A DNA stretch of 64,000 nucleotides from an uncultured Rhizobiaceae group bacterium (GCA_937930845.1 CALHBJ010000008.1:121132-185131); one strand, 5' to 3'; shown: positions 1 to 64,000, counted from the first letter of the stretch. A program made the numbers and translations. The notes: generated by a model not told the origin, from the letters alone.

Positions 1-34
1 AGGCTTATGCAAATCATCAATTGTCCCGGACCGG

Positions 35-71
35 CGAAGCCTCCTGCGTTTTCAATGCACGGGAGGCTTCG
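35..71. terminator. GC-rich hairpin downstream of rutR, probable terminator
   Basis: CGAAGCCTCC (35-44) pairs with GGAGGCTTCG (62-71); inner TGC/GCA extension. Confidence 0.5.
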
Positions 72-123
72 TTGATTCCGGGAAGTGCTGCAACCTACTG
101 ATGATTGGTGGGGGTGCCCGGTT

Positions 124-783
124 TCAATCGCTTTTCAAGCCATCAATGAACAGCAGATCAAGAAACCGCGCGGCATCTTCAAAGCGCCCTTCTCCCTTGC
201 CTGCCTGGCCCAGAACAGCACGCACCTGGGCGTCGAAATCGGCATAATGCTGGGTTGTCGCCCAAATGGCGAAGATCAGGTGATAGGGATCAAATTTCTT
301 GAGCTTGCCCGTCTGTGACCAATTGCGGATGATGCCGACTTTCTCATCAACCAATTGTTTGAGTTCATCGAATTCTTCCTTCAGGCGCGGCGCCCCTTGC
401 AGAACCTCATTGGCAAACAGCCGGCTTTCGCGTGGATAGTCCCGCGCCAGTTCGAGTTTTCGCCGGATATAGGATTTGATTTCCGCAATCGGATCGCCAT
501 CGGGGTCAATGCGCCGCAAGGGCTCCAGCCAATTGTCGAGTATGCGGTCGAGCAGATGGCGGTGGATCGCATCCTTGTTGCGGAAATAATACAGCACGTT
601 TGGTTTGGACAGACCGGCTGTATCTGCAATCTGGTCCAGTGTGGAACCACGATAGCCATGGCGGGAAAACACTTCCAGCGAGGCCTCCAGAATCAACTCT
701 TCCTTCTCCATTTGAATGCGGGTGCGCTTGAGCGTTCCTGCGGCACGGGATGGGATTTTTGAGTTCGCCAATTGCTTTCCCAA
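124..783 (-). CDS. rutR: TetR-family pyrimidine utilization regulator RutR
   Basis: TRIQ..ILEASLEVFSRHGYRGSTLDQIA..GLSKPNVLYYF HTH; C-terminal DPYHLIFAIWATTQHYADF typical of RutR; divergent from pyrimidine genes; TTG start uncertain. Confidence 0.9.
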   Translation of the reverse strand: MGKQLANSKIPSRAAGTLKRTRIQMEKEELILEASLEVFSRHGYRGSTLDQIADTAGLSKPNVLYYFRNKDAIHRHLLDRILDNWLEPLRRIDPDGDPIAEIKSYIRRKLELARDYPRESRLFANEVLQGAPRLKEEFDELKQLVDEKVGIIRNWSQTGKLKKFDPYHLIFAIWATTQHYADFDAQVRAVLGQAGKGEGRFEDAARFLDLLFIDGLKSD

Positions 784-863
784 CTTACTTTTCCAACTTT
801 GTGCTGAAAATTCAGCGTGTAGCGTATTTTACATCTTGAGGCGAGGCGCGAAAACTGCAACCT

Positions 864-879
864 TTGACCGGATGGTAAA
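864..879. promoter_or_regulatory. RutR operator
   Basis: TTGACCGGATGGTAAA matches 12/14 defined positions of the RutR consensus TTGACCAnnTGGTCAA; lies between rutR and pydC. Confidence 0.8.
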
Positions 880-935
880 TATTTTTGCCGCTATCGCCGA
901 TGCGAAAATGGCAGACCGTTTCGGGAGGGTTCGTG

Positions 936-2210
936 ATGGCAGACACTATTGACGCTGGCAGCGCCAAGCCGGGTGAAAATCTGCGCATAAATGGCGATCG
1001 CCTTTGGGATTCCATCCATGCGATTGCCGAGATTGGCCCTGGCATTGCGGGCGGATCAAACCGCCAAACGGTTACGGACGAAGACGCCGAAGGGCGCAAA
1101 CTGTTTCAATCCTGGTGTGAGGCGGCGGGCCTTACCATGGGCGTGGACCAAATGGGGACCATGTTCATGAGGAGAGAGGGAACCGACCCGGACGCACTCC
1201 CCGTCTATGTCGGTTCCCATCTCGACACTCAACCCACCGGCGGTCGATATGACGGTGTGTTGGGGGTTCTGGCGGGTCTGGAAATTGTCCGTTCTCTCAA
1301 TGACTTGGACATCAAGACCAAACATCCCATTGTTGTGACCAACTGGACCAATGAGGAAGGCACACGCTTTGCACCTGCCATGATGGCGTCTGGTGTCTTT
1401 GCCAGGCAATTCACCCAGGAATGGGCCTATGACAAAGTGGATGCCGAGGGCAAACGCTTTGGCGACGAACTGGAGCGGATCGGCTGGAAGGGCGAGGAAG
1501 TTGTGGGCGAGCGCAAGATGCACGCCTTTTTGGAACTGCATATTGAACAGGGCCCCATTCTTGAAGCCCAGGGCAAGGATATTGGCGTGGTGACCCATGG
1601 TCAGGGCCTGCGCTGGATTGAATGCACGGTGACCGGCAAAGGCCAGCACACGGGCTCTACCCCCATGCCCATGCGCCGCAATGCCGGGCGCGGTTTGGCC
1701 CAGATTACCGAACTGGTGCACAAGATTGCCATGAAGAATGCCCCCAACGCCGTGGGAGCGATTGGCCATATCGATGTCTATCCAAACTCGCGCAACATCA
1801 TTCCCGAACAGGCCGTGTTCACCATCGATTTCCGTTCCCATGAACTCGACCGGCTGAACAAGATGGTGGCGAAACTTCAAAAGAAAGCGCCCAAACTCTG
1901 CAAGAAACTTGGGCTCGAATTCTCCTGCGAAATCGTTGGTCAATTCGATCCGCCGGAATTCGACAAGACACTGGTGAGCTCGATCCGCGAAGCGGCCGAA
2001 CGCCTTGGCTATTCCCACATGGACATTATTTCAGGTGCCGGTCACGACGCCTGCTGGATTAACCGGGTTGCCCCCACTGCCATGATCATGTGCCCCTGCG
2101 TGGATGGGCTTTCCCACAATGAAGCGGAAGAAATTTCCAAGGAATGGAGCACGGCGGGAGCGGAAGTGCTGTTCCACGCGGTTGTAGAGGCTGCGGAGAT
2201 TGTGGGGTGA
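936..2210 (+). CDS. pydC: Zn-dependent N-carbamoyl-beta-alanine amidohydrolase (beta-ureidopropionase, M20 family)
   Basis: GSHLDTQPTGGRYDGVLGV, WTNEEGTRF, ELHIEQGP, SGAGHDA, GLSHNEAE motifs; GGGAGG RBS before ATG 936. Confidence 0.9.
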   Translation: MADTIDAGSAKPGENLRINGDRLWDSIHAIAEIGPGIAGGSNRQTVTDEDAEGRKLFQSWCEAAGLTMGVDQMGTMFMRREGTDPDALPVYVGSHLDTQPTGGRYDGVLGVLAGLEIVRSLNDLDIKTKHPIVVTNWTNEEGTRFAPAMMASGVFARQFTQEWAYDKVDAEGKRFGDELERIGWKGEEVVGERKMHAFLELHIEQGPILEAQGKDIGVVTHGQGLRWIECTVTGKGQHTGSTPMPMRRNAGRGLAQITELVHKIAMKNAPNAVGAIGHIDVYPNSRNIIPEQAVFTIDFRSHELDRLNKMVAKLQKKAPKLCKKLGLEFSCEIVGQFDPPEFDKTLVSSIREAAERLGYSHMDIISGAGHDACWINRVAPTAMIMCPCVDGLSHNEAEEISKEWSTAGAEVLFHAVVEAAEIVG

Positions 2211-2419
2211 GGGCGATAGGTGAGCTTTCAGATTCATTCTCACCAGCGTGGGAGGCAAGCCCTTTGTGGCAATTCGTATTTCATCTGATCTTTTTTTCGA
2301 TCTGGATTGGTACAACCATATTGTTTGGCTTGATTATACACCCAGCAATCGGTTTCATCCTTGGTGGACCACTGGCAATATTCGTTGTTTTGGAATTGGA
2401 TCGCCAGAGAAAACACTAG
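2207..2419 (+). CDS. Small putative two-TM membrane protein (70 aa)
   Basis: GTG overlaps pydC stop (GTGA); two hydrophobic stretches (WQFVFHLIFFSIWIGTTILFGLII, AIGFILGGPLAIFVVL), basic C-tail; AT-richer than its neighbours. Confidence 0.5.
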   Translation: MRAIGELSDSFSPAWEASPLWQFVFHLIFFSIWIGTTILFGLIIHPAIGFILGGPLAIFVVLELDRQRKH

Positions 2420-2494
2420 ATTGCCAGACAAAATGTGACATCCTTGGACACACTCTCTCAATGTTGGCCAAGTTCACATGCGGGATAAATGCTA

Positions 2495-2526
2495 GCAAAC
2501 AACGGAAAAATGAGTGCGTTGTTTGC
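2495..2526. other. Perfect 10-bp inverted repeat just upstream of the hydA RBS
   Basis: GCAAACAACG-N12-CGTTGTTTGC, followed by ACCACTTTTAGGAG. Confidence 0.55.
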
Positions 2527-2546
2527 ACCACTTTTAGGAGCCACCC

Positions 2547-4004
2547 ATGACCACAACCACGATCAAAAACGGTACAATCGTCACCGCCGATCTCACCTAC
2601 AAAGCCGATGTGCAAATCGAAGATGGGATCATTACGGCAATCGGCCCTAATCTCTCCGGCGGCACGGATTTGGATGCCACCGATTGCTATGTCATGCCCG
2701 GTGGCATTGACCCGCACACCCATCTGGAAATGCCTTTCATGGGTACCTATTCGTCGGATGATTTTGAATCCGGCACCCGTGCGGCATTGTCCGGTGGCAC
2801 GACGATGGTGGTGGACTTTGCCCTGCCCGCGCCTGGCCAATCCCTGCTGGAGGCCATCCAGATGTGGGATAATAAATCCACCCGCGCAAACTGCGACTAT
2901 TCCTTCCACATGGCGATCACCTGGTGGGGTGAACAGGTTTTCAACGAGATGGAAACCGTGGTCAAAGACAAGGGCATCAACACGTTCAAACATTTTCTCG
3001 CCTATAAGGGCGCACTGATGGTGAATGATGATGAATTGTATTCATCGTTTCAGCGCTGCGCAGAACTGGGCGCGACACCCATGGTGCATGCGGAAAACGG
3101 TGATGTGGTGGCCGAACTCTCCGCCAAGCTGTTGGCCGAAGGCAATACGGGACCGGAGGCTCATGCCTATTCGCGCCCACCCCAGGTGGAAGGCGAAGCC
3201 ACCAACCGTGCCATCATGATTGCTGATATGGCAGGGGCGCCGCTTTATGTGGTGCACACATCTTGTGAGGAATCCCATGAAGCGATCCGCCGGGCAAAAC
3301 AGCAAGGCAAGCGGGTCTGGGGCGAGCCGCTTATTCAGCACCTGACGCTCGATGAGAGCGAATATTTCAACAAGGATTGGGACCATGCCGCACGGCGAGT
3401 GATGTCGCCCCCTTTCCGCAATAAGCAACATCAGGATTCTCTTTGGGCGGGGCTGCAATCCGGTTCGCTTTCAGTAGTTGCAACAGACCATTGCGCCTTC
3501 ACCACCGAGCAGAAACGCTATGGTGTTGGAGACTTCACAAAAATCCCCAATGGCACGGGCGGGCTTGAAGACCGCATGCCCATGTTGTGGACCTATGGCG
3601 TTTCAACGGGCCGGTTGACCATGAATGAATTTGTGGCCGTGACCTCCACCAATATTGCGAAAATCATGAACATGTATCCAAAGAAGGGTGCCATTCTGGT
3701 GGGTTCCGATGCGGATATTGTGGTGTGGGATCCCGCCAAGGAAAAAACCATCGCCGCCGACAAGCAGCAGTCGGCCATCGACTATAATGTGTTTGAAGGC
3801 AAACACGTCAAAGGCCTGCCGCGCTATACGCTCTCACGGGGGCATGCGTCGGTGATGGACGGTGAGGTACAAACACAGGAAGGGCACGGCAAATTTGTCA
3901 AACGTACGGCCAATGGCACGGTCAACAAAGCGCTTTCCACCTGGAAAGAACTGACCAACCCCACACCGGTGGAACGCACTGGCATTCCGGCAAGTGGGGT
4001 TTGA
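2547..4004 (+). CDS. hydA: Dihydropyrimidinase
   Basis: PGGIDPHTH, NTFKHF (carboxylated Lys region), MVHAENG, VVHTS, ATDHC motifs; AGGAG RBS. Confidence 0.95.
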   Translation: MTTTTIKNGTIVTADLTYKADVQIEDGIITAIGPNLSGGTDLDATDCYVMPGGIDPHTHLEMPFMGTYSSDDFESGTRAALSGGTTMVVDFALPAPGQSLLEAIQMWDNKSTRANCDYSFHMAITWWGEQVFNEMETVVKDKGINTFKHFLAYKGALMVNDDELYSSFQRCAELGATPMVHAENGDVVAELSAKLLAEGNTGPEAHAYSRPPQVEGEATNRAIMIADMAGAPLYVVHTSCEESHEAIRRAKQQGKRVWGEPLIQHLTLDESEYFNKDWDHAARRVMSPPFRNKQHQDSLWAGLQSGSLSVVATDHCAFTTEQKRYGVGDFTKIPNGTGGLEDRMPMLWTYGVSTGRLTMNEFVAVTSTNIAKIMNMYPKKGAILVGSDADIVVWDPAKEKTIAADKQQSAIDYNVFEGKHVKGLPRYTLSRGHASVMDGEVQTQEGHGKFVKRTANGTVNKALSTWKELTNPTPVERTGIPASGV

Positions 4005-4905
4005 GTTGACCATCTTTGAAGGCCTCTCTGCTTTTCCTGTCACGCCTGCCGATTGCGAGGGTGTGGTTGATTGTGACCATTTCGGCCGACTGATCGACCA
4101 TCTTAGCCGCGATGGAATCGCGTCCATCGGCGTGCTGGGGTCGACCGGCGGCTATATGTATTTGACTACAGACGAACGCAGTCGCGCTATTGCCATTGCC
4201 GTTGAAGCTGCTGGCACGACACCTGTACTGGCGGGAATAGGCGCGTTGCGCACGAACGATGTGATTGCCAATGCCCGCAACGCGAAAATGGCAGGGGCAC
4301 AGGGTTTGCTGCTGGCTCCGGTTTCTTATCTTCCATTGACGAATGCAGACGTTGATTCACTCGTTCAAGACGTGGCCGATGCAACCGATCTTCCCATTTG
4401 TTTTTACAACAACCCGGGCACAACAAAATTCAATCTGAGTGAAGACCATTTGGTACGATTGGCCAATGCGGGCACGATCTCTGCGGTGAAAAATCCACCC
4501 GCGCCGGAAGGTGATTTTACCGGCCAGATCAACCGGCTGCGTGCCGCCGTCCCTTCCGATTTCTGCCTGGGTTATTCCGGTGATGCATCAATTTCCGAGG
4601 CATTGGCGGCAGGCGCTGATGCTTGGTATTCTGTGCTTGCAGGCACGCTGCCTAACATTGCAGTTGAACTTTGGAATGCACGCGCCGACACAACGAAACT
4701 GTCGGCTATGAATGCGCGCCTTGCCCCCCTTTGGCGCTTGTTTGATGCCCATGGAAGCATTCGCGTCATTCACGAAATCGTCGACATGGTCGGCTTGGGC
4801 GATGTCAAACTACCACCCCCGCTCTTGCCGCTAAACACGGCCGTGCGCAGCGACATTGAAAACGCATTGAGCGCGATGGAAATTAAAAAGAGTATGGCTG
4901 CATGA
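3994..4905 (+). CDS. DapA/NanA-like class I aldolase family protein (not canonical DapA)
   Basis: LGSTGG, FYNNP, AVKNP (Schiff-base Lys); lacks the DapA GTTGE and YNVPxRT Arg. Confidence 0.8.
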   Translation: MGFELTIFEGLSAFPVTPADCEGVVDCDHFGRLIDHLSRDGIASIGVLGSTGGYMYLTTDERSRAIAIAVEAAGTTPVLAGIGALRTNDVIANARNAKMAGAQGLLLAPVSYLPLTNADVDSLVQDVADATDLPICFYNNPGTTKFNLSEDHLVRLANAGTISAVKNPPAPEGDFTGQINRLRAAVPSDFCLGYSGDASISEALAAGADAWYSVLAGTLPNIAVELWNARADTTKLSAMNARLAPLWRLFDAHGSIRVIHEIVDMVGLGDVKLPPPLLPLNTAVRSDIENALSAMEIKKSMAA

Positions 4906-5678
4906 CCGTCGTTTCAGCCTCAAATCTCTCCCTCACTTTTGAAACAAATGATGGTCCTGTCCATGCGCTGAAGGATGTTGATTTATCGGTTGAGCAAGGT
5001 GATTTCGTTTCGTTTATTGGCCCGTCCGGTTGTGGCAAGACCACATTTTTGCGGGTAATCGCTGACCTTGAACAGCCAACCGGTGGCTCAATCAGTGTCA
5101 ACGGCATGACGCCGCAAGAGGCGCGGATGAAGCGGGCTTATGGCTATGTGTTTCAGGCAGCGTCTCTTTTGCCCTGGCGCACGATTGAGAAAAACATCGC
5201 CGTGCCACTGGAAATCATGGGGCTTTCCAAAAGCGATCAGCGGGTGCGAATTGACCGGGTTCTGGGACTGGTGGACCTCGCTAATTTCGGCAAGAAATAT
5301 CCTTGGCAACTTTCCGGTGGCATGCAGCAGCGGGCCTCCATCGCCCGGGCGCTGGCATTCGATGCAGACCTATTGCTGATGGACGAGCCGTTCGGGGCGC
5401 TGGATGAAATTGTCCGTGACCACCTCAATGAACAATTGCTGGAATTGTGGGCGCGGACAAACAAGACCATTTGTTTTGTTACCCATTCCATTCCCGAAGC
5501 GGTGTATTTGTCGACCAAGATCGTCGTCATGTCGCCGCGCCCTGGGCGTGTGACAGACGTGATCGAATCCACATTACCGAAAGAGCGCCCGCTGGAAATT
5601 CGCGAAAGCACTGAATTCCTCAAAATCGCGCATCGGGTGCGAGAGGGTTTGCGGGCGGGGCATTCCTATGATGAGTGA
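4902..5678 (+). CDS. ABC transporter ATP-binding protein (NitT/TauT family, pyrimidine uptake)
   Basis: Walker A GPSGCGKT, LSGGMQQR signature, LLMDEPF, VTHS. Confidence 0.93.
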   Translation: MTVVSASNLSLTFETNDGPVHALKDVDLSVEQGDFVSFIGPSGCGKTTFLRVIADLEQPTGGSISVNGMTPQEARMKRAYGYVFQAASLLPWRTIEKNIAVPLEIMGLSKSDQRVRIDRVLGLVDLANFGKKYPWQLSGGMQQRASIARALAFDADLLLMDEPFGALDEIVRDHLNEQLLELWARTNKTICFVTHSIPEAVYLSTKIVVMSPRPGRVTDVIESTLPKERPLEIRESTEFLKIAHRVREGLRAGHSYDE

Positions 5679-6147
5679 TGTAGTGGTTCGGCAAGGCGTG
5701 CAAAATGATCTGTCAACATGCGCCCAGATCATCAATGACTGGATCGATGCCACCCATTGGATGCCGCGAATTGCTCCAGCGCAGGAAATTGCCGCCAATT
5801 TTGAACCATCGCTTCTGGAAAAGAGATATTTCCTGGTTGCGGAAATTGAAGGAAAAGTGGCGGGATATCTGTCGGCTGACGCCCAGGAGAGCCATATTCA
5901 TGGCTTCTATGTCGCCGATGGGTTTCGCAATTGTGGTGCCGGTACGGCGCTGATGGATGAAACCAAGAAAACGTTCCCCCAGGGCTTGCAGTTGTGGACA
6001 CATCAGCCGAACACCGGGGCACAGAAATTTTATGAGCGGCACGGCTTTCAAGAAGTTCGCCGCACCAGTGGCGACAATCCAGAAAACTTGCCTGACATTC
6101 TCTACCGTTGGAAATCGAACTGGAAACCGGTGGATATGTCCGCATGA
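5668..6147 (+). CDS. GNAT-family N-acetyltransferase
   Basis: FYVADGFRNCGAGTALM (motif A), NTGAQKFYERHGF (motif B); overlaps both neighbours. Confidence 0.85.
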   Translation: MMSDVVVRQGVQNDLSTCAQIINDWIDATHWMPRIAPAQEIAANFEPSLLEKRYFLVAEIEGKVAGYLSADAQESHIHGFYVADGFRNCGAGTALMDETKKTFPQGLQLWTHQPNTGAQKFYERHGFQEVRRTSGDNPENLPDILYRWKSNWKPVDMSA

Positions 6148-7022
6148 CATCCAAGGGCAAAACCATCCCTGTTCTCACCATTGTCACGGTTATCGTGGTG
6201 ATCTGGTATGTTTGTGTTGTGTGGATGAATGCCCAGTTCGTGTATGATCAGGCGGAACGAGCAAAGGTGGAACCGCCGGCGTTTTCGCAGCTTGTTGTCA
6301 CAACCATGTCCCAGGACCGGCCCGTGTTGCCGGCACCCCATCAGGTGGGGCAGGAATTGTGGAAGACAACAGTGGGCAAAAAGATCACGTCCAAACGGTC
6401 GCTCGTCTATCACGCCTGGATAACGCTTTCGGCCACCTTGCTGGGCTTCATAATTGGCACCGCCCTTGGCATCGCATTGGCGGTTGGCATCGTGCACAAC
6501 CGGGCTATGGATAAGTCGGTGATGCCCTGGGTCATCACTTCACAGACGATCCCCATTCTGGCCATAGCCCCAATGATCATTGTGGTGTTGAACGCCGTTG
6601 GGATTTCGGGCCTTTTGCCGAAAGCGCTGATCTCCACCTATCTGTCATTCTTTCCCATTGTGGTGGGTATGGTGAAAGGATTGCGGTCTCCCGATGCGGC
6701 GCAATTGGACCTGATGCATACCTATCATGCCAGTGCGGCCCAAACTTTTTGGAAACTGCGCTGGCCTTCCTCCATGCCCTATCTGTTCACGTCCCTGAAA
6801 ATCGCCGTTGCCATTTCTCTGGTTGGGGCAATTGTTGGTGAGCTTCCAACAGGCGCGGTTGCAGGTCTTGGTGCCCGTATGCTGGCTGGATCCTATTATG
6901 GCCAGACCATTCAGATCTGGTCGGCCCTGTTCATGGCCGCAGCGCTGGCGGCGCTTTTGGTCATGTGTGTGGGATTGGCACAAAGCTTCGTCTTGCGTCG
7001 CATGGGGGAGAAACCGGCATGA
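6144..7022 (+). CDS. ABC transporter permease
   Basis: TM helices, SQTIPILAIAP, EAA-like loop KGLRSPD..LDLMHTY, IVGEL; ATGA overlap with GNAT. Confidence 0.9.
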   Translation: MTSKGKTIPVLTIVTVIVVIWYVCVVWMNAQFVYDQAERAKVEPPAFSQLVVTTMSQDRPVLPAPHQVGQELWKTTVGKKITSKRSLVYHAWITLSATLLGFIIGTALGIALAVGIVHNRAMDKSVMPWVITSQTIPILAIAPMIIVVLNAVGISGLLPKALISTYLSFFPIVVGMVKGLRSPDAAQLDLMHTYHASAAQTFWKLRWPSSMPYLFTSLKIAVAISLVGAIVGELPTGAVAGLGARMLAGSYYGQTIQIWSALFMAAALAALLVMCVGLAQSFVLRRMGEKPA

Positions 7023-7474
7023 CGGTTTGGCGGCCCCAACCGAAGATTATGGTCAAGGCACTTGGTCTGCTGATACGCGGCAAAAGCCTGTTTGCGGCCG
7101 AAGTCGTCAACGATGCTGGTGTTACAAAAGGAGTTCGCCCCCTGGGTGGCTCGGTTGAGTTTGGCGAAACCTGGCAGACGGCACTGGTAAGAGAGTTTCG
7201 CGAGGAACTCTCTGTCACGGCAGAAGTGACGGGCGCACCTATTGTGCTGGAGAATATCTTCACCCACGAGGACGCGCAGGGTCACGAGATCATCTTTGCT
7301 GCACGCATTCGTCTGCTAGAAAACGAGATACCCGGACCGGTAGTTCATTTTCAGGAAGACAATGGCGATACCTGCACAGCGCGATGGTTCGACATTTCCA
7401 AATTGAGCACGATGCACGGACCTGAACTCTTCCCGGTTGGTTTAAAGAGTGCACTTGAAGGGGAATTGGCATGA
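7019..7474 (+). CDS. NUDIX hydrolase
   Basis: Nudix box GGSVEFGETWQTALVREFREEL; ATGA overlaps on both sides. Confidence 0.88.
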   Translation: MTVWRPQPKIMVKALGLLIRGKSLFAAEVVNDAGVTKGVRPLGGSVEFGETWQTALVREFREELSVTAEVTGAPIVLENIFTHEDAQGHEIIFAARIRLLENEIPGPVVHFQEDNGDTCTARWFDISKLSTMHGPELFPVGLKSALEGELA

Positions 7475-8337
7475 CCCTTGTAATCGCAGCATTGCTTTTC
7501 TGGCTGGCAGCTTGGTGGATAAACCAGCGGCTGGTTACTGTTGATCCGGGTCTCAACAATTCGCTGCGGCGTACCATTGATCTGGCTGTTCCCATTATCT
7601 TTGGGATTACCATATTTGTGGTGTGGGAATTGCTGGTGCGCGGGCTCAATGTGCCATTTGTCCTGCTGCCGCCACCTTCCATGATCTGGGCGCGGATCAT
7701 CAGTTCGGTGCCCACCTTGTGGGCGGACTTTCAGCAGACTTTCTTGAAGGCGGCCCTTATTGGCTATGTGCTTGGTTGCGGTTCAGGTTTCATTGTTGCC
7801 CTGCTCGTTGACCGTTCGCCCTTCCTGCAACGCGGGTTGTTGCCCATTGGCAATTTTGTATCCGCGCTGCCGATCATTGGCGTGGCACCCATTATGGTGA
7901 TGTGGTTTGGTTTTGACTGGCAGTCCAAGGCTGCTGTTGTGGTGGTCATGACCTTCTTTCCCATGCTGGTGAATACGGTTCAGGGGCTGGCATCGGCAGG
8001 TGCCATGGAACGTGACCTCATGCGCACTTATGCGGGCTCGTGGTCGCAGACACTCACCAAGTTACGGCTGCCTGCTGCGGCACCGTTCATATTCAACGCA
8101 TTGAAAATCAATTCCACCCTTGCGCTGATCGGTGCAATCGTGGCTGAATTCTTTGGTACTCCCATTGTCGGCATGGGCTTTCGCATCTCAACAGAGGTCG
8201 GGCGCATGAATGTCGATATGGTATGGGCCGAGATCGCGGTGGCCGCTCTTGCTGGTTCCGCATTTTACGGGGGCGTGGCGCTCATCGAAAGGGCCGTCAC
8301 TTTTTGGCATCCGTCCATCCGTTCTGGAAGGACATGA
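7471..8337 (+). CDS. ABC transporter permease
   Basis: TM helices, FFPMLVNTVQGL, RDLMRTY, IVAEFFG. Confidence 0.9.
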   Translation: MTLVIAALLFWLAAWWINQRLVTVDPGLNNSLRRTIDLAVPIIFGITIFVVWELLVRGLNVPFVLLPPPSMIWARIISSVPTLWADFQQTFLKAALIGYVLGCGSGFIVALLVDRSPFLQRGLLPIGNFVSALPIIGVAPIMVMWFGFDWQSKAAVVVVMTFFPMLVNTVQGLASAGAMERDLMRTYAGSWSQTLTKLRLPAAAPFIFNALKINSTLALIGAIVAEFFGTPIVGMGFRISTEVGRMNVDMVWAEIAVAALAGSAFYGGVALIERAVTFWHPSIRSGRT

Positions 8338-8351
8338 TAAGGAGACTGATT

Positions 8352-9341
8352 ATGAAGAAACTCGCACTCTTGCTTGCTGCCGGGGCGCTGTCGATGACCA
8401 CGGTGATGGCCAATGCTGCCGACAAGGTTACACTACAGCTTAAATGGGTCACGCAGGCCCAGTTCGCCGGTTATTACGTGGCAAAGGACAAAGGCTTCTA
8501 CAAGGAAGAAGACCTCGACATCGAAATCAAACCTGGCGGCCCCGACATTGCGCCAGCCCAGGTTCTGGCTGGCGGTGGTGCTGATGTGGTTCTTGACTGG
8601 ATGCCCTCGGCTCTTGCCACACGGGAAAAAGGCGTACCGCTGGTCAACATTGCCCAGCCGTTCAAATCATCGGGCATGATGCTCACATGTCGCAAGGATT
8701 CCGGCATCAAGACCCCGGCTGATTTCAAAGGAAAAACACTTGGTGTGTGGTTCTTCGGCAATGAATATCCGTTCCTGTCTTGGATGAGCAAACTTGGCAT
8801 TGCCACAGATGGCTCCGCCAATGGCGTTAAGGTTCTGAAACAGGGCTTCAACGTGGACCCAATCCTGCAAAAGCAGGCGGCTTGCGTTTCCACCATGACC
8901 TATAATGAATATTGGCAGATCATTGATGCCGGTTTGAGTGCCGATGACCTGGTGGTTTTCAAATATGAAGATCAAGGCGTGGCAACACTTGAAGACGGCA
9001 TTTACGTGCTGGAAGACAACCTCAAGGACGCGGCGTTTAAAGACCGTATGGTGCGTTTTGTACGTGCATCCATGAAGGGCTGGAAATATGCCGAAGCCAA
9101 TCCCGACGAGGCTGCAGAAATCGTACTGGAAAATGATGCCTCCGGTGCTCAAACCGAAAAACACCAGAAGCGCATGATGGGCGAGATTGCCAAGCTGACC
9201 GCCGGGTCAAATGGCGCACTCGATCCAGCTGATTATGAGCGCACGGTTGCAACATTGCTGGCAGCGGGTTCTGATCCGGTCATCACCAAGGCACCTGAAG
9301 GGGCCTGGACTTCGGAAATTACTGACGCCGCATTGAAATAG
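8352..9341 (+). CDS. ABC substrate-binding protein, NMT1/THI5-like (pyrimidine binding)
   Basis: Signal peptide MKKLALLLAAGAL..A; LQLKWVTQAQFAGYYVA motif; AGGAG RBS. Confidence 0.9.
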   Translation: MKKLALLLAAGALSMTTVMANAADKVTLQLKWVTQAQFAGYYVAKDKGFYKEEDLDIEIKPGGPDIAPAQVLAGGGADVVLDWMPSALATREKGVPLVNIAQPFKSSGMMLTCRKDSGIKTPADFKGKTLGVWFFGNEYPFLSWMSKLGIATDGSANGVKVLKQGFNVDPILQKQAACVSTMTYNEYWQIIDAGLSADDLVVFKYEDQGVATLEDGIYVLEDNLKDAAFKDRMVRFVRASMKGWKYAEANPDEAAEIVLENDASGAQTEKHQKRMMGEIAKLTAGSNGALDPADYERTVATLLAAGSDPVITKAPEGAWTSEITDAALK

Positions 9342-9442
9342 GCGTGTCATTGCCAAACCCAAAACTGAATGTTGGTGAGGGAATTGACGCGACTGCGGGG
9401 CTGATCGATCAGTTTTGAATTGATCCGACCACTTGCAACACG

Positions 9443-9480
9443 AAAAGGGGCGACCACCGGTTTCGGTGGCCGCCCTTTTT
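9443..9480. terminator. Bidirectional intrinsic terminator
   Basis: AAAAGGGGCGACCACCG-GTTT-CGGTGGCCGCCCTTTTT between convergent operons. Confidence 0.8.
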
Positions 9481-9560
9481 GCATGTCAGAGCCCTAGTCC
9501 CCATGTGCCGGGGCTCTTTCACGCAAACTGAAATCAGAAATTTCCGTGAGCGGATTGTGT

Positions 9561-10274
9561 TTAGAGAACCACGATAGGCGAGTTGGACGGGACGCGATTG
9601 TACAGATCAATCACGTCCTGATTGAGCAAACGAACGCAACCGCTGGAAACGGCTTTGCCTATGCTGGAGACTTCGGGCGAACCGTGGAGACGGTAAAGCG
9701 TATCCACATCACCCTGGAAAATATAAAGCGCGCGTGCGCCCAGCGGGTTTTCCAATCCCGGCGGCATGCCGCCATTGCGGGCGCTCCATTTCTCAAGCTC
9801 CGGTTGCCGCTCGATCATTTCGGCTGGCGGGGTCCATTTTGGCCAGGCCCGCTTCCAGGCGACACGCGCCCGGCCCGACCATTCGAAACCGGCTCTGCCA
9901 AGCCCCACACCGTATCGCATGGCGCGGCCTTCCGGCATGGTCCAGTAGAGATGGAAAGAGTTTGTGTCGACCACCACCGTGCCGGGCTTTTCGCCTGTCG
10001 TGTTGGGCACTTCCTTGCGCCAGTATTGAGATTTGATAAGTTTGAGATCAACTGCGGGTATGGGGAAACGTTCGTTCGGTAACGGGCCATATATCTCGCG
10101 ATAATAGGCCGTTTCCTGTCCACGCCGCCGCAAGGCCGACAGGCGGGGACCGCTGCGTTTTCTCGCATTGGAACACCCGGCCAATAAAAGCGCCGCTGCG
10201 CTTGTGGCTCCCAGCATCAATTGTCGGCGTCCCATGTCTGCGCCGGTTGTGTCATTTATGTCCGTAAACTTCAC
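9561..10274 (-). CDS. L,D-transpeptidase (YkuD/ErfK), predicted Tat lipoprotein
   Basis: GRRQLM..LLLAGC (twin-Arg plus lipobox); RYGVGLG, NPLGARALY, LHGS..IGKAVSSGCVRL catalytic motif; start GTG 10274 or ATG 10235. Confidence 0.93.
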   Translation of the reverse strand: MKFTDINDTTGADMGRRQLMLGATSAAALLLAGCSNARKRSGPRLSALRRRGQETAYYREIYGPLPNERFPIPAVDLKLIKSQYWRKEVPNTTGEKPGTVVVDTNSFHLYWTMPEGRAMRYGVGLGRAGFEWSGRARVAWKRAWPKWTPPAEMIERQPELEKWSARNGGMPPGLENPLGARALYIFQGDVDTLYRLHGSPEVSSIGKAVSSGCVRLLNQDVIDLYNRVPSNSPIVVL

Positions 10275-10858
10275 AGCACCACCACCCGGGAACCCAGCGG
10301 CACCCGTTCATATAAATCTGCCACATGCTCATTCAGCATCCGGATGCAGCCATTCGATACGGAACGGCCAATGCTGGAGGGCTGTGTTGTGCCATGAATT
10401 CTGTAATAGGTGTCCCTGCCCCCTTTGTAGAGATAGAGCGCCCGCGCGCCCAAAGGGTTGCCGGGGCCGCCGGGCACGCCACTGGCATATCGGGCATATT
10501 TTTGAGGTTCACGCCTGATCATATTTTGCGTAGGCGTCCAGCTTGGCCATTTCGCCTTGCGTTTGATCTGGGCAGTGCCACGAAAAGAACGGCCGGCCTT
10601 GCCAACACCCACGCCATAGCGGCGCGCGGTACTGCGCGATTGCACCAGGTAGAGAAAATGGTTGTCAGGGTCGACCACTATTGTTCCCGGCGCATATCCG
10701 CGAAAGCGGACCGTTTGTGGTTTGAACCGATCAGCAACCCTAAACGGTTTGCGTTTGCGGCGTTTCTTCGTGTGATGGGCTAAGGCAGTTTCCCCGGCAA
10801 TCACGGGGGCAAGTACAGACGCTAATGCGCCCGCCAGAAATGAACGTTTATCAATCAC
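10271..10858 (-). CDS. L,D-transpeptidase (YkuD/ErfK), Tat-like signal
   Basis: DKRSFL Tat-variant signal; IHGT..IGRSVSNGCIRM; GGAG RBS at 10868-10871. Confidence 0.93.
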   Translation of the reverse strand: MIDKRSFLAGALASVLAPVIAGETALAHHTKKRRKRKPFRVADRFKPQTVRFRGYAPGTIVVDPDNHFLYLVQSRSTARRYGVGVGKAGRSFRGTAQIKRKAKWPSWTPTQNMIRREPQKYARYASGVPGGPGNPLGARALYLYKGGRDTYYRIHGTTQPSSIGRSVSNGCIRMLNEHVADLYERVPLGSRVVVL

Positions 10859-10880
10859 GATAGTCTACTCCAGTAACGTC

Positions 10881-10903
10881 AAAAATTGCGCACCAATTGC
10901 GCA
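10881..10903 (-). terminator. Hairpin plus U-tract between the leader ORF and the first LDT (possible attenuator)
   Basis: Minus strand TGCGCA-ATTGG-TGCGCA-ATTTTT. Confidence 0.4.
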
Positions 10904-10913
10904 GGTTTGATGG

Positions 10914-11279
10914 CTAAAGGAGAATTCGCGGAGGTCTTTTACTGGGTTGGGCGCGTGTCCCGTCCCCACTTGTCAGCGATAAGAATGGCAAGCGCACCAT
11001 CTTCCAGCTTAGGCTGACCGGGTTGGCCTCGCTGACGCTGATATAGGGTGACAGACAAAGATCCACTGTGGTGTCCTTGGAGCCTGTTGGCTCACAACAC
11101 TTTTCACTGGCCTTATGAAATCCGCCCGTTACAGGGGGCACAGGACTGGTTGATTGCGCATCTGCCACCACAGCCGCCGCCAAAATGGGGCTGGTGAGAT
11201 GGCGTGCCATCACCTTGTGCGCACCGGAGGCGGTGAACATGAAAAGCGACAGCATCAAAAAAGTGACATAACGTAACAT
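10914..11279 (-). CDS. Small exported or membrane-targeted Cys-containing protein with C-terminal RPPR; candidate CutF/CruR/DUF2946-like leader
   Basis: Hydrophobic N-terminus, H..KCCEP..LCLSP, ends QPSKRPPRILL*; 55 nt upstream of the LDT start. Confidence 0.6.
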   Translation of the reverse strand: MLRYVTFLMLSLFMFTASGAHKVMARHLTSPILAAAVVADAQSTSPVPPVTGGFHKASEKCCEPTGSKDTTVDLCLSPYISVSEANPVSLSWKMVRLPFLSLTSGDGTRAQPSKRPPRILL

Positions 11280-11285
11280 GAGGAT

Positions 11286-11324
11286 TTTGTAGCACTAAAA
11301 CACTGAATGTCAGATGTATGTGAC
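11286..11324 (-). promoter_or_regulatory. Putative sigma70 promoter (possibly leaderless) with overlapping palindrome
   Basis: Minus strand CTGACA-N16-TACAAA-6 nt-ATG, no SD; GTCA-N8-TGAC palindrome at 11309-11324 overlaps the -35. Confidence 0.35.
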
Positions 11325-11354
11325 CACACAAATTCGTGAGCGGCCTTAAAAAAC

Positions 11355-12197
11355 TCAGATTCGGTCGCTGATTGCTGGATAGACGCCCAGGATACGTTTT
11401 TCCGCGCAGAAGAAATCCATCTCTTCCAGTGCCAAACGGACATTTTCCTGTTCTGGATGCCCTTCAATGTCGGCGTAGAACAGTGTTGCGGTAAATGTTC
11501 CACCCAATTGGTAGCTCTCCAGCTTGGTCATGTTGACCCCATTGGTGGCGAACCCGCCCATCACTTTGTACAGCGCTGCGGGTACGTTTTTCACACGGAA
11601 CACAAATGTGGTGATGGCGTCCCCTGCCTCGACAGGCGGAATTTGCGCTTCCCGCGATAGAATAACGAACCGCGTGGTGTTGTGATCGGCGTCTTCCACA
11701 TCACGTTTCAGAATATTGAGACCATATAATTCGGCTGCGAGTTCAGGCGCCAGGGCGGCGGCTTGCTTGTCCTGACGATCCGCGATCAGCCGTGCTGCCC
11801 CTGCCGTATCGCTGGCCGTTACCGCTTCCCAGCGGTGCTCACGGATGATGTTGCGGCACTGGCCCAGCCCATGAACATGGGAATAGACCGTCTTGATGTC
11901 TTCAATGCCCACACCCGGCAATGCCATGAGCTGAAAGCGAATGGGCAGGAAATATTCCCCAACAATGTGAAACCCTGAATGGGGCAAAAGATGGTGGATG
12001 TCGGCAACGCGACCGGCAATTGTGTTTTCGATCGGGATCATGGCCAGTTCAGCGACGCCCGATTGCAGCGCGTCGAAAGCATCTTCGAACGTTGCACAGG
12101 GCACCGGCGTCATTTCTGGATAAACATTGCGACAGGCGGTATCGGAATTCGCCCCCGGTTCGCCCTGGAAGGCGATGTTGCCAGTTTTATCGTTCAT
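11355..12197 (-). CDS. pheA: Prephenate dehydratase
   Basis: FQGEPGANS, IPIENT, SHVHGLGQC, NTTRF, NMTKLESY ACT domain. Confidence 0.95.
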   Translation of the reverse strand: MNDKTGNIAFQGEPGANSDTACRNVYPEMTPVPCATFEDAFDALQSGVAELAMIPIENTIAGRVADIHHLLPHSGFHIVGEYFLPIRFQLMALPGVGIEDIKTVYSHVHGLGQCRNIIREHRWEAVTASDTAGAARLIADRQDKQAAALAPELAAELYGLNILKRDVEDADHNTTRFVILSREAQIPPVEAGDAITTFVFRVKNVPAALYKVMGGFATNGVNMTKLESYQLGGTFTATLFYADIEGHPEQENVRLALEEMDFFCAEKRILGVYPAISDRI

Positions 12198-12249
12198 GAT
12201 TGGTCGATTGCCCTAAGAAATGCGGATTGAGTGTGCGAACAAGGTGCGA

Positions 12250-12987
12250 CTAGTTGTCCAACATGGCCCTTGCCCGTTCAAGATCGGCGGGAGTATCGAC
12301 ACCTAGCGGAACAGTGTCAACGAGGGCGGCATCAATGCGCATTCCGTCTTCGAGGGCGCGCAATTGCTCAAGCTTTTCGCGCAATTCCAATGCAGATGGC
12401 GGCAGGCTGACAAATCGCGCCAGGGCAGAGCGCCGCCAGGCGTAGAGGCCGATATGGTGATAAAGCGGGCCATCGCCATAGGGCGCGGTGGCACGGGTGA
12501 AATAAAGCGCCCGCAAACAGTTTTCAGCGCTCGGCGTTCCCACAAGTTTCACCACATTGGGGTTGGCCCTTTCTTCTTCCACAACTATTTCTGTTGCCAA
12601 TGTGGCGAGAGCCACGTCCTTGTTGTGCAAGGGAATCAAGCTGGCACGTATCGACATGCGGTCAATTGTCGGCAGATCGCCCTGGACATTGACGATGGTT
12701 TCAATTTCGCCCTTGGGGTCCAGTTTCTCAATGGCCTCAAATATCCTGTCTGACCCGGAAGGGTGGTCGGCGCGGGTTAAAACCGCTTCCCCGCCATGGC
12801 TTTGCACCGCCTTCATCACCTCAACAGAATCAGTGGCAACGACAACCGGTCCCACATCGGCCTCCTGGGCCCGTTTCATCACCTGCACGATCATGGGCAA
12901 ACCGGCGATATCCGCCATGGGTTTGTCTGGCAATCGTGTTGAAGCCATGCGCGCGGGGACCAAAACGAGGTTCTTGGAAAATGACAT
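12250..12987 (-). CDS. kdsB: 3-deoxy-manno-octulosonate cytidylyltransferase
   Basis: [45 protein letters not shown]. Confidence 0.96.
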
Positions 12988-13032
12988 GCCGATTATGCCT
13001 AAAAAGTCTCACAGAATGAGCGTTTATAGGTG

Positions 13033-13061
13033 TTGCAACGCCCAGACAAAAGACCTAGTTT
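13033..13061 (+). promoter_or_regulatory. Putative sigma70 promoter of cycM
   Basis: TTGCAA-N17-TAGTTT. Confidence 0.35.
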
Positions 13062-13144
13062 CCGCGCCGAACACCGGGCTTCCCCTATCAGCGGTATGAA
13101 CTGAACCGTGAGGCCCTTACCTTTGCGAATTCGGAGCCTGTCGC

Positions 13145-13693
13145 ATGGACTCTTTTGAGTGGAACAAAATTTTTGCAGCCCTGCTGACCATGGCATTTTT
13201 GGTGTTGGGCGTGAATTTTCTGGCGGAGGAGCTGTATCACAGCGATACGCCCAAGCAAGCCGGATATGTCATTGAAGGCGGTAAAGCAGAAGCATCGACC
13301 CAGGCCGCAGACACCGGGCCAGTGGTTGAACCCATTGCACCACTTTTGGCGTCTGCCGATTTGGCGCTTGGCGAAAAAGCGGCGAAAAAATGCGCCGCCT
13401 GTCACACATTTAATGAAGGTGGTGCCAATAAGGTTGGCCCTGGCCTCTATGGAATCGTTAACCGCCAGATGGCTGCCGTAGATGGATTTGGATATTCATC
13501 GGCACTGAAAGCCTATGGTGCAGACAAAACCTGGACTTATGACGAACTCAATGGATTCCTCTACAAGCCAAAAGACCACGTGAAGGGCACATCGATGGGC
13601 TTTGCTGGGCTGAAAAAAGTAGCCGAACGTGCGGCCATGGTTGCCTATCTGCGTTCTCTGGCAGCAACACCGGCACCTTTGCCGGAAGGCTAA
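13145..13693 (+). CDS. cycM: Membrane-anchored cytochrome c (CycM/c552)
   Basis: N-terminal TM helix, CAACH heme site, KVGPGL, GTSMGFAG axial Met. Confidence 0.9.
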   Translation: MDSFEWNKIFAALLTMAFLVLGVNFLAEELYHSDTPKQAGYVIEGGKAEASTQAADTGPVVEPIAPLLASADLALGEKAAKKCAACHTFNEGGANKVGPGLYGIVNRQMAAVDGFGYSSALKAYGADKTWTYDELNGFLYKPKDHVKGTSMGFAGLKKVAERAAMVAYLRSLAATPAPLPEG

Positions 13694-13721
13694 TTGCCCG
13701 AATATATCGCGAATATTGTTG

Positions 13722-13752
13722 AAAAGCCGGGTCTGCGATCCGGCTTTTTTTG
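13722..13752 (+). terminator. Intrinsic terminator
   Basis: AAAAGCCGG..CCGGCTTTTTTTGT after cycM. Confidence 0.8.
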
Positions 13753-13870
13753 TAGTTTAAATGCGACGAGTTGCGCATTTGGCTGCGCTGGTCACAGTTT
13801 CGTACCTTGACGTACACAATTGACTCCATAGTTTCATTTCAAACTCTTTTTGCCGTTCGGAGAAATGCCA

Positions 13871-15745
13871 GTGAAGTTTGTTTTGCGCTCTGTCCTCGCC
13901 CCCCTTGCCGTTTCACTTGTTCTTACCGGTGCATATGGTTCCACAACAGGTATGGCGCTGGAGAAAGTCTGGCACACCACCACTTCCCTGATCGGCACCA
14001 GCAAATATCAAGACAAATTCAAGCATTACGACCACGTAAATCCTGACGCTCCAAAGGGGGGGACGCTGAATTCCGCAGTTGTGGGCTCTTTCGACAGTTT
14101 CAACCCATTTGTTGTCAAAGGGCGCGCTGCCGCCGGACTGACCTCATTTGGTGGTATTTTGTGGGACACGCTCATGTCTCAAAGCGTTGATGAACCTGCC
14201 GTTTCCCACCCGCTGATTGGCAGCGAGTTCAGTTATCCCGACGACTTTTCAAGCGCCACCTACCGCCTCCATCCGGATGCAAAATGGCATGATGGAAAGC
14301 CAATTTCGGCCGAAGATGTTAAATGGTCGATGGAGACATTGAAGGCCCAGTCTCCCCAGCACGTGCGCTATTTTGCCAACGTTAAGGAAGTGATTGTCGA
14401 CAATCCCAAACAGGTGACCTTTGTCTTTGATCAAAAAGGCAATCGGGAATTGCCGCAGATCATGGGCGACCTGCCGGTGCTGCCCAAACACTGGTGGGAG
14501 GGAACCGATGCCAATGGCAAGAAACGCGACATTGGCGATTCCACACTGGAACCGCCGCTGGGCAGCGGGCCTTATCGCATAGCAAGTTTCAATACCGGTT
14601 CCAGCATCGAATGGGAAAGAGTGGCCGACTACTGGGCCAAAGACCTGCCCGTGCGCAAAGGCCGCTACAATTTTGACCGCCGGAAATACACCTATTTTGG
14701 CGACGAAAATGCGATCTTCATCGCCTTTCAAAAGGGTGGTTTCGAAGACATTCGTGATGAAAACCAGGCCAAACGCTGGGCGACGGAATATACGTTCCCG
14801 GCTGTGAAAGACGGTAAGGTGAAGCTGGAAGAATTTGACGAAACATCATCCTACCCGATGATCGGCTGGGTGCCGAACCTGCGCAAGGAATTGTTCCAGG
14901 ACCGCAATGTCCGCAAGGCACTGAACCTTGCTTTCAATTTTGAGCAAATGAACCGCGATCTGTTTTACGGTCAATATAACCGCACAGCCACATTCTTTGG
15001 CGGCACAGAAATGTCGTCAAGCGGCATGCCCGAAGGCCGGGAACTGGAAATATTGCAGAACTTCAAAGGCCGTGTTCCCGACGAATTATTCACTCAGCCC
15101 TATGAGCAGCCTGAGTACAAAGAGCGCAGTGATGCCCGCAAGTTCCTGCGCGAGGCGTTTCAGCTTCTCGGCAAGGCTGGCTGGAAGCGCGAGGGCTCGA
15201 AACTTGTAAACGAAAAGACCGGCAAACCCTTTGAGTTTGAAATATTGGGCAGCAATCCGGCGAGCGAACGGGTGAACGCCCCATGGATCAATGCGCTGAA
15301 ACGTTTGGGCATTACGGCCACACTGAGAATTGTAGACACGTCGCAATTTGTTCAAAGGTATCGCAACTTTGACTATGATGCGGTTGTGGCCGGTGCCATC
15401 CAGTCCAGTTCGCCGGGCAATGAACAACGGGATTACTGGTCCACCACGGCAGCTGATGAACCCGGTTCTCGTAATTGGGCGGGCATCAAGAACACGGTTG
15501 TAGATGAATTGGTGGACATGATTATCGCCGCAACGGATCGCGCCGAACTGGTGGCAGCAACACGGGCGCTGGACCGGATATTGTTGTTTGAACACTATTA
15601 CGTTTTGCAATGGCACCTGTCGAAAAGCCGGGTTGCCCGTTGGGATAAATTTGAAATTCCCCGGCCCCAACCTGAATTTCGTGGATATGATCAGGAAAGC
15701 TGGTGGATTGATCCCAAGAAGGCTGCGGCGACCGGTGGAAATTAG
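13871..15745 (+). CDS. yejA: YejA-like peptide ABC substrate-binding protein 1 (Sec-type signal)
   Basis: VNPDAPKGGTL, FDSFNPF, PPLGSGPY, RKVRKAL-like segment, DRILL; start GTG 13871 chosen from GGAG spacing. Confidence 0.88.
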   Translation: MKFVLRSVLAPLAVSLVLTGAYGSTTGMALEKVWHTTTSLIGTSKYQDKFKHYDHVNPDAPKGGTLNSAVVGSFDSFNPFVVKGRAAAGLTSFGGILWDTLMSQSVDEPAVSHPLIGSEFSYPDDFSSATYRLHPDAKWHDGKPISAEDVKWSMETLKAQSPQHVRYFANVKEVIVDNPKQVTFVFDQKGNRELPQIMGDLPVLPKHWWEGTDANGKKRDIGDSTLEPPLGSGPYRIASFNTGSSIEWERVADYWAKDLPVRKGRYNFDRRKYTYFGDENAIFIAFQKGGFEDIRDENQAKRWATEYTFPAVKDGKVKLEEFDETSSYPMIGWVPNLRKELFQDRNVRKALNLAFNFEQMNRDLFYGQYNRTATFFGGTEMSSSGMPEGRELEILQNFKGRVPDELFTQPYEQPEYKERSDARKFLREAFQLLGKAGWKREGSKLVNEKTGKPFEFEILGSNPASERVNAPWINALKRLGITATLRIVDTSQFVQRYRNFDYDAVVAGAIQSSSPGNEQRDYWSTTAADEPGSRNWAGIKNTVVDELVDMIIAATDRAELVAATRALDRILLFEHYYVLQWHLSKSRVARWDKFEIPRPQPEFRGYDQESWWIDPKKAAATGGN

Positions 15746-15760
15746 GCTGGGTTTATAGCG

Positions 15761-17653
15761 ATGAGTTCTCATTCAAATGGCAATTTGACACGCCGCCAAT
15801 TTGGCCAAATTTCTGCTGCTGCATTATTGGCGGGCCCGCTGGCAAGCCTGCCTAATATATCGCTGGCCGCCAATCCGGTGGGCCGCCCCCTTCATGGATT
15901 GTCGGCTTTTGGGGAATTGGAATATCCGGCTGACTATGGCCAATTCCGATATGTGAATGTGGATGCGCCGAAAGGCGGCTCGTTCAATTTCAGCGTGCCC
16001 AATTGGGCGTTTAATCAAAATCCCCAGACCTTCGATACGCTCAACACTTTTGTCCTGAAGGGAAATGCCCCACCGCGCATGGAGGCCTGTTTCGATGCCC
16101 TCATGATCGCGCCGCTGGACGAGGCTTCGGCACTTTACGGATTGCTGGCGCAATCGGTTGAGATTTCAGAAGACCGGAATACCTATCGGTTTTCGCTTCG
16201 CCCCCAGGCCAAGTGGCACGATGGAACACAGCTTACCGCCCATGACGTGGCGTTTTCCTACACCACGTTCAAAGAACAGGGGCATCCATCACTGGCGCTG
16301 TCCTTGAAAGAACTGGTCGAGGCGCGGGCAATTGATGACACGACTGTGGAACTGGTTTTTAACGGCAAACAATCCGACCGGTCGATTTTGACCGCAGCCG
16401 TGATGCCAGTCATTTCCAAGACCTATTATGAAAATCAGCCCTTTGCCGAGACGAGCCAGGAGCCTCCGCTGGGCAGCGGTCCCTATCAGGTGAAGCGTTT
16501 CAGCGCAGGCAGCTATATTGAGTATGGGCGAGTTGAAGATTATTGGGCACGCAATTTGCCCTTTGCCATCGGGCAGTACAATTTCGATGTCCTGCGCATT
16601 GAATTTTACCGGGAACGCCAGGCCGCATTTGAAGCTTTTAAAAAGGGCAATATTCACTTTCGCGAAGAGTTCACATCGAAAACCTGGGCAACAGAATATG
16701 ATTTCCCTGCCCGTGTGGCTGGCCGGGTTCGGCAGGAATTGTTTCCAGCCGAAAAGCTGCCTTCGTTTCAGGGATGGGCTGTGAACCGGCGGCGCGCCAA
16801 ATTTGCCGACAAACGCACCGTGCAAGCCATCGGCCTGTGTTTTGACTTTGAATGGACCAACCGGAACTTCTTCTTTGATGCCTATTCGCGCACCCATTCC
16901 TTCTTTGTGGGGTCCGAATTTGAAGCCCAGGGCAAACCCTCTGCAAGTGAATTAAAACTGCTGGAACCCATGCGCGACCAGCTGTCCCCGGAGGTTTTTG
17001 GCGATGCTATTTTGCAACCGCCTTCCGACGGTTCCGGGCGCGACAGGGCGCGGCTGCGCGAAGCGAGTAATCTTCTTAAAGAAGCAGGCTGGAAGCGCCA
17101 GGGACGACAATTGGTTGACGGGCAGGGCCAGGTGTTCACCCTTGAATTCCTCATCCGCTCTCCGACTTTTGAGCGCATTTTGGGCAAATTTGTTGCCAAC
17201 TTGAAACTGCTTGGCATCGCCGCAGAAATCCGGCTTGTGGATCCGGCTCAATATACCAAACGTCTCGACACATATGATTTTGACGTGACCGGATTGGCAC
17301 GCAGCTATGGCGCAACCCCCTCGCGGGAAACACTGGAACAATTATTTGGATCTGCCTTGGCGCAAACGCCTGGCAACACCAATTATGCAGGTATTAAAGA
17401 CCCCGCGGTTGATGCTCTCATTGCGAAAGTCAGCACGGTACAAAGCCGGGACGAGTTGACCGTTGTGCTCAATGCACTCGACAGGGTATTGCGTTCCACG
17501 CATAGCTGGATTCCAAATTGGTATTCGGCGAATCACCGGGTGGCATTTTGGGACATGTTTGGCATGCCAGACAAAAAACCGGATTTCGGATTTCCGGTTG
17601 AATCCACATGGTGGTTCGACCAGAAAAAAGCAGCAGCGATCGGCAAAGGCTGA
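15761..17653 (+). CDS. yejA: YejA-like peptide ABC substrate-binding protein 2 (Tat signal)
   Basis: LTRRQF Tat motif; HGLSAFGELEYP, VNVDAPKGG, PPLGSGPY, LDRVLR. Confidence 0.88.
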   Translation: MSSHSNGNLTRRQFGQISAAALLAGPLASLPNISLAANPVGRPLHGLSAFGELEYPADYGQFRYVNVDAPKGGSFNFSVPNWAFNQNPQTFDTLNTFVLKGNAPPRMEACFDALMIAPLDEASALYGLLAQSVEISEDRNTYRFSLRPQAKWHDGTQLTAHDVAFSYTTFKEQGHPSLALSLKELVEARAIDDTTVELVFNGKQSDRSILTAAVMPVISKTYYENQPFAETSQEPPLGSGPYQVKRFSAGSYIEYGRVEDYWARNLPFAIGQYNFDVLRIEFYRERQAAFEAFKKGNIHFREEFTSKTWATEYDFPARVAGRVRQELFPAEKLPSFQGWAVNRRRAKFADKRTVQAIGLCFDFEWTNRNFFFDAYSRTHSFFVGSEFEAQGKPSASELKLLEPMRDQLSPEVFGDAILQPPSDGSGRDRARLREASNLLKEAGWKRQGRQLVDGQGQVFTLEFLIRSPTFERILGKFVANLKLLGIAAEIRLVDPAQYTKRLDTYDFDVTGLARSYGATPSRETLEQLFGSALAQTPGNTNYAGIKDPAVDALIAKVSTVQSRDELTVVLNALDRVLRSTHSWIPNWYSANHRVAFWDMFGMPDKKPDFGFPVESTWWFDQKKAAAIGKG

Positions 17654-17710
17654 TCAAAGCCTGTCACGTGCCCCAGGCACGGTGCAGCGCAGAGGAGAAA
17701 CGACCAAAGC

Positions 17711-18826
17711 ATGGGCGCCTATATTCTCAGACGTCTGCTGTTAATCGTCCCCACGATTTTGGGCATTATGTTGCTTTCTTTTACCGTGATTCAGTTTGCG
17801 CCCGGCGGGCCAGTTGAACAGGTCATTGCGCAGATCACGGGCCAGGGCGGCAATGCGACCGACCGGATTACCGGTGGCGGCGGTGACTTCAGCAACGCGG
17901 GTGACAGCGCCCAAACCAATGCGTCTGCCGGTGGCGGTTCATCGAAATATCGCGGTGCGCAAGGGCTGGATCCCGAATTTATCGAGAAGCTGGAAAAGCA
18001 GTTTGGTTTCGACAAACCGGCCCATGAACGGTTCTTCAAGCTGGTTTCCGATTACGCCCGTTTCGATTTTGGCGAGAGCTATTTCAGGTCCATATCCGTT
18101 CTTGATCTGATCATCGAAAAACTGCCGGTGTCAATTTCCCTGGGCCTTTGGATCACGCTTATATCCTATGGTATCTCAATTCCGCTGGGCATCCGAAAAG
18201 CTGTCAGCGATGGTTCAAAATTTGATGTGTGGACCAGCGGCATCATCACAATCGCCTATGCGGTTCCCGGTTTCCTTTTTGCCATATTGCTGATCATCCT
18301 TTTTGCTGGAGGCTCATTTTGGGATTTGTTTCCATTGCGGGGACTGGTGTCTGAAAACTGGAATGAGCTTTCCCTGTTTGGCAAGATCGTCGATTATTTC
18401 TGGCACATGACACTGCCGCTGATTGCGCTGACACTGTCCGCATTCGCAACGACCACATTGCTGACGAAAAACTCCTTTCTTGATGAGATCAAGAAACAAT
18501 ATGTGGTGACTGCCCGCGCCAAGGGTTTGTCAGAACGCAAGGTTTTGTATGGCCATGTGTTTCGCAATGCGATGCTGATTGTGATCGCCGGTTTTCCCGG
18601 TGCGTTTATCTCCGCATTCTTCACCGGGTCATTATTGATTGAACAGATTTTCTCGCTGGACGGTCTGGGCCTATTGGCATTCACGTCCACGGTGAACCGC
18701 GACTATCCGGTGGTTTTCGCGACACTCTATATCTTTTCACTGATGGGCCTGTTGGTCTCGCTCTTATCCGATATTACCTACACGCTGATCGACCCGCGCA
18801 TTGACTTTGAGAGGCGCGATGTCTGA
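17711..18826 (+). CDS. yejB: Peptide ABC permease YejB
   Basis: [44 protein letters not shown]. Confidence 0.93.
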
Positions 18827-19964
18827 CGTGACCTTAGATAAAGTTGCAAAATCACCTGTGAGCAAGCGGCCGCGGATTTCTCCACTGAACCAGCGGCGGT
18901 GGTCCAATTTCAAGGCCAACCGACGCGGTTATTGGTCATTTTGGATCTTCCTGTTTCTGTTTTTCTTCACCCTTTGTGCCGAGTTCATTGCCAATGACCG
19001 GCCTATTCTGGTTTCCTATAAGGGCGAACTTCTTGCCCCCGTCTTTGTGGATTACCCGGAAGAAAAATTTGGCGGTTTCCTGCCGGTCACGGATTACCGC
19101 GACCCGGTCAATATTGAAGAAATAGAAGCCAATGGCTGGATGCTGTGGCCGCCAATTCGCTATTCCTACCAAACGGTGAACGCAGATGTGCCACGTCCGG
19201 CGCCTTCGCCGCCGACCTGGCGATTGTCGACCGAAGAGGCCTGTCGCAAATTCCCAGACGGGGTAAACGACGCGCAATGTAATTATGGCAATTGGAACTG
19301 GCTCGGCACCGATGACCAGGCCCGCGATGTGGTTGCGCGCTTGATTTACGGCTTTCGAATTTCCGTTCTTTTTGGACTGGTGCTGACCGCTTTGTCTGCT
19401 GTCATTGGTGTTTCGGCTGGCGCAGTGCAGGGATATTATGGCGGTTGGGTGGACCTGATCTTCCAGCGTTTCATCGAAATCTGGACATCGATTCCCCTGC
19501 TCTATCTGCTGATCATTGTGGCGTCAGTTTTGCCGCCTGGCTTCTGGATTTTGCTGTCGATCATGTTGCTGTTTTCCTGGACCGGTTTCGTTGGCATCGT
19601 GCGCGCGGAGTTTCTGCGCGCCCGCAACTTTGAATATGTGAACGCTGCCCGCGCCCTTGGGGTGAGCAATGGGACCATCATGTTCCGCCATTTGCTGCCA
19701 AACGCCATGGTGGCAACACTGACATTCATGCCTTTCATACTCAGCGGCTCCATTACCGCCCTCACCTCGCTTGATTTTCTGGGGTTTGGCCTGCCACCTG
19801 GGTCGCCTTCCCTGGGCGAACTGCTGAAACAGGGACAGAACAATCTCCAGGCGCCGTGGCTGGGCCTCATGGGGTTCGTGGTGATTTCGGTTATGCTGTC
19901 ACTGCTCATTTTCATTGGTGAGGCCGTGCGCGATGCGTTCGACCCTCGCAAGACTTTCGAGTGA
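18819..19964 (+). CDS. yejE: Peptide ABC permease YejE
   Basis: [44 protein letters not shown]. Confidence 0.93.
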
Positions 19965-19971
19965 CCCGCCG

Positions 19972-21600
19972 ATGACCGAACCGCTCCTTAAAGTCGAAGA
20001 TCTTTCGGTGACATTCACCGCCGCCGGTACAACCACCCATGCGGTCAGGAACATCTCGTTCGATATCAACAAGGGTGAAACGGTCGCCCTGGTGGGGGAA
20101 TCCGGGTCAGGTAAATCAGTATCTGCACTTTCCGTATTGAAACTGCTGCCCTACCCGCCGGCCAGTCATCCTTCGGGCCGTATTGTGTTTGAAGGCCAGG
20201 ATTTGCTGACTGCCAGTGAACGCGAATTGCGGGGTGTGCGCGGCAATGATGTGACAATGATCTTTCAGGAGCCCATGACTTCGCTCAATCCGCTCCACAC
20301 GATTGAACGACAGATCGGTGAGATTCTGTCTTTGCATGGCCATCTGGGGGAAGATGGCGGTCACTCCCGGATCATTGAACTCCTCAATCAGGTGGGTATC
20401 CGCGACCCGGAAAAACGCCTTGGGGCATTTCCCCATCAATTGTCCGGCGGCCAACGCCAGCGCGTTATGATTGCCATGTCCTTGGCCAATGAACCAAAAT
20501 TGCTGATTGCGGACGAACCAACAACGGCACTTGATGTGACCGTGCAGGCGCAGATTCTGGAACTGCTGAACAAGCTGAAGGCTGATAAAGGCCTGTCCAT
20601 GCTGTTCATCACCCATGATCTGGGGATCGTTCGAAAATTCGCCGACCGGGTCTGCGTCATGACCCAAGGCGAGATTGTGGAAACCGGCGCGACCGCTGAT
20701 ATTTTTGACAACCCGCAACACGACTACACCAAACACCTGCTGGCGGCTGAACCAAAGGGTGAACCGCCAGCGCATGATGAAAACGCCGAAATCATCATGC
20801 AAGGTGATGACATCAAGGTGTGGTTTCCCATCAAGAAGGGATTCATGCGCAAGACCGTTGATCACGTGAAAGCTGTCGACGGTATCGACCTTAAATTGCG
20901 GGCCGGGCAAACGCTCGGTGTGGTCGGCGAATCCGGATCAGGAAAAACCACACTGGGGCTGGCGCTGACCCGAATGATCTCGTCACAAGGAAAAATCGCT
21001 TTTGTCGGCAAGGATATCGACAGCTACTCGTTTAATGAAATGAAGCCCCTGCGCAGCGAAATGCAGATCGTGTTTCAAGACCCCTATGGTTCACTGTCGC
21101 CACGCATGTCGGTTGCTGAAATCATTGCCGAGGGGCTTCATATTCACAAACCTGGGCAGACATTTGAACAAATTGACGCCACCGTTTCTTCCGTATTGGA
21201 AGAGGTGGGACTGGACCCTGAAACACGCCACCGCTATCCGCACGAATTTTCTGGCGGCCAGCGCCAGCGCATGGCGATCGCCCGGGCGATGGTGCTGGAA
21301 CCCAAGTTTGTGATGTTGGACGAACCAACTTCCGCCTTAGACATGAGCGTGCAGGCGCAGGTGGTGGAATTGTTGCTGCGGCTTCAGGAACAACGCAATC
21401 TTGCCTATCTTTTCATTAGCCACGACTTGAAAGTTGTGCGGGCGCTGGCCAATGAAGTCATTGTCATGCGCCTGGGCAAGGTGGTTGAACAGGGGCCGTC
21501 ACGCCAGATATTTGACGAGCCAAGGGATGACTATACCAAAGCCTTGATGGCAGCAGCGTTTGATCTTGCAACCGCTCCGGCGGGTATCGTCAACCAATGA
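19972..21600 (+). CDS. yejF: Fused double-NBD ABC ATPase YejF
   Basis: Two GESGSGKS/T Walker A motifs, LSGGQRQR and FSGGQRQR, two DEPT motifs. Confidence 0.93.
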
Positions 21601-22229
21601 GCCGTTTCGGTGACGGCCCTGTTCGCGACCAGGCGCATGCGGTTTCGATTACGAACAGGAAAGTCGCCTATCGCGGTTTTCGCAGAGTGGATCTGATCTC
21701 CTATACGGAAGACGAGGACACCCCGCCGCGTGAAATCAAACGCGAGATCATGGCCGCGCCCAATGCGGTGGCGATCATTGTCTACGACTCCCAATTGGAG
21801 CGGTTGGTGATGGTTCGCCAGTTCCGTCTGGCGGCGCAAATGGGCACAGGTAAGGGAATGTGTGCCGAGATTGTTGCTGGCCTGATTGATGAAGGCGAGA
21901 CCAGTGCACAGGCGGCTCACCGTGAATTGCTGGAGGAAACCGGGTTGGTGGCAAGCAGAATGGAACACCAGCTTGCTTTTCTCACCTCTCCTGGCATGAC
22001 CGATGAAGTGATCGAACTGTATTATGCTGAGGTGGACGCATCAAAATTAAGCAGCGAAGCGGGTGCAGAGAACGAAGCTGAGCGCACATTTCCCTTCACT
22101 CTGACCCTGCAACAGGCTCTGGAAGCAGTGGACACCAATGGCATTACCAATGTCATTGCGATGATGGGAATTCTGCATTTTAACCGCAACAGGAACCGTT
22201 TGCTGAACACCACCGGAGAGGCTGAATGA
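21597..22229 (+). CDS. ADP-ribose/NDP-sugar pyrophosphatase (NudF/NudK-like)
   Basis: VRQFR, Nudix box AGLIDEGETSAQAAHRELLEETG, SPGMTDE. Confidence 0.85.
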   Translation: MSRFGDGPVRDQAHAVSITNRKVAYRGFRRVDLISYTEDEDTPPREIKREIMAAPNAVAIIVYDSQLERLVMVRQFRLAAQMGTGKGMCAEIVAGLIDEGETSAQAAHRELLEETGLVASRMEHQLAFLTSPGMTDEVIELYYAEVDASKLSSEAGAENEAERTFPFTLTLQQALEAVDTNGITNVIAMMGILHFNRNRNRLLNTTGEAE

Positions 22230-23191
22230 CGATGGCCGATAGCATTTTGATTGATCTGGATTTACATCCCGATGTTCAGCTGACGCGGTTCATGCAAGAG
22301 TTTGCTGAACGTCCCGTTGTTGCGCCCAATCCAGATACGGGCCGCGCAGATGAACCACAACGCATTCAATACGCTGTTGTGTGGAAGCCAGAACCTGGGA
22401 TGCTGGCATCACTTCCCAATCTGGAAATTATTTTTTCGCTTGGCGCGGGTGTGGATGCCATATTGCGCGACCCGGCACTGCCAGACCTTCCCCTGGTTCG
22501 CTTTGTTGATCCAAATCTCACAGGGCATATGTGCAATTGGGTTGTCCTGCAGGTGTTGATGCACACACGCCGGCAAAGGGGATATGACGCATTACAGCGC
22601 AAACGCGAGTGGAAGGAAATTCACCCCCAGCCTGCCAGTAACGAACTCACTGTTGGAATTATGGGACTGGGGGAATTGGGTAGCGCCTGTGCCACGGCTC
22701 TGCTGGCTCTTGGGTTTAACGTTTGCGGTTGGTCTCGTACGCAAAAATCAGTCAAAGATGTTGTCACTTACCATGGCGACGGGCAATTGAATGCGTTTCT
22801 TTCCAAGACGGATATTCTGGTTTCTCTGCTGCCACACACGTCAGCCACCCATGGCATATTAAACCGCGACCTGTTTGAGAAACTCTCGAAAGACGGCCCG
22901 TTTGGCGCTCCGGTTGTCATCAATGGCGGCCGCGGTGGCAGTCAGGTAGAGGCCGACATCATTGCCTGCCTTGATGAGCGCGTTTTGCACGGGGTGTCGC
23001 TTGACGTTTTCGAGACCGAGCCCTTGCCAGCCAACAGTCGGTTATGGACTTTCAACAATGCAATTCTAACGCCCCATATGGCGGCGGTCAGTGACCCGGC
23101 AACATTGGCAAGCCATGTGCGCACTCAAATTGACCGCTACGAGCGCGGTGAGGAATTGCAACATCTGGTAGACCGCAGCCGGGGTTATTGA
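22226..23191 (+). CDS. ghrA: Glyoxylate/hydroxypyruvate reductase A
   Basis: SLGAGVD, GIMGLGELG, GWSRTQK, LLPHT..T.GILN, LDVFETEPLP, TPHMAA. Confidence 0.88.
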   Translation: MTMADSILIDLDLHPDVQLTRFMQEFAERPVVAPNPDTGRADEPQRIQYAVVWKPEPGMLASLPNLEIIFSLGAGVDAILRDPALPDLPLVRFVDPNLTGHMCNWVVLQVLMHTRRQRGYDALQRKREWKEIHPQPASNELTVGIMGLGELGSACATALLALGFNVCGWSRTQKSVKDVVTYHGDGQLNAFLSKTDILVSLLPHTSATHGILNRDLFEKLSKDGPFGAPVVINGGRGGSQVEADIIACLDERVLHGVSLDVFETEPLPANSRLWTFNNAILTPHMAAVSDPATLASHVRTQIDRYERGEELQHLVDRSRGY

Positions 23192-23257
23192 CGCTCTGGA
23201 TTCGGGCAGCCCTGTCCGGTCAAAATCGATCAGCCCCTGTGCGCTGCTAACGTTTAA

Positions 23258-24133
23258 TCATCCCCGGCCAAGACGCCGAACGCGGGTTGGTGCACCATAG
23301 TATTTTTCAAGCCCACCGGCTTTTTGCCCAAGTGGACCAAGTGTTGTGGCCATGGCCACACCATTTGCATCCAGCAGTTCGCTTGCACTGATCATGATCC
23401 CCACATGTCCGGGCCAGAACAAAACATCTCCGCGCTGGTAGTTCTGGGGAGAAAAATTCTCTCCAAGATCTTCGCCCAGGCTTTGGGATTGCATATCGGT
23501 ATCCCGCAGAACGGTCTTTGCGCACATGCGCAGGGCAAGCTGGATCAATCCTGAGCAATCCAGCCCAAATCCGCTCGTGCCTCCCCAAAGATAAGGCGTG
23601 TGCAAGAACTTCAGGGCAACTTCAACAAAGTCATCATCGGCTTCTTCAACCGGACGCACGTGCTGCGCCATGAGGTGGCGTCCATCTTCCAGTTGGGCAT
23701 AGTGATTATTCCGGTTTTCAACAAAGGCCTGCACACGCACCGCCGATCCCATGGACAAGACATCCACCGCTGGCGTGCGAAGCTCCGGCGGTTCGTAGAC
23801 AAAGGTTCGGGGCGCCGTCACGATGTGGGTAGGTGAGGAAAGATCGTCGCTGAGGGCAGAGCTTTTCACATATCCCACATAGCCATCACCGAATGCCTGC
23901 ACCCAGGAATATTCGCCTGTCGCATCGAAAACGCGCACGCGATCTCCCATCAGCAATTGGGTATCGACACCAGCTTCCTTTGCTGGTGCGTTTTGAATAT
24001 CCAGTACGGGAACGCATACCGCCCTTTCGTGCCCCTGGACAAAACGGGGGGCGGTCACCACACCACGCAGTCGCGCATCGGCAAGATCATCACGCCAGGC
24101 ATTGAGCCTTGGATCGGGTCGTTTTTCGTTCAA
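23258..24133 (-). CDS. SH3b + NlpC/P60 peptidoglycan endopeptidase
   Basis: N-terminal DPRLNAWRDDLAD, SH3-like segments; PYLWGG, GLDCSGL, GHVG. Confidence 0.9.
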   Translation of the reverse strand: MNEKRPDPRLNAWRDDLADARLRGVVTAPRFVQGHERAVCVPVLDIQNAPAKEAGVDTQLLMGDRVRVFDATGEYSWVQAFGDGYVGYVKSSALSDDLSSPTHIVTAPRTFVYEPPELRTPAVDVLSMGSAVRVQAFVENRNNHYAQLEDGRHLMAQHVRPVEEADDDFVEVALKFLHTPYLWGGTSGFGLDCSGLIQLALRMCAKTVLRDTDMQSQSLGEDLGENFSPQNYQRGDVLFWPGHVGIMISASELLDANGVAMATTLGPLGQKAGGLEKYYGAPTRVRRLGRG

Positions 24134-24483
24134 GATATGGTCTCACCCTGCGAAGAAATCATAAGGGCCAGTCTGTCGATGAACTCCGCGCCTTTTACAG
24201 TGCGTTGAATGAGCACATTGCGGCGATCCCGCTCATCGCGTCGTCGGCTTACCAGCCCAAGAATGCCCATTGAATCCAGCGCGCGGGTGATCACAGGCTT
24301 GGTGACATTGAGATGTGCGGCAAGCCCACGCACCGTGTGTGGTGGCGGATCGAGGTAAATCGTGAGCAATATTGCCATCTGGCGCACACTGAGGTCTGGC
24401 ACGTCATCGCGCGCGCTTTCCAGCATCACCCGATGCCACAATAACAGGGCCTGTCCCGGCTTGATATTCATGACCATCTGCAA
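24130..24483 (-). CDS. MarR-family transcriptional regulator
   Basis: HTVRGLAAHLNVTKPVITRALD..GLVSRRRDERDRRNV wHTH. Confidence 0.9.
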   Translation of the reverse strand: MQMVMNIKPGQALLLWHRVMLESARDDVPDLSVRQMAILLTIYLDPPPHTVRGLAAHLNVTKPVITRALDSMGILGLVSRRRDERDRRNVLIQRTVKGAEFIDRLALMISSQGETIS

Positions 24484-24543
24484 TCCAGTTCGTTACGGCA
24501 CCGGAATCAGATTGCCACCAGGTCGCGCCAAGTTCAACCCGGT

Positions 24544-25953
24544 CTATGTTGGGTAACGTTTTGACAGGACTGCAAACAATGCGCGAATGCCACAGGCTTC
24601 GCCGCCGGTAACTGCCCAGGGTTTGTCTGACGGCACCCAGCCAAAAATGTCGAAATGTGCCCAACATTTCGTCTGCTCCACAAAGCGAGACAAAAACAGT
24701 GCCGCAGTAATGGAGCCTGCAAACCCTCCCGCAGTGATGTGGTTCACATCAGCCACCTTGGAGGCCAGCATCGATTGGTAGGGATCCCAAAGCGGCATGC
24801 GCCAGGCTGGATCAAGCCGCGCAACCGATTGTGCGCCGATGTCATGGGCGAGACTTTCATTATCGGTATAAAAGGGCGCAAGGTCTGGCCCGACCGCCAC
24901 CCGCGCAGCGCCGGTCAGGGTCGCCATATCGACCATTACTTCCGGCTTTTCTTCGTCGCCCAAGGTCAAACAGTCACCCAGCACCAGGCGGCCTTCTGCA
25001 TCTGTATTACCAATTTCGACAGTTATTCCCTTGCGCGACTGAAGAACATCACCGGGGCGAAATGCATTGCCCGCAATGGCATTTTCTACGGCACCAATGA
25101 TGACCCGTAACCGAACCGGCAAATTGGCGTCCATGATCATGTGGGCCAGGCCCAGCACATTGGCGGCACCCCCCATATCTTTTTTCATAAGGGACATGGA
25201 TGCGCCCGGTTTGATGTTGAGACCTCCGGTGTCGAATGTCACACCCTTGCCGACCAAGGTGACTTTGGGATCGGTGGACTTGCCCCACTTTAGGTCGATG
25301 ACGCGGGGGGCTTCAGCGCTGGCCCGGCCCACGGCGTGTACCATGGGGAAATTCTTGGTCAGCAGAGCATCGCCCTTTACTGTCGCCACCCGTGCCCCGT
25401 GATGTTTGGCCAGTTTGCGCACCGCCACTTCAAGATTGTCGGGACCAAGATCGCTGGCGGGGGTGTTGATCAGGTCGCGGGCGATGAAAACACCCTGTGC
25501 CAGACGGCGTACAGCCTGCCCCTGTTGGCCTGACGGCAAGACAAGCTTGGGGGTGGCATGTTTGCGTTTGCGATATCGATCAAATGAATATCCGCCCATT
25601 GCCCAGCACAATTGGTCTTCTGTGGTCGGGTTTTCGCCGGCCAATATATAGTTTCCCTTTGGCAGGGTGCGGGCTAATCGGGCATGGCCAAGACGGTCCT
25701 TTGGGGTTGGGCTGCTTTCACTGGAAAGATCGCCCGCCCCAAACAATACAGCCGATATTGTGCCGTTGGTTGCCGGTATCAAACAGGTCTCTCCTGCCGC
25801 AGCCGAAAAACCATTGGCCTTGGCCCAGGCCAGGTCGACGGAAGACAACCCATCCACGCCCTTCTTCCATGCCTTCCGGTCTACACGATGAATGGGAACG
25901 GCCTTCTTGCCTGATTGCACGAAGTGTTGGGCCGGGTCGGTGTCAAAATACAT
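24544..25953 (-). CDS. M17 leucyl aminopeptidase family protein
   Basis: VGKGVTFDTGG, MKKDMGGAA, NTDAEGRL, DMATLTGA. Confidence 0.95.
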   Translation of the reverse strand: MYFDTDPAQHFVQSGKKAVPIHRVDRKAWKKGVDGLSSVDLAWAKANGFSAAAGETCLIPATNGTISAVLFGAGDLSSESSPTPKDRLGHARLARTLPKGNYILAGENPTTEDQLCWAMGGYSFDRYRKRKHATPKLVLPSGQQGQAVRRLAQGVFIARDLINTPASDLGPDNLEVAVRKLAKHHGARVATVKGDALLTKNFPMVHAVGRASAEAPRVIDLKWGKSTDPKVTLVGKGVTFDTGGLNIKPGASMSLMKKDMGGAANVLGLAHMIMDANLPVRLRVIIGAVENAIAGNAFRPGDVLQSRKGITVEIGNTDAEGRLVLGDCLTLGDEEKPEVMVDMATLTGAARVAVGPDLAPFYTDNESLAHDIGAQSVARLDPAWRMPLWDPYQSMLASKVADVNHITAGGFAGSITAALFLSRFVEQTKCWAHFDIFGWVPSDKPWAVTGGEACGIRALFAVLSKRYPT

Positions 25954-26002
25954 GGAAATCTCTCACAAATGTGTTGTTGCGCGCGCTTCGCCGGTTGGCA
26001 TC

Positions 26003-26017
26003 TTAACGATCCATTAG
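26003..26017. promoter_or_regulatory. CtrA-like site upstream of tadD
   Basis: TTAA-N7-TTAG (7/8 of TTAA-N7-TTAA), plus GTTAAC at 26019-26024. Confidence 0.55.
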
Positions 26018-26122
26018 GGTTAACAGAATATTTCTTAAGGCACACTGGGGCTCGGTCCCCTGCTATTGGCAATCCACGCATCGCGGGACCACCCGCGTGA
26101 TTGAGTGACAGGAATATCCTTG

Positions 26123-26923
26123 ATGAGACTGTTCAGCGCATCGTCAAAAACGCCTGCTGCCTTTCGCGGCACTGTATTGGCACTGGCAACGGCCATATTA
26201 TTGGTTGGTTGTGCAAAAGACCGCAGAACAACGGGAAGCGTCCCGGCCAATCTGCGCAAGCCCGTGGCAGAAATGAACCAAACCGAACTACAGCAGGCCA
26301 CAAGTTATTGGCAGCGCCAGTATGAACGCGATCCCAAGGTCAAGAAAACCGGGCTGCAATTTGCCACAGCGCTGCGGATGACCGGACGCAACGACCAGGC
26401 TCTCGCCGTAATGCAAAAAGTGGCAATCTATCATCCTGAAGACCGCAGCGTCCTGGCCGCCTATGGCAAGGCGCTTGCCGGTGCTGGTGATTTGAACAAG
26501 GCCCTGGCGACCATCCAGAGGGCGCAAACCCCGGATAATCCCGACTGGAAACTGCATTCAGCCGAAGGTGCCATCTACGACCAGATGGGCAAACCAGAAC
26601 TGGCGCGCGCACAATATCGCCGGGCATTAGATCTCAAACCCGGTGAACCCTCCATTCTTTCCAATCTGGGCATGTCCTATCTGCTGGCGGGCGATTTGCG
26701 CGCGGCGGAAACTTATCTCCAACAAGCCATCAACCGGCCTGGAGCCGACAGCCGTGTGCGCCAAAACCTGGCATTGGTTATCGGATTGCAGGGTCGGTTC
26801 AAGGAAGCCGAGAAAGTTGCGGCGGGCGAATTGCAAAGCGACGAGGCGGAACGCAATGTGGCATTCCTGCGTCAAATGCTGTCTGAACAAAATGCCTGGA
26901 GCGAGCTAAAAGACAAAAATTAG
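26123..26923 (+). CDS. tadD: TPR lipoprotein TadD (secretin pilotin)
   Basis: Lipobox LLVGC; TPR repeats; NLGMSYLLAGD, VRQNLALVIGLQGRF. Confidence 0.8.
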   Translation: MRLFSASSKTPAAFRGTVLALATAILLVGCAKDRRTTGSVPANLRKPVAEMNQTELQQATSYWQRQYERDPKVKKTGLQFATALRMTGRNDQALAVMQKVAIYHPEDRSVLAAYGKALAGAGDLNKALATIQRAQTPDNPDWKLHSAEGAIYDQMGKPELARAQYRRALDLKPGEPSILSNLGMSYLLAGDLRAAETYLQQAINRPGADSRVRQNLALVIGLQGRFKEAEKVAAGELQSDEAERNVAFLRQMLSEQNAWSELKDKN

Positions 26924-27915
26924 CCGCCGGTCCCAACGACAAGGCCGGCCGCACGCCCAAGGTGTTCCTCCGCACCATTTACAAGGCGTTCAATAATTTC
27001 GCGCACGGGCGGCACATCGTCGATCAGCCCGGTCGCTTCCCCCACAAATGTGTTGGCGGTATCCACTTCACCGCGTTGCCATGCGTCTTTCCACAAGGCC
27101 GCCTGTTCCGTGGCATTGGCGATCAATCCATCAAGATCACCATGCCATCTGTCAATGAAGGCGTTTTTGAGAACCCGCGCGGTGTAACGTTGTGGCCATT
27201 CCAGTTCACGGGCAATATCCATCACACTGGAGCGGATCGTGCTATCGCCCGTGGCTTCCAATGCTGCGGCCAGCATGTTGGGATGCACCAACGCTTCCTC
27301 ACTGGCCCACAGCCGCGACCCCACCACAACACCATCTGCCCCCAGGGCAAGTGCTGCTGCAAGCCCTCTGCCATCGGCGATACCGCCTGCCGCACATAGC
27401 AAGGTTTTTGGCGACGATCTGGCGATGATGTCCGCAACTTCCGGTACGATGGTCATGGTTCCTCGGGTTTCCCCATGCCCACCTGCCTCGGCCCCCTGCG
27501 CCACAACAACATTTGCACCCACGTCAATCGCACGGCGCGCATCGGCAACGGATTGTACCTGACAAATCAGTGGCGTGTTGGCATTGATGATGGTCTGGGC
27601 AAACGGCTTTGGATCACCAAATGACAAGAACATGGCCCGCGGCTGGCGCTCCAGGATGCTATCAAGAAGTGCGGGAGATGCATCAAGCGCTTTTTGAAGG
27701 TTCCATGTGATAAAGCCACAACCAACCGGCGCATTTTGCGCAGCTTCAAACTGGTGCGACAGCCATTGGGCATCGCCATAGGCGCCGCCGATTAACCCCA
27801 ATGCGCCGGCATTGGTGACTGCGGCTGCCAGTTTGCCACCCGCTGCAAACGCCATGGGCGCGGACAGGATCGGGTGTTCAATTTGGAAATAGTCTGTCAG
27901 CCGGGTTTTGATCAT
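26920..27915 (-). CDS. Nitronate monooxygenase family flavoprotein
   Basis: APMAFAAGGKLAAAV..AGALG, QGAEAGGH, AAGGIADGRG, GSRL. Confidence 0.88.
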   Translation of the reverse strand: MIKTRLTDYFQIEHPILSAPMAFAAGGKLAAAVTNAGALGLIGGAYGDAQWLSHQFEAAQNAPVGCGFITWNLQKALDASPALLDSILERQPRAMFLSFGDPKPFAQTIINANTPLICQVQSVADARRAIDVGANVVVAQGAEAGGHGETRGTMTIVPEVADIIARSSPKTLLCAAGGIADGRGLAAALALGADGVVVGSRLWASEEALVHPNMLAAALEATGDSTIRSSVMDIARELEWPQRYTARVLKNAFIDRWHGDLDGLIANATEQAALWKDAWQRGEVDTANTFVGEATGLIDDVPPVREIIERLVNGAEEHLGRAAGLVVGTGG

Positions 27916-28004
27916 GGTTCAGGCCTGCACTGAATTTGTGCGACCTTACCAAGTCTCGCCGCCTAACCCAAGGCGTTTGCGGGAGTGTTTAGGCTTCGAA
28001 TGTC

Positions 28005-28982
28005 CTAAAACAGAGCAAACGCGCGGATGAGTGCAGGTGCCAGGATCACGCAGAACAGCACGGGCAGGAAACAGATCATCATGGGAACTGTCAGCTTTGG
28101 TGGCAGAGCGGCTGCCTTCTTTTCCGCAAGGTTCATACGCTGGTCACGGTTTTCCTGGCTGAGAACCCGCAACGCGGCTGACAAGGGCGTACCATATTTC
28201 TCTGCCTGAATGAGCGAGAGCACAACGTTCTTTACACCTTCAAGGCCGGTACGGCTGACAAGATTGTCATAGGCCTGCCGGCGCTCCTGGAGATACGACA
28301 ATTCTGCGGTCGTGATCATAAGTTCTTCAGCCAAGGCCAAAGATTGCGGGCCGATTTCGGCAGCCACTTTTCTAAACGCAACTTCGATGGTCATGCCCGA
28401 TTCAACGCAGATAAGGGTCAGATCAAGCGCGTCTGGCCAGGCCTGGGTGATGGAAAGCTGACGCGCACTCAGGCGGTTCTTAACCACCATTAGCGGCGCA
28501 TAAAATCCCGCAAAGCCAGCACATAATATAATCATCATGGTCTTCAGCCCGGCGTCTTCTTCAACACCCGTGATGACATAATAATAGAATGCGGCTACGG
28601 CCATAAAGAGAAATGGCAGACCAAAACGCAGGCCCAGAAACAGGAACAAGGGAGACTGTCCACGGTAACCGGCCTGAATGAGCTGGGCTTCCGTTTTCTC
28701 ATCGGCCAGGGCGGTGCGCAGATTGAGCTTTTCAACAATCGTTTTAATAACAGCACCCGGCTCACGCTTGGTAACTTTGGTGCGGCCATCTTTCTTTTCA
28801 TTTAGCAGGCGTGCGCGTTCACGGGCCCGCAATTGCTCTCTCTCAAGCGCTACCGACTTCATCCTGTCGCCAAGATTGTCCCGGGCGAACATTGGCATGG
28901 CCACGGTGAGAATGGTGGCAAACACTGCGATGGCTGTCGCCAGGGCGATCAGATTTTCTGGTTGTGTTAACAGGTCGATCAT
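28005..28982 (-). CDS. tadC: Tad platform protein TadC
   Basis: WPDALDL..ICVESG, LIQAEKYGTPL, EKKAAALPPKLTVPM. Confidence 0.93.
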   Translation of the reverse strand: MIDLLTQPENLIALATAIAVFATILTVAMPMFARDNLGDRMKSVALEREQLRARERARLLNEKKDGRTKVTKREPGAVIKTIVEKLNLRTALADEKTEAQLIQAGYRGQSPLFLFLGLRFGLPFLFMAVAAFYYYVITGVEEDAGLKTMMIILCAGFAGFYAPLMVVKNRLSARQLSITQAWPDALDLTLICVESGMTIEVAFRKVAAEIGPQSLALAEELMITTAELSYLQERRQAYDNLVSRTGLEGVKNVVLSLIQAEKYGTPLSAALRVLSQENRDQRMNLAEKKAAALPPKLTVPMMICFLPVLFCVILAPALIRAFALF

Positions 28983-29012
28983 GGCGATTTTCCGATGCCG
29001 CGCAGCATTGTT

Positions 29013-30008
29013 CTAGAATTTGAAGTTAATCATCTTTTTCATGACCATGATGCCGAAGCCCATGGAAACAGCACAACCGAGTATTATTTTCTTTCCGGTT
29101 GGATGGCTAAAAAGTGGATCGAGATAGCCGGGTGTTGTGAATGCCACGAGTCCGGCCACAATAAATGGCAGGGAGCCGATAATGATTGCAGAGGTCTTGG
29201 CTTCCGTTGAGAATGCCTGGATCTTATCTGCCATACGGCGGCGTTCGCGCAGAACCTTTGACAGGTTGCCCAATGCTTCCGACAGATTACCACCCGCCGA
29301 CGACTGGATCGCAATCACGATCGAGAAGAAGTTGGTCTCGGGCGTTGGCACGCTTTGGTATAGACGCTCACATGCATCGGGCACCGTGATGCCCATTTGA
29401 GTGGCTTCAACCAATTTGCGAAATTCTGAGCGTACGGGCTCTTCCGCATCGTTTGCGATGATGCGCAGGCAATCATTGAGCGGCAAACCGGACTTAATAC
29501 CGCGCACGATGATGTCGATCGCGTTTGGAAAAATCAAAATGAACTTGCGGAAACGCCGGGCGCGCACAAATCCCACATACCAGCGCGGTACGCCAAGACC
29601 GGCAACGAAACCCAATCCAGCCGCCACGGGCAACGGAACGCGGCCTGACAAAAACAAAGCGATAAACACAAAAATTCCGAAAATCACCGAATAGACGGCA
29701 AACTTTCGAACAGAGATGGTCATGTCGGCCTGAACCAGCTTTTGGCCAAGGCTCGGAGCCGCGGCTTTCTTGCCCGCAGCCCTTTGGGAATCAATGTTCT
29801 TTAGAGTTTCTTCGCGGGCCTTTCGGCGCTGTTTTTCATCAACCCGTTTTGCCTGAACCTTGTGCTTGGTCTTGGAATCCACCTGGAAATTCTTCATGCG
29901 CTGCGAGGTCTTTTTCTCGCTGGCAATCGAATTGTACAACAGGGCATAACCCAAGGCACCGGCCGTCAATGCGGCAAGTCCGGCGAACATGATGATCTGA
30001 AGGCTCAT
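29013..30008 (-). CDS. tadB: Tad platform protein TadB
   Basis: FPNAIDIIVRGIKSGLPL, IQSSAGGNLSEAL, EAKTSA. Confidence 0.93.
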   Translation of the reverse strand: MSLQIIMFAGLAALTAGALGYALLYNSIASEKKTSQRMKNFQVDSKTKHKVQAKRVDEKQRRKAREETLKNIDSQRAAGKKAAAPSLGQKLVQADMTISVRKFAVYSVIFGIFVFIALFLSGRVPLPVAAGLGFVAGLGVPRWYVGFVRARRFRKFILIFPNAIDIIVRGIKSGLPLNDCLRIIANDAEEPVRSEFRKLVEATQMGITVPDACERLYQSVPTPETNFFSIVIAIQSSAGGNLSEALGNLSKVLRERRRMADKIQAFSTEAKTSAIIIGSLPFIVAGLVAFTTPGYLDPLFSHPTGKKIILGCAVSMGFGIMVMKKMINFKF

Positions 30009-30069
30009 AGTCGTTACCCGATACGCTTAACTCAAGGGCGTTGCCCAAAAACAAATACTGAGCGGCCAG

Positions 30070-31647
30070 TTACTTCTTCTCTGACTGATCCAAAGCCTGA
30101 GCCAGCCGGTTCTCTTCGTTGTAGTAACGTGCGCGCTCCCACATTTTGGGTCGGCCCACGCCACATGAATTATGTTCACCGATGATTTTGCCATCGGCGT
30201 CTTCGCCCGTAATATTGTACAGGAAAATGTCTTGCGTAATGATTACGTCCCCTTCCATGCCAATCACCTCAGTTACATGGGTGATACGGCGGGAACCGTC
30301 GCGCAGTCGTTTCGCCTGAATGATAATGTCGATGGAGCCTGTGATGATCTCGCGCACGGTTTTCTGCGGCAATGTGAAACCGCCCATGGCGATCATGGAT
30401 TCCATACGGGAAAGACATTCACGCGGTGAGTTGGCGTGGATCGTACCCATGGAGCCATCGTGGCCGGTATTCATCGCCTGCAAAAGGTCGAACACTTCCG
30501 AGCCACGAACCTCACCCACGATGATGCGCTCAGGACGCATACGCAGGCAGTTCTTGACCAGATCCGTCATTGTGATCTGGCCTTCGCCTTCCAGATTTGG
30601 CGGACGGGTTTCCAACCGCACAACGTGGGGCTGCTGCAATTGCAATTCAGCGGAGTCTTCGCAGGTGATGACGCGCTCATCTTCGTCGATGTAGTTTGTC
30701 ATGCAGTTGAGCAACGTTGTCTTGCCCGAACCGGTGCCGCCGGAAATAACGATGTTACAACGCACCCGACCGATGATTTTCAGGATTTCTGCACCATCAG
30801 GCGAGATTGCGCCAAAGTTGACCAACTGGTCCAGGGTAAGCTTGTCTTTCTTAAACTTACGAATGGTGAGCGTGGGCCCATCCAACGCCAGAGGAGGCGC
30901 GATAACGTTCACACGCGAACCGTCGGCAAGACGGGCATCACATATGGGAGACGATTCATCGACGCGGCGGCCAACCTGGCTCACAATGCGCTGACAAATA
31001 TTCATCAGCTGCTCATTGTCACGGAAACGCACATTGGTGTTTTGGGTTTTCCCGTCTACTTCGATATAGGTTTTGTGGGCACCATTGACCATGATGTCGG
31101 CAATGTCATCGCGTTCCAGCAAAGGCTCCAGTGGGCCGTAGCCCAGAACGTCATTGCAGATATCGGCCAGCAGTTCTTCCTGCTCGGAGATCGACATGAC
31201 GATCGATTTGATGGCGATGATATCATTGACGATATCACGAATTTCTTCGCGCGCGCCGTCATTGTCGAGCTTTGACAGTTGCGACAGATCAATCGTGTCG
31301 ATCAACGCCGAAAACACCTGGGTCTTCACATCATAATATTCTTCTGACTTGATGCGAATTTCCTGGGGCGCTGCTATTGGCTCTACCATTGACGGTGCAG
31401 CCGTCTTGATTTTCTTTGGTGGCAGTGGCGCAGCCGCAGGGGCCGGCTGAGGCGGTTCCTGAACAATTTCTGCCGACATCGCAGGCTGGGTGCCCGGATC
31501 AAGAGGTGCTGCAGCCGGAATTGCCTGTTCGGCGCTCGGCTGAGGCGGCGGCGGCGGTGCAGCTGCCTGGGGCTGAGCCTCCGGGGGCATTGCCAATGGC
31601 TTCTTTATTCCACCGCCAGTGCCGGTGCCTCCGCGCTTACCAAACAT
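30070..31647 (-). CDS. cpaF: Pilus assembly ATPase CpaF/TadA, with Pro/Ala-rich N-terminal extension
   Basis: [37 protein letters not shown]. Confidence 0.96.
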
Positions 31648-31695
31648 TGTTGTCCTGCTCCTGAAATTTCTATCCCGGCCTGATTAAGCCGTCAC

Positions 31696-33084
31696 TTATT
31701 TGTTCTTTTTCAATGCAAACCGCGACAGGAGTGCGCCCATGCCTCCGGCTGGTGCCGCGAGAACCTCGCGACGCCCCGTTACCGTTTGGGCCAGCGTATC
31801 GATTGCCGCTGCGGCCTCACTTTTGGGGTCGGTCTCAGACAACATTTGTCCATTATTCGAAGCAAGGCCGAACAGGGCCGGTTCAAACGGAATGATGATC
31901 GTTGGATCGACACCCAGCGGACCGGTGAAATCGGCGACCGAAATTTCTGGTCGTTTTGGCACATTGCACTGATTTAGCACCAGGTATGGCTTTTCATCAT
32001 TTGGCCGCAACTCGGCCATCATGTCGAACAGGTTCTTGGTGTTGCGCAAGCTTGCCAGATCTGGCGTCGCGGTGATGATGACCTTGTCTGAACGAGAGAG
32101 CACCTGCCGCACCCAACCGGTCCACATATGGGGCAAGTCGACAATGACATTGGGTGTTCCCCGTTGCGCGACTTCCAACAACGGCATGAAATCATCTTCG
32201 GCAAAATCATATTCGCGATCCAGCGTTGATGGTGCGGCCAACAGGCTGAGGTGATCAGAACATTTAGCAAGCAGGCGATCGAGATAGGTGTCGTCGATGC
32301 GGTCGGCTGAGAACACAGCTTCCGCCACACCCTGGGCCGGATCCTGATCGAAGTCGATATTGGCTGTACCAAATGCGAGGTCGAAATCTGCAAGCACCAC
32401 ATCGGATTCAAAATTGCTGGAAATGGCCCAGGCAACATTGTGGGCAATAGTGGACGAACCCACACCGCCCTTGGCGCCAACAAATGAAAGCGTTTGACCC
32501 AAGGGGGCCAATTCGGGATTTACGAACAGCGCACCGACAATATCCATGATGTCGCCCATGCTGACCGGCGCCACGAGGTATTCGGCAACACCGCGCGACA
32601 GCAAATCGCGGTATAGTTGAACATCGTTTACATGTCCGACCACCACAACATTTGTGCCTTCGTCACAGACATCAGCCAGTTTTTCCAATTCGCCAATCAG
32701 TTCCATTCCCGTCTTGCGGGATTCGATGATGATCAGGTTGGGCGTGGTTGCAGTCTGGTAGAATTCCACAGCGGCTGTGATGCCGCCCAGCTGAACTTTC
32801 ACATGCGCCTTGGCCATGCGGCGGTCGCGCGATGCACCATCCACGGACCCGGCCACGGCATCTGTTTCACAAAATGCCTGAATAGCCACACGTGGCACCG
32901 GGCGCACGTGGCTAAGATCTTCTGGTGGTGGCGCAACAATCTGCGGTTCGACAGGGGCAGAAGCTGCCGCCTGAGCCATGGCAGGATCGGCATATGCCTG
33001 TTCCTGCGGTGCTTCATAAACCACCTGTTCCGCCGTGGCGGGATCGATTGGTTGTTGCATTTGGTCGTGTGCCGGATCTGACAT
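31696..33084 (-). CDS. cpaE: CpaE/TadZ (receiver-like + MinD/ParA-like)
   Basis: RPVPRVAIQAFCE, deviant Walker A GAKGGVGSST, DLPHMW. Confidence 0.92.
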   Translation of the reverse strand: MSDPAHDQMQQPIDPATAEQVVYEAPQEQAYADPAMAQAAASAPVEPQIVAPPPEDLSHVRPVPRVAIQAFCETDAVAGSVDGASRDRRMAKAHVKVQLGGITAAVEFYQTATTPNLIIIESRKTGMELIGELEKLADVCDEGTNVVVVGHVNDVQLYRDLLSRGVAEYLVAPVSMGDIMDIVGALFVNPELAPLGQTLSFVGAKGGVGSSTIAHNVAWAISSNFESDVVLADFDLAFGTANIDFDQDPAQGVAEAVFSADRIDDTYLDRLLAKCSDHLSLLAAPSTLDREYDFAEDDFMPLLEVAQRGTPNVIVDLPHMWTGWVRQVLSRSDKVIITATPDLASLRNTKNLFDMMAELRPNDEKPYLVLNQCNVPKRPEISVADFTGPLGVDPTIIIPFEPALFGLASNNGQMLSETDPKSEAAAAIDTLAQTVTGRREVLAAPAGGMGALLSRFALKKNK

Positions 33085-33126
33085 CTTTGATTCAACCCTT
33101 GAGGATTTCTGTTCTTGTTAGGTGCA

Positions 33127-33867
33127 TCAGCGCGTGTACACAGTGTCAGGCGGGCCCTGGAGCACGCTGCCATTTGAACGCCAGTCTTCAATACCAACAC
33201 CACGGCGCGCCGCGTCGATTTCGGACATGCCGCGCGGCCCCAGCAGGTCAGCAGGATTGGCAATCATTGTTGCCAGATTGCTTTGGGATGCACAGCCGAA
33301 ATTGTTGTAATTCTTGTTGCCTTCCTGGCTGCTTGCCAGGTCATCGGTCCATTGACCGCATTTCTCCACGCTGGCCTTGATCGCATTGTAGGACAGGCGA
33401 ACAGGTGCAGTCGCACCATGCTGGCTGGCATCATATGTCACCATGCGGATGCGATGGTGGGGAACGCCTGACTTGCCCAGGACGGATGCAATCTTGTCGC
33501 CCATCTTTCGTGCTGCTCGCGCATTGGCGGAACCAGATGGCATCATAATAGTCACCGCCCCACTTGCAGATCGCCTGTAATTATAAGCCAGACCTTCGAC
33601 CGCGCTAACCGATGCCAGTGGCAAGGCATAGGAGTCGCTGGCAACTGGTATGTCCAGTGTCTGCTCTTGCTCATCTATAATAATCGGGTGCTTCGTCTTA
33701 TAGGTCGACGGCACCGAACCAACGGTGAAATGACTTTTCGAATGTCCCGCGCAACCGGCAAGCGCCAGGGTTCCTGCAATCAGGATACTGGTCGCCACTC
33801 GTGTGGGCAGTCGGCTGCCATGCAGACGGGGCGCCATTGGGGACTTTAGATTTGCTGGCCTACTCAT
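33127..33867 (-). CDS. cpaD: Pilus assembly lipoprotein CpaD/RcpB
   Basis: Lipobox LAGC, KHPIII, NFGCASQSNLA.MIANPADL. Confidence 0.9.
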   Translation of the reverse strand: MSRPANLKSPMAPRLHGSRLPTRVATSILIAGTLALAGCAGHSKSHFTVGSVPSTYKTKHPIIIDEQEQTLDIPVASDSYALPLASVSAVEGLAYNYRRSASGAVTIMMPSGSANARAARKMGDKIASVLGKSGVPHHRIRMVTYDASQHGATAPVRLSYNAIKASVEKCGQWTDDLASSQEGNKNYNNFGCASQSNLATMIANPADLLGPRGMSEIDAARRGVGIEDWRSNGSVLQGPPDTVYTR

Positions 33868-33897
33868 TGCTGATTCCTTACTCGTCACAGCGACGCA

Positions 33898-35439
33898 TTA
33901 CTTGAGAATGAACCCGATTGAGCCGGTGTAACGGCCTTTGGGAAGGTTGCCTTGTTTGGTGCCGTAAACCCGGTTTACGCGCCCCATGAAATACCCGGCG
34001 CCATCGGCGGCTGGCATGAAATTATCATCTGGTTGGGCGATCTTCGTGCGCGCAACGGGGCGCACCAGATAAGGTGTGACGACGATCACCACTTCGGATT
34101 CGTTGCGAATGAATTCGCGGCTGCGGAAAAGGCTGCCAAGAACAGGGATGTTCTTGATGCCGGGAATACCCGACACAACCTGACGCACGTCGTCCTGAAT
34201 AAGACCGGCGATGACCATGGAGCCACCGGACGGCAGTTCCACTGTTGTTGATGCTTGTCTGTGGCGGATGCCATTCAAGTTGCCTCTATTTGTGATGAGG
34301 CTGGCCCCCTGTGCGGTCGGCTCTTTGACTTCCGTTTCAATTTTCAGGCTGATGCGACCTTCGGTCAAAACAACCGGCTTGAAGTTCAATGAAATGCCAT
34401 ATTCCAGCGTCTCATATCGAACATCCACGCCACCATTGTCGTTGTTTTCGATTTGAGCGGGTTGTTGCAGACGACCGCCCACGTTGAAATTGGCTTCTTC
34501 ACCGGAAATCGCTGTCAGGCTTGGTTCCGCCAGGGTGCGCATGACACCCACACTTTCTAGAGCTTTCAACTGCGACTGGATGGTATTGAGACCATGGGTT
34601 ACGCCGAGGCTGCCACCGGTATTGGCAGTGAGAAGCTGCTGGGGAATACCGCCAAGCGCAGTTGAGAAGCCAAATCCATCATCAGTTGGGTTGCTCGATA
34701 TCGTATTGATACCCAGCTGTTTGATAACGGTGCGCTGAATTTCTGCGATCGTGACCTTCAGGTGGACCTGATCTTCGCCGTCAATCTTGAGAAGGTTGAC
34801 GATCTGGCTTTCAGGCTCATCACCAAAAATCGCGGCCAGGCCGGAACTGCTGTTATTGTTGGTCTGCTCGCCGCCTTTAATGAATATCTGGGCGAGCGAA
34901 ATTGCCTTCGCCGCCGCCTGGGGCGTTTGTACACGGCCTGTGAGCACGATGTTATCGTTGATCATTTCCGCGCGCACATCCGAATTGGGAACCAGCCGTG
35001 TGATGGTTTCCTCAAGGCCCGCGATATCGCGTTCAATGAGAATTTCCATGGATGCGATCTGATTGCCGGAACCATCAAAGACGAAAACATTGGTCTGACC
35101 GATTTCCTTGCCAAACAGATAAATACGCCGCGAAGTACGGGTAATTGCATCTGCCACCGTGGGGTTGGCAACCAATACGTCATGGGCATCGGCTGGCAAA
35201 TCGACCACCAGCGACTTGTCCAGACCCAGACGAATAATTTTGGGGATCGAAGCATTTTCCGCCGTGATCACAATATGATTGGGATTGCCCTGGCTTTGCG
35301 CTGAAACCGAGCTGACTGCGATTGGCTGAACAGCCGTGGCCATCGCCAGGGCAGAAATGCTGGCCCAACCGGTGGCGCGCACCGCGCAACGTTTGATGAA
35401 AGGCGCAACGCCGGTAAGTTTGGTGTGCTCTTTTTTCAT
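33898..35439 (-). CDS. cpaC: Secretin CpaC/RcpA
   Basis: LDKSLVVDLP, EPSLTAISGEEA, VELPSGGSMVIAGL, PVLGSLFRS. Confidence 0.95.
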   Translation of the reverse strand: MKKEHTKLTGVAPFIKRCAVRATGWASISALAMATAVQPIAVSSVSAQSQGNPNHIVITAENASIPKIIRLGLDKSLVVDLPADAHDVLVANPTVADAITRTSRRIYLFGKEIGQTNVFVFDGSGNQIASMEILIERDIAGLEETITRLVPNSDVRAEMINDNIVLTGRVQTPQAAAKAISLAQIFIKGGEQTNNNSSSGLAAIFGDEPESQIVNLLKIDGEDQVHLKVTIAEIQRTVIKQLGINTISSNPTDDGFGFSTALGGIPQQLLTANTGGSLGVTHGLNTIQSQLKALESVGVMRTLAEPSLTAISGEEANFNVGGRLQQPAQIENNDNGGVDVRYETLEYGISLNFKPVVLTEGRISLKIETEVKEPTAQGASLITNRGNLNGIRHRQASTTVELPSGGSMVIAGLIQDDVRQVVSGIPGIKNIPVLGSLFRSREFIRNESEVVIVVTPYLVRPVARTKIAQPDDNFMPAADGAGYFMGRVNRVYGTKQGNLPKGRYTGSIGFILK

Positions 35440-35502
35440 GATGTTCGCTTACTCGATCTCAAACTGACAACTTGATGGGTGATTGAGGGTTTCTCAGCCC
35501 AA

Positions 35503-36291
35503 TTAATTATTTGCTTTCACTTCGCTGGCCTTGCCAAAGCGGATCAGGCGCACTTTGCCCCGCCGCTTGTTCTTGGGTCCGGCCTTATGGCTTTCGGCAT
35601 CTTCAACGCTGCGCAGGGCAAGTCGCAAAGTGCCGCGGGCACCAGCTTCAGAAAGCGATTCCACTTGTTCTGAACTCAGCTCCAATGTGGCTGTGTCGCC
35701 GACTTTGGCTTTCTCACCGTCCTGCTCTTCGATTACCTGGTCGATGGCCAGAACGCGGACATTTTCTACAACTGTGTCTGTGACCATGATTTCGTCTGCG
35801 CCATCTCTGCCGCGATAGGTTAGGACAACATCGACATGGTCATTCGGCAAAATAAAGCCGCCTGCGGAAGTGTCGGCCTGCACCCGGATGGCGAAGGCGC
35901 GTTTGCCAGCGGGCAAAATCGCAGACAGGTAGCCACTGTCTGAACGAACAATTTTTTGCTCGCGAATAGGTTCACCTGCAAAAAAGGCGGAACGGGCGAT
36001 GGCGGAGGCATATTCTTCCATGGCCTCAGGCTTGCTATCCTGGACAATGAAGCTCTCGCGCAGATTATCCGTTGGCCAGTCCTGCCAGGTAATGCGTTCG
36101 GCGCCCAGGGCCGTGCCCATGGGGATATCCTGCCCAGCGATCAGAACTTTGCTCATCTGAACCTGGGGGGCAGGTGCCGATTGCTGAACAATTGTCGGCG
36201 CCGGGCCGCTGTTCAGATTCATCATCAGGAACCCGGCACCAAGTGCGGCGACGAGGGCAACCCCAATAAGGATCAACTGAATTGGCTTCAT
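35503..36291 (-). CDS. cpaB: CpaB/RcpC (SAF domain)
   Basis: DIPMG, GKRAFAI, GFILPNDHVDV, VRVLAIDQ, TATLEL, LRLALR; ATG 36291 chosen from GGAG spacing. Confidence 0.92.
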   Translation of the reverse strand: MKPIQLILIGVALVAALGAGFLMMNLNSGPAPTIVQQSAPAPQVQMSKVLIAGQDIPMGTALGAERITWQDWPTDNLRESFIVQDSKPEAMEEYASAIARSAFFAGEPIREQKIVRSDSGYLSAILPAGKRAFAIRVQADTSAGGFILPNDHVDVVLTYRGRDGADEIMVTDTVVENVRVLAIDQVIEEQDGEKAKVGDTATLELSSEQVESLSEAGARGTLRLALRSVEDAESHKAGPKNKRRGKVRLIRFGKASEVKANN

Positions 36292-36585
36292 AATTTCTAA
36301 CTCCGGCACTGCGTAACGCATGAACTCCAAAACAGTTTTGCCGGTTATTGGTGTACTTATAGTTAATGGAGCGCTGACAAACGTGGTTAATGAAGACTTG
36401 TCGGCCGAAAGGCGCGGAATTGCTGCCCCCTAAAGCGCTGCAACCTTTGCAACATTCGACTCTGGCTTGGGCGATTGGTTGCAGGTTTGGGGTGGAGTGG
36501 TGCCCGGACAATTTTGGCGCGGGGCTGCCAGGCTTTACGATTCAGCCGGTACTTTTTTACAATTGGAACGCAACGCACTCTTACG

Positions 36586-36622
36586 CAAAAGCAAAACAGG
36601 CCCCGCCATGATGACGGAGCCC
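36586..36622 (-). terminator. Intrinsic terminator after cpaA
   Basis: Minus strand GGGCTCCGTCA-TCA-TGGCGGGGCCT (11 bp including G-U pairs) followed by GTTTTGCTTTT. Confidence 0.65.
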
Positions 36623-36673
36623 GTGCAAAATATTATATATTTCGATCAGCCGTATTATTTGCCCGTGGGCGGT

Positions 36674-37201
36674 TTAGCCAAAAGAAGTGCCTTTGATGAT
36701 GAAATCCATCCACGGCGTTGCGGAAAAGACATACACTGCTGCCGGTCCAAGTGCAGCGCCATAAGGAACGCCTTCCTTGCGGTCGTGCAGGCGGGAGATC
36801 CAGGGAATCCTGGCAAGGTTTTCAGGCAAGGCAAAGCGGCGACCGAAAATGACGGCGACCGTCAAAACACCACCCAGCAAAGTCGCGATCGCAAGGTAAG
36901 GCACTGTAAATGCCGTGCCGAACCAAAGCGCCGATGCGGCGATCAGCTTTGCATCACCACCACCCATAACGCCCAGGCTGAAGAGGGCAAAGCCAACAAC
37001 CAGTGCAATGAAAGCGATGCCCACATGCCAGGCTGCTGTTTCAAGGGTCATTCCCACCAAGGGGGCAAAAATCGCAAATCCAATCACAAGTGCCAGCGTG
37101 ATCCGGTTTGGGATCGTCATCGTGAACAAATCATAGAATGTGGCGAAGATCATGCAGAGCGGAAACATCGCGAGGATGGCGATTGCCGTAAATTCGATCA
37201 T
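36674..37201 (-). CDS. cpaA: A24 prepilin peptidase CpaA/TadV
   Basis: FYDL..MTIPNR, MGGGDAKL (two catalytic Asp), GVPYG. Confidence 0.93.
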   Translation of the reverse strand: MIEFTAIAILAMFPLCMIFATFYDLFTMTIPNRITLALVIGFAIFAPLVGMTLETAAWHVGIAFIALVVGFALFSLGVMGGGDAKLIAASALWFGTAFTVPYLAIATLLGGVLTVAVIFGRRFALPENLARIPWISRLHDRKEGVPYGAALGPAAVYVFSATPWMDFIIKGTSFG

Positions 37202-37262
37202 TTTGTGCGGCCCTAATCTATAAATAAATCTCTCTCGTATGGGGCAACCTAACCATTTCAGG

Positions 37263-37277
37263 CTAAGCAACCGTTAA
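37263..37277. promoter_or_regulatory. CtrA-like site upstream of cpaA
   Basis: CTAA-N7-TTAA. Confidence 0.55.
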
Positions 37278-37312
37278 ATCACGGCAGGTCAAAACCAGTT
37301 TTGGGCCGCTCC

Positions 37313-37346
37313 AAAAGGAAAAGGCCGCCCTGCAAGCAGGACGGCC
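37313..37346 (-). terminator. Intrinsic terminator after the pilin gene
   Basis: Minus strand GGCCGTCCTGC-TT-GCAGGGCGGCC followed by TTTTCCTTTT. Confidence 0.75.
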
Positions 37347-37372
37347 CTCCATTTCAAGCGATTGCTTGTGGC

Positions 37373-37549
37373 TTAGGAGCCAACAGCACCGCTCAGGTCG
37401 CCTTCGATGCCTTCGAAGAGAGCTTTCAAGCTCGAACCAGCGTTGGTGAATGCAGTCACACCAACAACGGAGATCAGAGCAGCCAGAAGGCCGTATTCGA
37501 TTGCAGTTGCGCCTGATTCGTCAGCGAAAAAACGTTTGATATTAGTCAT
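37373..37549 (-). CDS. pilA: Flp/type IVc major pilin
   Basis: RFFADESG/ATAIEYGLLAALI: cleavage Gly, Glu+5, Tyr+6; 58 aa. Confidence 0.96.
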   Translation of the reverse strand: MTNIKRFFADESGATAIEYGLLAALISVVGVTAFTNAGSSLKALFEGIEGDLSGAVGS

Positions 37550-37633
37550 GAGTATAGTCCTTACTCCACGTGTTACAGCAAATCCGCCGGATTGTTTCTC
37601 CCGATCGGATGAGTGCAATCTACGCATGGCGGT

Positions 37634-37648
37634 TTAGCATCGACTTAA
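37634..37648. promoter_or_regulatory. CtrA-like site upstream of the pilin gene
   Basis: TTAG-N7-TTAA; adjacent palindrome TTACCA-AA-TGGTAA at 37658-37671. Confidence 0.6.
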
Positions 37649-37844
37649 GAAACAGCCTTACCAAATGGTAACGATGGCTCTGTGCTGATTACGGTCAACA
37701 AAGACTGAATGGGTTGTGTTGGATTGTCCTTATTTGCGCCGCCGGACACCGGCAGGAAGGGATGCGAAATTTCCCCCTATATAGAAGTGTCTTTGCGGCG
37801 GCGATTTTCAACTCTTTTGCGCCGATCTCGCGACAATTGGAAAC

Positions 37845-37859
37845 TTAAGGCTTATTTCA
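37845..37859. promoter_or_regulatory. CtrA-like site upstream of the divergent pilus gene
   Basis: TTAA-N7-TTCA. Confidence 0.5.
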
Positions 37860-37907
37860 CCATTTTTTCCGACATTGGAAAAAGTTTATCAGTACGGGTG
37901 AAGTAGT

Positions 37908-38423
37908 ATGGCGTTCCCTGTTTTTGGCTCATCAATTGGCCAGTTCAGCAAATATTGTGCAATCGCAGCGGTTTTGTCCGTTGCCCATTTGGCTCCATCC
38001 GGTGCCTTAGCCAGCGACCCTGGCAGTGTATTAGGCGAATCCACATCGCTTAAGATCACCATCGACCGTGCAAAGGTGGTGCGTATTGCCAAGACCGCCG
38101 ACACGGTCATCGTCGGCAATCCATCAATTGTTGATGCAACGATCCAGGACGGGCGTACAATTATTTTGACCGGTCGCAGCTTCGGGGTCACGAACCTGAT
38201 TGTCCTGGATGTAAATGGCAGCCCCATTGTAGATGAAACCATCACCGTGCAAGGCCATGAGGTGAACACTGTGCGGATTTATCGCCGCGCCGTTCGTGAA
38301 ACGATGGCTTGTGATCCGGTGTGCGAACCAACCCTGACGATTGGTGATGATGGAAAACTGTTCAATAATGCCATTGGCCAGATCAATTCGCGCAACGCGC
38401 TGTCAAAAGACGCGACACAGTAA
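37908..38423 (+). CDS. Pilus assembly protein (secretin N-terminal-like domain, T2SS-T3SS_pil_N)
   Basis: Signal-like N-terminus; IDRAKVVRI..VIVGNPSIVDA..TGRSFGVTNLIVLD; C-terminal C-x3-C; start uncertain. Confidence 0.8.
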   Translation: MAFPVFGSSIGQFSKYCAIAAVLSVAHLAPSGALASDPGSVLGESTSLKITIDRAKVVRIAKTADTVIVGNPSIVDATIQDGRTIILTGRSFGVTNLIVLDVNGSPIVDETITVQGHEVNTVRIYRRAVRETMACDPVCEPTLTIGDDGKLFNNAIGQINSRNALSKDATQ

Positions 38424-38569
38424 TGGCATCCGGCCCTTTTGCGAGGGCCGATCAGCCTTAACAAACCGTTTCGTGTAAGGCCAAATTTAAGGCTATCTCC
38501 ACACTGCTTTTCAACTCTTTGCCCGTAGCATGGTCTGGACAAAGACTCACTTTGCAGGGCTGAGATAGT

Positions 38570-39130
38570 ATGAAAAACACGAACCCAAGCTTCGCCGGCC
38601 CGACGCGCCGGCAACGTCGGCGACTGATTAGTCTAAGGCGTTTTAACAAGAATGACGAAGGTGCCGCCGCGATTGAATTCGCGATTGTGGCTCCCGTGTT
38701 CTTCATGATGCTTTTTGGCATTCTCGAAACCGCCTGGATGTACACGACCAACCGCATTCTTAGTGTGGCAGTTGACCAGGTGGCTCGACAGATCAAAACC
38801 GGACAGATCCGCGGAAACATATCGGCGGCCGATTTTCAAAACAGCCTGTGTAACGCAGGCAGCATGCGCATCCTTGATTGCGGCAGGCTGGTTGTTGATG
38901 TCCAAAACATGACGGATTTTGCCCCGCGCGGAAATGATTTCGACTCGGAAGGCAATCTGAACACAACCAATTTTGGTTTTCAGCCGGGCGGCCGCCAGAC
39001 GATCAACGTGGTGCGCGCCTATTACATGTACGACCCGTTCATCAACTGGACGGCATTTGGCGTGGACGCCTGGATCGACGGAAAATCGGCCCTTGGCGCA
39101 ACTGCCGCATTCAGGACGGAGCCATTCTAA
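38570..39130 (+). CDS. tadE: TadE/TadG-type minor pilin (pseudopilin)
   Basis: DEG/AAAIEFAIVAP class III signal; C-terminal AFRTEPF. Confidence 0.88.
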   Translation: MKNTNPSFAGPTRRQRRRLISLRRFNKNDEGAAAIEFAIVAPVFFMMLFGILETAWMYTTNRILSVAVDQVARQIKTGQIRGNISAADFQNSLCNAGSMRILDCGRLVVDVQNMTDFAPRGNDFDSEGNLNTTNFGFQPGGRQTINVVRAYYMYDPFINWTAFGVDAWIDGKSALGATAAFRTEPF

Positions 39131-39786
39131 TGACTTGGAAAAACCTTTCTCTCTTTAGGCCCCGATTCACGAAATCGGACAAACTGGGCAAGCGCCTGAA
39201 CACATTTAGCCGCGACGAACGCGGGACAAGCGCCATCGAATTTGTCTTGGTATTCCCGTTGTTCATGGTGGCTTATTTCGGCATGGTGTCTGTACTGGAC
39301 ACAGAAAACATGACGACCGAGGGCGGCAAAGTGTCGAGCACGATTGCAGACATCATCGCCCAATCTTCGTCTGTCACCAGTCAAGTCATAGACAATACGT
39401 TGAACGCCGGTGTGGCGATTGCCGGAGCACGCGCGCAAAACATGCAAATGTATGTGGCTGGTGTGGAGGTGAGAAACACAAATTCAAATCCACGCGGGCG
39501 GCCCAACTACAAGGCTTATGTCGTATGGGCCCGTGGCCGGAACAACTCATCACTGAGAGTGCCGGCGAAACACTCAGAATATCCGCTTAACAGTTCGCTG
39601 ATGACGAGCGAGGGATTCCTGGTGGTTTCCAAGGTGCGCATGGTGCACAAGCCGCTTTATCAAAGCAGCGGCAGCTACAGCCACTGGTTGGGGTCGGCGC
39701 GGATCGATTCCGGTGAGAATGTCTATGACTATGAAAGCTCATATGTCCCACGCGAAGACCTGGTGACGGGTTGTAGCGACTGCTAA
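39130..39786 (+). CDS. TadE/TadF-type minor pilin (pseudopilin)
   Basis: DERG/TSAIEFVLVFP; STIADIIAQ; C-terminal CSDC; TAATG overlap. Confidence 0.85.
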   Translation: MTWKNLSLFRPRFTKSDKLGKRLNTFSRDERGTSAIEFVLVFPLFMVAYFGMVSVLDTENMTTEGGKVSSTIADIIAQSSSVTSQVIDNTLNAGVAIAGARAQNMQMYVAGVEVRNTNSNPRGRPNYKAYVVWARGRNNSSLRVPAKHSEYPLNSSLMTSEGFLVVSKVRMVHKPLYQSSGSYSHWLGSARIDSGENVYDYESSYVPREDLVTGCSDC

Positions 39787-39836
39787 GCGGTTACTGAGAT
39801 TTCGAAAAGAAGCTTCGCCCTGAATGCCAACCGCAT

Positions 39837-40874
39837 TCAGGGCGATTTCTTTTGGTCGGTGCTTTGGGTTTCCAACGGATCGATACCGGTAGGCTCTTCG
39901 CCCAATCCCGGCCCAATGCCGGGAAGTTGTGTGCCTGAATTCACGATCATGGCCCGCACCATGTTGATCACAGCCTGGTAGTCCTCGCGGCCAATCTGGG
40001 CAAAACCACCCGTCAGATTGGGTGCAATTGCTGCGTAGGCGCCCGGGGTCACTTCGTCCAGTTCGTCCAGAAATTCCCACAATAACGCACGCGCTTCAGG
40101 GTCCAGATTGGTGCGAACCGCATGGGGGCCATGGGGTATGGCCGGCGACCGCCAGATAATGCGGGATTTGGGTTTGTCCGCCGATAACCGGGCAGCAGTT
40201 CCGCGTTTAGTCGGGTCTTTGCCCAACGATATGAAGCTTTCACTTAGAACGGGTATCCAACCGAAAATCCCTGCTTTGTTTTCCTTGCGGTAAGCCTCAA
40301 TTGCAGCTTCCATGGAACCGGCATCGACCAATTCCCAATCGCCCTCTTCCAACCGCTGGCCAAGCAAACCCAGTTGATAATTTGGCAGCCCAAAGCCCGC
40401 AAATGAATCCCGACCCGGTATGAATATTTTTTGCCCCCGCAACCGGTCGATGCCATTGGCTTTCTTGTCATTGGTAAGCAGCACGGACTGGAAGGCAATA
40501 GATCCATCGGCTGCCCGTGGTGCGGCTAGAGGCTCCACGCATTTGCACAAGACCCAGGCTGCAGAAAACGCGGATGCGGAATAAATGGCATATTCAATAC
40601 GGGAGCCCAAATGGGCTTCAATCAAGGCCTGATGGTCCGGCACTGTGAAAATTTCCACGGGGAGTGACAGCTTTTTTGCCAGCGCTTCCTGAAATGGGCG
40701 TGCGCGCCTTGCTTCCAGAACAGGCCTGCCGCCATCAACCATGCCAACGCGAAACACGCCGAGTTTCTCGCGCCATCCCGCGAAGGCGTCACTGACAGGA
40801 AACGTGTGGCTAAACAGTAATATGCAAATCAGCAGTGCCAGTTTGGGCAACCGCGTCAAATTTCCAGACACCAT
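39837..40874 (-). CDS. PhnD/PtxB-fold periplasmic binding protein, orphan, with degenerate ligand site
   Basis: Signal peptide, WREKLGVFRVG, IWRSPAIPHGPHAVR..LD; canonical STSG read as SFAG. Confidence 0.75.
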   Translation of the reverse strand: MVSGNLTRLPKLALLICILLFSHTFPVSDAFAGWREKLGVFRVGMVDGGRPVLEARRARPFQEALAKKLSLPVEIFTVPDHQALIEAHLGSRIEYAIYSASAFSAAWVLCKCVEPLAAPRAADGSIAFQSVLLTNDKKANGIDRLRGQKIFIPGRDSFAGFGLPNYQLGLLGQRLEEGDWELVDAGSMEAAIEAYRKENKAGIFGWIPVLSESFISLGKDPTKRGTAARLSADKPKSRIIWRSPAIPHGPHAVRTNLDPEARALLWEFLDELDEVTPGAYAAIAPNLTGGFAQIGREDYQAVINMVRAMIVNSGTQLPGIGPGLGEEPTGIDPLETQSTDQKKSP

Positions 40875-41538
40875 TCACATCTTCCCCATCGCGCATGTTC
40901 AGCGATTGCATTGAATCTGACTCAGCGGAAGGGGACAATCCCAATGCCGACTGCAAGCCTTCAGAGACGACCAGTGACACGATGGTCGCGGCCAGAAAAT
41001 AAAGCGCAGCGCGCCCCATTGAAAGTCCCAACATGGTTCGGGTGACCCGGAAAGAACCAATCAGCATCATGCTCAAAACCATGATGACAATGATCAATGG
41101 AAGTAAAGAGGTTTGTTCCGGGTCGCCGGAACTGGACAGCAATATAAGGGGAAATCCCAATAAGCTGAATATCGGCGCTGCCCAATTGTGCACGGCAAGG
41201 CACAGCGGGAAGCGCGCGGATTGTTCCGGCGAACGGCACAAAAGGTATAACATCGCCATGGATGCAAAATAGGCCAGCAATATCGTCATCACATTGAGCA
41301 CCACATGACTGAATTTTGAATGCTGTATGGCAATGCCCGATGCGGTGCGAACATCGTAGCTCATGGAGAGAAACGAGGCATCGATCAGCGCCATGATGAC
41401 CAATGCACCAAAGGACGCTGCAATGGCCTGACTTGAGAAGTCGATACGCGCCTGCCCGCCAGATTTACCAAACATGATATCGACGGTTCCGGCCAATGCC
41501 TCCAAAAGATTGGATCTGCCGGCTGGGGGCGTGCTCAT
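40810..41538 (-). CDS. Multi-TM hypothetical membrane protein downstream of dapE
   Basis: About 5 hydrophobic helices, VHNW motif; C-terminus overlaps the next gene by 65 nt. Confidence 0.7.
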   Translation of the reverse strand: MSTPPAGRSNLLEALAGTVDIMFGKSGGQARIDFSSQAIAASFGALVIMALIDASFLSMSYDVRTASGIAIQHSKFSHVVLNVMTILLAYFASMAMLYLLCRSPEQSARFPLCLAVHNWAAPIFSLLGFPLILLSSSGDPEQTSLLPLIIVIMVLSMMLIGSFRVTRTMLGLSMGRAALYFLAATIVSLVVSEGLQSALGLSPSAESDSMQSLNMRDGEDVNGVWKFDAVAQTGTADLHITV

Positions 41539-41545
41539 TGTGAAC

Positions 41546-42760
41546 TCATGTGGCGCTTTGCCCAAAATAGATCTGGAGAAACTTGTCATACACTTCGGTC
41601 AGTTTATCCAGATCCGCAAGTGGAACCCGTTCATCAATCTGATGCATGGTCTGGCCGACCAGACCAAATTCCACCACCGGACAGACATCCTTGATGAACC
41701 GCGCATCGCTGGTGCCGCCGCCGGTCGTCAACTTAGGTTGAACTCCAGTTACCTGGGATATGGCTTTTGACAGGGCTCCGATTAATTGTTCATCGCGGGT
41801 GAGAAAGACGTGGCTGGGCCGTTCCGTATAACTCACCGACCACGCCACCGGTGGCCGGTCTGCTCCATCTACAGGTGGGCGAAGGGTGCCCGTGTTGACT
41901 GCGGCCGCCGCGCACCGGTTCTCGATTTCTGCCTTAATGCTATCTGCGCCCCAAAGATCATTAAAGCGGATGTTAAAACGTGCCTGGGCCTGGGCTGGAA
42001 TGACGTTATATGCGGGATTGCCCACATCAATGGAGGTGATTTCCAGATTGGTCGGCTGGAAATTTTCAGTGCCCTCGTCAAATGGTACGCTCAACAAAGC
42101 ATCTGCCAGGGCAACAATCGAACGAACGGGATTGTCCGCCAGATGGGGGTAAGCGGCATGCCCCTGCTTGCCCTCCACGGTGAGCGTGCCGGAGATGGAG
42201 CCCCGACGGCCAATTTTTATCACATCCCCAATTGCCTGCGGATTGGTGGGTTCGCCAACAATACAGGCATCGATTTGTTCTCCCTGCTGTACCAGCCAGT
42301 CGAGAATAGCGCTTGTGCCATTGACCGCCGGGCCCTCTTCATCGCCTGTGATCAACAGAGAGATCGACCCTTCGAAAGCGGAGAGGCGCCCTAAAAAACC
42401 CTCAACGGCGGCTACAAAACAAGCGATACCCCCCTTCATGTCGACCGCACCGCGTCCAAACATCACGTCGTCGTGGACATCACCGGCAAAGGGTTGATGT
42501 GTCCAGCTTGTCTCATCGCCGGTTGGCACAACGTCCGTGTGACCCGCGAAACACAGGTTTGGTGAAGCCGTGCCCAAACGGGCATAGAGATTTTCAACAT
42601 CTGGGGTGTTTGGGCTGGAAAAAATCCTGCGCCGAACATCAAACCCAAGTCGTTCGAGTTCAGCCTGCAAATAATCGAGCGCCCCGCCTTCAACAGGTGT
42701 GACGGAGGGACAACGAATGAGTTCACGCAAATGCGTGGCGGATTTGGATATCTTGGTCAT
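41546..42760 (-). CDS. dapE: Succinyl-diaminopimelate desuccinylase
   Basis: FAGHTDVVP, GRGAVDMKGG, ITGDEEG, VGEPT, GRRGS, GHAAYPH, GGTSDARF, HQIDE. Confidence 0.97.
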   Translation of the reverse strand: MTKISKSATHLRELIRCPSVTPVEGGALDYLQAELERLGFDVRRRIFSSPNTPDVENLYARLGTASPNLCFAGHTDVVPTGDETSWTHQPFAGDVHDDVMFGRGAVDMKGGIACFVAAVEGFLGRLSAFEGSISLLITGDEEGPAVNGTSAILDWLVQQGEQIDACIVGEPTNPQAIGDVIKIGRRGSISGTLTVEGKQGHAAYPHLADNPVRSIVALADALLSVPFDEGTENFQPTNLEITSIDVGNPAYNVIPAQAQARFNIRFNDLWGADSIKAEIENRCAAAAVNTGTLRPPVDGADRPPVAWSVSYTERPSHVFLTRDEQLIGALSKAISQVTGVQPKLTTGGGTSDARFIKDVCPVVEFGLVGQTMHQIDERVPLADLDKLTEVYDKFLQIYFGQSAT

Positions 42761-42826
42761 GGGATCATCAGTTAGCGGCTTTCGCCGCCTAATTGAACCC
42801 GAAACTCACCGGGCAACCCAATGAGT

Positions 42827-43693
42827 TTATTCATCATAGGCGGGAATGTTGGAAACGCCCGGCAGCAAATATACCGTTGGCACTTCGGGCAGGTTGCGCA
42901 GGGACAAATCAAGCCGGTTCTGCGCAATTTGAACCACCGGTACGTCATCCCCCAGACGGCTTAGAAACTGAGGCAATGCACCGGCTGAACGCACATGCAT
43001 CGGCAGGATCACAGATGAACGCAGACGCTGTAACAATTCGCCAACACTGGCATGGGTGATCGTCAGCCCTCCATCCACAGGAACCATGACCACATCCAGA
43101 CGGCCAATCTTGGTGTAATGATCCTCGCTGAGCTTGTGATGCAGATGGCCCAGATGCCCGATGCACAGCCCGGCGGTTTCAAAAATGAAAATTGAATTCC
43201 CGTCTGGAATATTTTGAAATCGCAGGATGTCCGTGGTTACATTTCGCACCACCACATCCCCTACCATTTCATTATATTGCGCGATCTTGCCCACGCCGGC
43301 CCAGCCGCGGAACACGTGTTTGATCTTTGGATCAGGCGTTCTTGTGTAGTGGGATGAGTGGGCAAAATTCATGGTGACGGCATCGGGTGTCACCGGGTCA
43401 ATCAGCCACCCGGCGAAATCGGTCGCAACCTGAATGCCGGTGGGGCTTTTGATGAGATAGGTGGAATGGCCCTGGAAGGAAATGGACACCGTATAGGCAT
43501 CAGCCTGTGCCGGTTGTGCAAAACTGGCAAACCTGACGGGCACATTTGGCGCGCGCAAATTATTCGCAATGGCCTGGCAAGTGCTGACCGGCGGGCTATT
43601 TGTCGTTTGCGCAAGCACATCGACCGACCGCAAGGCGGGGCTGGCCGCCAGGGCAAGAGTTAGGGCAAACAGACATTTCACCGGGCGTATCAT
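42827..43693 (-). CDS. Exported metallo-beta-lactamase-fold hydrolase
   Basis: Signal peptide; GHST, degenerate AHSSHY motif, HLGHL, PMH. Confidence 0.75.
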   Translation of the reverse strand: MIRPVKCLFALTLALAASPALRSVDVLAQTTNSPPVSTCQAIANNLRAPNVPVRFASFAQPAQADAYTVSISFQGHSTYLIKSPTGIQVATDFAGWLIDPVTPDAVTMNFAHSSHYTRTPDPKIKHVFRGWAGVGKIAQYNEMVGDVVVRNVTTDILRFQNIPDGNSIFIFETAGLCIGHLGHLHHKLSEDHYTKIGRLDVVMVPVDGGLTITHASVGELLQRLRSSVILPMHVRSAGALPQFLSRLGDDVPVVQIAQNRLDLSLRNLPEVPTVYLLPGVSNIPAYDE

Positions 43694-43749
43694 GGCGTAG
43701 ACCTTTGGTTTGAAGGTTACTCCCCTGATGTAAAGCTAATGAAATTCGG

Positions 43750-43783
43750 GCGGGCATGGCAACTCACAATTTGCCATGCCCGC
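43750..43783. terminator. Perfect 13-bp hairpin after dapD
   Basis: GCGGGCATGGCAA-N8-TTGCCATGCCCGC. Confidence 0.65.
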
Positions 43784-43797
43784 ACCAATGGCAGGAT

Positions 43798-44643
43798 TTA
43801 GTCGCGCAAAAGTTCGTTGATTGCCGTTTTGCTGCGGGTCTTTTCGTCCACGGTTTTCACGATCACGGCGCAGTACAAGCCTGGTCCCGGCTCACCATTG
43901 CCCATGGGTTTGCCAGGCATGGTGCCAGCCACCACAACCGAATAGGGCGGGACTTCGCCATAGGAAACCTCACCGGTGGCACGGTTTACGATTTTTGTGG
44001 ACTGGCCGATATAGACCCCCATGCCCAGCACCGCGCCTTCGCGCACAATGCATCCTTCCACAACTTCCGAGCGCGCACCGATGAAACAATTGTCTTCGAT
44101 AATGACCGGGCCTGCCTGCAAGGGTTCCAATACGCCGCCAATGCCAACGCCGCCTGAAAGGTGTACGTTTTTACCAATCTGGGCGCAGGAACCCACGGTT
44201 GCCCAGGTATCGACCATGGTTCCTTCATCGACAAAGGCACCCAGATTTACAAATGAAGGCATCAGGACAACGTTTTTTGCAATATGGGCTGAATGGCGCA
44301 CGACGCAATTGGGAACGGCTCTGAACCCCGCTGCGCGGAACTGGCTTTCACCCCAGTTTTCAAACTTGGAAGGCACCTTGTCCCACCAGGTTGCATTGCC
44401 CGGCCCGTTCCTAATGACTTCCATATCATTGAGGCGGAAGGACAGGAGCACCGCCATTTTCAGCCATTGATTGACCTGCCAATTGCCGTCATCGCCACGC
44501 TGGGCCACGCGGACCTGGCCGCTGTCCATGAGATTGAGCGCCTGTTGAACGGCGTCGCGCACTTCGCCCTTTGTGCCCGTGTCAATTGTGTCGCGGGCTT
44601 CAAATGCGGTTTCGATCGTGGATTGGAGGTCAGATAGGCTCAT
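43798..44643 (-). CDS. dapD: Tetrahydrodipicolinate N-succinyltransferase
   Basis: [51 protein letters not shown]. Confidence 0.98.
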
Positions 44644-44748
44644 GTTTTTTGGCTTTCGGCTAAGCGGTCTGTGTTTCGTTGGTGGTGTTTACAGCGCTGC
44701 GGCCTCAAAGGGCAATCAAAATTGGAACAAGTTGGCGAACTCACCTCT

Positions 44749-44777
44749 TTGACGCAGCTTCATCACGCCGCTATGGC
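44749..44777 (+). promoter_or_regulatory. Putative sigma70 promoter for LOG-engB
   Basis: TTGACG-N17-TATGGC. Confidence 0.45.
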
Positions 44778-44809
44778 GTGTGTGTAATGATATTTGTGAA
44801 GGTTATCCC

Positions 44810-45655
44810 ATGACTTTGAAAGGCCATTCCACTCCCCACAATCCGCTCAAAGGATCGCGCCGGGATATTGAACAGGTCAAGACGGTTCCTGATACGCCGC
44901 AAACCCTGTCGCCTGCCTATAAACTGGCCTTTGACGATTCCGATTTCCTGTGCCGCGAAGAATTGCGCCCGGTACGGCTGCAATTAGAGTTGTTAAAACC
45001 GGAAATGTTGTTGGAAGAAGCTGGTATTGTTTCAACCACGGTATTGTTCGGTGGTGCCCGCATTGCGGAACCCGGCAAAGACCCTTGGGCGGCCAAAAAC
45101 GATATCCAACGCGAAAATCTGAAGAAAAGCAGCCGCTATTATACCGAAGCCCGCAATTTTGCGCGCTTGGCATCGCAGGCATCAGCGAAAACCAATTTTT
45201 CGGAATATGTGGTTGTGACCGGCGGTGGCCCAGGCGTGATGGAAGCCGGGAGCCGTGGTGCCCTCGACGCAGGCGCGCCTAATATTGGGCTCAACATCGT
45301 CTTGCCCCATGAGCAGGCCCCCAATGAATATGTCACGCCGGAATTTTCCTTCAACTTCCACTATTTCGCGATACGCAAAATGCACTTTTTGATGCGTGCC
45401 AGTTCTGTGGCGGTTTTCCCCGGCGGCTTTGGGACGCTTGACGAATTTTTTGAAACCCTGACCCTTATCCAGACAGGTCGCATGGAGCGCGTGCCGGTTC
45501 TGCTGTTTGGCAAGCATTTTTGGGAACGTGTCATCAATCTGGAAGCATTGGCCGAAGAGGGAACGATTTCACCCGATGACACGGACTTGTTCACTATTGT
45601 CGACACCGCCGAAGAGGGGTGGCACGTCATCTCGGAATTTTATGGTCTGAGCTGA
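44810..45655 (+). CDS. LOG-family (TIGR00730) nucleotide monophosphate nucleosidase
   Basis: [37 protein letters not shown]. Confidence 0.92.
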
Positions 45656-46332
45656 TGCCAGAAGCTACACCTGAAGAGCTTGAACATGCGCGGCTAAAGG
45701 GGCTTGCGCGAAAATTCTTCGCACAGAGCTGGATTTTCGTGCGCGGTGTTCCGGCAATGGAATTCTTGCCCCCCGAAGGACCGGCAGAAGTCGCTTTCGC
45801 GGGTCGATCGAATGTGGGGAAATCATCTCTCATCAATGCGCTGACCGCCGCCAAAGGCCTTGCCCGCACCTCCAACACACCGGGGCGTACCCAGGAGTTG
45901 AATTTTTTCGTGCAGGACGGCGACTATGAAGGGGGTGTCCCGCCTCTGGCCCTTGTGGACATGCCTGGATATGGGTTTGCCAAGGCACCAAAAGCGGCTG
46001 TGGATGCCTGGACCCAGCTGATATTCAGTTATTTGCAGGGCAGATCGACCCTCAAACGTGTGTTCGTTTTGATCGATTCACGGCATGGGCTGAAAAAGAA
46101 TGATGAGGAAGTGCTCGACCTCCTCGACAAGGCCGCCGTATCCTATCAGCTGGTGCTCACCAAGACTGACAAGATCAAGCCACCTGCGCTGGTTCGCCTT
46201 GAGGCCGAAACATTGCAGAAGATATCAAAACGAGCAGCAGCTTTCCCCAACCTGGTTTCCACTTCCAGTGAAAAGGGCCACGGGGTGGACGATTTGAAAG
46301 CTGCAATCCTTTTTGCCATCGGCGGGGGCTGA
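45655..46332 (+). CDS. engB: Ribosome-biogenesis GTPase EngB/YihA/YsxC
   Basis: [23 protein letters not shown]; TGATG overlap with LOG. Confidence 0.95.
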
Positions 46333-46368
46333 GCCGAACTGGTTGCCGCAATGTGGCTGGCCGCGCGC

Positions 46369-46803
46369 CTAATCGTCGCGCACCCGGCCTCTTAACTGTT
46401 TCACATTGCCGCGTTTGGTTTTGGAATCCATGCGCTTGCGCCGTGCATTCATGCTGGGGCGTGTGGGTTTGCGTTTTGGCGGTGGCGGCTTTGCGGCTTC
46501 TGCAATAAGTGCAATCAGGCGCTCGCGGGCGTCCTGACGATTACGCTCCTGGGTGCGGAAGCGCGTTGCCTGAATCATTATTTCACCCGCCGCATTCAAA
46601 CGCTGGCCCGCCAATTTTTCCAAACGGGCAATGATGGCAAATGGCAAAGTGGGAGCTGCGCGGGGATTGTACCGCAACTGAACGCCACTGGCGATCTTGT
46701 TGACATTTTGCCCCCCTGCGCCGCCCGACAGAATGAACCGCTCCGTCAGATCACTTTGAAGAATGTATAAATCGCCAGATATGGGGATACGAATTTCAGC
46801 CAT
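46369..46803 (-). CDS. arfB: Alternative ribosome-rescue factor ArfB
   Basis: GGAGGQNVNK, RTQERNRQDARERL, basic tail RKPTRPS..RRKRMDSK; true start 46803 (the longer ORF upstream is a shadow). Confidence 0.93.
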   Translation of the reverse strand: MAEIRIPISGDLYILQSDLTERFILSGGAGGQNVNKIASGVQLRYNPRAAPTLPFAIIARLEKLAGQRLNAAGEIMIQATRFRTQERNRQDARERLIALIAEAAKPPPPKRKPTRPSMNARRKRMDSKTKRGNVKQLRGRVRDD

Positions 46804-46893
46804 GCTCTGATTTAAACGTGTAGTGGGGCAATTGGAATTGACTTTAGCAATTGGTTTCCGAACATATGAACAAAGACAGCGACGAGGATCACC

Positions 46894-48705
46894 ATGGCCG
46901 AAATTAAGAAAACAAAAGACCAGCTGCGTTCCAAACTTTGGTTTGCCAATCCCGACGACATGGACATGACCGCACTTTATATCGAGCGGTACATGAACTG
47001 GGGGCTGACACGCGAAGAATTGCAATCCGGTAAACCCATCATCGGCATCGCCCAATCGGGCTCGGATTTGTCGCCCTGCAATCGCCATCACATTGTTCTG
47101 GCCGAACGGGTGCGCGAAGGCATTCGCGAGGCAGGCGGGATCGCGTTTGAGTTTCCGGTTCATCCCATTCAGGAAACCGGCAAACGGCCGACGGCCAATC
47201 TGGACCGCAATCTGGCCTATCTTGGCCTGGTGGAAACCCTGTTTGGCTATCCCCTGGACGGGGTCGTGCTGACAATCGGTTGTGACAAGACGACCCCTGC
47301 CATGCTGATGGCCGCAGCAACGGCCAACATTCCAGCCATCGCGCTTTCGGTCGGCCCCATGCTCAACGGGTGGTATAAAGGCCAACGCACCGGCTCCGGC
47401 ACCATTAAGTGGCATGCCAAGAAAGAGCTTTCGGCGGGCAATCTGAGCTACGAAGAATATACCGATATCGTGGCTTCCTCTGCGCCCTCCCCGGGCTATT
47501 GCAACACCATGGGCACCGCGACAACCATGAACTCCCTGGCTGAGGCACTTGGCATGTCGCTGGCCGGTTCCGCAGCCATCCCGGCGGTTCACAAAGAGCG
47601 GGCCAATATGGCCTATCATTCGGGCAAACGAATCGTCGACATGGTTTGGGAAGACGTGAAACCTTCCGACATCATGACCCGCGAGGCGTTCGAAAACGCA
47701 ATCGTGATCAATTCTGCCATTGGCGGTTCAACCAATGCTCCGATCCACCTCAAAGCCATCGCCAATCATTTGGGTGTGCGGCTGGACAATCAGGATTGGG
47801 AAGACCTGGGCTGGGACATTCCGCTATTGCTCAACCTTCAACCTGCAGGTGAATATCTGGGCGAGGACTATCACCATGCCGGCGGTGTTCCTGCAATTGT
47901 CAGTGAACTTGTGGGCGCAGGCAAACTGCCCAACCCGGATGCCATGACTGTTACTGGCAAGAGCATTGGCGAAAACTGCAGCGGTGCAGAAGTAATGGAT
48001 CGCAACGTGATCTGGCCGTTTGACAAGCCGATGATGCAAAAGGCGGGCTTTTTGAATTTGAAGGGCAATCTTTTCGCCACCGCGATCATGAAAACATCGG
48101 TGATTTCCGACGAATTTCGCGAGCGCTATTTGTCCAACCCGGATGATCCAAATGCGTTTGAAGGTCGCGCGGTGGTGTTTGATGGCCGTGAAGACTATCA
48201 CGCGCGCATCGATGACCCTGCACTGGAGATTGATGAATATACTTTGTTGTTCATTCGCGGCGCCGGTCCCATTGGTTATCCAGGTGGGGCAGAAGTGGTG
48301 AACATGCAGCCGCCTGCCGCTTTGCTGAAACGGGGCATCACGTCTTTGCCTTGTATCGGCGATGGCCGCCAATCGGGAACATCCGGCTCGCCCTCGATTC
48401 TCAACGCATCACCGGAAGCCGCTGTGGGCGGGGGTCTTGCCCTGTTGGAAACAGGTGACCGGGTGCGTATTGACCTCAATACCCGCGAGGCAAACATTTT
48501 GCTGTCGAACGAAGAACTGGCTGCAAGGCAAGAGGCCGTGAACGCCAAGATTGCCAATGGTGGCCTGGATTATGTCCCCGCCCATCAGACCCCATGGCAG
48601 GAAATCCAGCGCGGCATGGTTGAGCAATTTGAAGAAGGCATGGTGCTCAAACCGGCCACGAAATATCGCGATGTGGCCAAGATTATCCCCCGGGATAACC
48701 ACTGA
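46894..48705 (+). CDS. IlvD/Edd-family sugar-acid dehydratase (XylD/galactonate/arabinonate type)
   Basis: [41 protein letters not shown]; N-terminus resembles C. crescentus XylD. Confidence 0.92.
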
Positions 48706-48729
48706 CTTCACGCTACAGAAGGAATAAAC

Positions 48730-49119
48730 ATGCGTAAGGGACTGCAAATTGCACTGGGAATCCTGTCATTGATTCCGATTTCTTTTGCAATATTAGGTGT
48801 CGTGACCGGCACCGGATTTTTCGTTGAGGCCAATGTGAATGTCGCCCGGCTGGACAATATGTTCCGCTATCTTTCCGGAACCTACATTCTGGTCACCCTG
48901 TTGTTGTGGTGGGCCATTCCTCAAATCGAGCGTGTTGGAACACTTCTCTCGCTGATTTGTGTCGCGCTTGTTCTGGGTGGCATCGGACGGCTTGTGTCGG
49001 TGATGACGGTTGGTCCCGGCGATGCCATGCAATTTGCCGGCATGGTGCTGGAACTGGGTTCGCCCCTGTTTCTGCTATGGCAAAGAGCGGTGGCCAGACA
49101 ATACGCTTCATCCCAATAA
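48730..49119 (+). CDS. DUF4345-like membrane protein
   Basis: 4 TM helices; LDNMFRYLSG, GGIGRLVS, ELG. Confidence 0.7.
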   Translation: MRKGLQIALGILSLIPISFAILGVVTGTGFFVEANVNVARLDNMFRYLSGTYILVTLLLWWAIPQIERVGTLLSLICVALVLGGIGRLVSVMTVGPGDAMQFAGMVLELGSPLFLLWQRAVARQYASSQ

Positions 49120-49131
49120 AAGAGACACCAA

Positions 49132-50004
49132 ATGACCCGCTCAACGCTCTCTTCATTCGGTCCCGCCTGCACGTTGGGGGAAGGACCGCTATGGCATCCG
49201 CTGCGCGAACAATTATTCTGGTTTGACATTCCAAAGGGGCTGTTGATCTGTAGCAACATACTCGGCGGACAACAGCGACAGTGGAATTTTGGCGAACCGG
49301 CATCAGCTGCAGGCTGGATCGATGAGGATACTTTGGTCGTGGCCACGTCCAGCGGCCTGCACAGGTTCGATATCGCATCAGGACGCTGGGATACCATCGC
49401 CGGATTGGAGGCCCAGAACGACAGCACCCGCTCAAATGATGGTCGTATCGCACCCGATGGCTCGTTCTGGATTGGCACCATGGCGTGTGATCTTGCTGCC
49501 AAAAAAGGGGCATTTTATCGCTATCATGCAGGCAGCATGACCCAGTTGATCGGGTCAGTCTCCGTGCCCAACGCCACCTGTTTTTCACCCGATGGGCGCA
49601 CCGCCTATCTTGCTGACACGTTCAATCAGATTATCTGGAAATGGGCGTTGGATGAAAACGGCGCACCCATGGGTGAATATGAAACCCATATCGACCTGCG
49701 TGGGGACAATCTCAACCCGGACGGGGCGGTATGCGACAGCGAAGGTTATTTATGGAATGCCCAATGGGGTGCGTCCCGCGTTGCCCGCTACGCACCGGAT
49801 GGAACATTGGACTCCACGATTGAGCTGCCGGTCAGCCAACCCACATGCCCGGCATTTGGTGGCAATGATCTTAAAACGCTATACGTGACTTCCGCAAAAG
49901 AAGGACTTTCAGCCGCCGAACTGGAAAAACAACCCGATGCGGGCAAGGTTTTCATGATTTCGGTGGATGTTCCAGGCCTCGCCGAACATCCGTTCAAAGG
50001 GTGA
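49132..50004 (+). CDS. SMP-30/gluconolactonase-family sugar lactonase
   Basis: LGEGPLW, RSNDGR, PNATCFSPD, PDGAVCDSEG, PTCPAFGG. Confidence 0.92.
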   Translation: MTRSTLSSFGPACTLGEGPLWHPLREQLFWFDIPKGLLICSNILGGQQRQWNFGEPASAAGWIDEDTLVVATSSGLHRFDIASGRWDTIAGLEAQNDSTRSNDGRIAPDGSFWIGTMACDLAAKKGAFYRYHAGSMTQLIGSVSVPNATCFSPDGRTAYLADTFNQIIWKWALDENGAPMGEYETHIDLRGDNLNPDGAVCDSEGYLWNAQWGASRVARYAPDGTLDSTIELPVSQPTCPAFGGNDLKTLYVTSAKEGLSAAELEKQPDAGKVFMISVDVPGLAEHPFKG

Positions 50005-50147
50005 TCCAGACTTGGTGAACCGCGTTGTCGGCACCACATTACTCAATATTTTCGGTGTCTTAACGGATATTAACCAAACCTGTGAACCAGTTATTTACCT
50101 ATCACGGATTAGTATAAAACTAATCATTCCAAATTTTATTCAATTTG

Positions 50148-50163
50148 TTCACACCGTGTTAAC
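50148..50163. promoter_or_regulatory. CtrA-like site in an AT-rich promoter
   Basis: TTCA-N7-TTAAC; also TTAA-N6-TTAA at 50060-50073. Confidence 0.45.
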
Positions 50164-50208
50164 GCGCACTGCGTGATCATGCCCTTCGACAAGACCAAGG
50201 AGGGTATC

Positions 50209-50622
50209 ATGTCACCAGCTCAGTCTCATTCGCTCAACGAGACCACCGTTCCAATTCCTGAAAGTCTGTTCGGGCAACTTGCTCAGGCAGAACCGGCGGA
50301 TGCGGTGGAAATTGCCAGTCAATTGCCAATTGCCAATCGGGCCAAGCTCGCCGCATTTTGCTACAGTCGGCGTCACCTCAATCATCTGGGACTCCTGATT
50401 GCTTCAACGTGCGACCGCATGGCGCTTCGACGCGCCATGGGCCACGCAGGCGATGTGTTGTTCAAACAATCCCGCGATGTTGAAAAAACCATCGCTGCCG
50501 AGCGCGGTCGTCAGGCATCGTCCACGAAAATTACCCTTGCAACAGCCGCCAATGTGGTTCCATTGCGCCAGTCGGTGATTGAAGAGCTTGACGCAGAAGA
50601 CGGTGGCGAAGACATCGCCTAG
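50209..50622 (+). CDS. Hypothetical protein
   Basis: GGAGG RBS; LAAFCYSRRHL..LGLLIASTC segment; acidic tail; own terminator. Confidence 0.7.
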   Translation: MSPAQSHSLNETTVPIPESLFGQLAQAEPADAVEIASQLPIANRAKLAAFCYSRRHLNHLGLLIASTCDRMALRRAMGHAGDVLFKQSRDVEKTIAAERGRQASSTKITLATAANVVPLRQSVIEELDAEDGGEDIA

Positions 50623-50629
50623 CTGATCT

Positions 50630-50653
50630 TTTGGCGGCACCTTTGCCGCCAAA
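50630..50653. terminator. Hairpin, probable terminator
   Basis: TTTGGCGGCA-CCTT-TGCCGCCAAA. Confidence 0.65.
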
Positions 50654-50810
50654 TAATGGGAATTTGTGGCGCTCAATGCGCGGGGCACAATATCCCTTTT
50701 TGCGGCTTCTAAATGAAGCCAACACACCTTTGGTCTTTGAAACATCCTGGCTGACTGGCATATAGTGCCACTAGAAGCGGTTCGCCGCGCGTTTGTTGAT
50801 AGACCCAATT

Positions 50811-51509
50811 ATGACATTTGCTTTCGATCCACCCGCCGTGGCCACAATGCCAATTGCGGATGAAGACACCCGATTTCCCATTCGCCGCGTATTTTGCGTG
50901 GGCCGCAATTATGCCGACCATGTGGTGGAAATGGGCGGCGACCCAGACCGTGAAGAACCGTTTTTCTTTTGCAAACCTGCAGATGCGGTAAGCCATGGCA
51001 GGGATGACATCCCCTACCCCTCCCGCACAATGGATTTGCACCACGAGATGGAATTGGTCATCGCCATTGGCACCGGTGGCACAAATATAAAGGAATCAGA
51101 CGCCCTGACCCATGTGTTCGGTTTTGCAGCCGGGGTTGATTTGACCCGCCGTGACTTGCAGGCGGAAGCAAAGAAACGCGGGCGTCCCTGGGACATGGCC
51201 AAGGGCTTTGACCTGTCGGCACCCATGAGCGCGATCCGCCGCTCCAAAGCTGGCGGCAAAGAAGGTGATGCCGGTTTCATCCGCTTGGCGGTCAATGGCG
51301 AAACACGTCAGGATGGTGACCTTGGGCAACAGGTCTGGAAGGTTTCAGAGATCATCGCCAATCTCTCCACCTATGTGGAACTGAAGGCTGGCGATCTGAT
51401 CATGACCGGTACGCCAGCCGGCGTTGGGCCGCTGGCGATTGGCGATGTTGTATCAGGTGAGATTGAAGGCATTGGTTCGGTTCGCTTCACGATGACCCAG
51501 CGCCCATGA
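50811..51509 (+). CDS. Fumarylacetoacetate-hydrolase family (NagK/FAHD1-like)
   Basis: CVGRNYADH, FFFCKP, HHEMEL, DLTRRDLQ, KGFD, GDLIMTGTPAGVG. Confidence 0.9.
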   Translation: MTFAFDPPAVATMPIADEDTRFPIRRVFCVGRNYADHVVEMGGDPDREEPFFFCKPADAVSHGRDDIPYPSRTMDLHHEMELVIAIGTGGTNIKESDALTHVFGFAAGVDLTRRDLQAEAKKRGRPWDMAKGFDLSAPMSAIRRSKAGGKEGDAGFIRLAVNGETRQDGDLGQQVWKVSEIIANLSTYVELKAGDLIMTGTPAGVGPLAIGDVVSGEIEGIGSVRFTMTQRP

Positions 51510-52954
51510 GCCATTCATTCGATTACCGCCATTGGTCTCACAAGGCGGCCGATTGGGGCGCAGATTATCTGGAAAGCCTTGACAAGAGACCCGTTCGACC
51601 ACGGGTAAAGCCTGGGGCCATTGCTTCGCAGATTGCCAGCGCCGCACCCGAAACCGGCGAAGCCATGGATGCCATATTTGAGGATTTTCAATCGATCATT
51701 CCAGATGGAATGACCCATTGGCAGCATCCGCGCTTCTTCGCCTATTTTCAGTCCAATGCGGCCCCGGTTGCGCAGGTTGCCGAGCAATTGGCAACAGCAT
51801 TTGCCTCCCAGTGCATGCTTTGGCAAACCTCGCCGGCGGCAACCGAGCTTGAAGTGAAAATGGTGGACTGGCTGCGACAGGCAGTCGGGCTCCCAGATGG
51901 CTTTAGCGGCACGTTCCAGGACACGGCTTCTTCAGCCACCCTGTGCGCCATTTTGACCATGCGCGAAAAAGCCCTGGGCTTTACCGGCAATCAACAGGGG
52001 CTGTTTGGGCGCAAACCTTTGCGTGTTTATGCCTCCGGACGCACCCATTCTTCCATCGACAAGGCGATGTGGATTGCCGGACTGGGACAGGACAATCTCG
52101 TTAAAATTCCAACGGGTGATGGGCCCTTATTTCCCATGGACGCGGAAAAATTGCGCCAGGCAATCAAGGATGATCGTGCAAACGGTTTTCAGCCTGCCGG
52201 TATCGTCATCTGTGTTGGCGGCACCTCCATTGGTGCCACCGACAATGTGGCTGAGATTTGTGCCATTGCTCAAGAAGAAGGCCTGTACACCCACCTGGAT
52301 GCAGCCTGGGCCGGATCGGCGATGATCTGTCCTGAATTCCGCCATTTATGGGAAGGGGCGGAGCTTGCGGATTCAATTGTCCTGAACCCGCATAAATGGC
52401 TTGGCGTTCCCATGGAATGTTCGCTTCATCTGGTGAGAGAACCGGAGCTTTTATTGCGCACTATGGCCATTCGCCCCTCCTATCTCGACACGCCTTCTCA
52501 GAAAGTCGGCGGGGGTGATGGCATCGTCAATTTCTCGGAATGGTCGGTTCAACTGGGGCGGCGGTTTCGCGCGCTAAAAGTTTGGTTTCTGCTGCGCAGT
52601 CACGGGCTGGACGATCTGCGCACACGCATTCGCAATCATGTGGCCTGGTCCCAGGAACTGGCAGGCAGATTGGGCACGCTGGCAGAATTTGAAATTACAA
52701 CGGAACCGGTTCTGTCCCTGTTTTCGTTTCGGCACATGGTCCCGGACCTGTCGGTGGATGAGTTGAATGCCCACAACATCAATCTTGTTGACGCCATCAA
52801 TAATGACGGCCGGATTTATCTCACCCAGTCCACCCATGAGGGAAATATGGTCATTCGGTTTGTGGCCGGGCAGTTCGACATGCAAAAAGCAGATATCGAC
52901 ATTGCCTTTGATGCGATAACGCAAGTCGCCAGCAAGCTGATCTCAAAAGTGTAG
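51506..52954 (+). CDS. Group II PLP decarboxylase, aromatic-L-amino-acid decarboxylase-like
   Basis: HWQHPRFFAYF, SPAATELE, HSSIDKA, HLDAAWAG, NPHKW (PLP Lys), LGRRFRALK. Confidence 0.88.
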   Translation: MSHSFDYRHWSHKAADWGADYLESLDKRPVRPRVKPGAIASQIASAAPETGEAMDAIFEDFQSIIPDGMTHWQHPRFFAYFQSNAAPVAQVAEQLATAFASQCMLWQTSPAATELEVKMVDWLRQAVGLPDGFSGTFQDTASSATLCAILTMREKALGFTGNQQGLFGRKPLRVYASGRTHSSIDKAMWIAGLGQDNLVKIPTGDGPLFPMDAEKLRQAIKDDRANGFQPAGIVICVGGTSIGATDNVAEICAIAQEEGLYTHLDAAWAGSAMICPEFRHLWEGAELADSIVLNPHKWLGVPMECSLHLVREPELLLRTMAIRPSYLDTPSQKVGGGDGIVNFSEWSVQLGRRFRALKVWFLLRSHGLDDLRTRIRNHVAWSQELAGRLGTLAEFEITTEPVLSLFSFRHMVPDLSVDELNAHNINLVDAINNDGRIYLTQSTHEGNMVIRFVAGQFDMQKADIDIAFDAITQVASKLISKV

Positions 52955-52957
52955 ATC

Positions 52958-54133
52958 ATGAACACATCCACTTTGAAAACTGCGTCCATCACCGCACGCC
53001 TTGCCTCACTGGGGTCTGAACGTTGGGCGGTGCACTTCGATGCGCGCAGACGCATCAAGGCCGGACAGGACATTATTGAACTGACTATTGGCGAACCGGA
53101 CGTGCCCACACCGGAACATTTGCTGGATGTGGCCACCGGGTCCATGCGTGCCGGACGTACACGATATGCCGAAGGGCGTGGCGAACCTGTTCTGCTTGCT
53201 GCACTTGCAGAAAAATATTCACAGCGCAGTGGCCGTCAGGTCAGCGTGGACAACGCGCTTGCATTTCCCGGCACTCAGGCAGCACTTGCCATCACCATGA
53301 TGGGGTTGGTGGAAGCGGGAGACGCCGTGCTGGTTCCTGACCCCTATTATGCCACCTATGAAGGCGTGGTGCGCAGCACAGGTGCGGATTTTGTACCCGT
53401 GGCCATGTCGGCGGATAATGGTTTTCATTTGACCCCCGAACAGCTGGAAAAGGCGGTTACGCCAAATTCAAAAGTGCTGCTGTTGAATTCTCCCCACAAC
53501 CCCACCGGTGCGACACTGTCGCGATCTGAAATTGAGGCGATTGGGGCGGTGGCGATAAAGCATGACTTATGGATCGTCAGCGACGAAGTCTATGAACCTC
53601 TGATTTACAATGGCGAATTTTGCTCCCCGTTTGATCTGGAAACGCTTTGGGAACGCACCATCGCGGTTTCTTCCATTTCAAAAAGCCATGCGGCCCCCGG
53701 CTTCCGCGCCGGATGGGGCGTTGGGCCCGCCTGGGCCATGCGCCACATTCAGTCGGTTTCGGAAACGCTGCTATTTGGTGGCCAGCCCTTTATTGCCGAT
53801 ATGACAGCCCATGCGCTTAGCCATCGCGATAACACAGCACAGGTAATGGGCAGTGCCTACCAGCGCCGCATACAGGTGTTGAAGTCAGCATTTGCCGAAA
53901 ACGAGGTTTTACGGCCACTTGAACCGGACGCTGGTATGTTCATGCTGGTGGACGTGACCGCATCCGGTCTGGATGGGGAAAGTTTTGCCAAGCAATTGCT
54001 GGACCATGGTGTCGCGGTGATGCCGGGCAGTTCGTTTGGAAATCAGGCCCGCCACTTTATCCGGCTGAGCCTGACCGTCGATGAAACGCTGCTTGCAGAA
54101 GCTGCCAGGCGCATGGTTTCCTTTACCAACTAA
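52958..54133 (+). CDS. Class I/II PLP aminotransferase (AruH-like)
   Basis: WAVHF, IGEPD, NSPHNPTG, SDEVY, SISKSH..PGFRAGW, FIRLSL. Confidence 0.88.
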   Translation: MNTSTLKTASITARLASLGSERWAVHFDARRRIKAGQDIIELTIGEPDVPTPEHLLDVATGSMRAGRTRYAEGRGEPVLLAALAEKYSQRSGRQVSVDNALAFPGTQAALAITMMGLVEAGDAVLVPDPYYATYEGVVRSTGADFVPVAMSADNGFHLTPEQLEKAVTPNSKVLLLNSPHNPTGATLSRSEIEAIGAVAIKHDLWIVSDEVYEPLIYNGEFCSPFDLETLWERTIAVSSISKSHAAPGFRAGWGVGPAWAMRHIQSVSETLLFGGQPFIADMTAHALSHRDNTAQVMGSAYQRRIQVLKSAFAENEVLRPLEPDAGMFMLVDVTASGLDGESFAKQLLDHGVAVMPGSSFGNQARHFIRLSLTVDETLLAEAARRMVSFTN

Positions 54134-54157
54134 CATGATGATGATTTGGAGATTTTG

Positions 54158-55000
54158 ATGAGCGACATATTCGAGCAAAGCACTTTCTTCAAAGCCCACC
54201 GGCACGGTGCGGTGGTTCATGTGAAGATGAACCGGCCAGAAAAGGCCAATGGCATGTCGCCGGACTTCTGGACTGACCTGCCCCTGATCATGGCAGCATG
54301 TGATGTTGACCCAACGGTGCGGGCCGTGGTGATCAGCGGCGCAGGACGCCACTTTTCTGGCGGTATGGATCTGGCCACGTTTGGCGACATACAGACATTG
54401 CTCACCCATGAGCCGGGGCGTGCTGCCTATGCGATGCGCGACATGGTGCTCAGTCTGCAGAAGAGCCTCAGCAGTCTGGAAGAATGCCGTGTGCCGGTCA
54501 TCTGTGCGATCCATGGCGCTTGTCTTGGGGCGGGGATTGACCTGATCACTGCCGGTGACATTCGCATGGCCAGTGCAGATGCGAGCTTTGGCATTGAGGA
54601 AATTCACGTGGGCATGGCAGCCGACGTGGGCACGCTTCAGCGCATGCCGAAAATCATGCCAGCAGGCATCGTCAGTGAGTTGGCCTATACCGGCCGCCGA
54701 TTTTCTGCCGATGAAGCAAAGTCCTGGGGATTGGTGAATTCGGTTCATGAAAATGGCGAAGCAACGCTGGTTGCGTCTCTTGATCTGGCGCAGGAAATTG
54801 CCGAAAAATCGCCATTGGCGATTGCCGGCATCAAGCGGGCAATTACCTATGCCCGCGATCACAGCGTTGCAGATTCGCTGGACCAGATCGCCACCTGGAA
54901 CAGCGGCATGTTGAGGCCGGAAGAACTAACCAAAGCGATTGCTGCCAAAATGAGCAAGCAACAGGCGGTGTTTGATGACCTGTTGGCGGATGCCGTATAA
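54158..55000 (+). CDS. Crotonase/enoyl-CoA hydratase family (dienoyl-CoA isomerase-like)
   Basis: MNRPEKAN, FSGGMDL, IHGACLGAGIDL, EIHVGMAADVGTLQRM. Confidence 0.88.
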   Translation: MSDIFEQSTFFKAHRHGAVVHVKMNRPEKANGMSPDFWTDLPLIMAACDVDPTVRAVVISGAGRHFSGGMDLATFGDIQTLLTHEPGRAAYAMRDMVLSLQKSLSSLEECRVPVICAIHGACLGAGIDLITAGDIRMASADASFGIEEIHVGMAADVGTLQRMPKIMPAGIVSELAYTGRRFSADEAKSWGLVNSVHENGEATLVASLDLAQEIAEKSPLAIAGIKRAITYARDHSVADSLDQIATWNSGMLRPEELTKAIAAKMSKQQAVFDDLLADAV

Positions 55001-55081
55001 TGGTGATCTGATCTTGATTGGTGTGCAAGCAGACCGGCCCTGCCTAACGCATACCCGCATGCGGATTGGCATTAGGTCGGT

Positions 55082-55696
55082 CTACTCCTGGTTTTTCGAC
55101 TCTGCCAATTGTTGTTCCAGATCAGCAATTCGTGCCTGAAAACGATGGATGACTTCACGGACATCGCCAATTGTGTAGCGCTCTGTAATGTGTTGCGGGC
55201 AGTTCCAGTCAAAGGCTTCAAGTGTAAACACGATTGCCCGCTCAACCTTGGCTGAATAGTCCACGTCACGGATGGCCTTTGCCAACGCCTCGTCAGTCTC
55301 AAGATTGACAATTTCGGCGTGGGCCAGGACTTTCAGGCGCTGCTTGTTGGTATAATCCATGAAGATCAAAGATACGCGCGGATCAGCCTGAAAATTGCCA
55401 ATGCTTACATATTGGCGATTGCCCCGATAATCGGCGATGGCAAAGCGCCTGGCATCCAGCACTTTGACAAAACCAACCGGCCCGCCCCGGTGTTGCATGT
55501 AAGGCCAGCCACTCTTGCTGATACTTGCCATATAGAAACTGTCGCGCGCTGAAATGAACCCGGCTTCCGCTGCGGTAAAATGATCCGCCTCAGCGGCCTG
55601 TCCTTCGCCGTGGCTGTAGGCTGAACGGCTGCCATTTTGCTCCTGCAATGCCTTCACATCATCAGTGAACACGATATCCTGATAGTGTCGGGTCAT
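55082..55696 (-). CDS. Pyridoxamine-5'-phosphate-oxidase-like FMN-binding protein
   Basis: RDSFYMAS..GWPYMQHRGGP.GF, DYRGNRQY.S.GN, DWNCPQHI. Confidence 0.85.
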   Translation of the reverse strand: MTRHYQDIVFTDDVKALQEQNGSRSAYSHGEGQAAEADHFTAAEAGFISARDSFYMASISKSGWPYMQHRGGPVGFVKVLDARRFAIADYRGNRQYVSIGNFQADPRVSLIFMDYTNKQRLKVLAHAEIVNLETDEALAKAIRDVDYSAKVERAIVFTLEAFDWNCPQHITERYTIGDVREVIHRFQARIADLEQQLAESKNQE

Positions 55697-55705
55697 CTGG
55701 TTTCC

Positions 55706-56131
55706 TTAGCGTTTGCGACAATAAAGTTCGAGCCGGTGGTGGACCACTTCATAGCCCAGCTCACGCGCGATTTCGGCCTGAAGCCGTTCGATCTTTTCCG
55801 ACTGAAACTCTATCACATGCCCCGTGTCCAGATCGATGATGTGGTCGTGGTGGGGGGCGTCTGCGGTTTCAAACCGTGCCGGCTCCCCTTCGAAGGACAA
55901 GCGATGGACAACACCGTTTTTCTCCAGCTCACTCATGGTGCGATATATTGTGGTCAGTGACACATCATCATCCAGCACGCGCGTGCGGCGGTGCAATTCA
56001 TTGGCATCTGGATGATCGTCCGAGGACGACAGGGCCAGCAAAACTGCTTTTCGCTGGCGCGTGGCCTTAAGGCCACTGGCACGCAAGATTTCGATGAGTT
56101 CATCATATCGCGATTGCGGTTTTCCAGCCAT
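55706..56131 (-). CDS. mur: Fur-family regulator, probably Mn-responsive Mur
   Basis: GLKATRQR, HPDA.EL, SLTTIYRT, HHDHIID; divergent from sitABCD. Confidence 0.88.
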   Translation of the reverse strand: MAGKPQSRYDELIEILRASGLKATRQRKAVLLALSSSDDHPDANELHRRTRVLDDDVSLTTIYRTMSELEKNGVVHRLSFEGEPARFETADAPHHDHIIDLDTGHVIEFQSEKIERLQAEIARELGYEVVHHRLELYCRKR

Positions 56132-56214
56132 GTATCTGCTTTCGATATTCGGGACGATCTGCGGCGAAAATTACCTGGGTATTTTTCGCACCTTGTTTGA
56201 CCAGTTCAATTCCA

Positions 56215-56263
56215 ATTGCAACGCATTCGCAATAGCTAATTGCAAATCATTCTCATTTGCATT
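56215..56263. promoter_or_regulatory. Tandem Mur/Fur-type operators
   Basis: ATTGC-N9-GCAAT (56215-56233); ATTGCAAATCATTCTCATT (56239-56257) within the perfect TGCAAAT-N7-ATTTGCA (56241-56261); abuts the -35. Confidence 0.75.
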
Positions 56264-56289
56264 GACATAGTGAGATTTCAAACCATATT
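56262..56289 (+). promoter_or_regulatory. sigma70 promoter of sitABCD
   Basis: TTGACA-N16-CATATT. Confidence 0.55.
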
Positions 56290-56380
56290 GTCTCCTGCTG
56301 AGCGTTCAAAAAGCTTTTTTGGGCAATCATGCGCGTTTCCGGAGCGTTTTTCGGGTAAATTCAATATTTGGAGCACCTGT

Positions 56381-57277
56381 TTGGGCAATTTCATCAAACT
56401 TGTTTTCTCAATTGTCGCGCTGGCATTGATGACAATACCGGTGCAGGCAGCGAACAAATTCAAGGTCGTGACCACCTTTACGGTGATTGCAGATATGGCG
56501 CGCAATGTTGCAGGCGATGTGGCGCAAGTGGATTCAATCACCAAACCGGGCGCGGAAATTCACAATTACCAGCCCACCCCAGGTGATATTCTCAAAGCCC
56601 AAGGGGCCGACCTTGTATTGTGGAATGGTTTGAATCTGGAATTGTGGTTTGAGAAGTTCTTTCAAACCCTCGCCGACGTGCCCGGCGTGGTGGTGTCTAA
56701 AGGTGTTGAACCCATGGGCATCGGCCAGGGGCCCTATAGCGGCAAACCCAATCCCCATGCATGGATGTCACTGGAATCGGCGCTGATCTATGTCGACAAT
56801 ATTCGTGACGCCCTCACCAAATATGACCCTCCCAATGCCGAGGCGTATCGGGCCAATGCCCAGGCTTACAAGGAACGCATTCGCATGGCCCTGGAGCCCC
56901 TGCGCGCCCGGATTGCAAACGTGCCTGAAGATGCCCGCTGGCTGGTCACAAGTGAAGGGGCGTTCAGTTATCTTGCCCGGGACTTTGATCTGAAGGAATT
57001 GTATTTGTGGCCCATCAATGCCGATGCGCAGGGCACACCAAAACAGGTGCGCAACGTTATCCGCACCATGCGGCGGCAGAACATCAACGTCATATTTTCG
57101 GAATCGACGGTCTCACCCCGTCCTGCCCAACAGGTGGCGCGGGAAACAGGTGCCCGCTATGGCGGCGTCTTATATGTGGATTCCCTGTCGGCTCCCGATG
57201 GGCCAACACCCACCTATCTCGATCTGCTGCGGGTCACGGTTCAAACAATTGCTGATGGACTGGAAGCAGGGGAATGA
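56381..57277 (+). CDS. sitA: Mn/Fe ABC substrate-binding protein
   Basis: [33 protein letters not shown]; TTG start after GGAG. Confidence 0.92.
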
Positions 57278-58137
57278 CCGCGCCGGTTGCCCCTGACAAA
57301 ACCATGGACGGCATCACCGTAAAAGATGTCACAGTGACCTATCGCAATGGCACAACCGCCATGCGCAATGCCAGTTTCGCTATCCCAAGAGGGACGATTA
57401 CCGCGCTCGTGGGTGTCAATGGTTCCGGCAAATCAACGCTGTTTAAAACCATAATGGGCTTCCTCAAGGCCTCTTCCGGGAGTGTGGAAGTTTTAGGCGC
57501 GCCTGTTGAGCAAGCCATGAAACGCAATCTCATTGCCTATGTCCCGCAGGCAGAAGAAGTGGATTGGTCTTTCCCCGTGCTGGTTGAAGATGTGGTGATG
57601 ATGGGCCGCTATGGACACATGAATTTTTTGCGCCGCGCCAGCGCCAATGACCGTGACGCTGTAAGCCGCGCACTTTCACGGGTGGATATGCTGGAACATC
57701 GACAACGTCAGATTGGCGAACTGTCCGGCGGACAGAAAAAACGGGTGTTCCTGGCCCGCGCTCTTGCGCAGGAAAGCCGCGTCATCTTGCTGGATGAACC
57801 TTTTACCGGGGTGGATGTGAAGACGGAGGACTCGATCATTGCACTGTTGCGGGAGTTACGGGATGACGGTCATGTCATTTTGGTCTCCACACACAACCTG
57901 GGCAGTGTGCCGGAATTTTGTGACCGCACCGTTTTGGTGAAAGGCACAGTATTGGCCCATGGATTGACGAGCGAAATTTTCACAACGGAAAATTTGCAAC
58001 TCGCATTCGGCGGTGTGCTGCGTCATTTCGTGCTGGGCGGCACGGATCTGCACGACGATGATGATGCACGCACGGTCACGGTGCTTTCCGATGATGAGCG
58101 CCCGTTCGTTGTTTACAATCAAAAGGACGTGCCCTGA
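57274..58137 (+). CDS. sitB: Mn/Fe ABC ATPase
   Basis: [26 protein letters not shown]. Confidence 0.93.
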
Positions 58138-59033
58138 TGGAGGCACCATTGGGCATCATTGAAGTGCTCGTCGAGCCATTCACCTATTCCTACATGGTGA
58201 CCGCCATGTGGGTCAGTGCGCTTGTGGGCGGGGTATGTGCGTTTCTTTCTGCCTATTTGATGCTGAAAGGCTGGTCGCTGATTGGTGATGCGCTTTCCCA
58301 TGCCATCATTCCAGGTGTTGCGGGGGCATTCATGCTGGGTCTGCCGTTTTCATTGGGGGCGTTCATTTCCGGCGGCCTTGCAGCGGGGGCCATGTTGTTT
58401 TTGAACGAACGGACCGGGCTGAAAGAAGACACGATCATCGGCCTCATTTTCACGTCCTTCTTTGGATTGGGCCTGTTCATGGTATCGCTGGCACCCACTT
58501 CGGTAAATGTGCAGACGATCATGCTGGGCAATATATTGGCCATCACTCCCTCCGATACGCTGCAACTGGTGATCATAGGCGGCGTATCTTTGGTGATCCT
58601 GTGTGCGAAGTGGCGTGACTTCATGGTGACATTCTTCGATGAAACCCATGCCCGATCGATCGGCCTAAACACGCAATTATTGAAGATTGTGTTTTTTGCA
58701 GTGCTAGCTGCGTCGACTGTTGCAGCCATGCAAACGGTGGGGGCTTTTTTGGTTATCGCCATGGTGGTGACGCCAGGAGCGACTGCCTATCTGCTGACGG
58801 ATCGTTTCCAAAACCTCATTGGCATCAGCGTTGCCCTGGGCAGTCTGACCTGTTTTGTGGGCACCTATTTGAGTTTTCACGTTGATGGCGCCACGGGCGG
58901 TATCATCGTTGTTCTTCAAACTGTGATCTTTCTGGCGGCATTCCTGTTGGCACCAAACCATGGCTGGCTGGCTGCCAGACGCCGTGTTGCAAAGGCCGGT
59001 CTGCGCGCCGCCGGCGACAAGGCAGCACAATGA
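58137..59033 (+). CDS. sitC: Mn/Fe ABC permease
   Basis: LKGWSLIGDALSH, KEDTIIG, QTVGAFL. Confidence 0.92.
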   Translation: MEAPLGIIEVLVEPFTYSYMVTAMWVSALVGGVCAFLSAYLMLKGWSLIGDALSHAIIPGVAGAFMLGLPFSLGAFISGGLAAGAMLFLNERTGLKEDTIIGLIFTSFFGLGLFMVSLAPTSVNVQTIMLGNILAITPSDTLQLVIIGGVSLVILCAKWRDFMVTFFDETHARSIGLNTQLLKIVFFAVLAASTVAAMQTVGAFLVIAMVVTPGATAYLLTDRFQNLIGISVALGSLTCFVGTYLSFHVDGATGGIIVVLQTVIFLAAFLLAPNHGWLAARRRVAKAGLRAAGDKAAQ

Positions 59034-59890
59034 CCGGTTTGTTTGAAACACTCCTGCAGCCGCTCCAGTACACATTCATGCTCAATGCGTTCATGATATC
59101 GTTTTTCATTGCCGTGCCCACGGCACTGCTTTCGTGTTTTCTGGTTCTCAAGGGCTGGTCACTGATGGGAGATGCCATTTCGCATGCGGTATTGCCCGGA
59201 ATAGTATTGGCTTACGTGACAGCAATCCCCCTGTCGGTAGGTGCGTTTGGGGCCGGAATGTTTTGTGCCATCGCCACGGGATTTCTGCAGAACAATTCGC
59301 GCGTTAAACGTGACACGATTATGGGTGTGGTCTTTTCCGGCATGTTCGGACTGGGCATTGTGATGTACACGAAAATTGAAACAGACCTTCACCTGGACCA
59401 CATTTTGTTCGGCAACATGCTGGGCATTGGCTGGCTGGAACTGTTGGAAAGCGGATTGATCGCCGCTTTTGTGACTGGCCTCATCCTGTTGAAATGGCGT
59501 GATCTGGTTCTCCATTCCTTTGACCCCACCCAGGCCAAGGCCTCGGGACTGCCGGTTCAATGGCTCCACTATGGATTGCTTGCGGTGCTTTCGCTGACCA
59601 TTGTGGGGGCATTGAAAGCGGTGGGAATCATTCTCGCCATCGCCATGTTGATTGCCCCAGGTGCCATCGCGTTTCTGGTTACAAAGCGTTTTGCTTCTAT
59701 GATGGCGGTCGCCGTTCTTGTGGCGGTCGGCGCGTCATTGGGTGGGGTCTATGCAAGCTTCTTCATTGACAGCGCCCCTGCCCCCACCATCGTACTGGTG
59801 ATGACAGGGGTATTTATTGTCGCCTTCATCATCGTGTCCCACCGCGCCCGACAGATGAAGGCGGCTGCGGTTGGCATTCGTCAGGCATAA
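59030..59890 (+). CDS. sitD: Mn/Fe ABC permease
   Basis: LKGWSLMGDAISH, KRDTIMG, HLDHILFG. Confidence 0.92.
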   Translation: MTGLFETLLQPLQYTFMLNAFMISFFIAVPTALLSCFLVLKGWSLMGDAISHAVLPGIVLAYVTAIPLSVGAFGAGMFCAIATGFLQNNSRVKRDTIMGVVFSGMFGLGIVMYTKIETDLHLDHILFGNMLGIGWLELLESGLIAAFVTGLILLKWRDLVLHSFDPTQAKASGLPVQWLHYGLLAVLSLTIVGALKAVGIILAIAMLIAPGAIAFLVTKRFASMMAVAVLVAVGASLGGVYASFFIDSAPAPTIVLVMTGVFIVAFIIVSHRARQMKAAAVGIRQA

Positions 59891-62160
59891 GTGTCGACCG
59901 GCGTCCCGGCCAGCGCAGCAATATTGATCAGCCCGCGCCCTGTGATAGATGGGGTGACGATATGCGCCCTGTTGCCCATCCCCATGAGAATTGGCCCCAC
60001 TTCCACGCCATCGGCCACCGACTTCAATGAGTTCTTTACCCCGCCCGCGGTCTCGGCATTTGAAAACACAAATGCATTGGCCTTGCCATTGATACGGCTG
60101 TCGGGAAGCATCCGGCTGCGAATGACAGGATCAAGAGCCGCGTCCACCGGCATTTCACCTTCGTAGACAAAATCCAGATGACGGCTGTCGAGAATCTCTA
60201 TCGCCGCACGCATACGCTGGGCAGATTCCGTGTCCAACGTCCCAAATTGCGAATTGGAGCAGAGAGCGATTTTCGGCTCCAGCCCGAACCGGCGAATATG
60301 ACGGGCCGTCGCGATTACAGTTTCAGCAATCTGCAAAGCTGTTGGTTCGGCGTGCACATGGGTATCAGCAACAAAGAGCGGACCGGAATCAAGGATCAGC
60401 AGCGACAGAGCACCCGTGGGCACAAGCGCCTGTGTCTTCAGCATTTGCTCCACATAATTGAGATGCCAGCTGTAGTGACCAAACGTGCCACAGATTAAAC
60501 TATCCGCCTCGCCGCGATGCACCATGACGGCGGCGATCACCGTGGTATTGGTTCGCAATACGGCCTGGGCCAGGGTTGGTGAAATGCCGCGGCGGCGCAT
60601 CGTTGCGTGATAGGTTTCCCAATATTCACGATACCGGGCATCGCTTTCGGGATTGACGATATCAAATCGGTCAAACGTGCTTTCAGAAATACCGTAACGT
60701 TCGCACCTTTGGCGGATCACTTCGGGACGCCCGATCAAAATTGGCTGATCGACGGTGTCTTCCAGCATGGCAACTGCCGCGCGCAGAACCCGCTCGTCTT
60801 CGCCTTCCGCAAACGCAATCCGCCGGCTGGCCTTGGCCGCTTCATCAAAGACCGGACGCATGACCATAGAAGAGCGATAGATTGTGGCATTGAGATTCTC
60901 GATATACGCATCGAAATCAGCAATGGGGCGTTCTGCGACACCGGTTTCCATCGCCGCCTTGGCAACTGCTCCTGCGACGACCGCCAACAGGCGGCTGTCG
61001 AACGGTTTGGGAATGACATAATCAGCCCCAAACTGGAGGGAATCATCGCCATAGACTTCCGCCGTTTCAGCCGGTGACGTGGAGCGCGCCAGTTCCGCAA
61101 TGCCTTCGACACAGGCAATCTGCATTTCGTCGTTGATTGTCGTGGCTCCCACATCCAGCGCCCCGCGAAAGATGAACGGGAAACACAGAACATTATTGAC
61201 CTGATTGGGATAGTCGGACCGGCCTGTGGCAACAATTGCCTTTGGCGCAACCGCGTAGACTTCTTCCGGCATGATTTCCGGTACAGGGTTTGCCAGGGCG
61301 AAAATTATTGGATTTGGCGCCATTTTGCGCACCATGTCCTGACTGAGAACATTGCGGCCCGACAGACCAAGGAACATATCCGCGCCATCGATGACATCGT
61401 CCAATGTGCGCAAATCGGTCTTCTGGGCAAATTCTGCTTTTTGTTCCGTCATCTCCTCCGTGCGGCCTTCGTAGACAAGACCCGCCACATCACACAGCCA
61501 GATATTTTCGCGTTTAACGCCCAGTTTGATAAGCATGTTGAGACAGGCAATTCCAGCCGCGCCACCACCGGTGGATACGATCTTGGCGTCCTCAAAATTC
61601 CGGCCGGTTAGATGCATGGCATTCTTGGCACCAGCGCCAACAACAATTGCCGTGCCGTGCTGGTCGTCATGGAAGACAGGAATGTTCATCCGTTCCCGGC
61701 AGATTTTCTCAACAATAAAACAATCGGGCGACTTGATGTCTTCCAGATTGATTGCGCCAAAGGTCGGCTCCATGGCGATCACATGTTCTGCAAGCTTTTC
61801 CGGATCGCTTTCATTCAACTCGATATCGAAACAGTCGATATGGGCGAACTGTTTGAACAGCACCGCCTTGCCTTCCATGATGGGCTTGGATGCCAGTCCG
61901 CCAATATTGCCCAGTCCCAAAGCGGCTGAACCATTGGACACAACGCCCACGAGGTTGCCCCGGCTGGTATATTTGGCGGCGGCTGACGGGTCTTCGAAAA
62001 TGGCCTGACTGGCCTCGGCCACACCCGGTGAATACGCCAGCGCCAGATCCCTTGGATTGGCCAGTGGCTTTGTGGGCCGCACTTCAAGCTTACCGGGGCG
62101 CGGGAATTGGTGATACCGCAGTGCCGGTGACTGCACTTGGTCGTCTTCGGGTTTGGTCAT
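59881..62160 (-). CDS. maeB: Malic enzyme with C-terminal PTA-like domain
   Basis: GKLEV.PTKP, AYSPGVAE, KPIMEGK, NLEDIKSP, FHDDQHGT, GRSDYPNQVNN; start 62160. Confidence 0.95.
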   Translation of the reverse strand: MTKPEDDQVQSPALRYHQFPRPGKLEVRPTKPLANPRDLALAYSPGVAEASQAIFEDPSAAAKYTSRGNLVGVVSNGSAALGLGNIGGLASKPIMEGKAVLFKQFAHIDCFDIELNESDPEKLAEHVIAMEPTFGAINLEDIKSPDCFIVEKICRERMNIPVFHDDQHGTAIVVGAGAKNAMHLTGRNFEDAKIVSTGGGAAGIACLNMLIKLGVKRENIWLCDVAGLVYEGRTEEMTEQKAEFAQKTDLRTLDDVIDGADMFLGLSGRNVLSQDMVRKMAPNPIIFALANPVPEIMPEEVYAVAPKAIVATGRSDYPNQVNNVLCFPFIFRGALDVGATTINDEMQIACVEGIAELARSTSPAETAEVYGDDSLQFGADYVIPKPFDSRLLAVVAGAVAKAAMETGVAERPIADFDAYIENLNATIYRSSMVMRPVFDEAAKASRRIAFAEGEDERVLRAAVAMLEDTVDQPILIGRPEVIRQRCERYGISESTFDRFDIVNPESDARYREYWETYHATMRRRGISPTLAQAVLRTNTTVIAAVMVHRGEADSLICGTFGHYSWHLNYVEQMLKTQALVPTGALSLLILDSGPLFVADTHVHAEPTALQIAETVIATARHIRRFGLEPKIALCSNSQFGTLDTESAQRMRAAIEILDSRHLDFVYEGEMPVDAALDPVIRSRMLPDSRINGKANAFVFSNAETAGGVKNSLKSVADGVEVGPILMGMGNRAHIVTPSITGRGLINIAALAGTPVDTYA

Positions 62161-62261
62161 GGTGATTTCAGCCAGTGTCAGAACGCAACAGCTTAGATGA
62201 ATAGCCCGACCGGTGCGCAACTGCACTTTAATAATTGCGAACCGTTACTCAAGTAAAGTTG

Positions 62262-62280
62262 AGACCGGATGCGCCGGTCT
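62262..62280. terminator. Short hairpin directly after ybaB
   Basis: AGACCGG-ATGCG-CCGGTCT; no clear U-tract. Confidence 0.35.
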
Positions 62281-62603
62281 TAGAATGGCAGTTTCATTCC
62301 AGGAGGAATTGGCAGACCCGCAGTCAATTCTGCGGTCTTTTCACGGGCAAGTTCTTCTGCACTTTCTTTGGCCTGATTATGGGCTGCAACGATCAGGTCT
62401 TCGAGAATTTCAGCCTCTTCTTCTTTCAACAAGGAAGGATCAATGGTCACGCCTTTCATCACGCCCTTGCCGGTCAGTGTGACAGTGACCATGCCGCCGC
62501 CGGATGTGCCCTGCGCTTCCATGGTTTCCAGTTCGGCCTGCATGCCCTCCATCTTGGATTGCATCTCCTTGACCTTGCTCATCATGCCCATGATGTCTTT
62601 CAT
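62280..62603 (-). CDS. ybaB: Nucleoid-associated protein YbaB/EbfC
   Basis: [37 protein letters not shown]. Confidence 0.95.
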
Positions 62604-62653
62604 CGTTGGAATCCTTCCATATTAAATAATCAGCTGCTGTAAATAATGTTTTC

Positions 62654-64000
62654 TTACAGGTAATCGTCGGGACCGCTTGCGCCAGGATCCCCCGCCTCTG
62701 CGCCAGCGCCAGTCGCCTCATCATCTTCGACTTCCAGATCGGGGTTTGCCAGAGCGGCTTCTTCGGCTCCGGCCAGATCAAGACCATCATCGGCATCGGC
62801 ATTGGGAAACCGAACATCGACAATTTTGGATTTGGGAAACATCTTCAAAATTGCAGCCACGGTGGGGTCAGCTTCAGCATCGGCAACTTTTTGTTCGTGG
62901 TCGGCAACTTCAATCTCTTTAAGAGTAGCCTGACCTTCTTGCTCGCTGGCAATAACTTCCCAGGCTTCCCCAGTCCACTCGCGCAGCCGTGTGCGCATGA
63001 TCTGAGCCATATCGCGGGGGGCATTGCCCACGGGGCAGAATTCAATTTTGCCGGATTCAAAGGAAACCGCGCTGTAATTGTTGCGCAACAAAAGCTTGAA
63101 CTTAATGTCGCGCTTTTTCTCAGCAACCGACAACAGGTCATCAAACGTATTTATGGTCTCAAAAACCTGACGCAGTGCCGGCGGTTCAACGGCAATTTCT
63201 GCTGCGGGTTCGGCACTCCCAGGGGCTTCCAGCGCGCGGGCATTGTCGACAACGAGTGCTGGGCCATTGCCCACTTTCATGGTGGCGAAATCTGACCCCT
63301 GATCGGCCCCCGCCGGTGCAGAAGCAACTGGCGACATGTTTGGCTGATGGGCGGACGGTCCAGCACCAGGCTGCGATGCGCCTGCACCGCCTTGGGGCAG
63401 TCCCACACTTTGGGCCGCACGGGTAGGATCGAGCATTTTCAACGCATCTTCGGGCGACGGTAAATCGGCCGCATGGGTTATGCGCACCAGAACCATATCT
63501 GCAGCTGCCAGCGGGCGGGCAGAAGACTGGACCTCCGAAATGCCCTTCAGCAACATTTGCCACGTGCGGCTTAGAATTCGTGGTGAGAGGGCTTGCGCAA
63601 ATGCCTGACCCCGCGTCTTTTCTTCCTGGGACAGGGCCGGATCATCCAGGGCAGAATCCACATAGCGCACTTTGGTGACGAAATGGACGAACTCTGCCAG
63701 ATCGGTCAACACGGTCGCGGGCTCAGCACCGGAATCATATTGATCCTTAATCTCCGCCAGTGCTGCCGTGATATCGCCCTTCATGACCTGTTCAAACAGG
63801 TCGATTACCCGGGTACGGTCTGCCAGGCCAAGCATGTTGCGCACATCGCCTGCCACAACCTGGCCGCCACCTGAACCGGCTGCATGGGCTATTGCCTGAT
63901 CCAGCAATGAAAGAGAATCACGCACAGAACCTTCGGCCGCTCTGGCAATCATGGCGAGAGCTTCAGGCTCGCAATCAACCTTTTCCAGCTTCGCAATTTT
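62654..64000 (-). CDS. dnaX: DNA polymerase III subunit gamma/tau (5' part outside the window)
   Basis: ARAAEGSVRDSLSLLDQAI; low-complexity linker; C-terminal domain ..KRDI..WTGE.W; frame is open to 64000. Confidence 0.95.
   Translation of the reverse strand, partial: KIAKLEKVDCEPEALAMIARAAEGSVRDSLSLLDQAIAHAAGSGGGQVVAGDVRNMLGLADRTRVIDLFEQVMKGDITAALAEIKDQYDSGAEPATVLTDLAEFVHFVTKVRYVDSALDDPALSQEEKTRGQAFAQALSPRILSRTWQMLLKGISEVQSSARPLAAADMVLVRITHAADLPSPEDALKMLDPTRAAQSVGLPQGGAGASQPGAGPSAHQPNMSPVASAPAGADQGSDFATMKVGNGPALVVDNARALEAPGSAEPAAEIAVEPPALRQVFETINTFDDLLSVAEKKRDIKFKLLLRNNYSAVSFESGKIEFCPVGNAPRDMAQIMRTRLREWTGEAWEVIASEQEGQATLKEIEVADHEQKVADAEADPTVAAILKMFPKSKIVDVRFPNADADDGLDLAGAEEAALANPDLEVEDDEATGAGAEAGDPGASGPDDYL

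Follow-up and report, generated by a model that had tools for sequence, protein, structure and literature searches.

A conserved, cysteine-bearing leader ORF with a C-terminal Pro-Pro motif upstream of L,D-transpeptidase genes in marine alphaproteobacteria

The window (a 64,000-nucleotide stretch, CALHBJ010000008.1:121132-185131, from the assembly GCA_937930845.1 of an uncultured Rhizobiaceae group bacterium) carries two adjacent YkuD L,D-transpeptidase genes (LDT1 and LDT2), preceded by a small open reading frame with a promoter-like region and followed by a strong terminator-like hairpin (Table 1). The small ORF ends 55 nt upstream of the GTG start codon of LDT1, and the stop codon of LDT1 overlaps the start codon of LDT2 as GTGA, in agreement with the distance and the gene coupling given in the original prediction for this locus. 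Its description of the ORF itself was also verified in the sequence: 121 aa, a hydrophobic N-terminus, a His/Cys patch (H55, C61 and C62 in FHKASEKCCEP and C75 in DLCLSP) and the end KRPPRILL-stop. The label Tat-type for the LDTs was correct as far as the Tat-like N-terminus is concerned, but the twin arginine of LDT1 reads KR in the window versus RR in the orthologues. The mature end of LDT1 begins with AHHTKK and its closest PDB entry is 6v45 (E 1e-64); LDT2 carries an RRQLML motif and a LAGC lipobox. A link of the locus to aromatic amino-acid or LPS genes was considered and rejected, because pheA and kdsB show no conserved synteny with the cassette. No other credible leader emerged when the entire window was scanned for ORFs combining a signal peptide with a C-terminal PP.

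Table 1. Positions of the genes, motifs and predicted RNA elements of the leader-LDT locus in the window
Feature	Position	Strand	Basis
Operator-like inverted repeat TCACGAATTTGTGT, one mismatch versus the consensus TCACR-N4-YGTGA	11326..11339	-	Family motif
-35-like hexamer CTGACA	11308..11313	-	Promoter scan; 16 nt from TACAAA
-10-like hexamer TACAAA, T at -12 and A at -11 from the ATG	11286..11291	-	ATG-anchored alignment
Leader ORF, 121 aa (stop 10916-10914)	10914..11279	-	ORF call and alignment A1
Signal-peptide-like N-terminus, ~residues 1-20, MLRYVTFLMLSLFMFTASGA then HK	11220..11279	-	Hydrophobicity, AlphaFold2 helix
C61 and C62 codons (CC motif)	11094..11099	-	Family motif counts
C75 codon, invariant Cys, 41 residues ahead of P116	11055..11057	-	Alignment A1, spacing counts
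R115-P116-P117 codons (AGA CCT CCG), candidate pause/arrest site	10929..10937	-	PP invariant in family
CGCGA (P117/R118 codons), predicted to pair with UCGUG 10860-10856 and mask the LDT1 GUG start	10926..10930	-	MFE and centroid
Predicted anti-SD CUCC in L120/L121 codons, +13 to +16 from the first Pro codon	10919..10922	-	MFE and centroid
Inner hairpin TGCGCA-ATTGG-TGCGCA, nested in the SD-masking helix, then ATTTTT	10887..10903	-	Scan and fold
3' arm of the outer helix (UUUGA, GUUA, GGAG)	10868..10883	-	Fold prediction
LDT1, YkuD L,D-transpeptidase, 195 aa, GTG start	10271..10858	-	Pfam YkuD E 2e-25
LDT2, YkuD L,D-transpeptidase, 237 aa	9561..10274	-	Pfam YkuD E 2.5e-19
Strong terminator-like hairpin ending the operon, 12 bp (10 GC) and U-rich tail	9448..9475	-	Terminator scan

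The leader family became visible solely via its synteny with LDT1. A homology search with the window leader as a single ORF gave no match, the ORF matched nothing in Pfam or NCBIfam (including DUF2946 and CopL), and a metagenome profile scan with a narrow leader alignment returned one locus. We gathered 80 loci by LDT1 orthologues, from several families of marine Hyphomicrobiales and Rhodobacteraceae. A leader-type ORF of 100-130 aa is located directly upstream of the LDT1 orthologue in ~50 of these 80 loci, and the LDT1-LDT2 tandem occurs in ~24 of them. Three look-ups seeded with leader homologues, and not with an LDT, all led to a YkuD gene immediately downstream. Such leaders are nearly invisible to annotation: a set of 5.8 billion clustered proteins yielded only seven matches, labelled 'hypothetical', and one of 1.84 billion proteins only 28 representatives. 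Judged by sequence comparison, the leader family is conserved and previously unannotated, and the ORF in the window is more than a chance feature, as LDT1 orthologues elsewhere are preceded by the same architecture.

In alignment A1 (40 members) the residues C75, P116 and P117 are invariant, at ~15% identity across genera for the other positions. The distance between the equivalent of C75 and the first Pro is 41 residues in 47 of the 49 members that contain a CxxxC motif, and also in the window, unlike the length of the N-terminal part, which ranges between 42 and 66 residues. Four cysteines belong to the family consensus. Of 80 distinct members, 64 contain CC, in most cases 55-56 residues ahead of the first Pro, and 49 contain CxxxC; in a few members CC is missing or only one Cys is present; the window leader has three cysteines (CC and C75, the first Cys of CxxxC, without the second) plus H55. 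The Pro motif reads [L/F]-[R/K]-P-P-[I/K/N/R], with R or K directly before PP in 71 of 80 members, and is located two residues from the stop in 62 of 80 and four in the subgroup of the window. The homologue comparison proposed with the original prediction thus found the Cys, the PP and the position upstream of LDTs, at a fixed and short distance, all conserved, with the Cys-Pro distance of 41 in nearly every member.

A hydrophobic N-terminus is common to all leader members, and was judged to be a signal peptide by inspection and by the AlphaFold2 helix. For the window leader AlphaFold2 returned a confident helix at residues 2-19 only, with a pLDDT of ~50 for the remainder, and the mature part is accordingly predicted to be disordered, without a predicted fold. 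Between leaders of close relatives dN/dS ranges from 0.05 to 0.66, and the peptide sequence is therefore under selection. Values far under 1 also agree with an independent function of the peptide. The comparisons point to a real, conserved, Cys-bearing leader peptide with a C-terminal [R/K]PP that is predicted to be exported.

The region upstream of the leader suggests how it may be transcribed. The sole promoter-like site that the scan reported between 9300 and 11700 lies just upstream of the leader ATG, and no SD precedes this ATG in the window. Likewise, 50 of 53 leader starts lack an SD and 42 of 53 have TA at -13 to -10; in the ATG-anchored alignment T-12 and A-11 are each found in 64% and C-1 in 71% of the loci. 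The -10-like TA at -12/-11 would place the start of transcription at or next to the leader ATG, and the leader is thus probably made from a leaderless mRNA, as was originally proposed. ECF-sigma (GGAAC-N16-17-CGTT) and CtrA (TTAA-N7-TTAA) promoter readings were dropped since their spacings do not fit. Roseibium album RNA contigs cover the 3' half of the leader, LDT1 and LDT2 at a depth of 4-5, which is too low for placing a 5' end, and could stem from carried-over DNA; the window itself was found in one run only, of marine metagenome DNA.

We also found an operator-like inverted repeat further upstream. In the window the repeat begins at -60 from the leader ATG, which puts its centre at about -53.5. 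Its start is found between 59 and 64 nt ahead of the ATG in ~44 of 53 loci, in most cases at -60 to -62, against a background frequency of 0.33 per kb. The repeat is also found upstream of LDT1 in loci without a leader. No conserved neighbouring regulator gene accounting for it was found, no match to TCACR-N4-YGTGA was found in the literature, and the 64-kb window holds no other exact copy.

In the fold predictions the 3' end of the leader ORF masks the SD of LDT1. This SD (GGAG, 10871-10868, 9 nt before the GUG) pairs with CUCC at 10922-10919 as one segment of a nested helix, in which CUCC/GGAG, UAGC/GUUA and UCAAA/UUUGA are arranged around the inner hairpin and CGCGA/UCGUG is added (MFE -23.7 kcal/mol, z -2.5 to -3.4). 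The contact between CTCC and GGAG had been foreseen as a weak pairing of 4-5 bp; the contact itself stands, its isolated and weak character does not. The LDT SD was paired in the MFE structure of all 48 non-redundant loci (48/48), the mean fold z was -3.4 across loci (84% below -2; window -3.36), and 83% of the 48 loci have the SD partner within +1 to +21 nt of the first Pro codon. In about one third of the loci the PP codons are themselves the partner of the SD, CCUCC being a potential anti-SD, and in other subgroups the last codons together with the stop form the anti-SD.

RNAalifold found no consensus structure on a plain MAFFT alignment of 32 spacers, because the 3' arms do not share one register and the position of the anti-SD differs among the subgroups. 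This test was replaced by fold z-scores per locus, by the energies of cognate versus non-cognate helix arms and by a register-fixed permutation. Cognate arms paired at -12.4 kcal/mol, versus -8.6 for non-cognate and -7.1 for shuffled arms. The register-fixed covariation test gave a modest signal (the observed value was reached by 4 of 2000 permutations), and one fixed register over all 47 loci a weak one (51.8% paired versus 48.2% permuted). After removal of the first 19 nt, which mimics a ribosome at PP, GGAG was unpaired in the centroid structure of the window. A search of Rfam with positions 9000-12500 returned only a chance-level match to RcsR1 (E 0.36), and the spacer is therefore not a known RNA family.

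The hairpin and U-tract of the original prediction are present in the sequence, but its attenuator reading did not survive the comparison of loci. According to that reading the segment 10903-10881 would be an intrinsic terminator, or a CruR-like Rho site, that depends on leader translation, in line with the terminator-like site that the scan reports in the window (a 6-bp stem, then ATTTTT) and with the use of Rho-dependent termination by CruR (PMC9426467). An inner GC-rich hairpin (median 6 bp) was found in 48 of 49 loci, yet only 3 of the 49 have a U-tract behind it, and the U-tract of the window pairs with UCAAA and is thus part of the outer helix. Moreover, the spacers measure 33-79 nt in all but one locus and, at 55-75 nt and with a high degree of structure, are unlike the 162-nt intergenic region with Rho-dependent termination of CruR (PMC9426467); a CruR-type Rho mechanism is unlikely because the spacer has 55 nt and is structured. 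We consider control by transcription attenuation hardly credible.

The cassette appears to share the architecture and logic of CutF of R. capsulatus. CutF has 118 aa, a Sec signal, the motif C69xxxC73, the C-terminal end PPPRL-stop and 41 residues between C73 and P114; the Tat-exported CutO has its SD shielded by a stem-loop, and stalling lasts longer with Cu (PMC9973294; PMC8456105; bioRxiv 10.1101/2025.02.05.636593). The leader family resembles it in size (121 aa in the window) and Sec-type signal, in a central Cys motif (CxxxC in most members, of which the window leader has the first Cys), in a run of prolines that 2-4 residues separate from the stop (RPPRILL-stop or RPPIS-stop), in the Cys-to-first-Pro distance (C75 to P116 in the window), in the short spacer with a predicted stem-loop that shields the SD of a downstream Tat-exported enzyme, and, as read from the sequence, in a design for action in cis. 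In its 121 aa, hydrophobic N-terminus, PP at 116-117 of 121, 55-nt spacer and predicted SD-shielding stem-loop between leader and gene, the leader agrees with CutF-like proteins as defined operationally by Ozturk et al. 2023. Unlike CutF, to which no sequence similarity was detected, the leader family has an extra CC ~14 residues upstream of CxxxC, RPP[I/K/N/R] in place of PPP, a leaderless-type promoter with a conserved operator of its own, and PP or last codons that themselves are the predicted anti-SD; its targets are peptidoglycan L,D-transpeptidases, whereas the cutFOG operon encodes a multicopper oxidase. In Ahrensia marina a CutF-like gene immediately precedes YkuD-DUF411-YkuD (PMC8456105 Table S3); its signal-peptide cleavage context differs from that of the L041 leader. 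YkuD genes are found in Cu-homeostasis clusters of related bacteria.

The ORF could instead encode a real periplasmic Cys-protein (a metallochaperone, or a partner or inhibitor of the LDTs) that senses nothing, the helix merely coupling translation at a fixed ratio. The selection on the peptide agrees with this, and a terminating ribosome would melt the anti-SD too, the stop being 2-4 codons after PP. The exact 41-residue Cys-Pro spacing, against free length elsewhere, and an invariant PP at the extreme C-terminus are nevertheless hard to reconcile with a folded periplasmic protein. Identity across genera is only ~15% and no fold is predicted; in addition, no mature protein is detectable for CutF, a leader of the same layout whose action is confined to cis (PMC9973294). 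We regard a periplasmic protein of this kind as quite improbable.

Membership of the DUF2946/CruR type, as originally suggested, was not borne out: none of the 40 members of A1 matched PF11162 in hmmscan even at E<=10, although HMMER filters may drop very weak matches, and neither CXXC nor RAPP was found. The remark that RPPR is not the canonical RAPP did hold, since no member has RAPP. CruR of Bordetella pertussis is likewise an exported upstream ORF and the first gene of its operon; a constant distance separates its Cys motif from a C-terminal Arg-...-Pro-Pro, which the stop follows after a few residues (PMC9426467). The leader family differs from it in having CC/CxxxC instead of CXXC, RPP instead of RAPP, and a Cys-Pro spacing that is equally fixed, though at 41 intervening-plus-one residues versus 45 intervening residues in CruR (PMC9426467). 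Downstream, YkuD LDTs take the place of the TonB-dependent transporter and of the operon of copper-homeostasis genes that marks the CruR type.

The only curated family with any sequence signal to the leaders was CopL (NCBIfam CopL_fam, NF033807), which weakly matched 8 of 40 members and, over its full length, the relative P0025, all far below the 40-bit cut-off (best score P0025, 20.2 bits, E 7e-4, residues 1-118 versus profile positions 2-128 of 129). These matches suggest distant relatedness only; the window ORF was unmatched, and CopL of Xanthomonas and Stenotrophomonas, upstream of copA, precedes a copper oxidase and not LDTs. CopL is a cis-acting, Cu-related leader that has been placed among the CutF-like proteins (PMC9973294).

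A more general likeness exists to SecM, ApdA, ApdP, ApcA, MifM and VemP, which, in the outline given in PMC12992588 and PMC10987492, are small exported or membrane-inserted leaders with the arrest motif at the extreme C-terminus (a candidate motif in our family) that control a downstream gene through melting of an SD-masking structure (here a predicted one). The RAPP/RGPP/RAGP core of such arrest peptides is absent from the leader family, which has no Ala or Gly between Arg and Pro-Pro; the verified arrest motifs are RAPP, RGPP, RAGP and PPP, and RPP-I/R is not among them (PMC12992588, PMC9426467, bioRxiv 2025). The family further differs from RAPP-type arrest peptides in its invariant Cys ruler and in downstream genes that are unrelated to protein localisation. 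The combination of signal peptide, C-terminal Pro motif and SD-masking helix, as in SecM, MifM and VemP (PMC12992588; PMC9973294), would suit a SecM-like secretion monitor, in which Sec pulling frees the pause and LDT levels rise when export is compromised, independently of the cysteines. A pure force sensor, however, would have no need of an invariant Cys kept at one distance, and the genes under control encode Tat substrates that play no part in export; we consider a secretion monitor very improbable.

The ORF, its signal peptide, the Cys, the PP, the 41-residue ruler and the position upstream of the LDTs are conserved, and a ribosome at PP would have the predicted SD-masking structure within its footprint. 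The best explanation, to which we assign a probability of roughly 0.6, is a self-contained cassette (operator, promoter, leaderless leader ORF, SD-masking helix and LDT1-LDT2) in which the dwell time of the ribosome at PP is set by a periplasmic cue and unmasks the SD of LDT1. Transcription would start at or next to the leader ATG, where the promoter geometry is consistent with a leaderless mRNA, and would likely be modulated by a putative factor that binds TCACR-N4-YGTGA around -53. The leader would be exported co-translationally via its signal peptide, and peptide-bond formation would be intrinsically slow once the ribosome has reached R115-P116-P117, the candidate pause site. At that moment the peptidyl-transferase centre would be 41 residues away from C75 and 54-55 from C61/C62, which would place these cysteines right beyond the exit tunnel, at the translocon or periplasmic side. 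A thiol-reactive cue in the periplasm could then act on the cysteines and alter the pulling force on the nascent chain, and with it the dwell time at PP. A ribosome held at PP would cover about the next 13-16 nt of the mRNA, including the CUCC and CGCGA partners of the SD and the GUG, so that a long dwell would open the helix and allow translation of LDT1, with LDT2 following by translational coupling through the GTGA overlap; after a short dwell the helix would re-form and the LDTs would be kept low. By analogy, the cue may prolong the pause, as in CutF, or shorten it, as in CruR. Any terminating ribosome also opens the helix, and simple translational coupling would therefore explain part of the structure.

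The cue of the proposed cassette would most likely be copper, with the disulfide or redox state as an alternative. Copper inhibits LDTs, according to Peters et al. 2018 as cited in PMC12729407. The same cassette and dwell mechanism could, however, respond to the thiol-disulfide status of the periplasm: DsbA-dependent oxidation of CC/CxxxC would pull on the chain and release the pause, and reducing or mis-oxidising conditions would prolong it. A four-Cys consensus exceeds the needs of a single CxxxC metal site, LDTs need a reduced catalytic cysteine (PMC12729407), and RAPP-type leaders with conserved Cys pairs upstream of DsbA/thioredoxin genes have been described (PMC12992588). On the other hand, one Cys alone is invariant and the window member has three, some relatives weakly match the metal-binding regulator family CopL, and there is the association of YkuD genes with Cu-homeostasis clusters mentioned above. 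Thiol-disulfide sensing in place of copper sensing is, in our view, an unlikely reading that still deserves attention.

A broader reading of the dwell mechanism is that the leaders form a new family of leaderless, exported nascent-peptide sensors that connect a thiol-reactive cue to LDT synthesis, with CCU-CCN codons doubling as anti-SD and the cassette placed under a dedicated TCACR-N4-YGTGA-binding factor; we put this forward tentatively, at a little short of even odds. Under this broader reading the family could be recognised by the signature CC...CxxDC-x36-[R/K]PP[I/K/N/R]-x1-3-stop with its 41-residue Cys-to-Pro ruler, a definition we hold to be quite possible and still provisional. The further idea that the cue, most plausibly copper, poisons the catalytic cysteine of the LDTs is plausible to about the same degree, and should be taken as a suggestion.

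Alphaproteobacterial LDTs build much of the cell wall and anchor outer-membrane proteins. To our knowledge, metal homeostasis and protein export are the only processes to which nascent-chain sensors like CutF and CruR have been linked up to now; if the proposed mechanism is true, this would be the first such sensor with cell-wall cross-linking enzymes as its target, and periplasmic copper or thiol stress would be directly linked to the supply of LDTs in alphaproteobacteria. The near-invisibility of the family implies that short regulatory ORFs of this type are systematically missed by annotation. The 41-residue ruler, common to CutF and the leader family without detectable homology, amounts to a structural prediction on the position of the sensing Cys relative to ribosome and translocon, and the conserved operator TCACR-N4-YGTGA would define the regulon of a putative transcription factor.

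The 121-aa leader ORF lies directly upstream of two genes encoding YkuD L,D-transpeptidases (LDT1 and LDT2), and every sequence detail of the original prediction (the hydrophobic N-terminus, the Cys patch, the KRPPRILL* ending, the 55-nt spacer, the hairpin with ATTTTT, CTCC and GGAG) was found in place. The ORF had no match in Pfam, NCBIfam or Rfam, and used as a single query it found nothing among 5.8 billion proteins. Around 50 of the 80 loci (L001-L080) that were retrieved with LDT1 from species-representative genomes (marine Rhizobiaceae, Hoeflea, Lentilitoribacter, Roseibium/Stappiaceae, Ahrensia, Aurantimonas, some Mesorhizobium/Aminobacter and two Rhodobacteraceae) carry an ORF of 100-130 aa immediately 5' of LDT1, which begins like a signal peptide, contains cysteines and ends in ...[L/F][R/K]PP[I/K/N/R]x(1-3)*. 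One such leader (L018, ...LKRPPRHVL*) was also recovered by tblastn with the window ORF, and in the reverse direction all three look-ups seeded with leader homologues showed a YkuD gene directly downstream. A profile search of the 5.8 billion clustered proteins yielded 7 family matches, none of which has a Pfam domain or a name other than 'hypothetical'; HMMER, run exhaustively on 1.84 billion representatives, yielded 28 (each 82-122 aa long and of identical layout), many of which end in VDLRPPIS*; the leader family is small and almost unannotated. The genes for KdsB and prephenate dehydratase (window 11355-12987) are syntenic with the cassette in none of the 80 related loci and its upstream neighbours vary between loci. 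The leader-LDT unit is therefore self-contained and has moved as one piece.

Features of the leader-LDT locus and its predicted RNA helix
Feature	Position	Strand	Remark
kdsB	12987-12250	minus	first in listed gene order
pheA (prephenate dehydratase)	12197-11355	minus	between kdsB and leader ORF
TCACR-N4-YGTGA repeat, window copy	11339-11326	minus	one mismatch
Leader ORF, 121 aa	11279-10914	minus	hydrophobic N-terminus; FHKASEKCCEP...DLCLSP; ending KRPPRILL*
Pro-Pro (PP) codons	10929-10934		CCU-CCN (potential anti-SD); also L010, L017-L021, L029, L035, L040-L049, L069
CTCC	10922-10919	minus	leader 3' end
Inner spacer hairpin	10903-10887	minus	followed by ATTTTT
GGAG (LDT1 SD)	10871-10868	minus	upstream of LDT1 GUG
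LDT1, YkuD L,D-transpeptidase	10858-10271	minus	55-nt spacer from leader
LDT1 LAHHT	10771-10785		LDT1 residues about 25-29
LDT2, YkuD L,D-transpeptidase	10274-9561	minus	overlaps LDT1 as GTGA
Strong terminator-like hairpin	9475-9448	minus	last element, after LDT2
Helix CUCC:GGAG	10922-10919 : 10871-10868	minus	predicted fold
Helix UAGC:GUUA and UCAAA:UUUGA		minus	predicted fold; enclosing inner hairpin
Helix CGCGA:UCGUG	10930-10926 : 10860-10856	minus	predicted fold; covers LDT1 GUG start

Translation of LDT2 could begin at the GTG overlapping the LDT1 stop or 13 codons further on, at an ATG. From this ATG the protein reads RRQLMLGATSAAALLLAGCS, in which a lipobox comes after a twin-arginine motif, so that LDT2 is probably a lipoprotein exported by Tat. 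Among solved structures, PDB 6v45 is closest to LDT1 (10271-10858; E 1e-64); it is deposited as 'probable carnitine operon oxidoreductase CaiA', a name that looks wrong for an L,D-transpeptidase of YkuD fold.

The homologues bear out the predicted conservation of a cysteine, the C-terminal PP and the position next to LDT genes. In a 40-member alignment the identity to the window ORF was only ~15%, yet C75, P116 and P117 were invariant, and the consensus of the leader reads signal peptide ... CC - x12-14 - CxxDC - x36 - [R/K]PP. The invariant cysteine and the first proline are 41 residues apart in 47 of the 49 CxxxC members (range 40-42), as well as in the window ORF and most atypical members, unlike the segment N-terminal to CC, which varies in length from 42 to 66 residues. 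Of the 80 members, 71 have R or K before PP, and in 62 PP lies 2 residues from the stop (4 residues in the subgroup of the window). Among cultured carriers, Ahrensia sp. R2A130 shares the KRPPR subtype of the window, and the RPPIS or PPNS subtypes occur in Roseibium album CECT 5095, Hoeflea poritis E7-10, Nitratireductor sp. XY-223 and Aurantimonas marina SW136. The third codon positions of R-P-P vary freely, so that conservation acts at the amino-acid level, and dN/dS values of 0.05-0.66 between close relatives show, at the level of sequence evolution, that the leader ORF is translated. With a shallow alignment as input, AlphaFold2 was confident only for residues 2-19 (an N-terminal helix), the remainder having a pLDDT of ~50.

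When sequences were anchored on the leader ATG (53 starts), 50 of the starts were found to lack a Shine-Dalgarno sequence (SD), and T-12, A-11 and C-1 were present in 64%, 64% and 71% of the loci, respectively. In the window the promoter-like elements are CTGACA-N16-TACAAA-N6-ATG. With this geometry of the -10 element, transcription would begin on the A of the ATG and give the leaderless mRNA that had been proposed, for which the comparison provides good support, not proof. We also found a 14-bp inverted repeat, TCACR-N4-YGTGA, that begins 59-64 nt 5' of the ATG (mostly at -60 to -62) in ~44 of the 53 loci, against a background frequency of 0.33 per kb. The repeat also occurs 5' of LDT1 in leader-less loci (L020, L053, L059, L066 and L078) and therefore belongs to the LDT promoter, with the leader as an added layer; it marks a putative LDT-specific operator for a transcription factor, although neither the literature nor the neighbouring genes pointed to a particular one.

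The LDT1 SD was paired in the minimum-energy fold of all 48 non-redundant loci, and in 83% of these it pairs with a segment at +1 to +21 nt from the first Pro codon. This partner consists either of the PP codons, which are usually CCU-CCN and thus read CCUCC, a perfect anti-SD, or of the final sense codons together with the stop codon (e.g. UUCCUGAUUU with AAAUCAGGAG). The PP codons themselves are the partner in about one third of the loci, so that there the same nucleotides are predicted to serve as anti-SD and as candidate arrest site. Enclosed by the helix is an inner hairpin rich in GC (median 6 bp). Compared with dinucleotide shuffles, fold energies were far lower: z averaged -3.4 and was below -2 in 84% of the loci, and the window gave -3.36, or -2.5 when a slightly longer stretch was folded. 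Cognate helix arms (-12.4 kcal/mol) paired more stably than did arms of different loci (-8.6) or shuffled ones (-7.1). In a subgroup picked solely on stop-codon pairing, positions beyond the stop paired more often than with permuted partners, the observed value being reached in 4 of 2000 permutations, with changes on both sides at k=3 and k=7. Deletion of the first 19 nt, which mimics a ribosome on PP, left GGAG unpaired in the centroid structure of the window. Ribosomes protect the mRNA for ~13-16 nt past the first nucleotide of the P site, and with P116 in the P site CUCC lies at +13 to +16. The hairpin and U-tract in the spacer had originally been read as part of a possible attenuator; a U-tract follows the inner hairpin in only 3 of 49 loci and in the window forms part of the outer helix, so terminator-based attenuation is not the conserved mechanism.

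Two Rhodobacteraceae loci (L075 and L080) have a different-looking leader before the LDT1 orthologue (at about 3663-3962; His-rich, C-x9-C, terminus PRRPPPRTFF*), of which the PPP-R ending resembles that of CutF, a leader-type regulator of Rhodobacter capsulatus. The TCACR-N4-YGTGA operator repeat (at -52) and a predicted SD-masking helix are present, which suggests that several leader subtypes converge on LDT1.

A translational switch of the CutF type is the best-supported reading of the cassette. The conserved parts and their geometry are observations, from which we infer the pause, its cue and the polarity of that cue. The exported nascent leader would pause the ribosome at R-P-P, for a time set by what befalls the cysteines. 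The ribosomal exit tunnel holds ~30-40 residues, and during the pause the cysteines, at 41-55 residues from the peptidyl-transferase centre, would be just past it. The paused ribosome would physically occupy the anti-SD, so that LDT1 would be translated, and LDT2 would follow by coupling to LDT1. Rivals to this account are thiol-disulfide sensing, plain translational coupling and a Sec monitor. Copper is the leading candidate cue, because CutF shares the layout and the 41-residue spacing (C73 to P114, as for C75 to P116; PMC8456105, bioRxiv 10.1101/2025.02.05.636593), because several leader relatives match the CopL family of metal-binding regulators (CopL_fam) weakly but colinearly, under the curated cut-off, because copper inhibits LDTs (Peters et al. 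2018, as cited in PMC12729407), and because in Ahrensia marina a CutF-like protein (A0A0N0VLI8) is encoded directly 5' of YkuD-unknown-DUF411-YkuD-cytochrome c (PMC8456105 Table S3). Other rows of that table place YkuD genes within Aurantimonas copper-resistance clusters; a link between LDTs and copper is not discussed in the text of that paper, and in the literature searched on CutF/CruR-type leaders, where LDTs are not discussed as targets, the Ahrensia row is the sole trace. More speculatively, the mature LDT1 could itself bind Cu(II) through an N-terminal His pair, in an ATCUN-like or histidine-brace-like site. After the Tat signal, the chain of most LDT1 orthologues starts with AHH(T/S)(K/A)(K/R), and most loci with the leader have the AHH start, as do 7 of the 27 without it.

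Of the proposed likeness to CutF and CruR (DUF2946, Bordetella), the architecture stood: the leader has the features by which Ozturk et al. define 'CutF-like' proteins (<150 aa, signal peptide, C-terminal PP, short spacer and a predicted stem-loop over the SD), and in function the cassette would work like CutF, family membership being a separate question. The DUF2946 label did not stand, since the family gave no match to that profile and differs in CXXC, RAPP and genomic context; the long Rho-dependent intergenic region of CruR (PMC9426467) is absent as well. The system is of a known kind, in which an SD is unmasked by an exported nascent leader with Cys and Pro motifs, and what its sequences indicate as likely to be new are the family itself, its motif, the target class and the putative operator, together with a probably leaderless start.

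Follow-up and report, generated by a model that had tools for sequence, protein, structure and literature searches.

The arginine:pyruvate transaminase pathway of Pseudomonas aeruginosa consists of the transaminase AruH and the 2-ketoarginine decarboxylase AruI; amine transaminases normally belong to class III. [quoted passage not shown] One bacterial orthogroup of AADCs, to which the gene described below belongs, is very large, with thousands of homologues at more than 60% identity, and in its rhizobial clade the decarboxylase gene lies inside operons for homoprotocatechuate (hpa) degradation in 14 of the 80 loci collected from outside the genus studied here. The gene order in those 14 loci is hpaF-hpaE-hpaD-decarboxylase-hpaG-hpaH(-hpaI), they are spread over several subclades, and their HpaD, HpaE and HpaH proteins score above the respective NCBIfam cut-offs. 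Genes for HpaBC, class III aminotransferases, GS-like ligases and GATases are found close by, the aminotransferases and the ligases being candidates for turning the arylamine into an aldehyde in these clusters.

The window analysed here is a stretch of 64,000 nucleotides from an uncultured bacterium of the Rhizobiaceae group. It contains a string of four enzyme genes (Table 1) in the order FAH hydrolase (FAH), decarboxylase (DC), aminotransferase (AT) and crotonase. The ORF listing, the translations and the junction sequences agree with the preliminary description in that four genes share a strand and are spaced by -4, 3 and 24 nt, though not with the order in which its title listed them. FAH and DC overlap in the sequence ATGA, the DC/AT junction reads TAG-ATC-ATG, and the 24 nt lie between AT and the crotonase. 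FAH was taken to begin with ATG, an upstream TTG at 50793 being possible, and the ATG of the crotonase is preceded by GGAG. No convincing internal terminator was seen in the four-gene string, and the GC content is unremarkable. The promoter-like site found by consensus scanning 45 nt upstream of the FAH start is weak evidence, because such sites are no commoner than in shuffled sequence. The upstream gene orf149, whose product is 72–82% identical across the genus, had no Pfam or NCBIfam match.

Table 1. Features of the locus (positions counted from the first nucleotide of the window)
Feature	Assignment	Position	Strand	Basis or remark
orf149	Conserved 149-aa protein	50173..50622	+	Invariant upstream neighbour of the locus
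Promoter-like site	TTGAAA-18-TATAGT	50737..50766	+	Consensus scan
FAH	Short fumarylpyruvate hydrolase/acylpyruvase (FAHD1, YcgM) type	50811..51509	+	PF01557, 3.8e-51, 174 bits
DC	Eukaryotic-type aromatic L-amino acid decarboxylase (group II PLP)	51506..52954	+	PF00282, 2.4e-82, 277 bits
AT	AruH-family class I aminotransferase (arginine:pyruvate transaminase type)	52958..54133	+	PF00155, 5.6e-61, 207 bits
Crotonase	ECH1-type delta3,5-delta2,4-dienoyl-CoA isomerase-like	54158..55000	+	PF00378, 1.9e-41

We predict that DC is a true decarboxylase of the AADC type. It combines the PF00282 fold with the NPHK Lys, the PLP-stacking His and the pyridine-N Asp of the group II PLP AADC/DDC enzymes, and its translation contains the motifs IRPSYL, QLGRRFR and NPHKW. 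The loop Tyr and the Gly of LGRRFR previously ascribed to it are both present. K297, H181 and D265 are invariant across 94 orthologues; these residues, Y326 and G351 are kept in 17/17 sequences from the genus. Position 326, the loop Tyr, is Phe in 16 of the 94 orthologues elsewhere. The closest solved relative in the PDB search was 7xin (1.2e-112), followed by plant TDC/TyDC enzymes (1e-93 to 1e-87) and animal DDC. The alignment with 7xin, 6eew and 6eem spans the Lys, His and Asp motifs, with Y326 (PSYL) falling on the PSYL Tyr of 7xin and the PEYL Tyr of 6eew. The search gives 7xin only the name "DOPA decarboxylase"; it is probably the DOPA decarboxylase from Pseudomonas putida KT2440, which is reported to be highly specific for L-DOPA (Koyanagi et al. 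2012, Microbiology 158:2965, cited in PMC8712285).

As for substrate specificity, Ser83 of DC aligns with Ser101 of PsTyDC. The pocket departs from those of characterised AADCs in having Gln102 and Met104 for Val/Ile and Phe, and Gln82 for the usual Pro, which leaves room for a different substrate. The Gly in LGRRFR is no safe pointer to Trp: 7xin, deposited as a DOPA decarboxylase, has PLGRRFR as well, and the plant Gly/Ser rule should not serve for calling Trp specificity in bacteria. The same Gly, which occupies the "indolic" position of the plant enzymes (bioRxiv 10.1101/404970), would favour a role for DC in making a secreted bioactive amine (tryptamine toward IAA, dopamine or phenethylamine) for an algal or animal host, and not in catabolism. 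The clade of DC is a marine one (among its members are Granulosicoccaceae, homologues named Pseudahrensia or Ahrensia, and MAGs labelled Rhizobiaceae or Hyphomicrobiales), and within it the gene context of DC is variable and free of catabolic partners, both of which are consistent with such a role. We nevertheless regard it as very unlikely: the cluster contains neither an exporter gene nor one for indole-acetaldehyde dehydrogenase or another IAA step, hpa genes are the only known conserved partners of the DC orthogroup, and the genome itself carries hpaBCDE. Nothing at the locus points to auxin, which the preliminary description had suggested.

Our preferred reading, to which as a whole we give an even chance, is that DC supplies an amine for catabolism, that it stands beside an unrelated orphan AruH-type enzyme, and that FAH and the crotonase are variable passengers in an operon-like string which is not one conserved pathway. 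DC would decarboxylate L-tyrosine, L-DOPA or both, giving tyramine or dopamine, which enzymes encoded elsewhere (flavin amine oxidases or class III aminotransferases) would oxidise. The hpaBC/hpaD/hpaE genes would then serve to degrade the resulting 4-hydroxyphenylacetate and homoprotocatechuate. AT may be an alpha-amino-acid:pyruvate transaminase for arginine-like substrates that does not use its neighbour's amine.

The hpa genes of this genome are 130 kb away from DC on the same contig. HpaD (422 bits, cut-off 321) and HpaE (797, cut-off 638) are encoded at C8:302-305 kb, and the whole hpaBC/D/E/R set, including HpaB (532 bits, cut-off 480) and HpaC-like and HpaR-like proteins, occupies C8:302-307 kb; HpaH-, HpaG- and HpaF-like matches occur elsewhere in the genome. 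DC itself is outside the hpa operon, none of the four genes of the string scores above the cut-off of any hpa family, and no member of the marine clade to which DC belongs was seen inside an hpa operon. The DC cluster has no amine oxidase or omega-transaminase gene, and a search of the genome for copper amine oxidases found none. The genus was sampled as this genome plus 24 relatives, 17 of the genomes having DC and 8 lacking it. HpaD was detected in 13/17 of the DC-bearing genomes versus 2/8 of the others; two of the four DC-bearing genomes in which it was undetected are less than 85% complete.

The likeness of AT to AruH, proposed earlier from its N-terminus, is upheld by the name arginine:pyruvate transaminase that JGI gives to its close homologues, and by the AruI-type ThDP decarboxylase gene that directly follows it in 17/29 orthologues of other genera. 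The two ThDP partners that were scored are both above the AruI family cut-off (NF005712). AT has the class I/II fold of the AruH family, and an alignment with Thermus AspAT matches its PLP Lys (in SKS), Asn (NSPHNPTG), Tyr (DEVY) and alpha-carboxylate Arg (IRLS). Its best NCBIfam match, at 250 bits and below the cut-off of 415, is GntC, a member of this family that works on an arginine derivative. AruI adjoins AT in none of the 19 genus loci and no protein of the genome scores above the AruI cut-off; the genus ATs differ from the AruI-linked ones at just 4 distinguishing positions. By descent AT is an AruH orthologue whose AruI pathway context has been lost here. Its retention of the alpha-carboxylate Arg predicts alpha-amino acids, not arylamines, as substrates.

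This bears directly on the pathway first put forward for the locus, in which an amino acid becomes an arylamine and then an aldehyde; in the version weighed here the adjacent AT makes the aldehyde, and FAH and the crotonase act downstream. The common strand, the short gaps and the lack of a clear internal terminator speak for it. Yet the aldehyde step would fall to a class I enzyme with an alpha-carboxylate Arg whose orthologues partner AruI, while the aminotransferases beside the hpa-linked decarboxylases are of class III. Nor are the two outer genes conserved with the DC-AT pair. FAH adjoins DC in only 8/17 DC-bearing genomes of the genus, and in relatives the crotonase is often absent or split from AT by an opposite-strand gene for an acetyl-CoA hydrolase/transferase, so that both are changeable neighbours even inside the genus.

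FAH, which had been likened to NagK/FAHD1, is of the short type: its one FAH C-terminal domain, roughly 230 aa long, resembles solved members from end to end, and its PDB matches bear out the comparison: 4maq (2.4e-83; 282 bits over residues 16-238), 6j5y (6.6e-65) and FAHD1 (5.6e-44). No NCBIfam equivalog matched it at cut-off. Copies adjoining DC in the genus are 65–73% identical, those elsewhere 47–56%. The crotonase is, by its sequence, an ECH1-type dienoyl-CoA isomerase, scoring 327 bits against NF004794 (cut-off 308) and matching 1dci at 2.4e-66 over 257 residues; its D, E and D line up with residues 124, 144 and 152 of the 1dci chain, which at a constant offset of 52 are the acidic ECH1 active-site residues Asp176, Glu196 and Asp204 of the rat numbering. 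That the crotonase is of a type auxiliary to fatty-acid metabolism also counts against the first-proposed pathway, which we consider highly improbable. DC most likely feeds a ring-cleavage pathway encoded elsewhere, and AT is of the arginine type and should not use amines, so the locus is not a novel amine or auxin pathway of four steps, and the tight spacing of the four genes should not be taken for one.

The survey of cluster conservation that the preliminary description had called for gave a divided answer: FAH and the crotonase proved variable, but in all 17 DC-bearing genomes sampled from the genus, this one among them, DC lies next to AT. The two genes overlap by a few nt or are up to about 35 nt apart, while both flanks vary. 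Such constancy is compatible with real functional coupling. The two enzymes might share one alpha-amino acid, either in sequence (2-keto acid to amino acid to amine) or as alternative first steps, with a PLP decarboxylase standing where AruI stands elsewhere. In keeping with this, DC never occurs without AT in the sampled genus, homologues of the two are found on equal-sized contigs down to about 69% (DC) and 65% (AT) identity, as in Ahrensia sp. R2A130, and the genome is without AruI. However, adjacency is seen nowhere outside this one marine genus and, being limited to one lineage, may be merely inherited. Two genomes (G007 and G019) retain AT alone at the same locus, directly downstream of orf149 with FAH and DC absent between them; outside the genus, DC orthologues were never found with this AT, nor AT orthologues with this DC. 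AT has undergone almost no group-specific change relative to its AruI-linked orthologues, and AruH-type enzymes are arginine-type whereas DC is aromatic-type. Coupling on a common amino acid thus seems unlikely to us, although, if true, it would represent a new transaminase plus PLP-decarboxylase amine route in marine Alphaproteobacteria. A more specific idea, which we hold quite doubtful, is that DC and AT form a new two-enzyme module in this Ahrensia/Pseudahrensia-like genus. AT would aminate a 2-keto acid and DC would decarboxylate what it yields, or the reverse, so that the module makes or removes the amine of some uncommon amino acid, perhaps a non-aromatic one or one with a guanidino group; the altered pocket (Gln82, Gln102 and Met104) would reflect that substrate.

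If catabolism of tyrosine or L-DOPA is the correct reading, the locus adds little beyond a marine member of a very abundant bacterial AADC orthogroup, whose probable job would be to channel Tyr or L-DOPA into homoprotocatechuate degradation. It would also be a clean example of an AruH transaminase whose AruI has been lost.

Each of the four enzymes can be set against a known system. FAH has the same single-domain fold as the NagK-type and FAHD1-YcgM acylpyruvases (4maq, 6sbi and 1nr9), but no gentisate genes are near it, and the DC-adjoining copies are a diverged subset of the genus FAHs. The crotonase has the three acidic active-site residues of mitochondrial/peroxisomal ECH1 (1dci), but is bacterial and has no fatty-acid genes alongside. 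AT resembles the P. aeruginosa AruH-AruI system through its orthologues (47–61% identity), which occur in TetR-AT-AruI(-DDAH-like) operons, and differs from it in having a PLP decarboxylase upstream in place of any AruI. With 7xin, DC shares the eukaryotic-type group II PLP fold (aligned over residues 6-468), the NPHKW Lys, the HSS His, the PSYL Tyr, the LGRRFR Gly and the Ser at YF(P/Q)S, while roughly half of the residues differ, among them Gln82, Gln102, Cys103 and Met104 of the pocket, which are Pro, Leu, Gly and Leu in 7xin. DC can also be compared with the hpa-embedded AADCs of Rhizobiaceae, Phyllobacteriaceae and Stappiaceae. These are flanked by hpaD and hpaG where DC is flanked by FAH and AruH, but they belong to the same orthogroup, have the same catalytic residues at 59–64% identity, and fall within the clade to which the marine clade of DC is sister.

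The four genes lie in the order hydrolase (FAH), decarboxylase (DC), aminotransferase (AT) and crotonase (ECH), and not in that of the preliminary description, whose coordinates, spacings and motifs (PSYL, LGRRFR) all agree with the open reading frames, translations and junction sequences; NPHKW is present in DC as well. FAH and DC overlap at ATGA, DC and AT are joined by TAG-ATC-ATG, and 24 nt separate AT from the crotonase gene, the ATG of which is preceded by GGAG. The GC content of 50811-55000 is unremarkable. A consensus scan located no convincing internal terminator in the four-gene string, and only a promoter-like site, at chance level, 45 nt 5' of the FAH gene.

Features of the four-gene string and its surroundings; positions are those of the window, or of its contig (C8) and extracted stretches of that contig (L117, L118)
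Feature	Position	Strand	Length	Match
FAH-family hydrolase (FAH)	50811-51509	+	232 aa counted from ATG	PF01557 3.8e-51
Group II PLP decarboxylase (DC)	51506-52954	+	482 aa	PF00282 2.4e-82
Class I aminotransferase (AT)	52958-54133	+	391 aa	PF00155 5.6e-61
Crotonase (ECH)	54158-55000	+	280 aa	PF00378 1.9e-41
orf149	50173-50622		149 aa	
IlvD/Edd-family dehydratase, DUF4345, SMP-30 lactonase	46894-50004			NF009560, 1011 bits (dehydratase)
Shadow ORF	46369-47619	-	416 aa	
PNPOx-like flavoprotein, Fur-family regulator, metal ABC system	55082-57277	- (first two), then divergent		
2,4-didehydro-3-deoxy-L-rhamnonate hydrolase-type FAH	C8:189428-190273 (L118:4429-5274)			431 bits, under family cut-off
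Choline-sulfatase, HpaD, HpaE; then HpaR-like regulator, HpaB, HpaC-like reductase	C8:300700-308200 (L117:6729-14141)	- (first three); + (last three)		

The setting of the four genes is heterogeneous. Upstream are genes for DapD, a LOG-family protein, a GTPase, the dehydratase, DUF4345, the SMP-30 lactonase and orf149; downstream are the PNPOx-like gene, convergent with that of the crotonase, the Fur-family regulator and a ZnuA/MntC-type metal ABC transporter. The dehydratase, DUF4345 and lactonase genes, together with the rhamnonate hydrolase-type FAH gene 4 kb past the window, resemble components of a sugar-acid pathway into which FAH-DC-AT-ECH and the metal-uptake genes intrude. The ORF antisense to the dehydratase gene was rejected as a gene and is considered a shadow ORF, since its matches in relatives occur only where those of the dehydratase do. 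The product of orf149 is hydrophilic, matches no Pfam or NCBIfam family and is 72-82% conserved in the genus, where the gene is always immediately 5' of the DC/AT locus; a hairpin (GGCGGCA-CCTT-TGCCGCC) directly follows its stop codon.

Conservation was surveyed in 24 sampled relatives of the window's genus, the window's own genome being counted apart unless stated; Pseudahrensia aquimaris and Ahrensia sp. R2A130 are the sources of the named homologues. Sixteen of the 24 carry DC, followed directly by AT in every case. FAH directly precedes DC in seven of the 16 (8/17 with the window), such copies being 65-73% identical to that of the window, against 47-56% for copies located elsewhere in other genomes. 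The crotonase gene is adjacent in some relatives; in others an acetyl-CoA hydrolase/transferase gene on the opposite strand intervenes, and in some there is no crotonase gene within 8 kb of the locus; in one genome (G008) the Fur-ZnuA block lies directly 3' of AT, without a crotonase gene. In two nearly complete genomes (G007, G019) orf149 is followed directly by AT, without FAH or DC, and the five sampled genomes that lack AT also lack DC. DC-AT is the only stable pair, and AT can stand alone. Because the flanks vary around an unvarying pair, DC and AT might truly be coupled on one amino acid, an explanation which we regard as unlikely.

Outside the genus, AT was never found beside DC in 80 DC-orthologue loci from other taxa (59-68% identity), save in re-sampled members of the window's genus, nor was DC ever beside AT in 29 orthologues of AT (47-61% identity) drawn from 13 further genera of the order. 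Directly 3' of AT in 17 of the 29 is a ThDP enzyme, often with a TetR regulator gene 5' and a DDAH-like gene nearby. Two of these ThDP enzymes, scored against NF005712 (5-guanidino-2-oxopentanoate decarboxylase, AruI), gave 725 and 703 bits (cut-off 500). This synteny and these scores identify AT as an AruH orthologue with AruI as its ancestral partner. Close homologues of AT are labelled arginine:pyruvate transaminase by JGI, and its top NCBIfam model, under cut-off, is that of the arginine-derivative enzyme GntC. In an alignment with Thermus AspAT (4e-60) AT keeps the PLP Lys, Asn, Tyr and alpha-carboxylate Arg, with Gln at the position of Thermus Lys109. No AruI above cut-off was found in the window's genome (best score 308 bits); where some members of the genus do possess one, it is 44 kb away or on a different contig. 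Comparison of specificity positions revealed only four, all conservative, that differ between the ATs of the genus and those linked to AruI, and hence no sign of retooling. AT would be an orphan AruH whose substrates are alpha-amino acids. The preliminary interpretation is supported in part, but its step in which this adjacent enzyme serves as the amine transaminase appears very unlikely.

FAH matches the putative fumarylpyruvate hydrolase 4maq over its full length (2.4e-83), and FAHD1 and YcgM are also among its relatives. The crotonase exceeds the NF004794 cut-off and resembles rat dienoyl-CoA isomerase (1dci, 2.4e-66), whose three acidic active-site residues it retains. A functional link between DC and FAH was rejected: FAH-family genes flank DC in three arrangements that involve three different subfamilies, namely 4maq-type (window), HpaG-like (homoprotocatechuate catabolic, or hpa, operons) and rhamnonate-hydrolase-like (Rhizobium tropici-type loci), for which reason the neighbourhood is treated as coincidental or context-specific. 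FAH and the crotonase would be passengers, maybe co-transcribed in this strain.

Comparison with the PDB gave as the best solved relative of DC the 'DOPA decarboxylase' 7xin (1.2e-112), which we take to be the P. putida enzyme, followed by plant TDC/TyDC (1e-93 to 1e-87) and animal DDC (1e-84); the match to decarboxylases of acidic amino acids and of diaminobutyrate is far weaker (1e-43 or worse). The PLP Lys, stacking His and loop Tyr are all present in the alignments, as is the LGRRFR Gly. The plant AAAD pocket and its three variable positions have been defined (bioRxiv 10.1101/404970): at CrTDC 370 Gly favours indolic and Ser phenolic substrates, and the p-hydroxyl-binding residue is the one at position 103 of CrTDC (PsTyDC Ser101). 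Gly351 of DC is the indolic-type residue of the former position, as the preliminary description had noticed. This Gly is no argument for Trp in bacteria, because 7xin likewise has PLGRRFR and the P. putida DOPA decarboxylase is reportedly highly L-DOPA-specific (Koyanagi 2012, as cited in PMC8712285). Ser83, which aligns with the hydroxyl-binding Ser of PsTyDC, hints weakly at phenolic substrates. Since the pocket is otherwise unlike those of characterised AADCs, we infer the substrate rather than assign it. Met104 is invariant across the orthogroup, and Gln102 nearly so. Gln82, found in the window's genus, was discarded as a genus-specific change tied to AT, position 82 being variable (Q/T/S/P/N) across a marine clade of orthologues. 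Literature searches on AADC with homoprotocatechuate and on the 7xin structure yielded nothing usable.

In 14 of the 80 loci outside the genus, DC is embedded in an hpa operon, hpaF-hpaE-hpaD-DC-hpaG-like-hpaH(-hpaI), whose genes are 0-70 nt apart. These loci include Shinella, Ensifer/Sinorhizobium, Aquamicrobium, one Mesorhizobium, one Roseibium and several MAGs; the operon proteins score above cut-offs (HpaD 422 bits/321, HpaE 782/638, HpaH 447/351), and HpaB/HpaC and AraC and MarR regulators are encoded nearby. Six of the 14 loci also have a class III aminotransferase gene paired with one for an APH-type kinase, and in L087, L093 and L098 (about 11000-14500) the operon is closely followed by genes for a glutamine-synthetase-like ligase, a class I GATase and a P450. 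Either the aminotransferase or the ligase/GATase/P450 set is a plausible candidate for arylamine handling, which the ligase/GATase and aminotransferase/kinase pairs suggest may be gamma-glutamyl or transaminase-based. A maximum-likelihood tree of the DC orthogroup resolved two clades. The rhizobial clade (60 rows) holds every hpa-embedded copy, spread over four or more subclades, the earliest-branching among them; the marine clade (34 rows) comprises the window's genus, Granulosicoccaceae and marine Hyphomicrobiales, and shows no recurrent DC partner, its neighbours varying among M20 peptidase, DUF454, DnaE2-like, GST, Na/H exchanger and class V aminotransferase genes. In the Mesorhizobium loci L055-L102 (about 3700-8000) a cassette for a circularly permuted ATP-grasp, an alpha-E, a transglutaminase-like protein and a proteasome-type subunit lies 5' of DC, and DeoR-GlpD-ABC genes 3', which is another fixed, functionally opaque setting.

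The window's contig carries, 130 kb from DC, genes for HpaD (422/321), HpaE (797/638), an HpaR-like regulator, HpaB (532/480) and an HpaC-like protein, and this genome has HpaF-, HpaG- and HpaH-like genes dispersed over further contigs. Judged by gene content, it can probably use the predicted products of DC. With the window's genome and the 24 relatives taken together, HpaD was found in 13 and not in four of those with DC, and in two and not in six of those without, a positive association, yet among phylogenetically non-independent genomes. A genome search found no copper amine oxidase; it did recover several genes of the flavin amine-oxidase family and seven for class III aminotransferases, none of which is close to the cluster. 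We give about an even chance to the whole reading, in which DC would convert Tyr or L-DOPA to tyramine or dopamine for breakdown via the hpa genes 130 kb away, beside an orphan AruH and passenger FAH and crotonase. For the auxin-type or host-signalling pathway originally envisaged no positive evidence emerged, and such a role for DC is improbable.

The loop Tyr (PEYL) is replaced by Phe (PEFL), with the His kept, in 16 of 94 DC orthologues (L048, L049, L053, L057, L058, L066, L067, L068, L075, L082, L088, L099, L101, L103, L105 and L106; DC at about 8001-9400 in most). Two of these are hpa-embedded, and the substitution occurs sporadically among close relatives, for instance within Mesorhizobium. 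Because a single loop Tyr to Phe change turns the plant decarboxylase into an aromatic acetaldehyde synthase (bioRxiv 10.1101/404970), the PEFL orthologues could, by analogy, be natural bacterial aldehyde synthases for which an amine oxidase is not needed.
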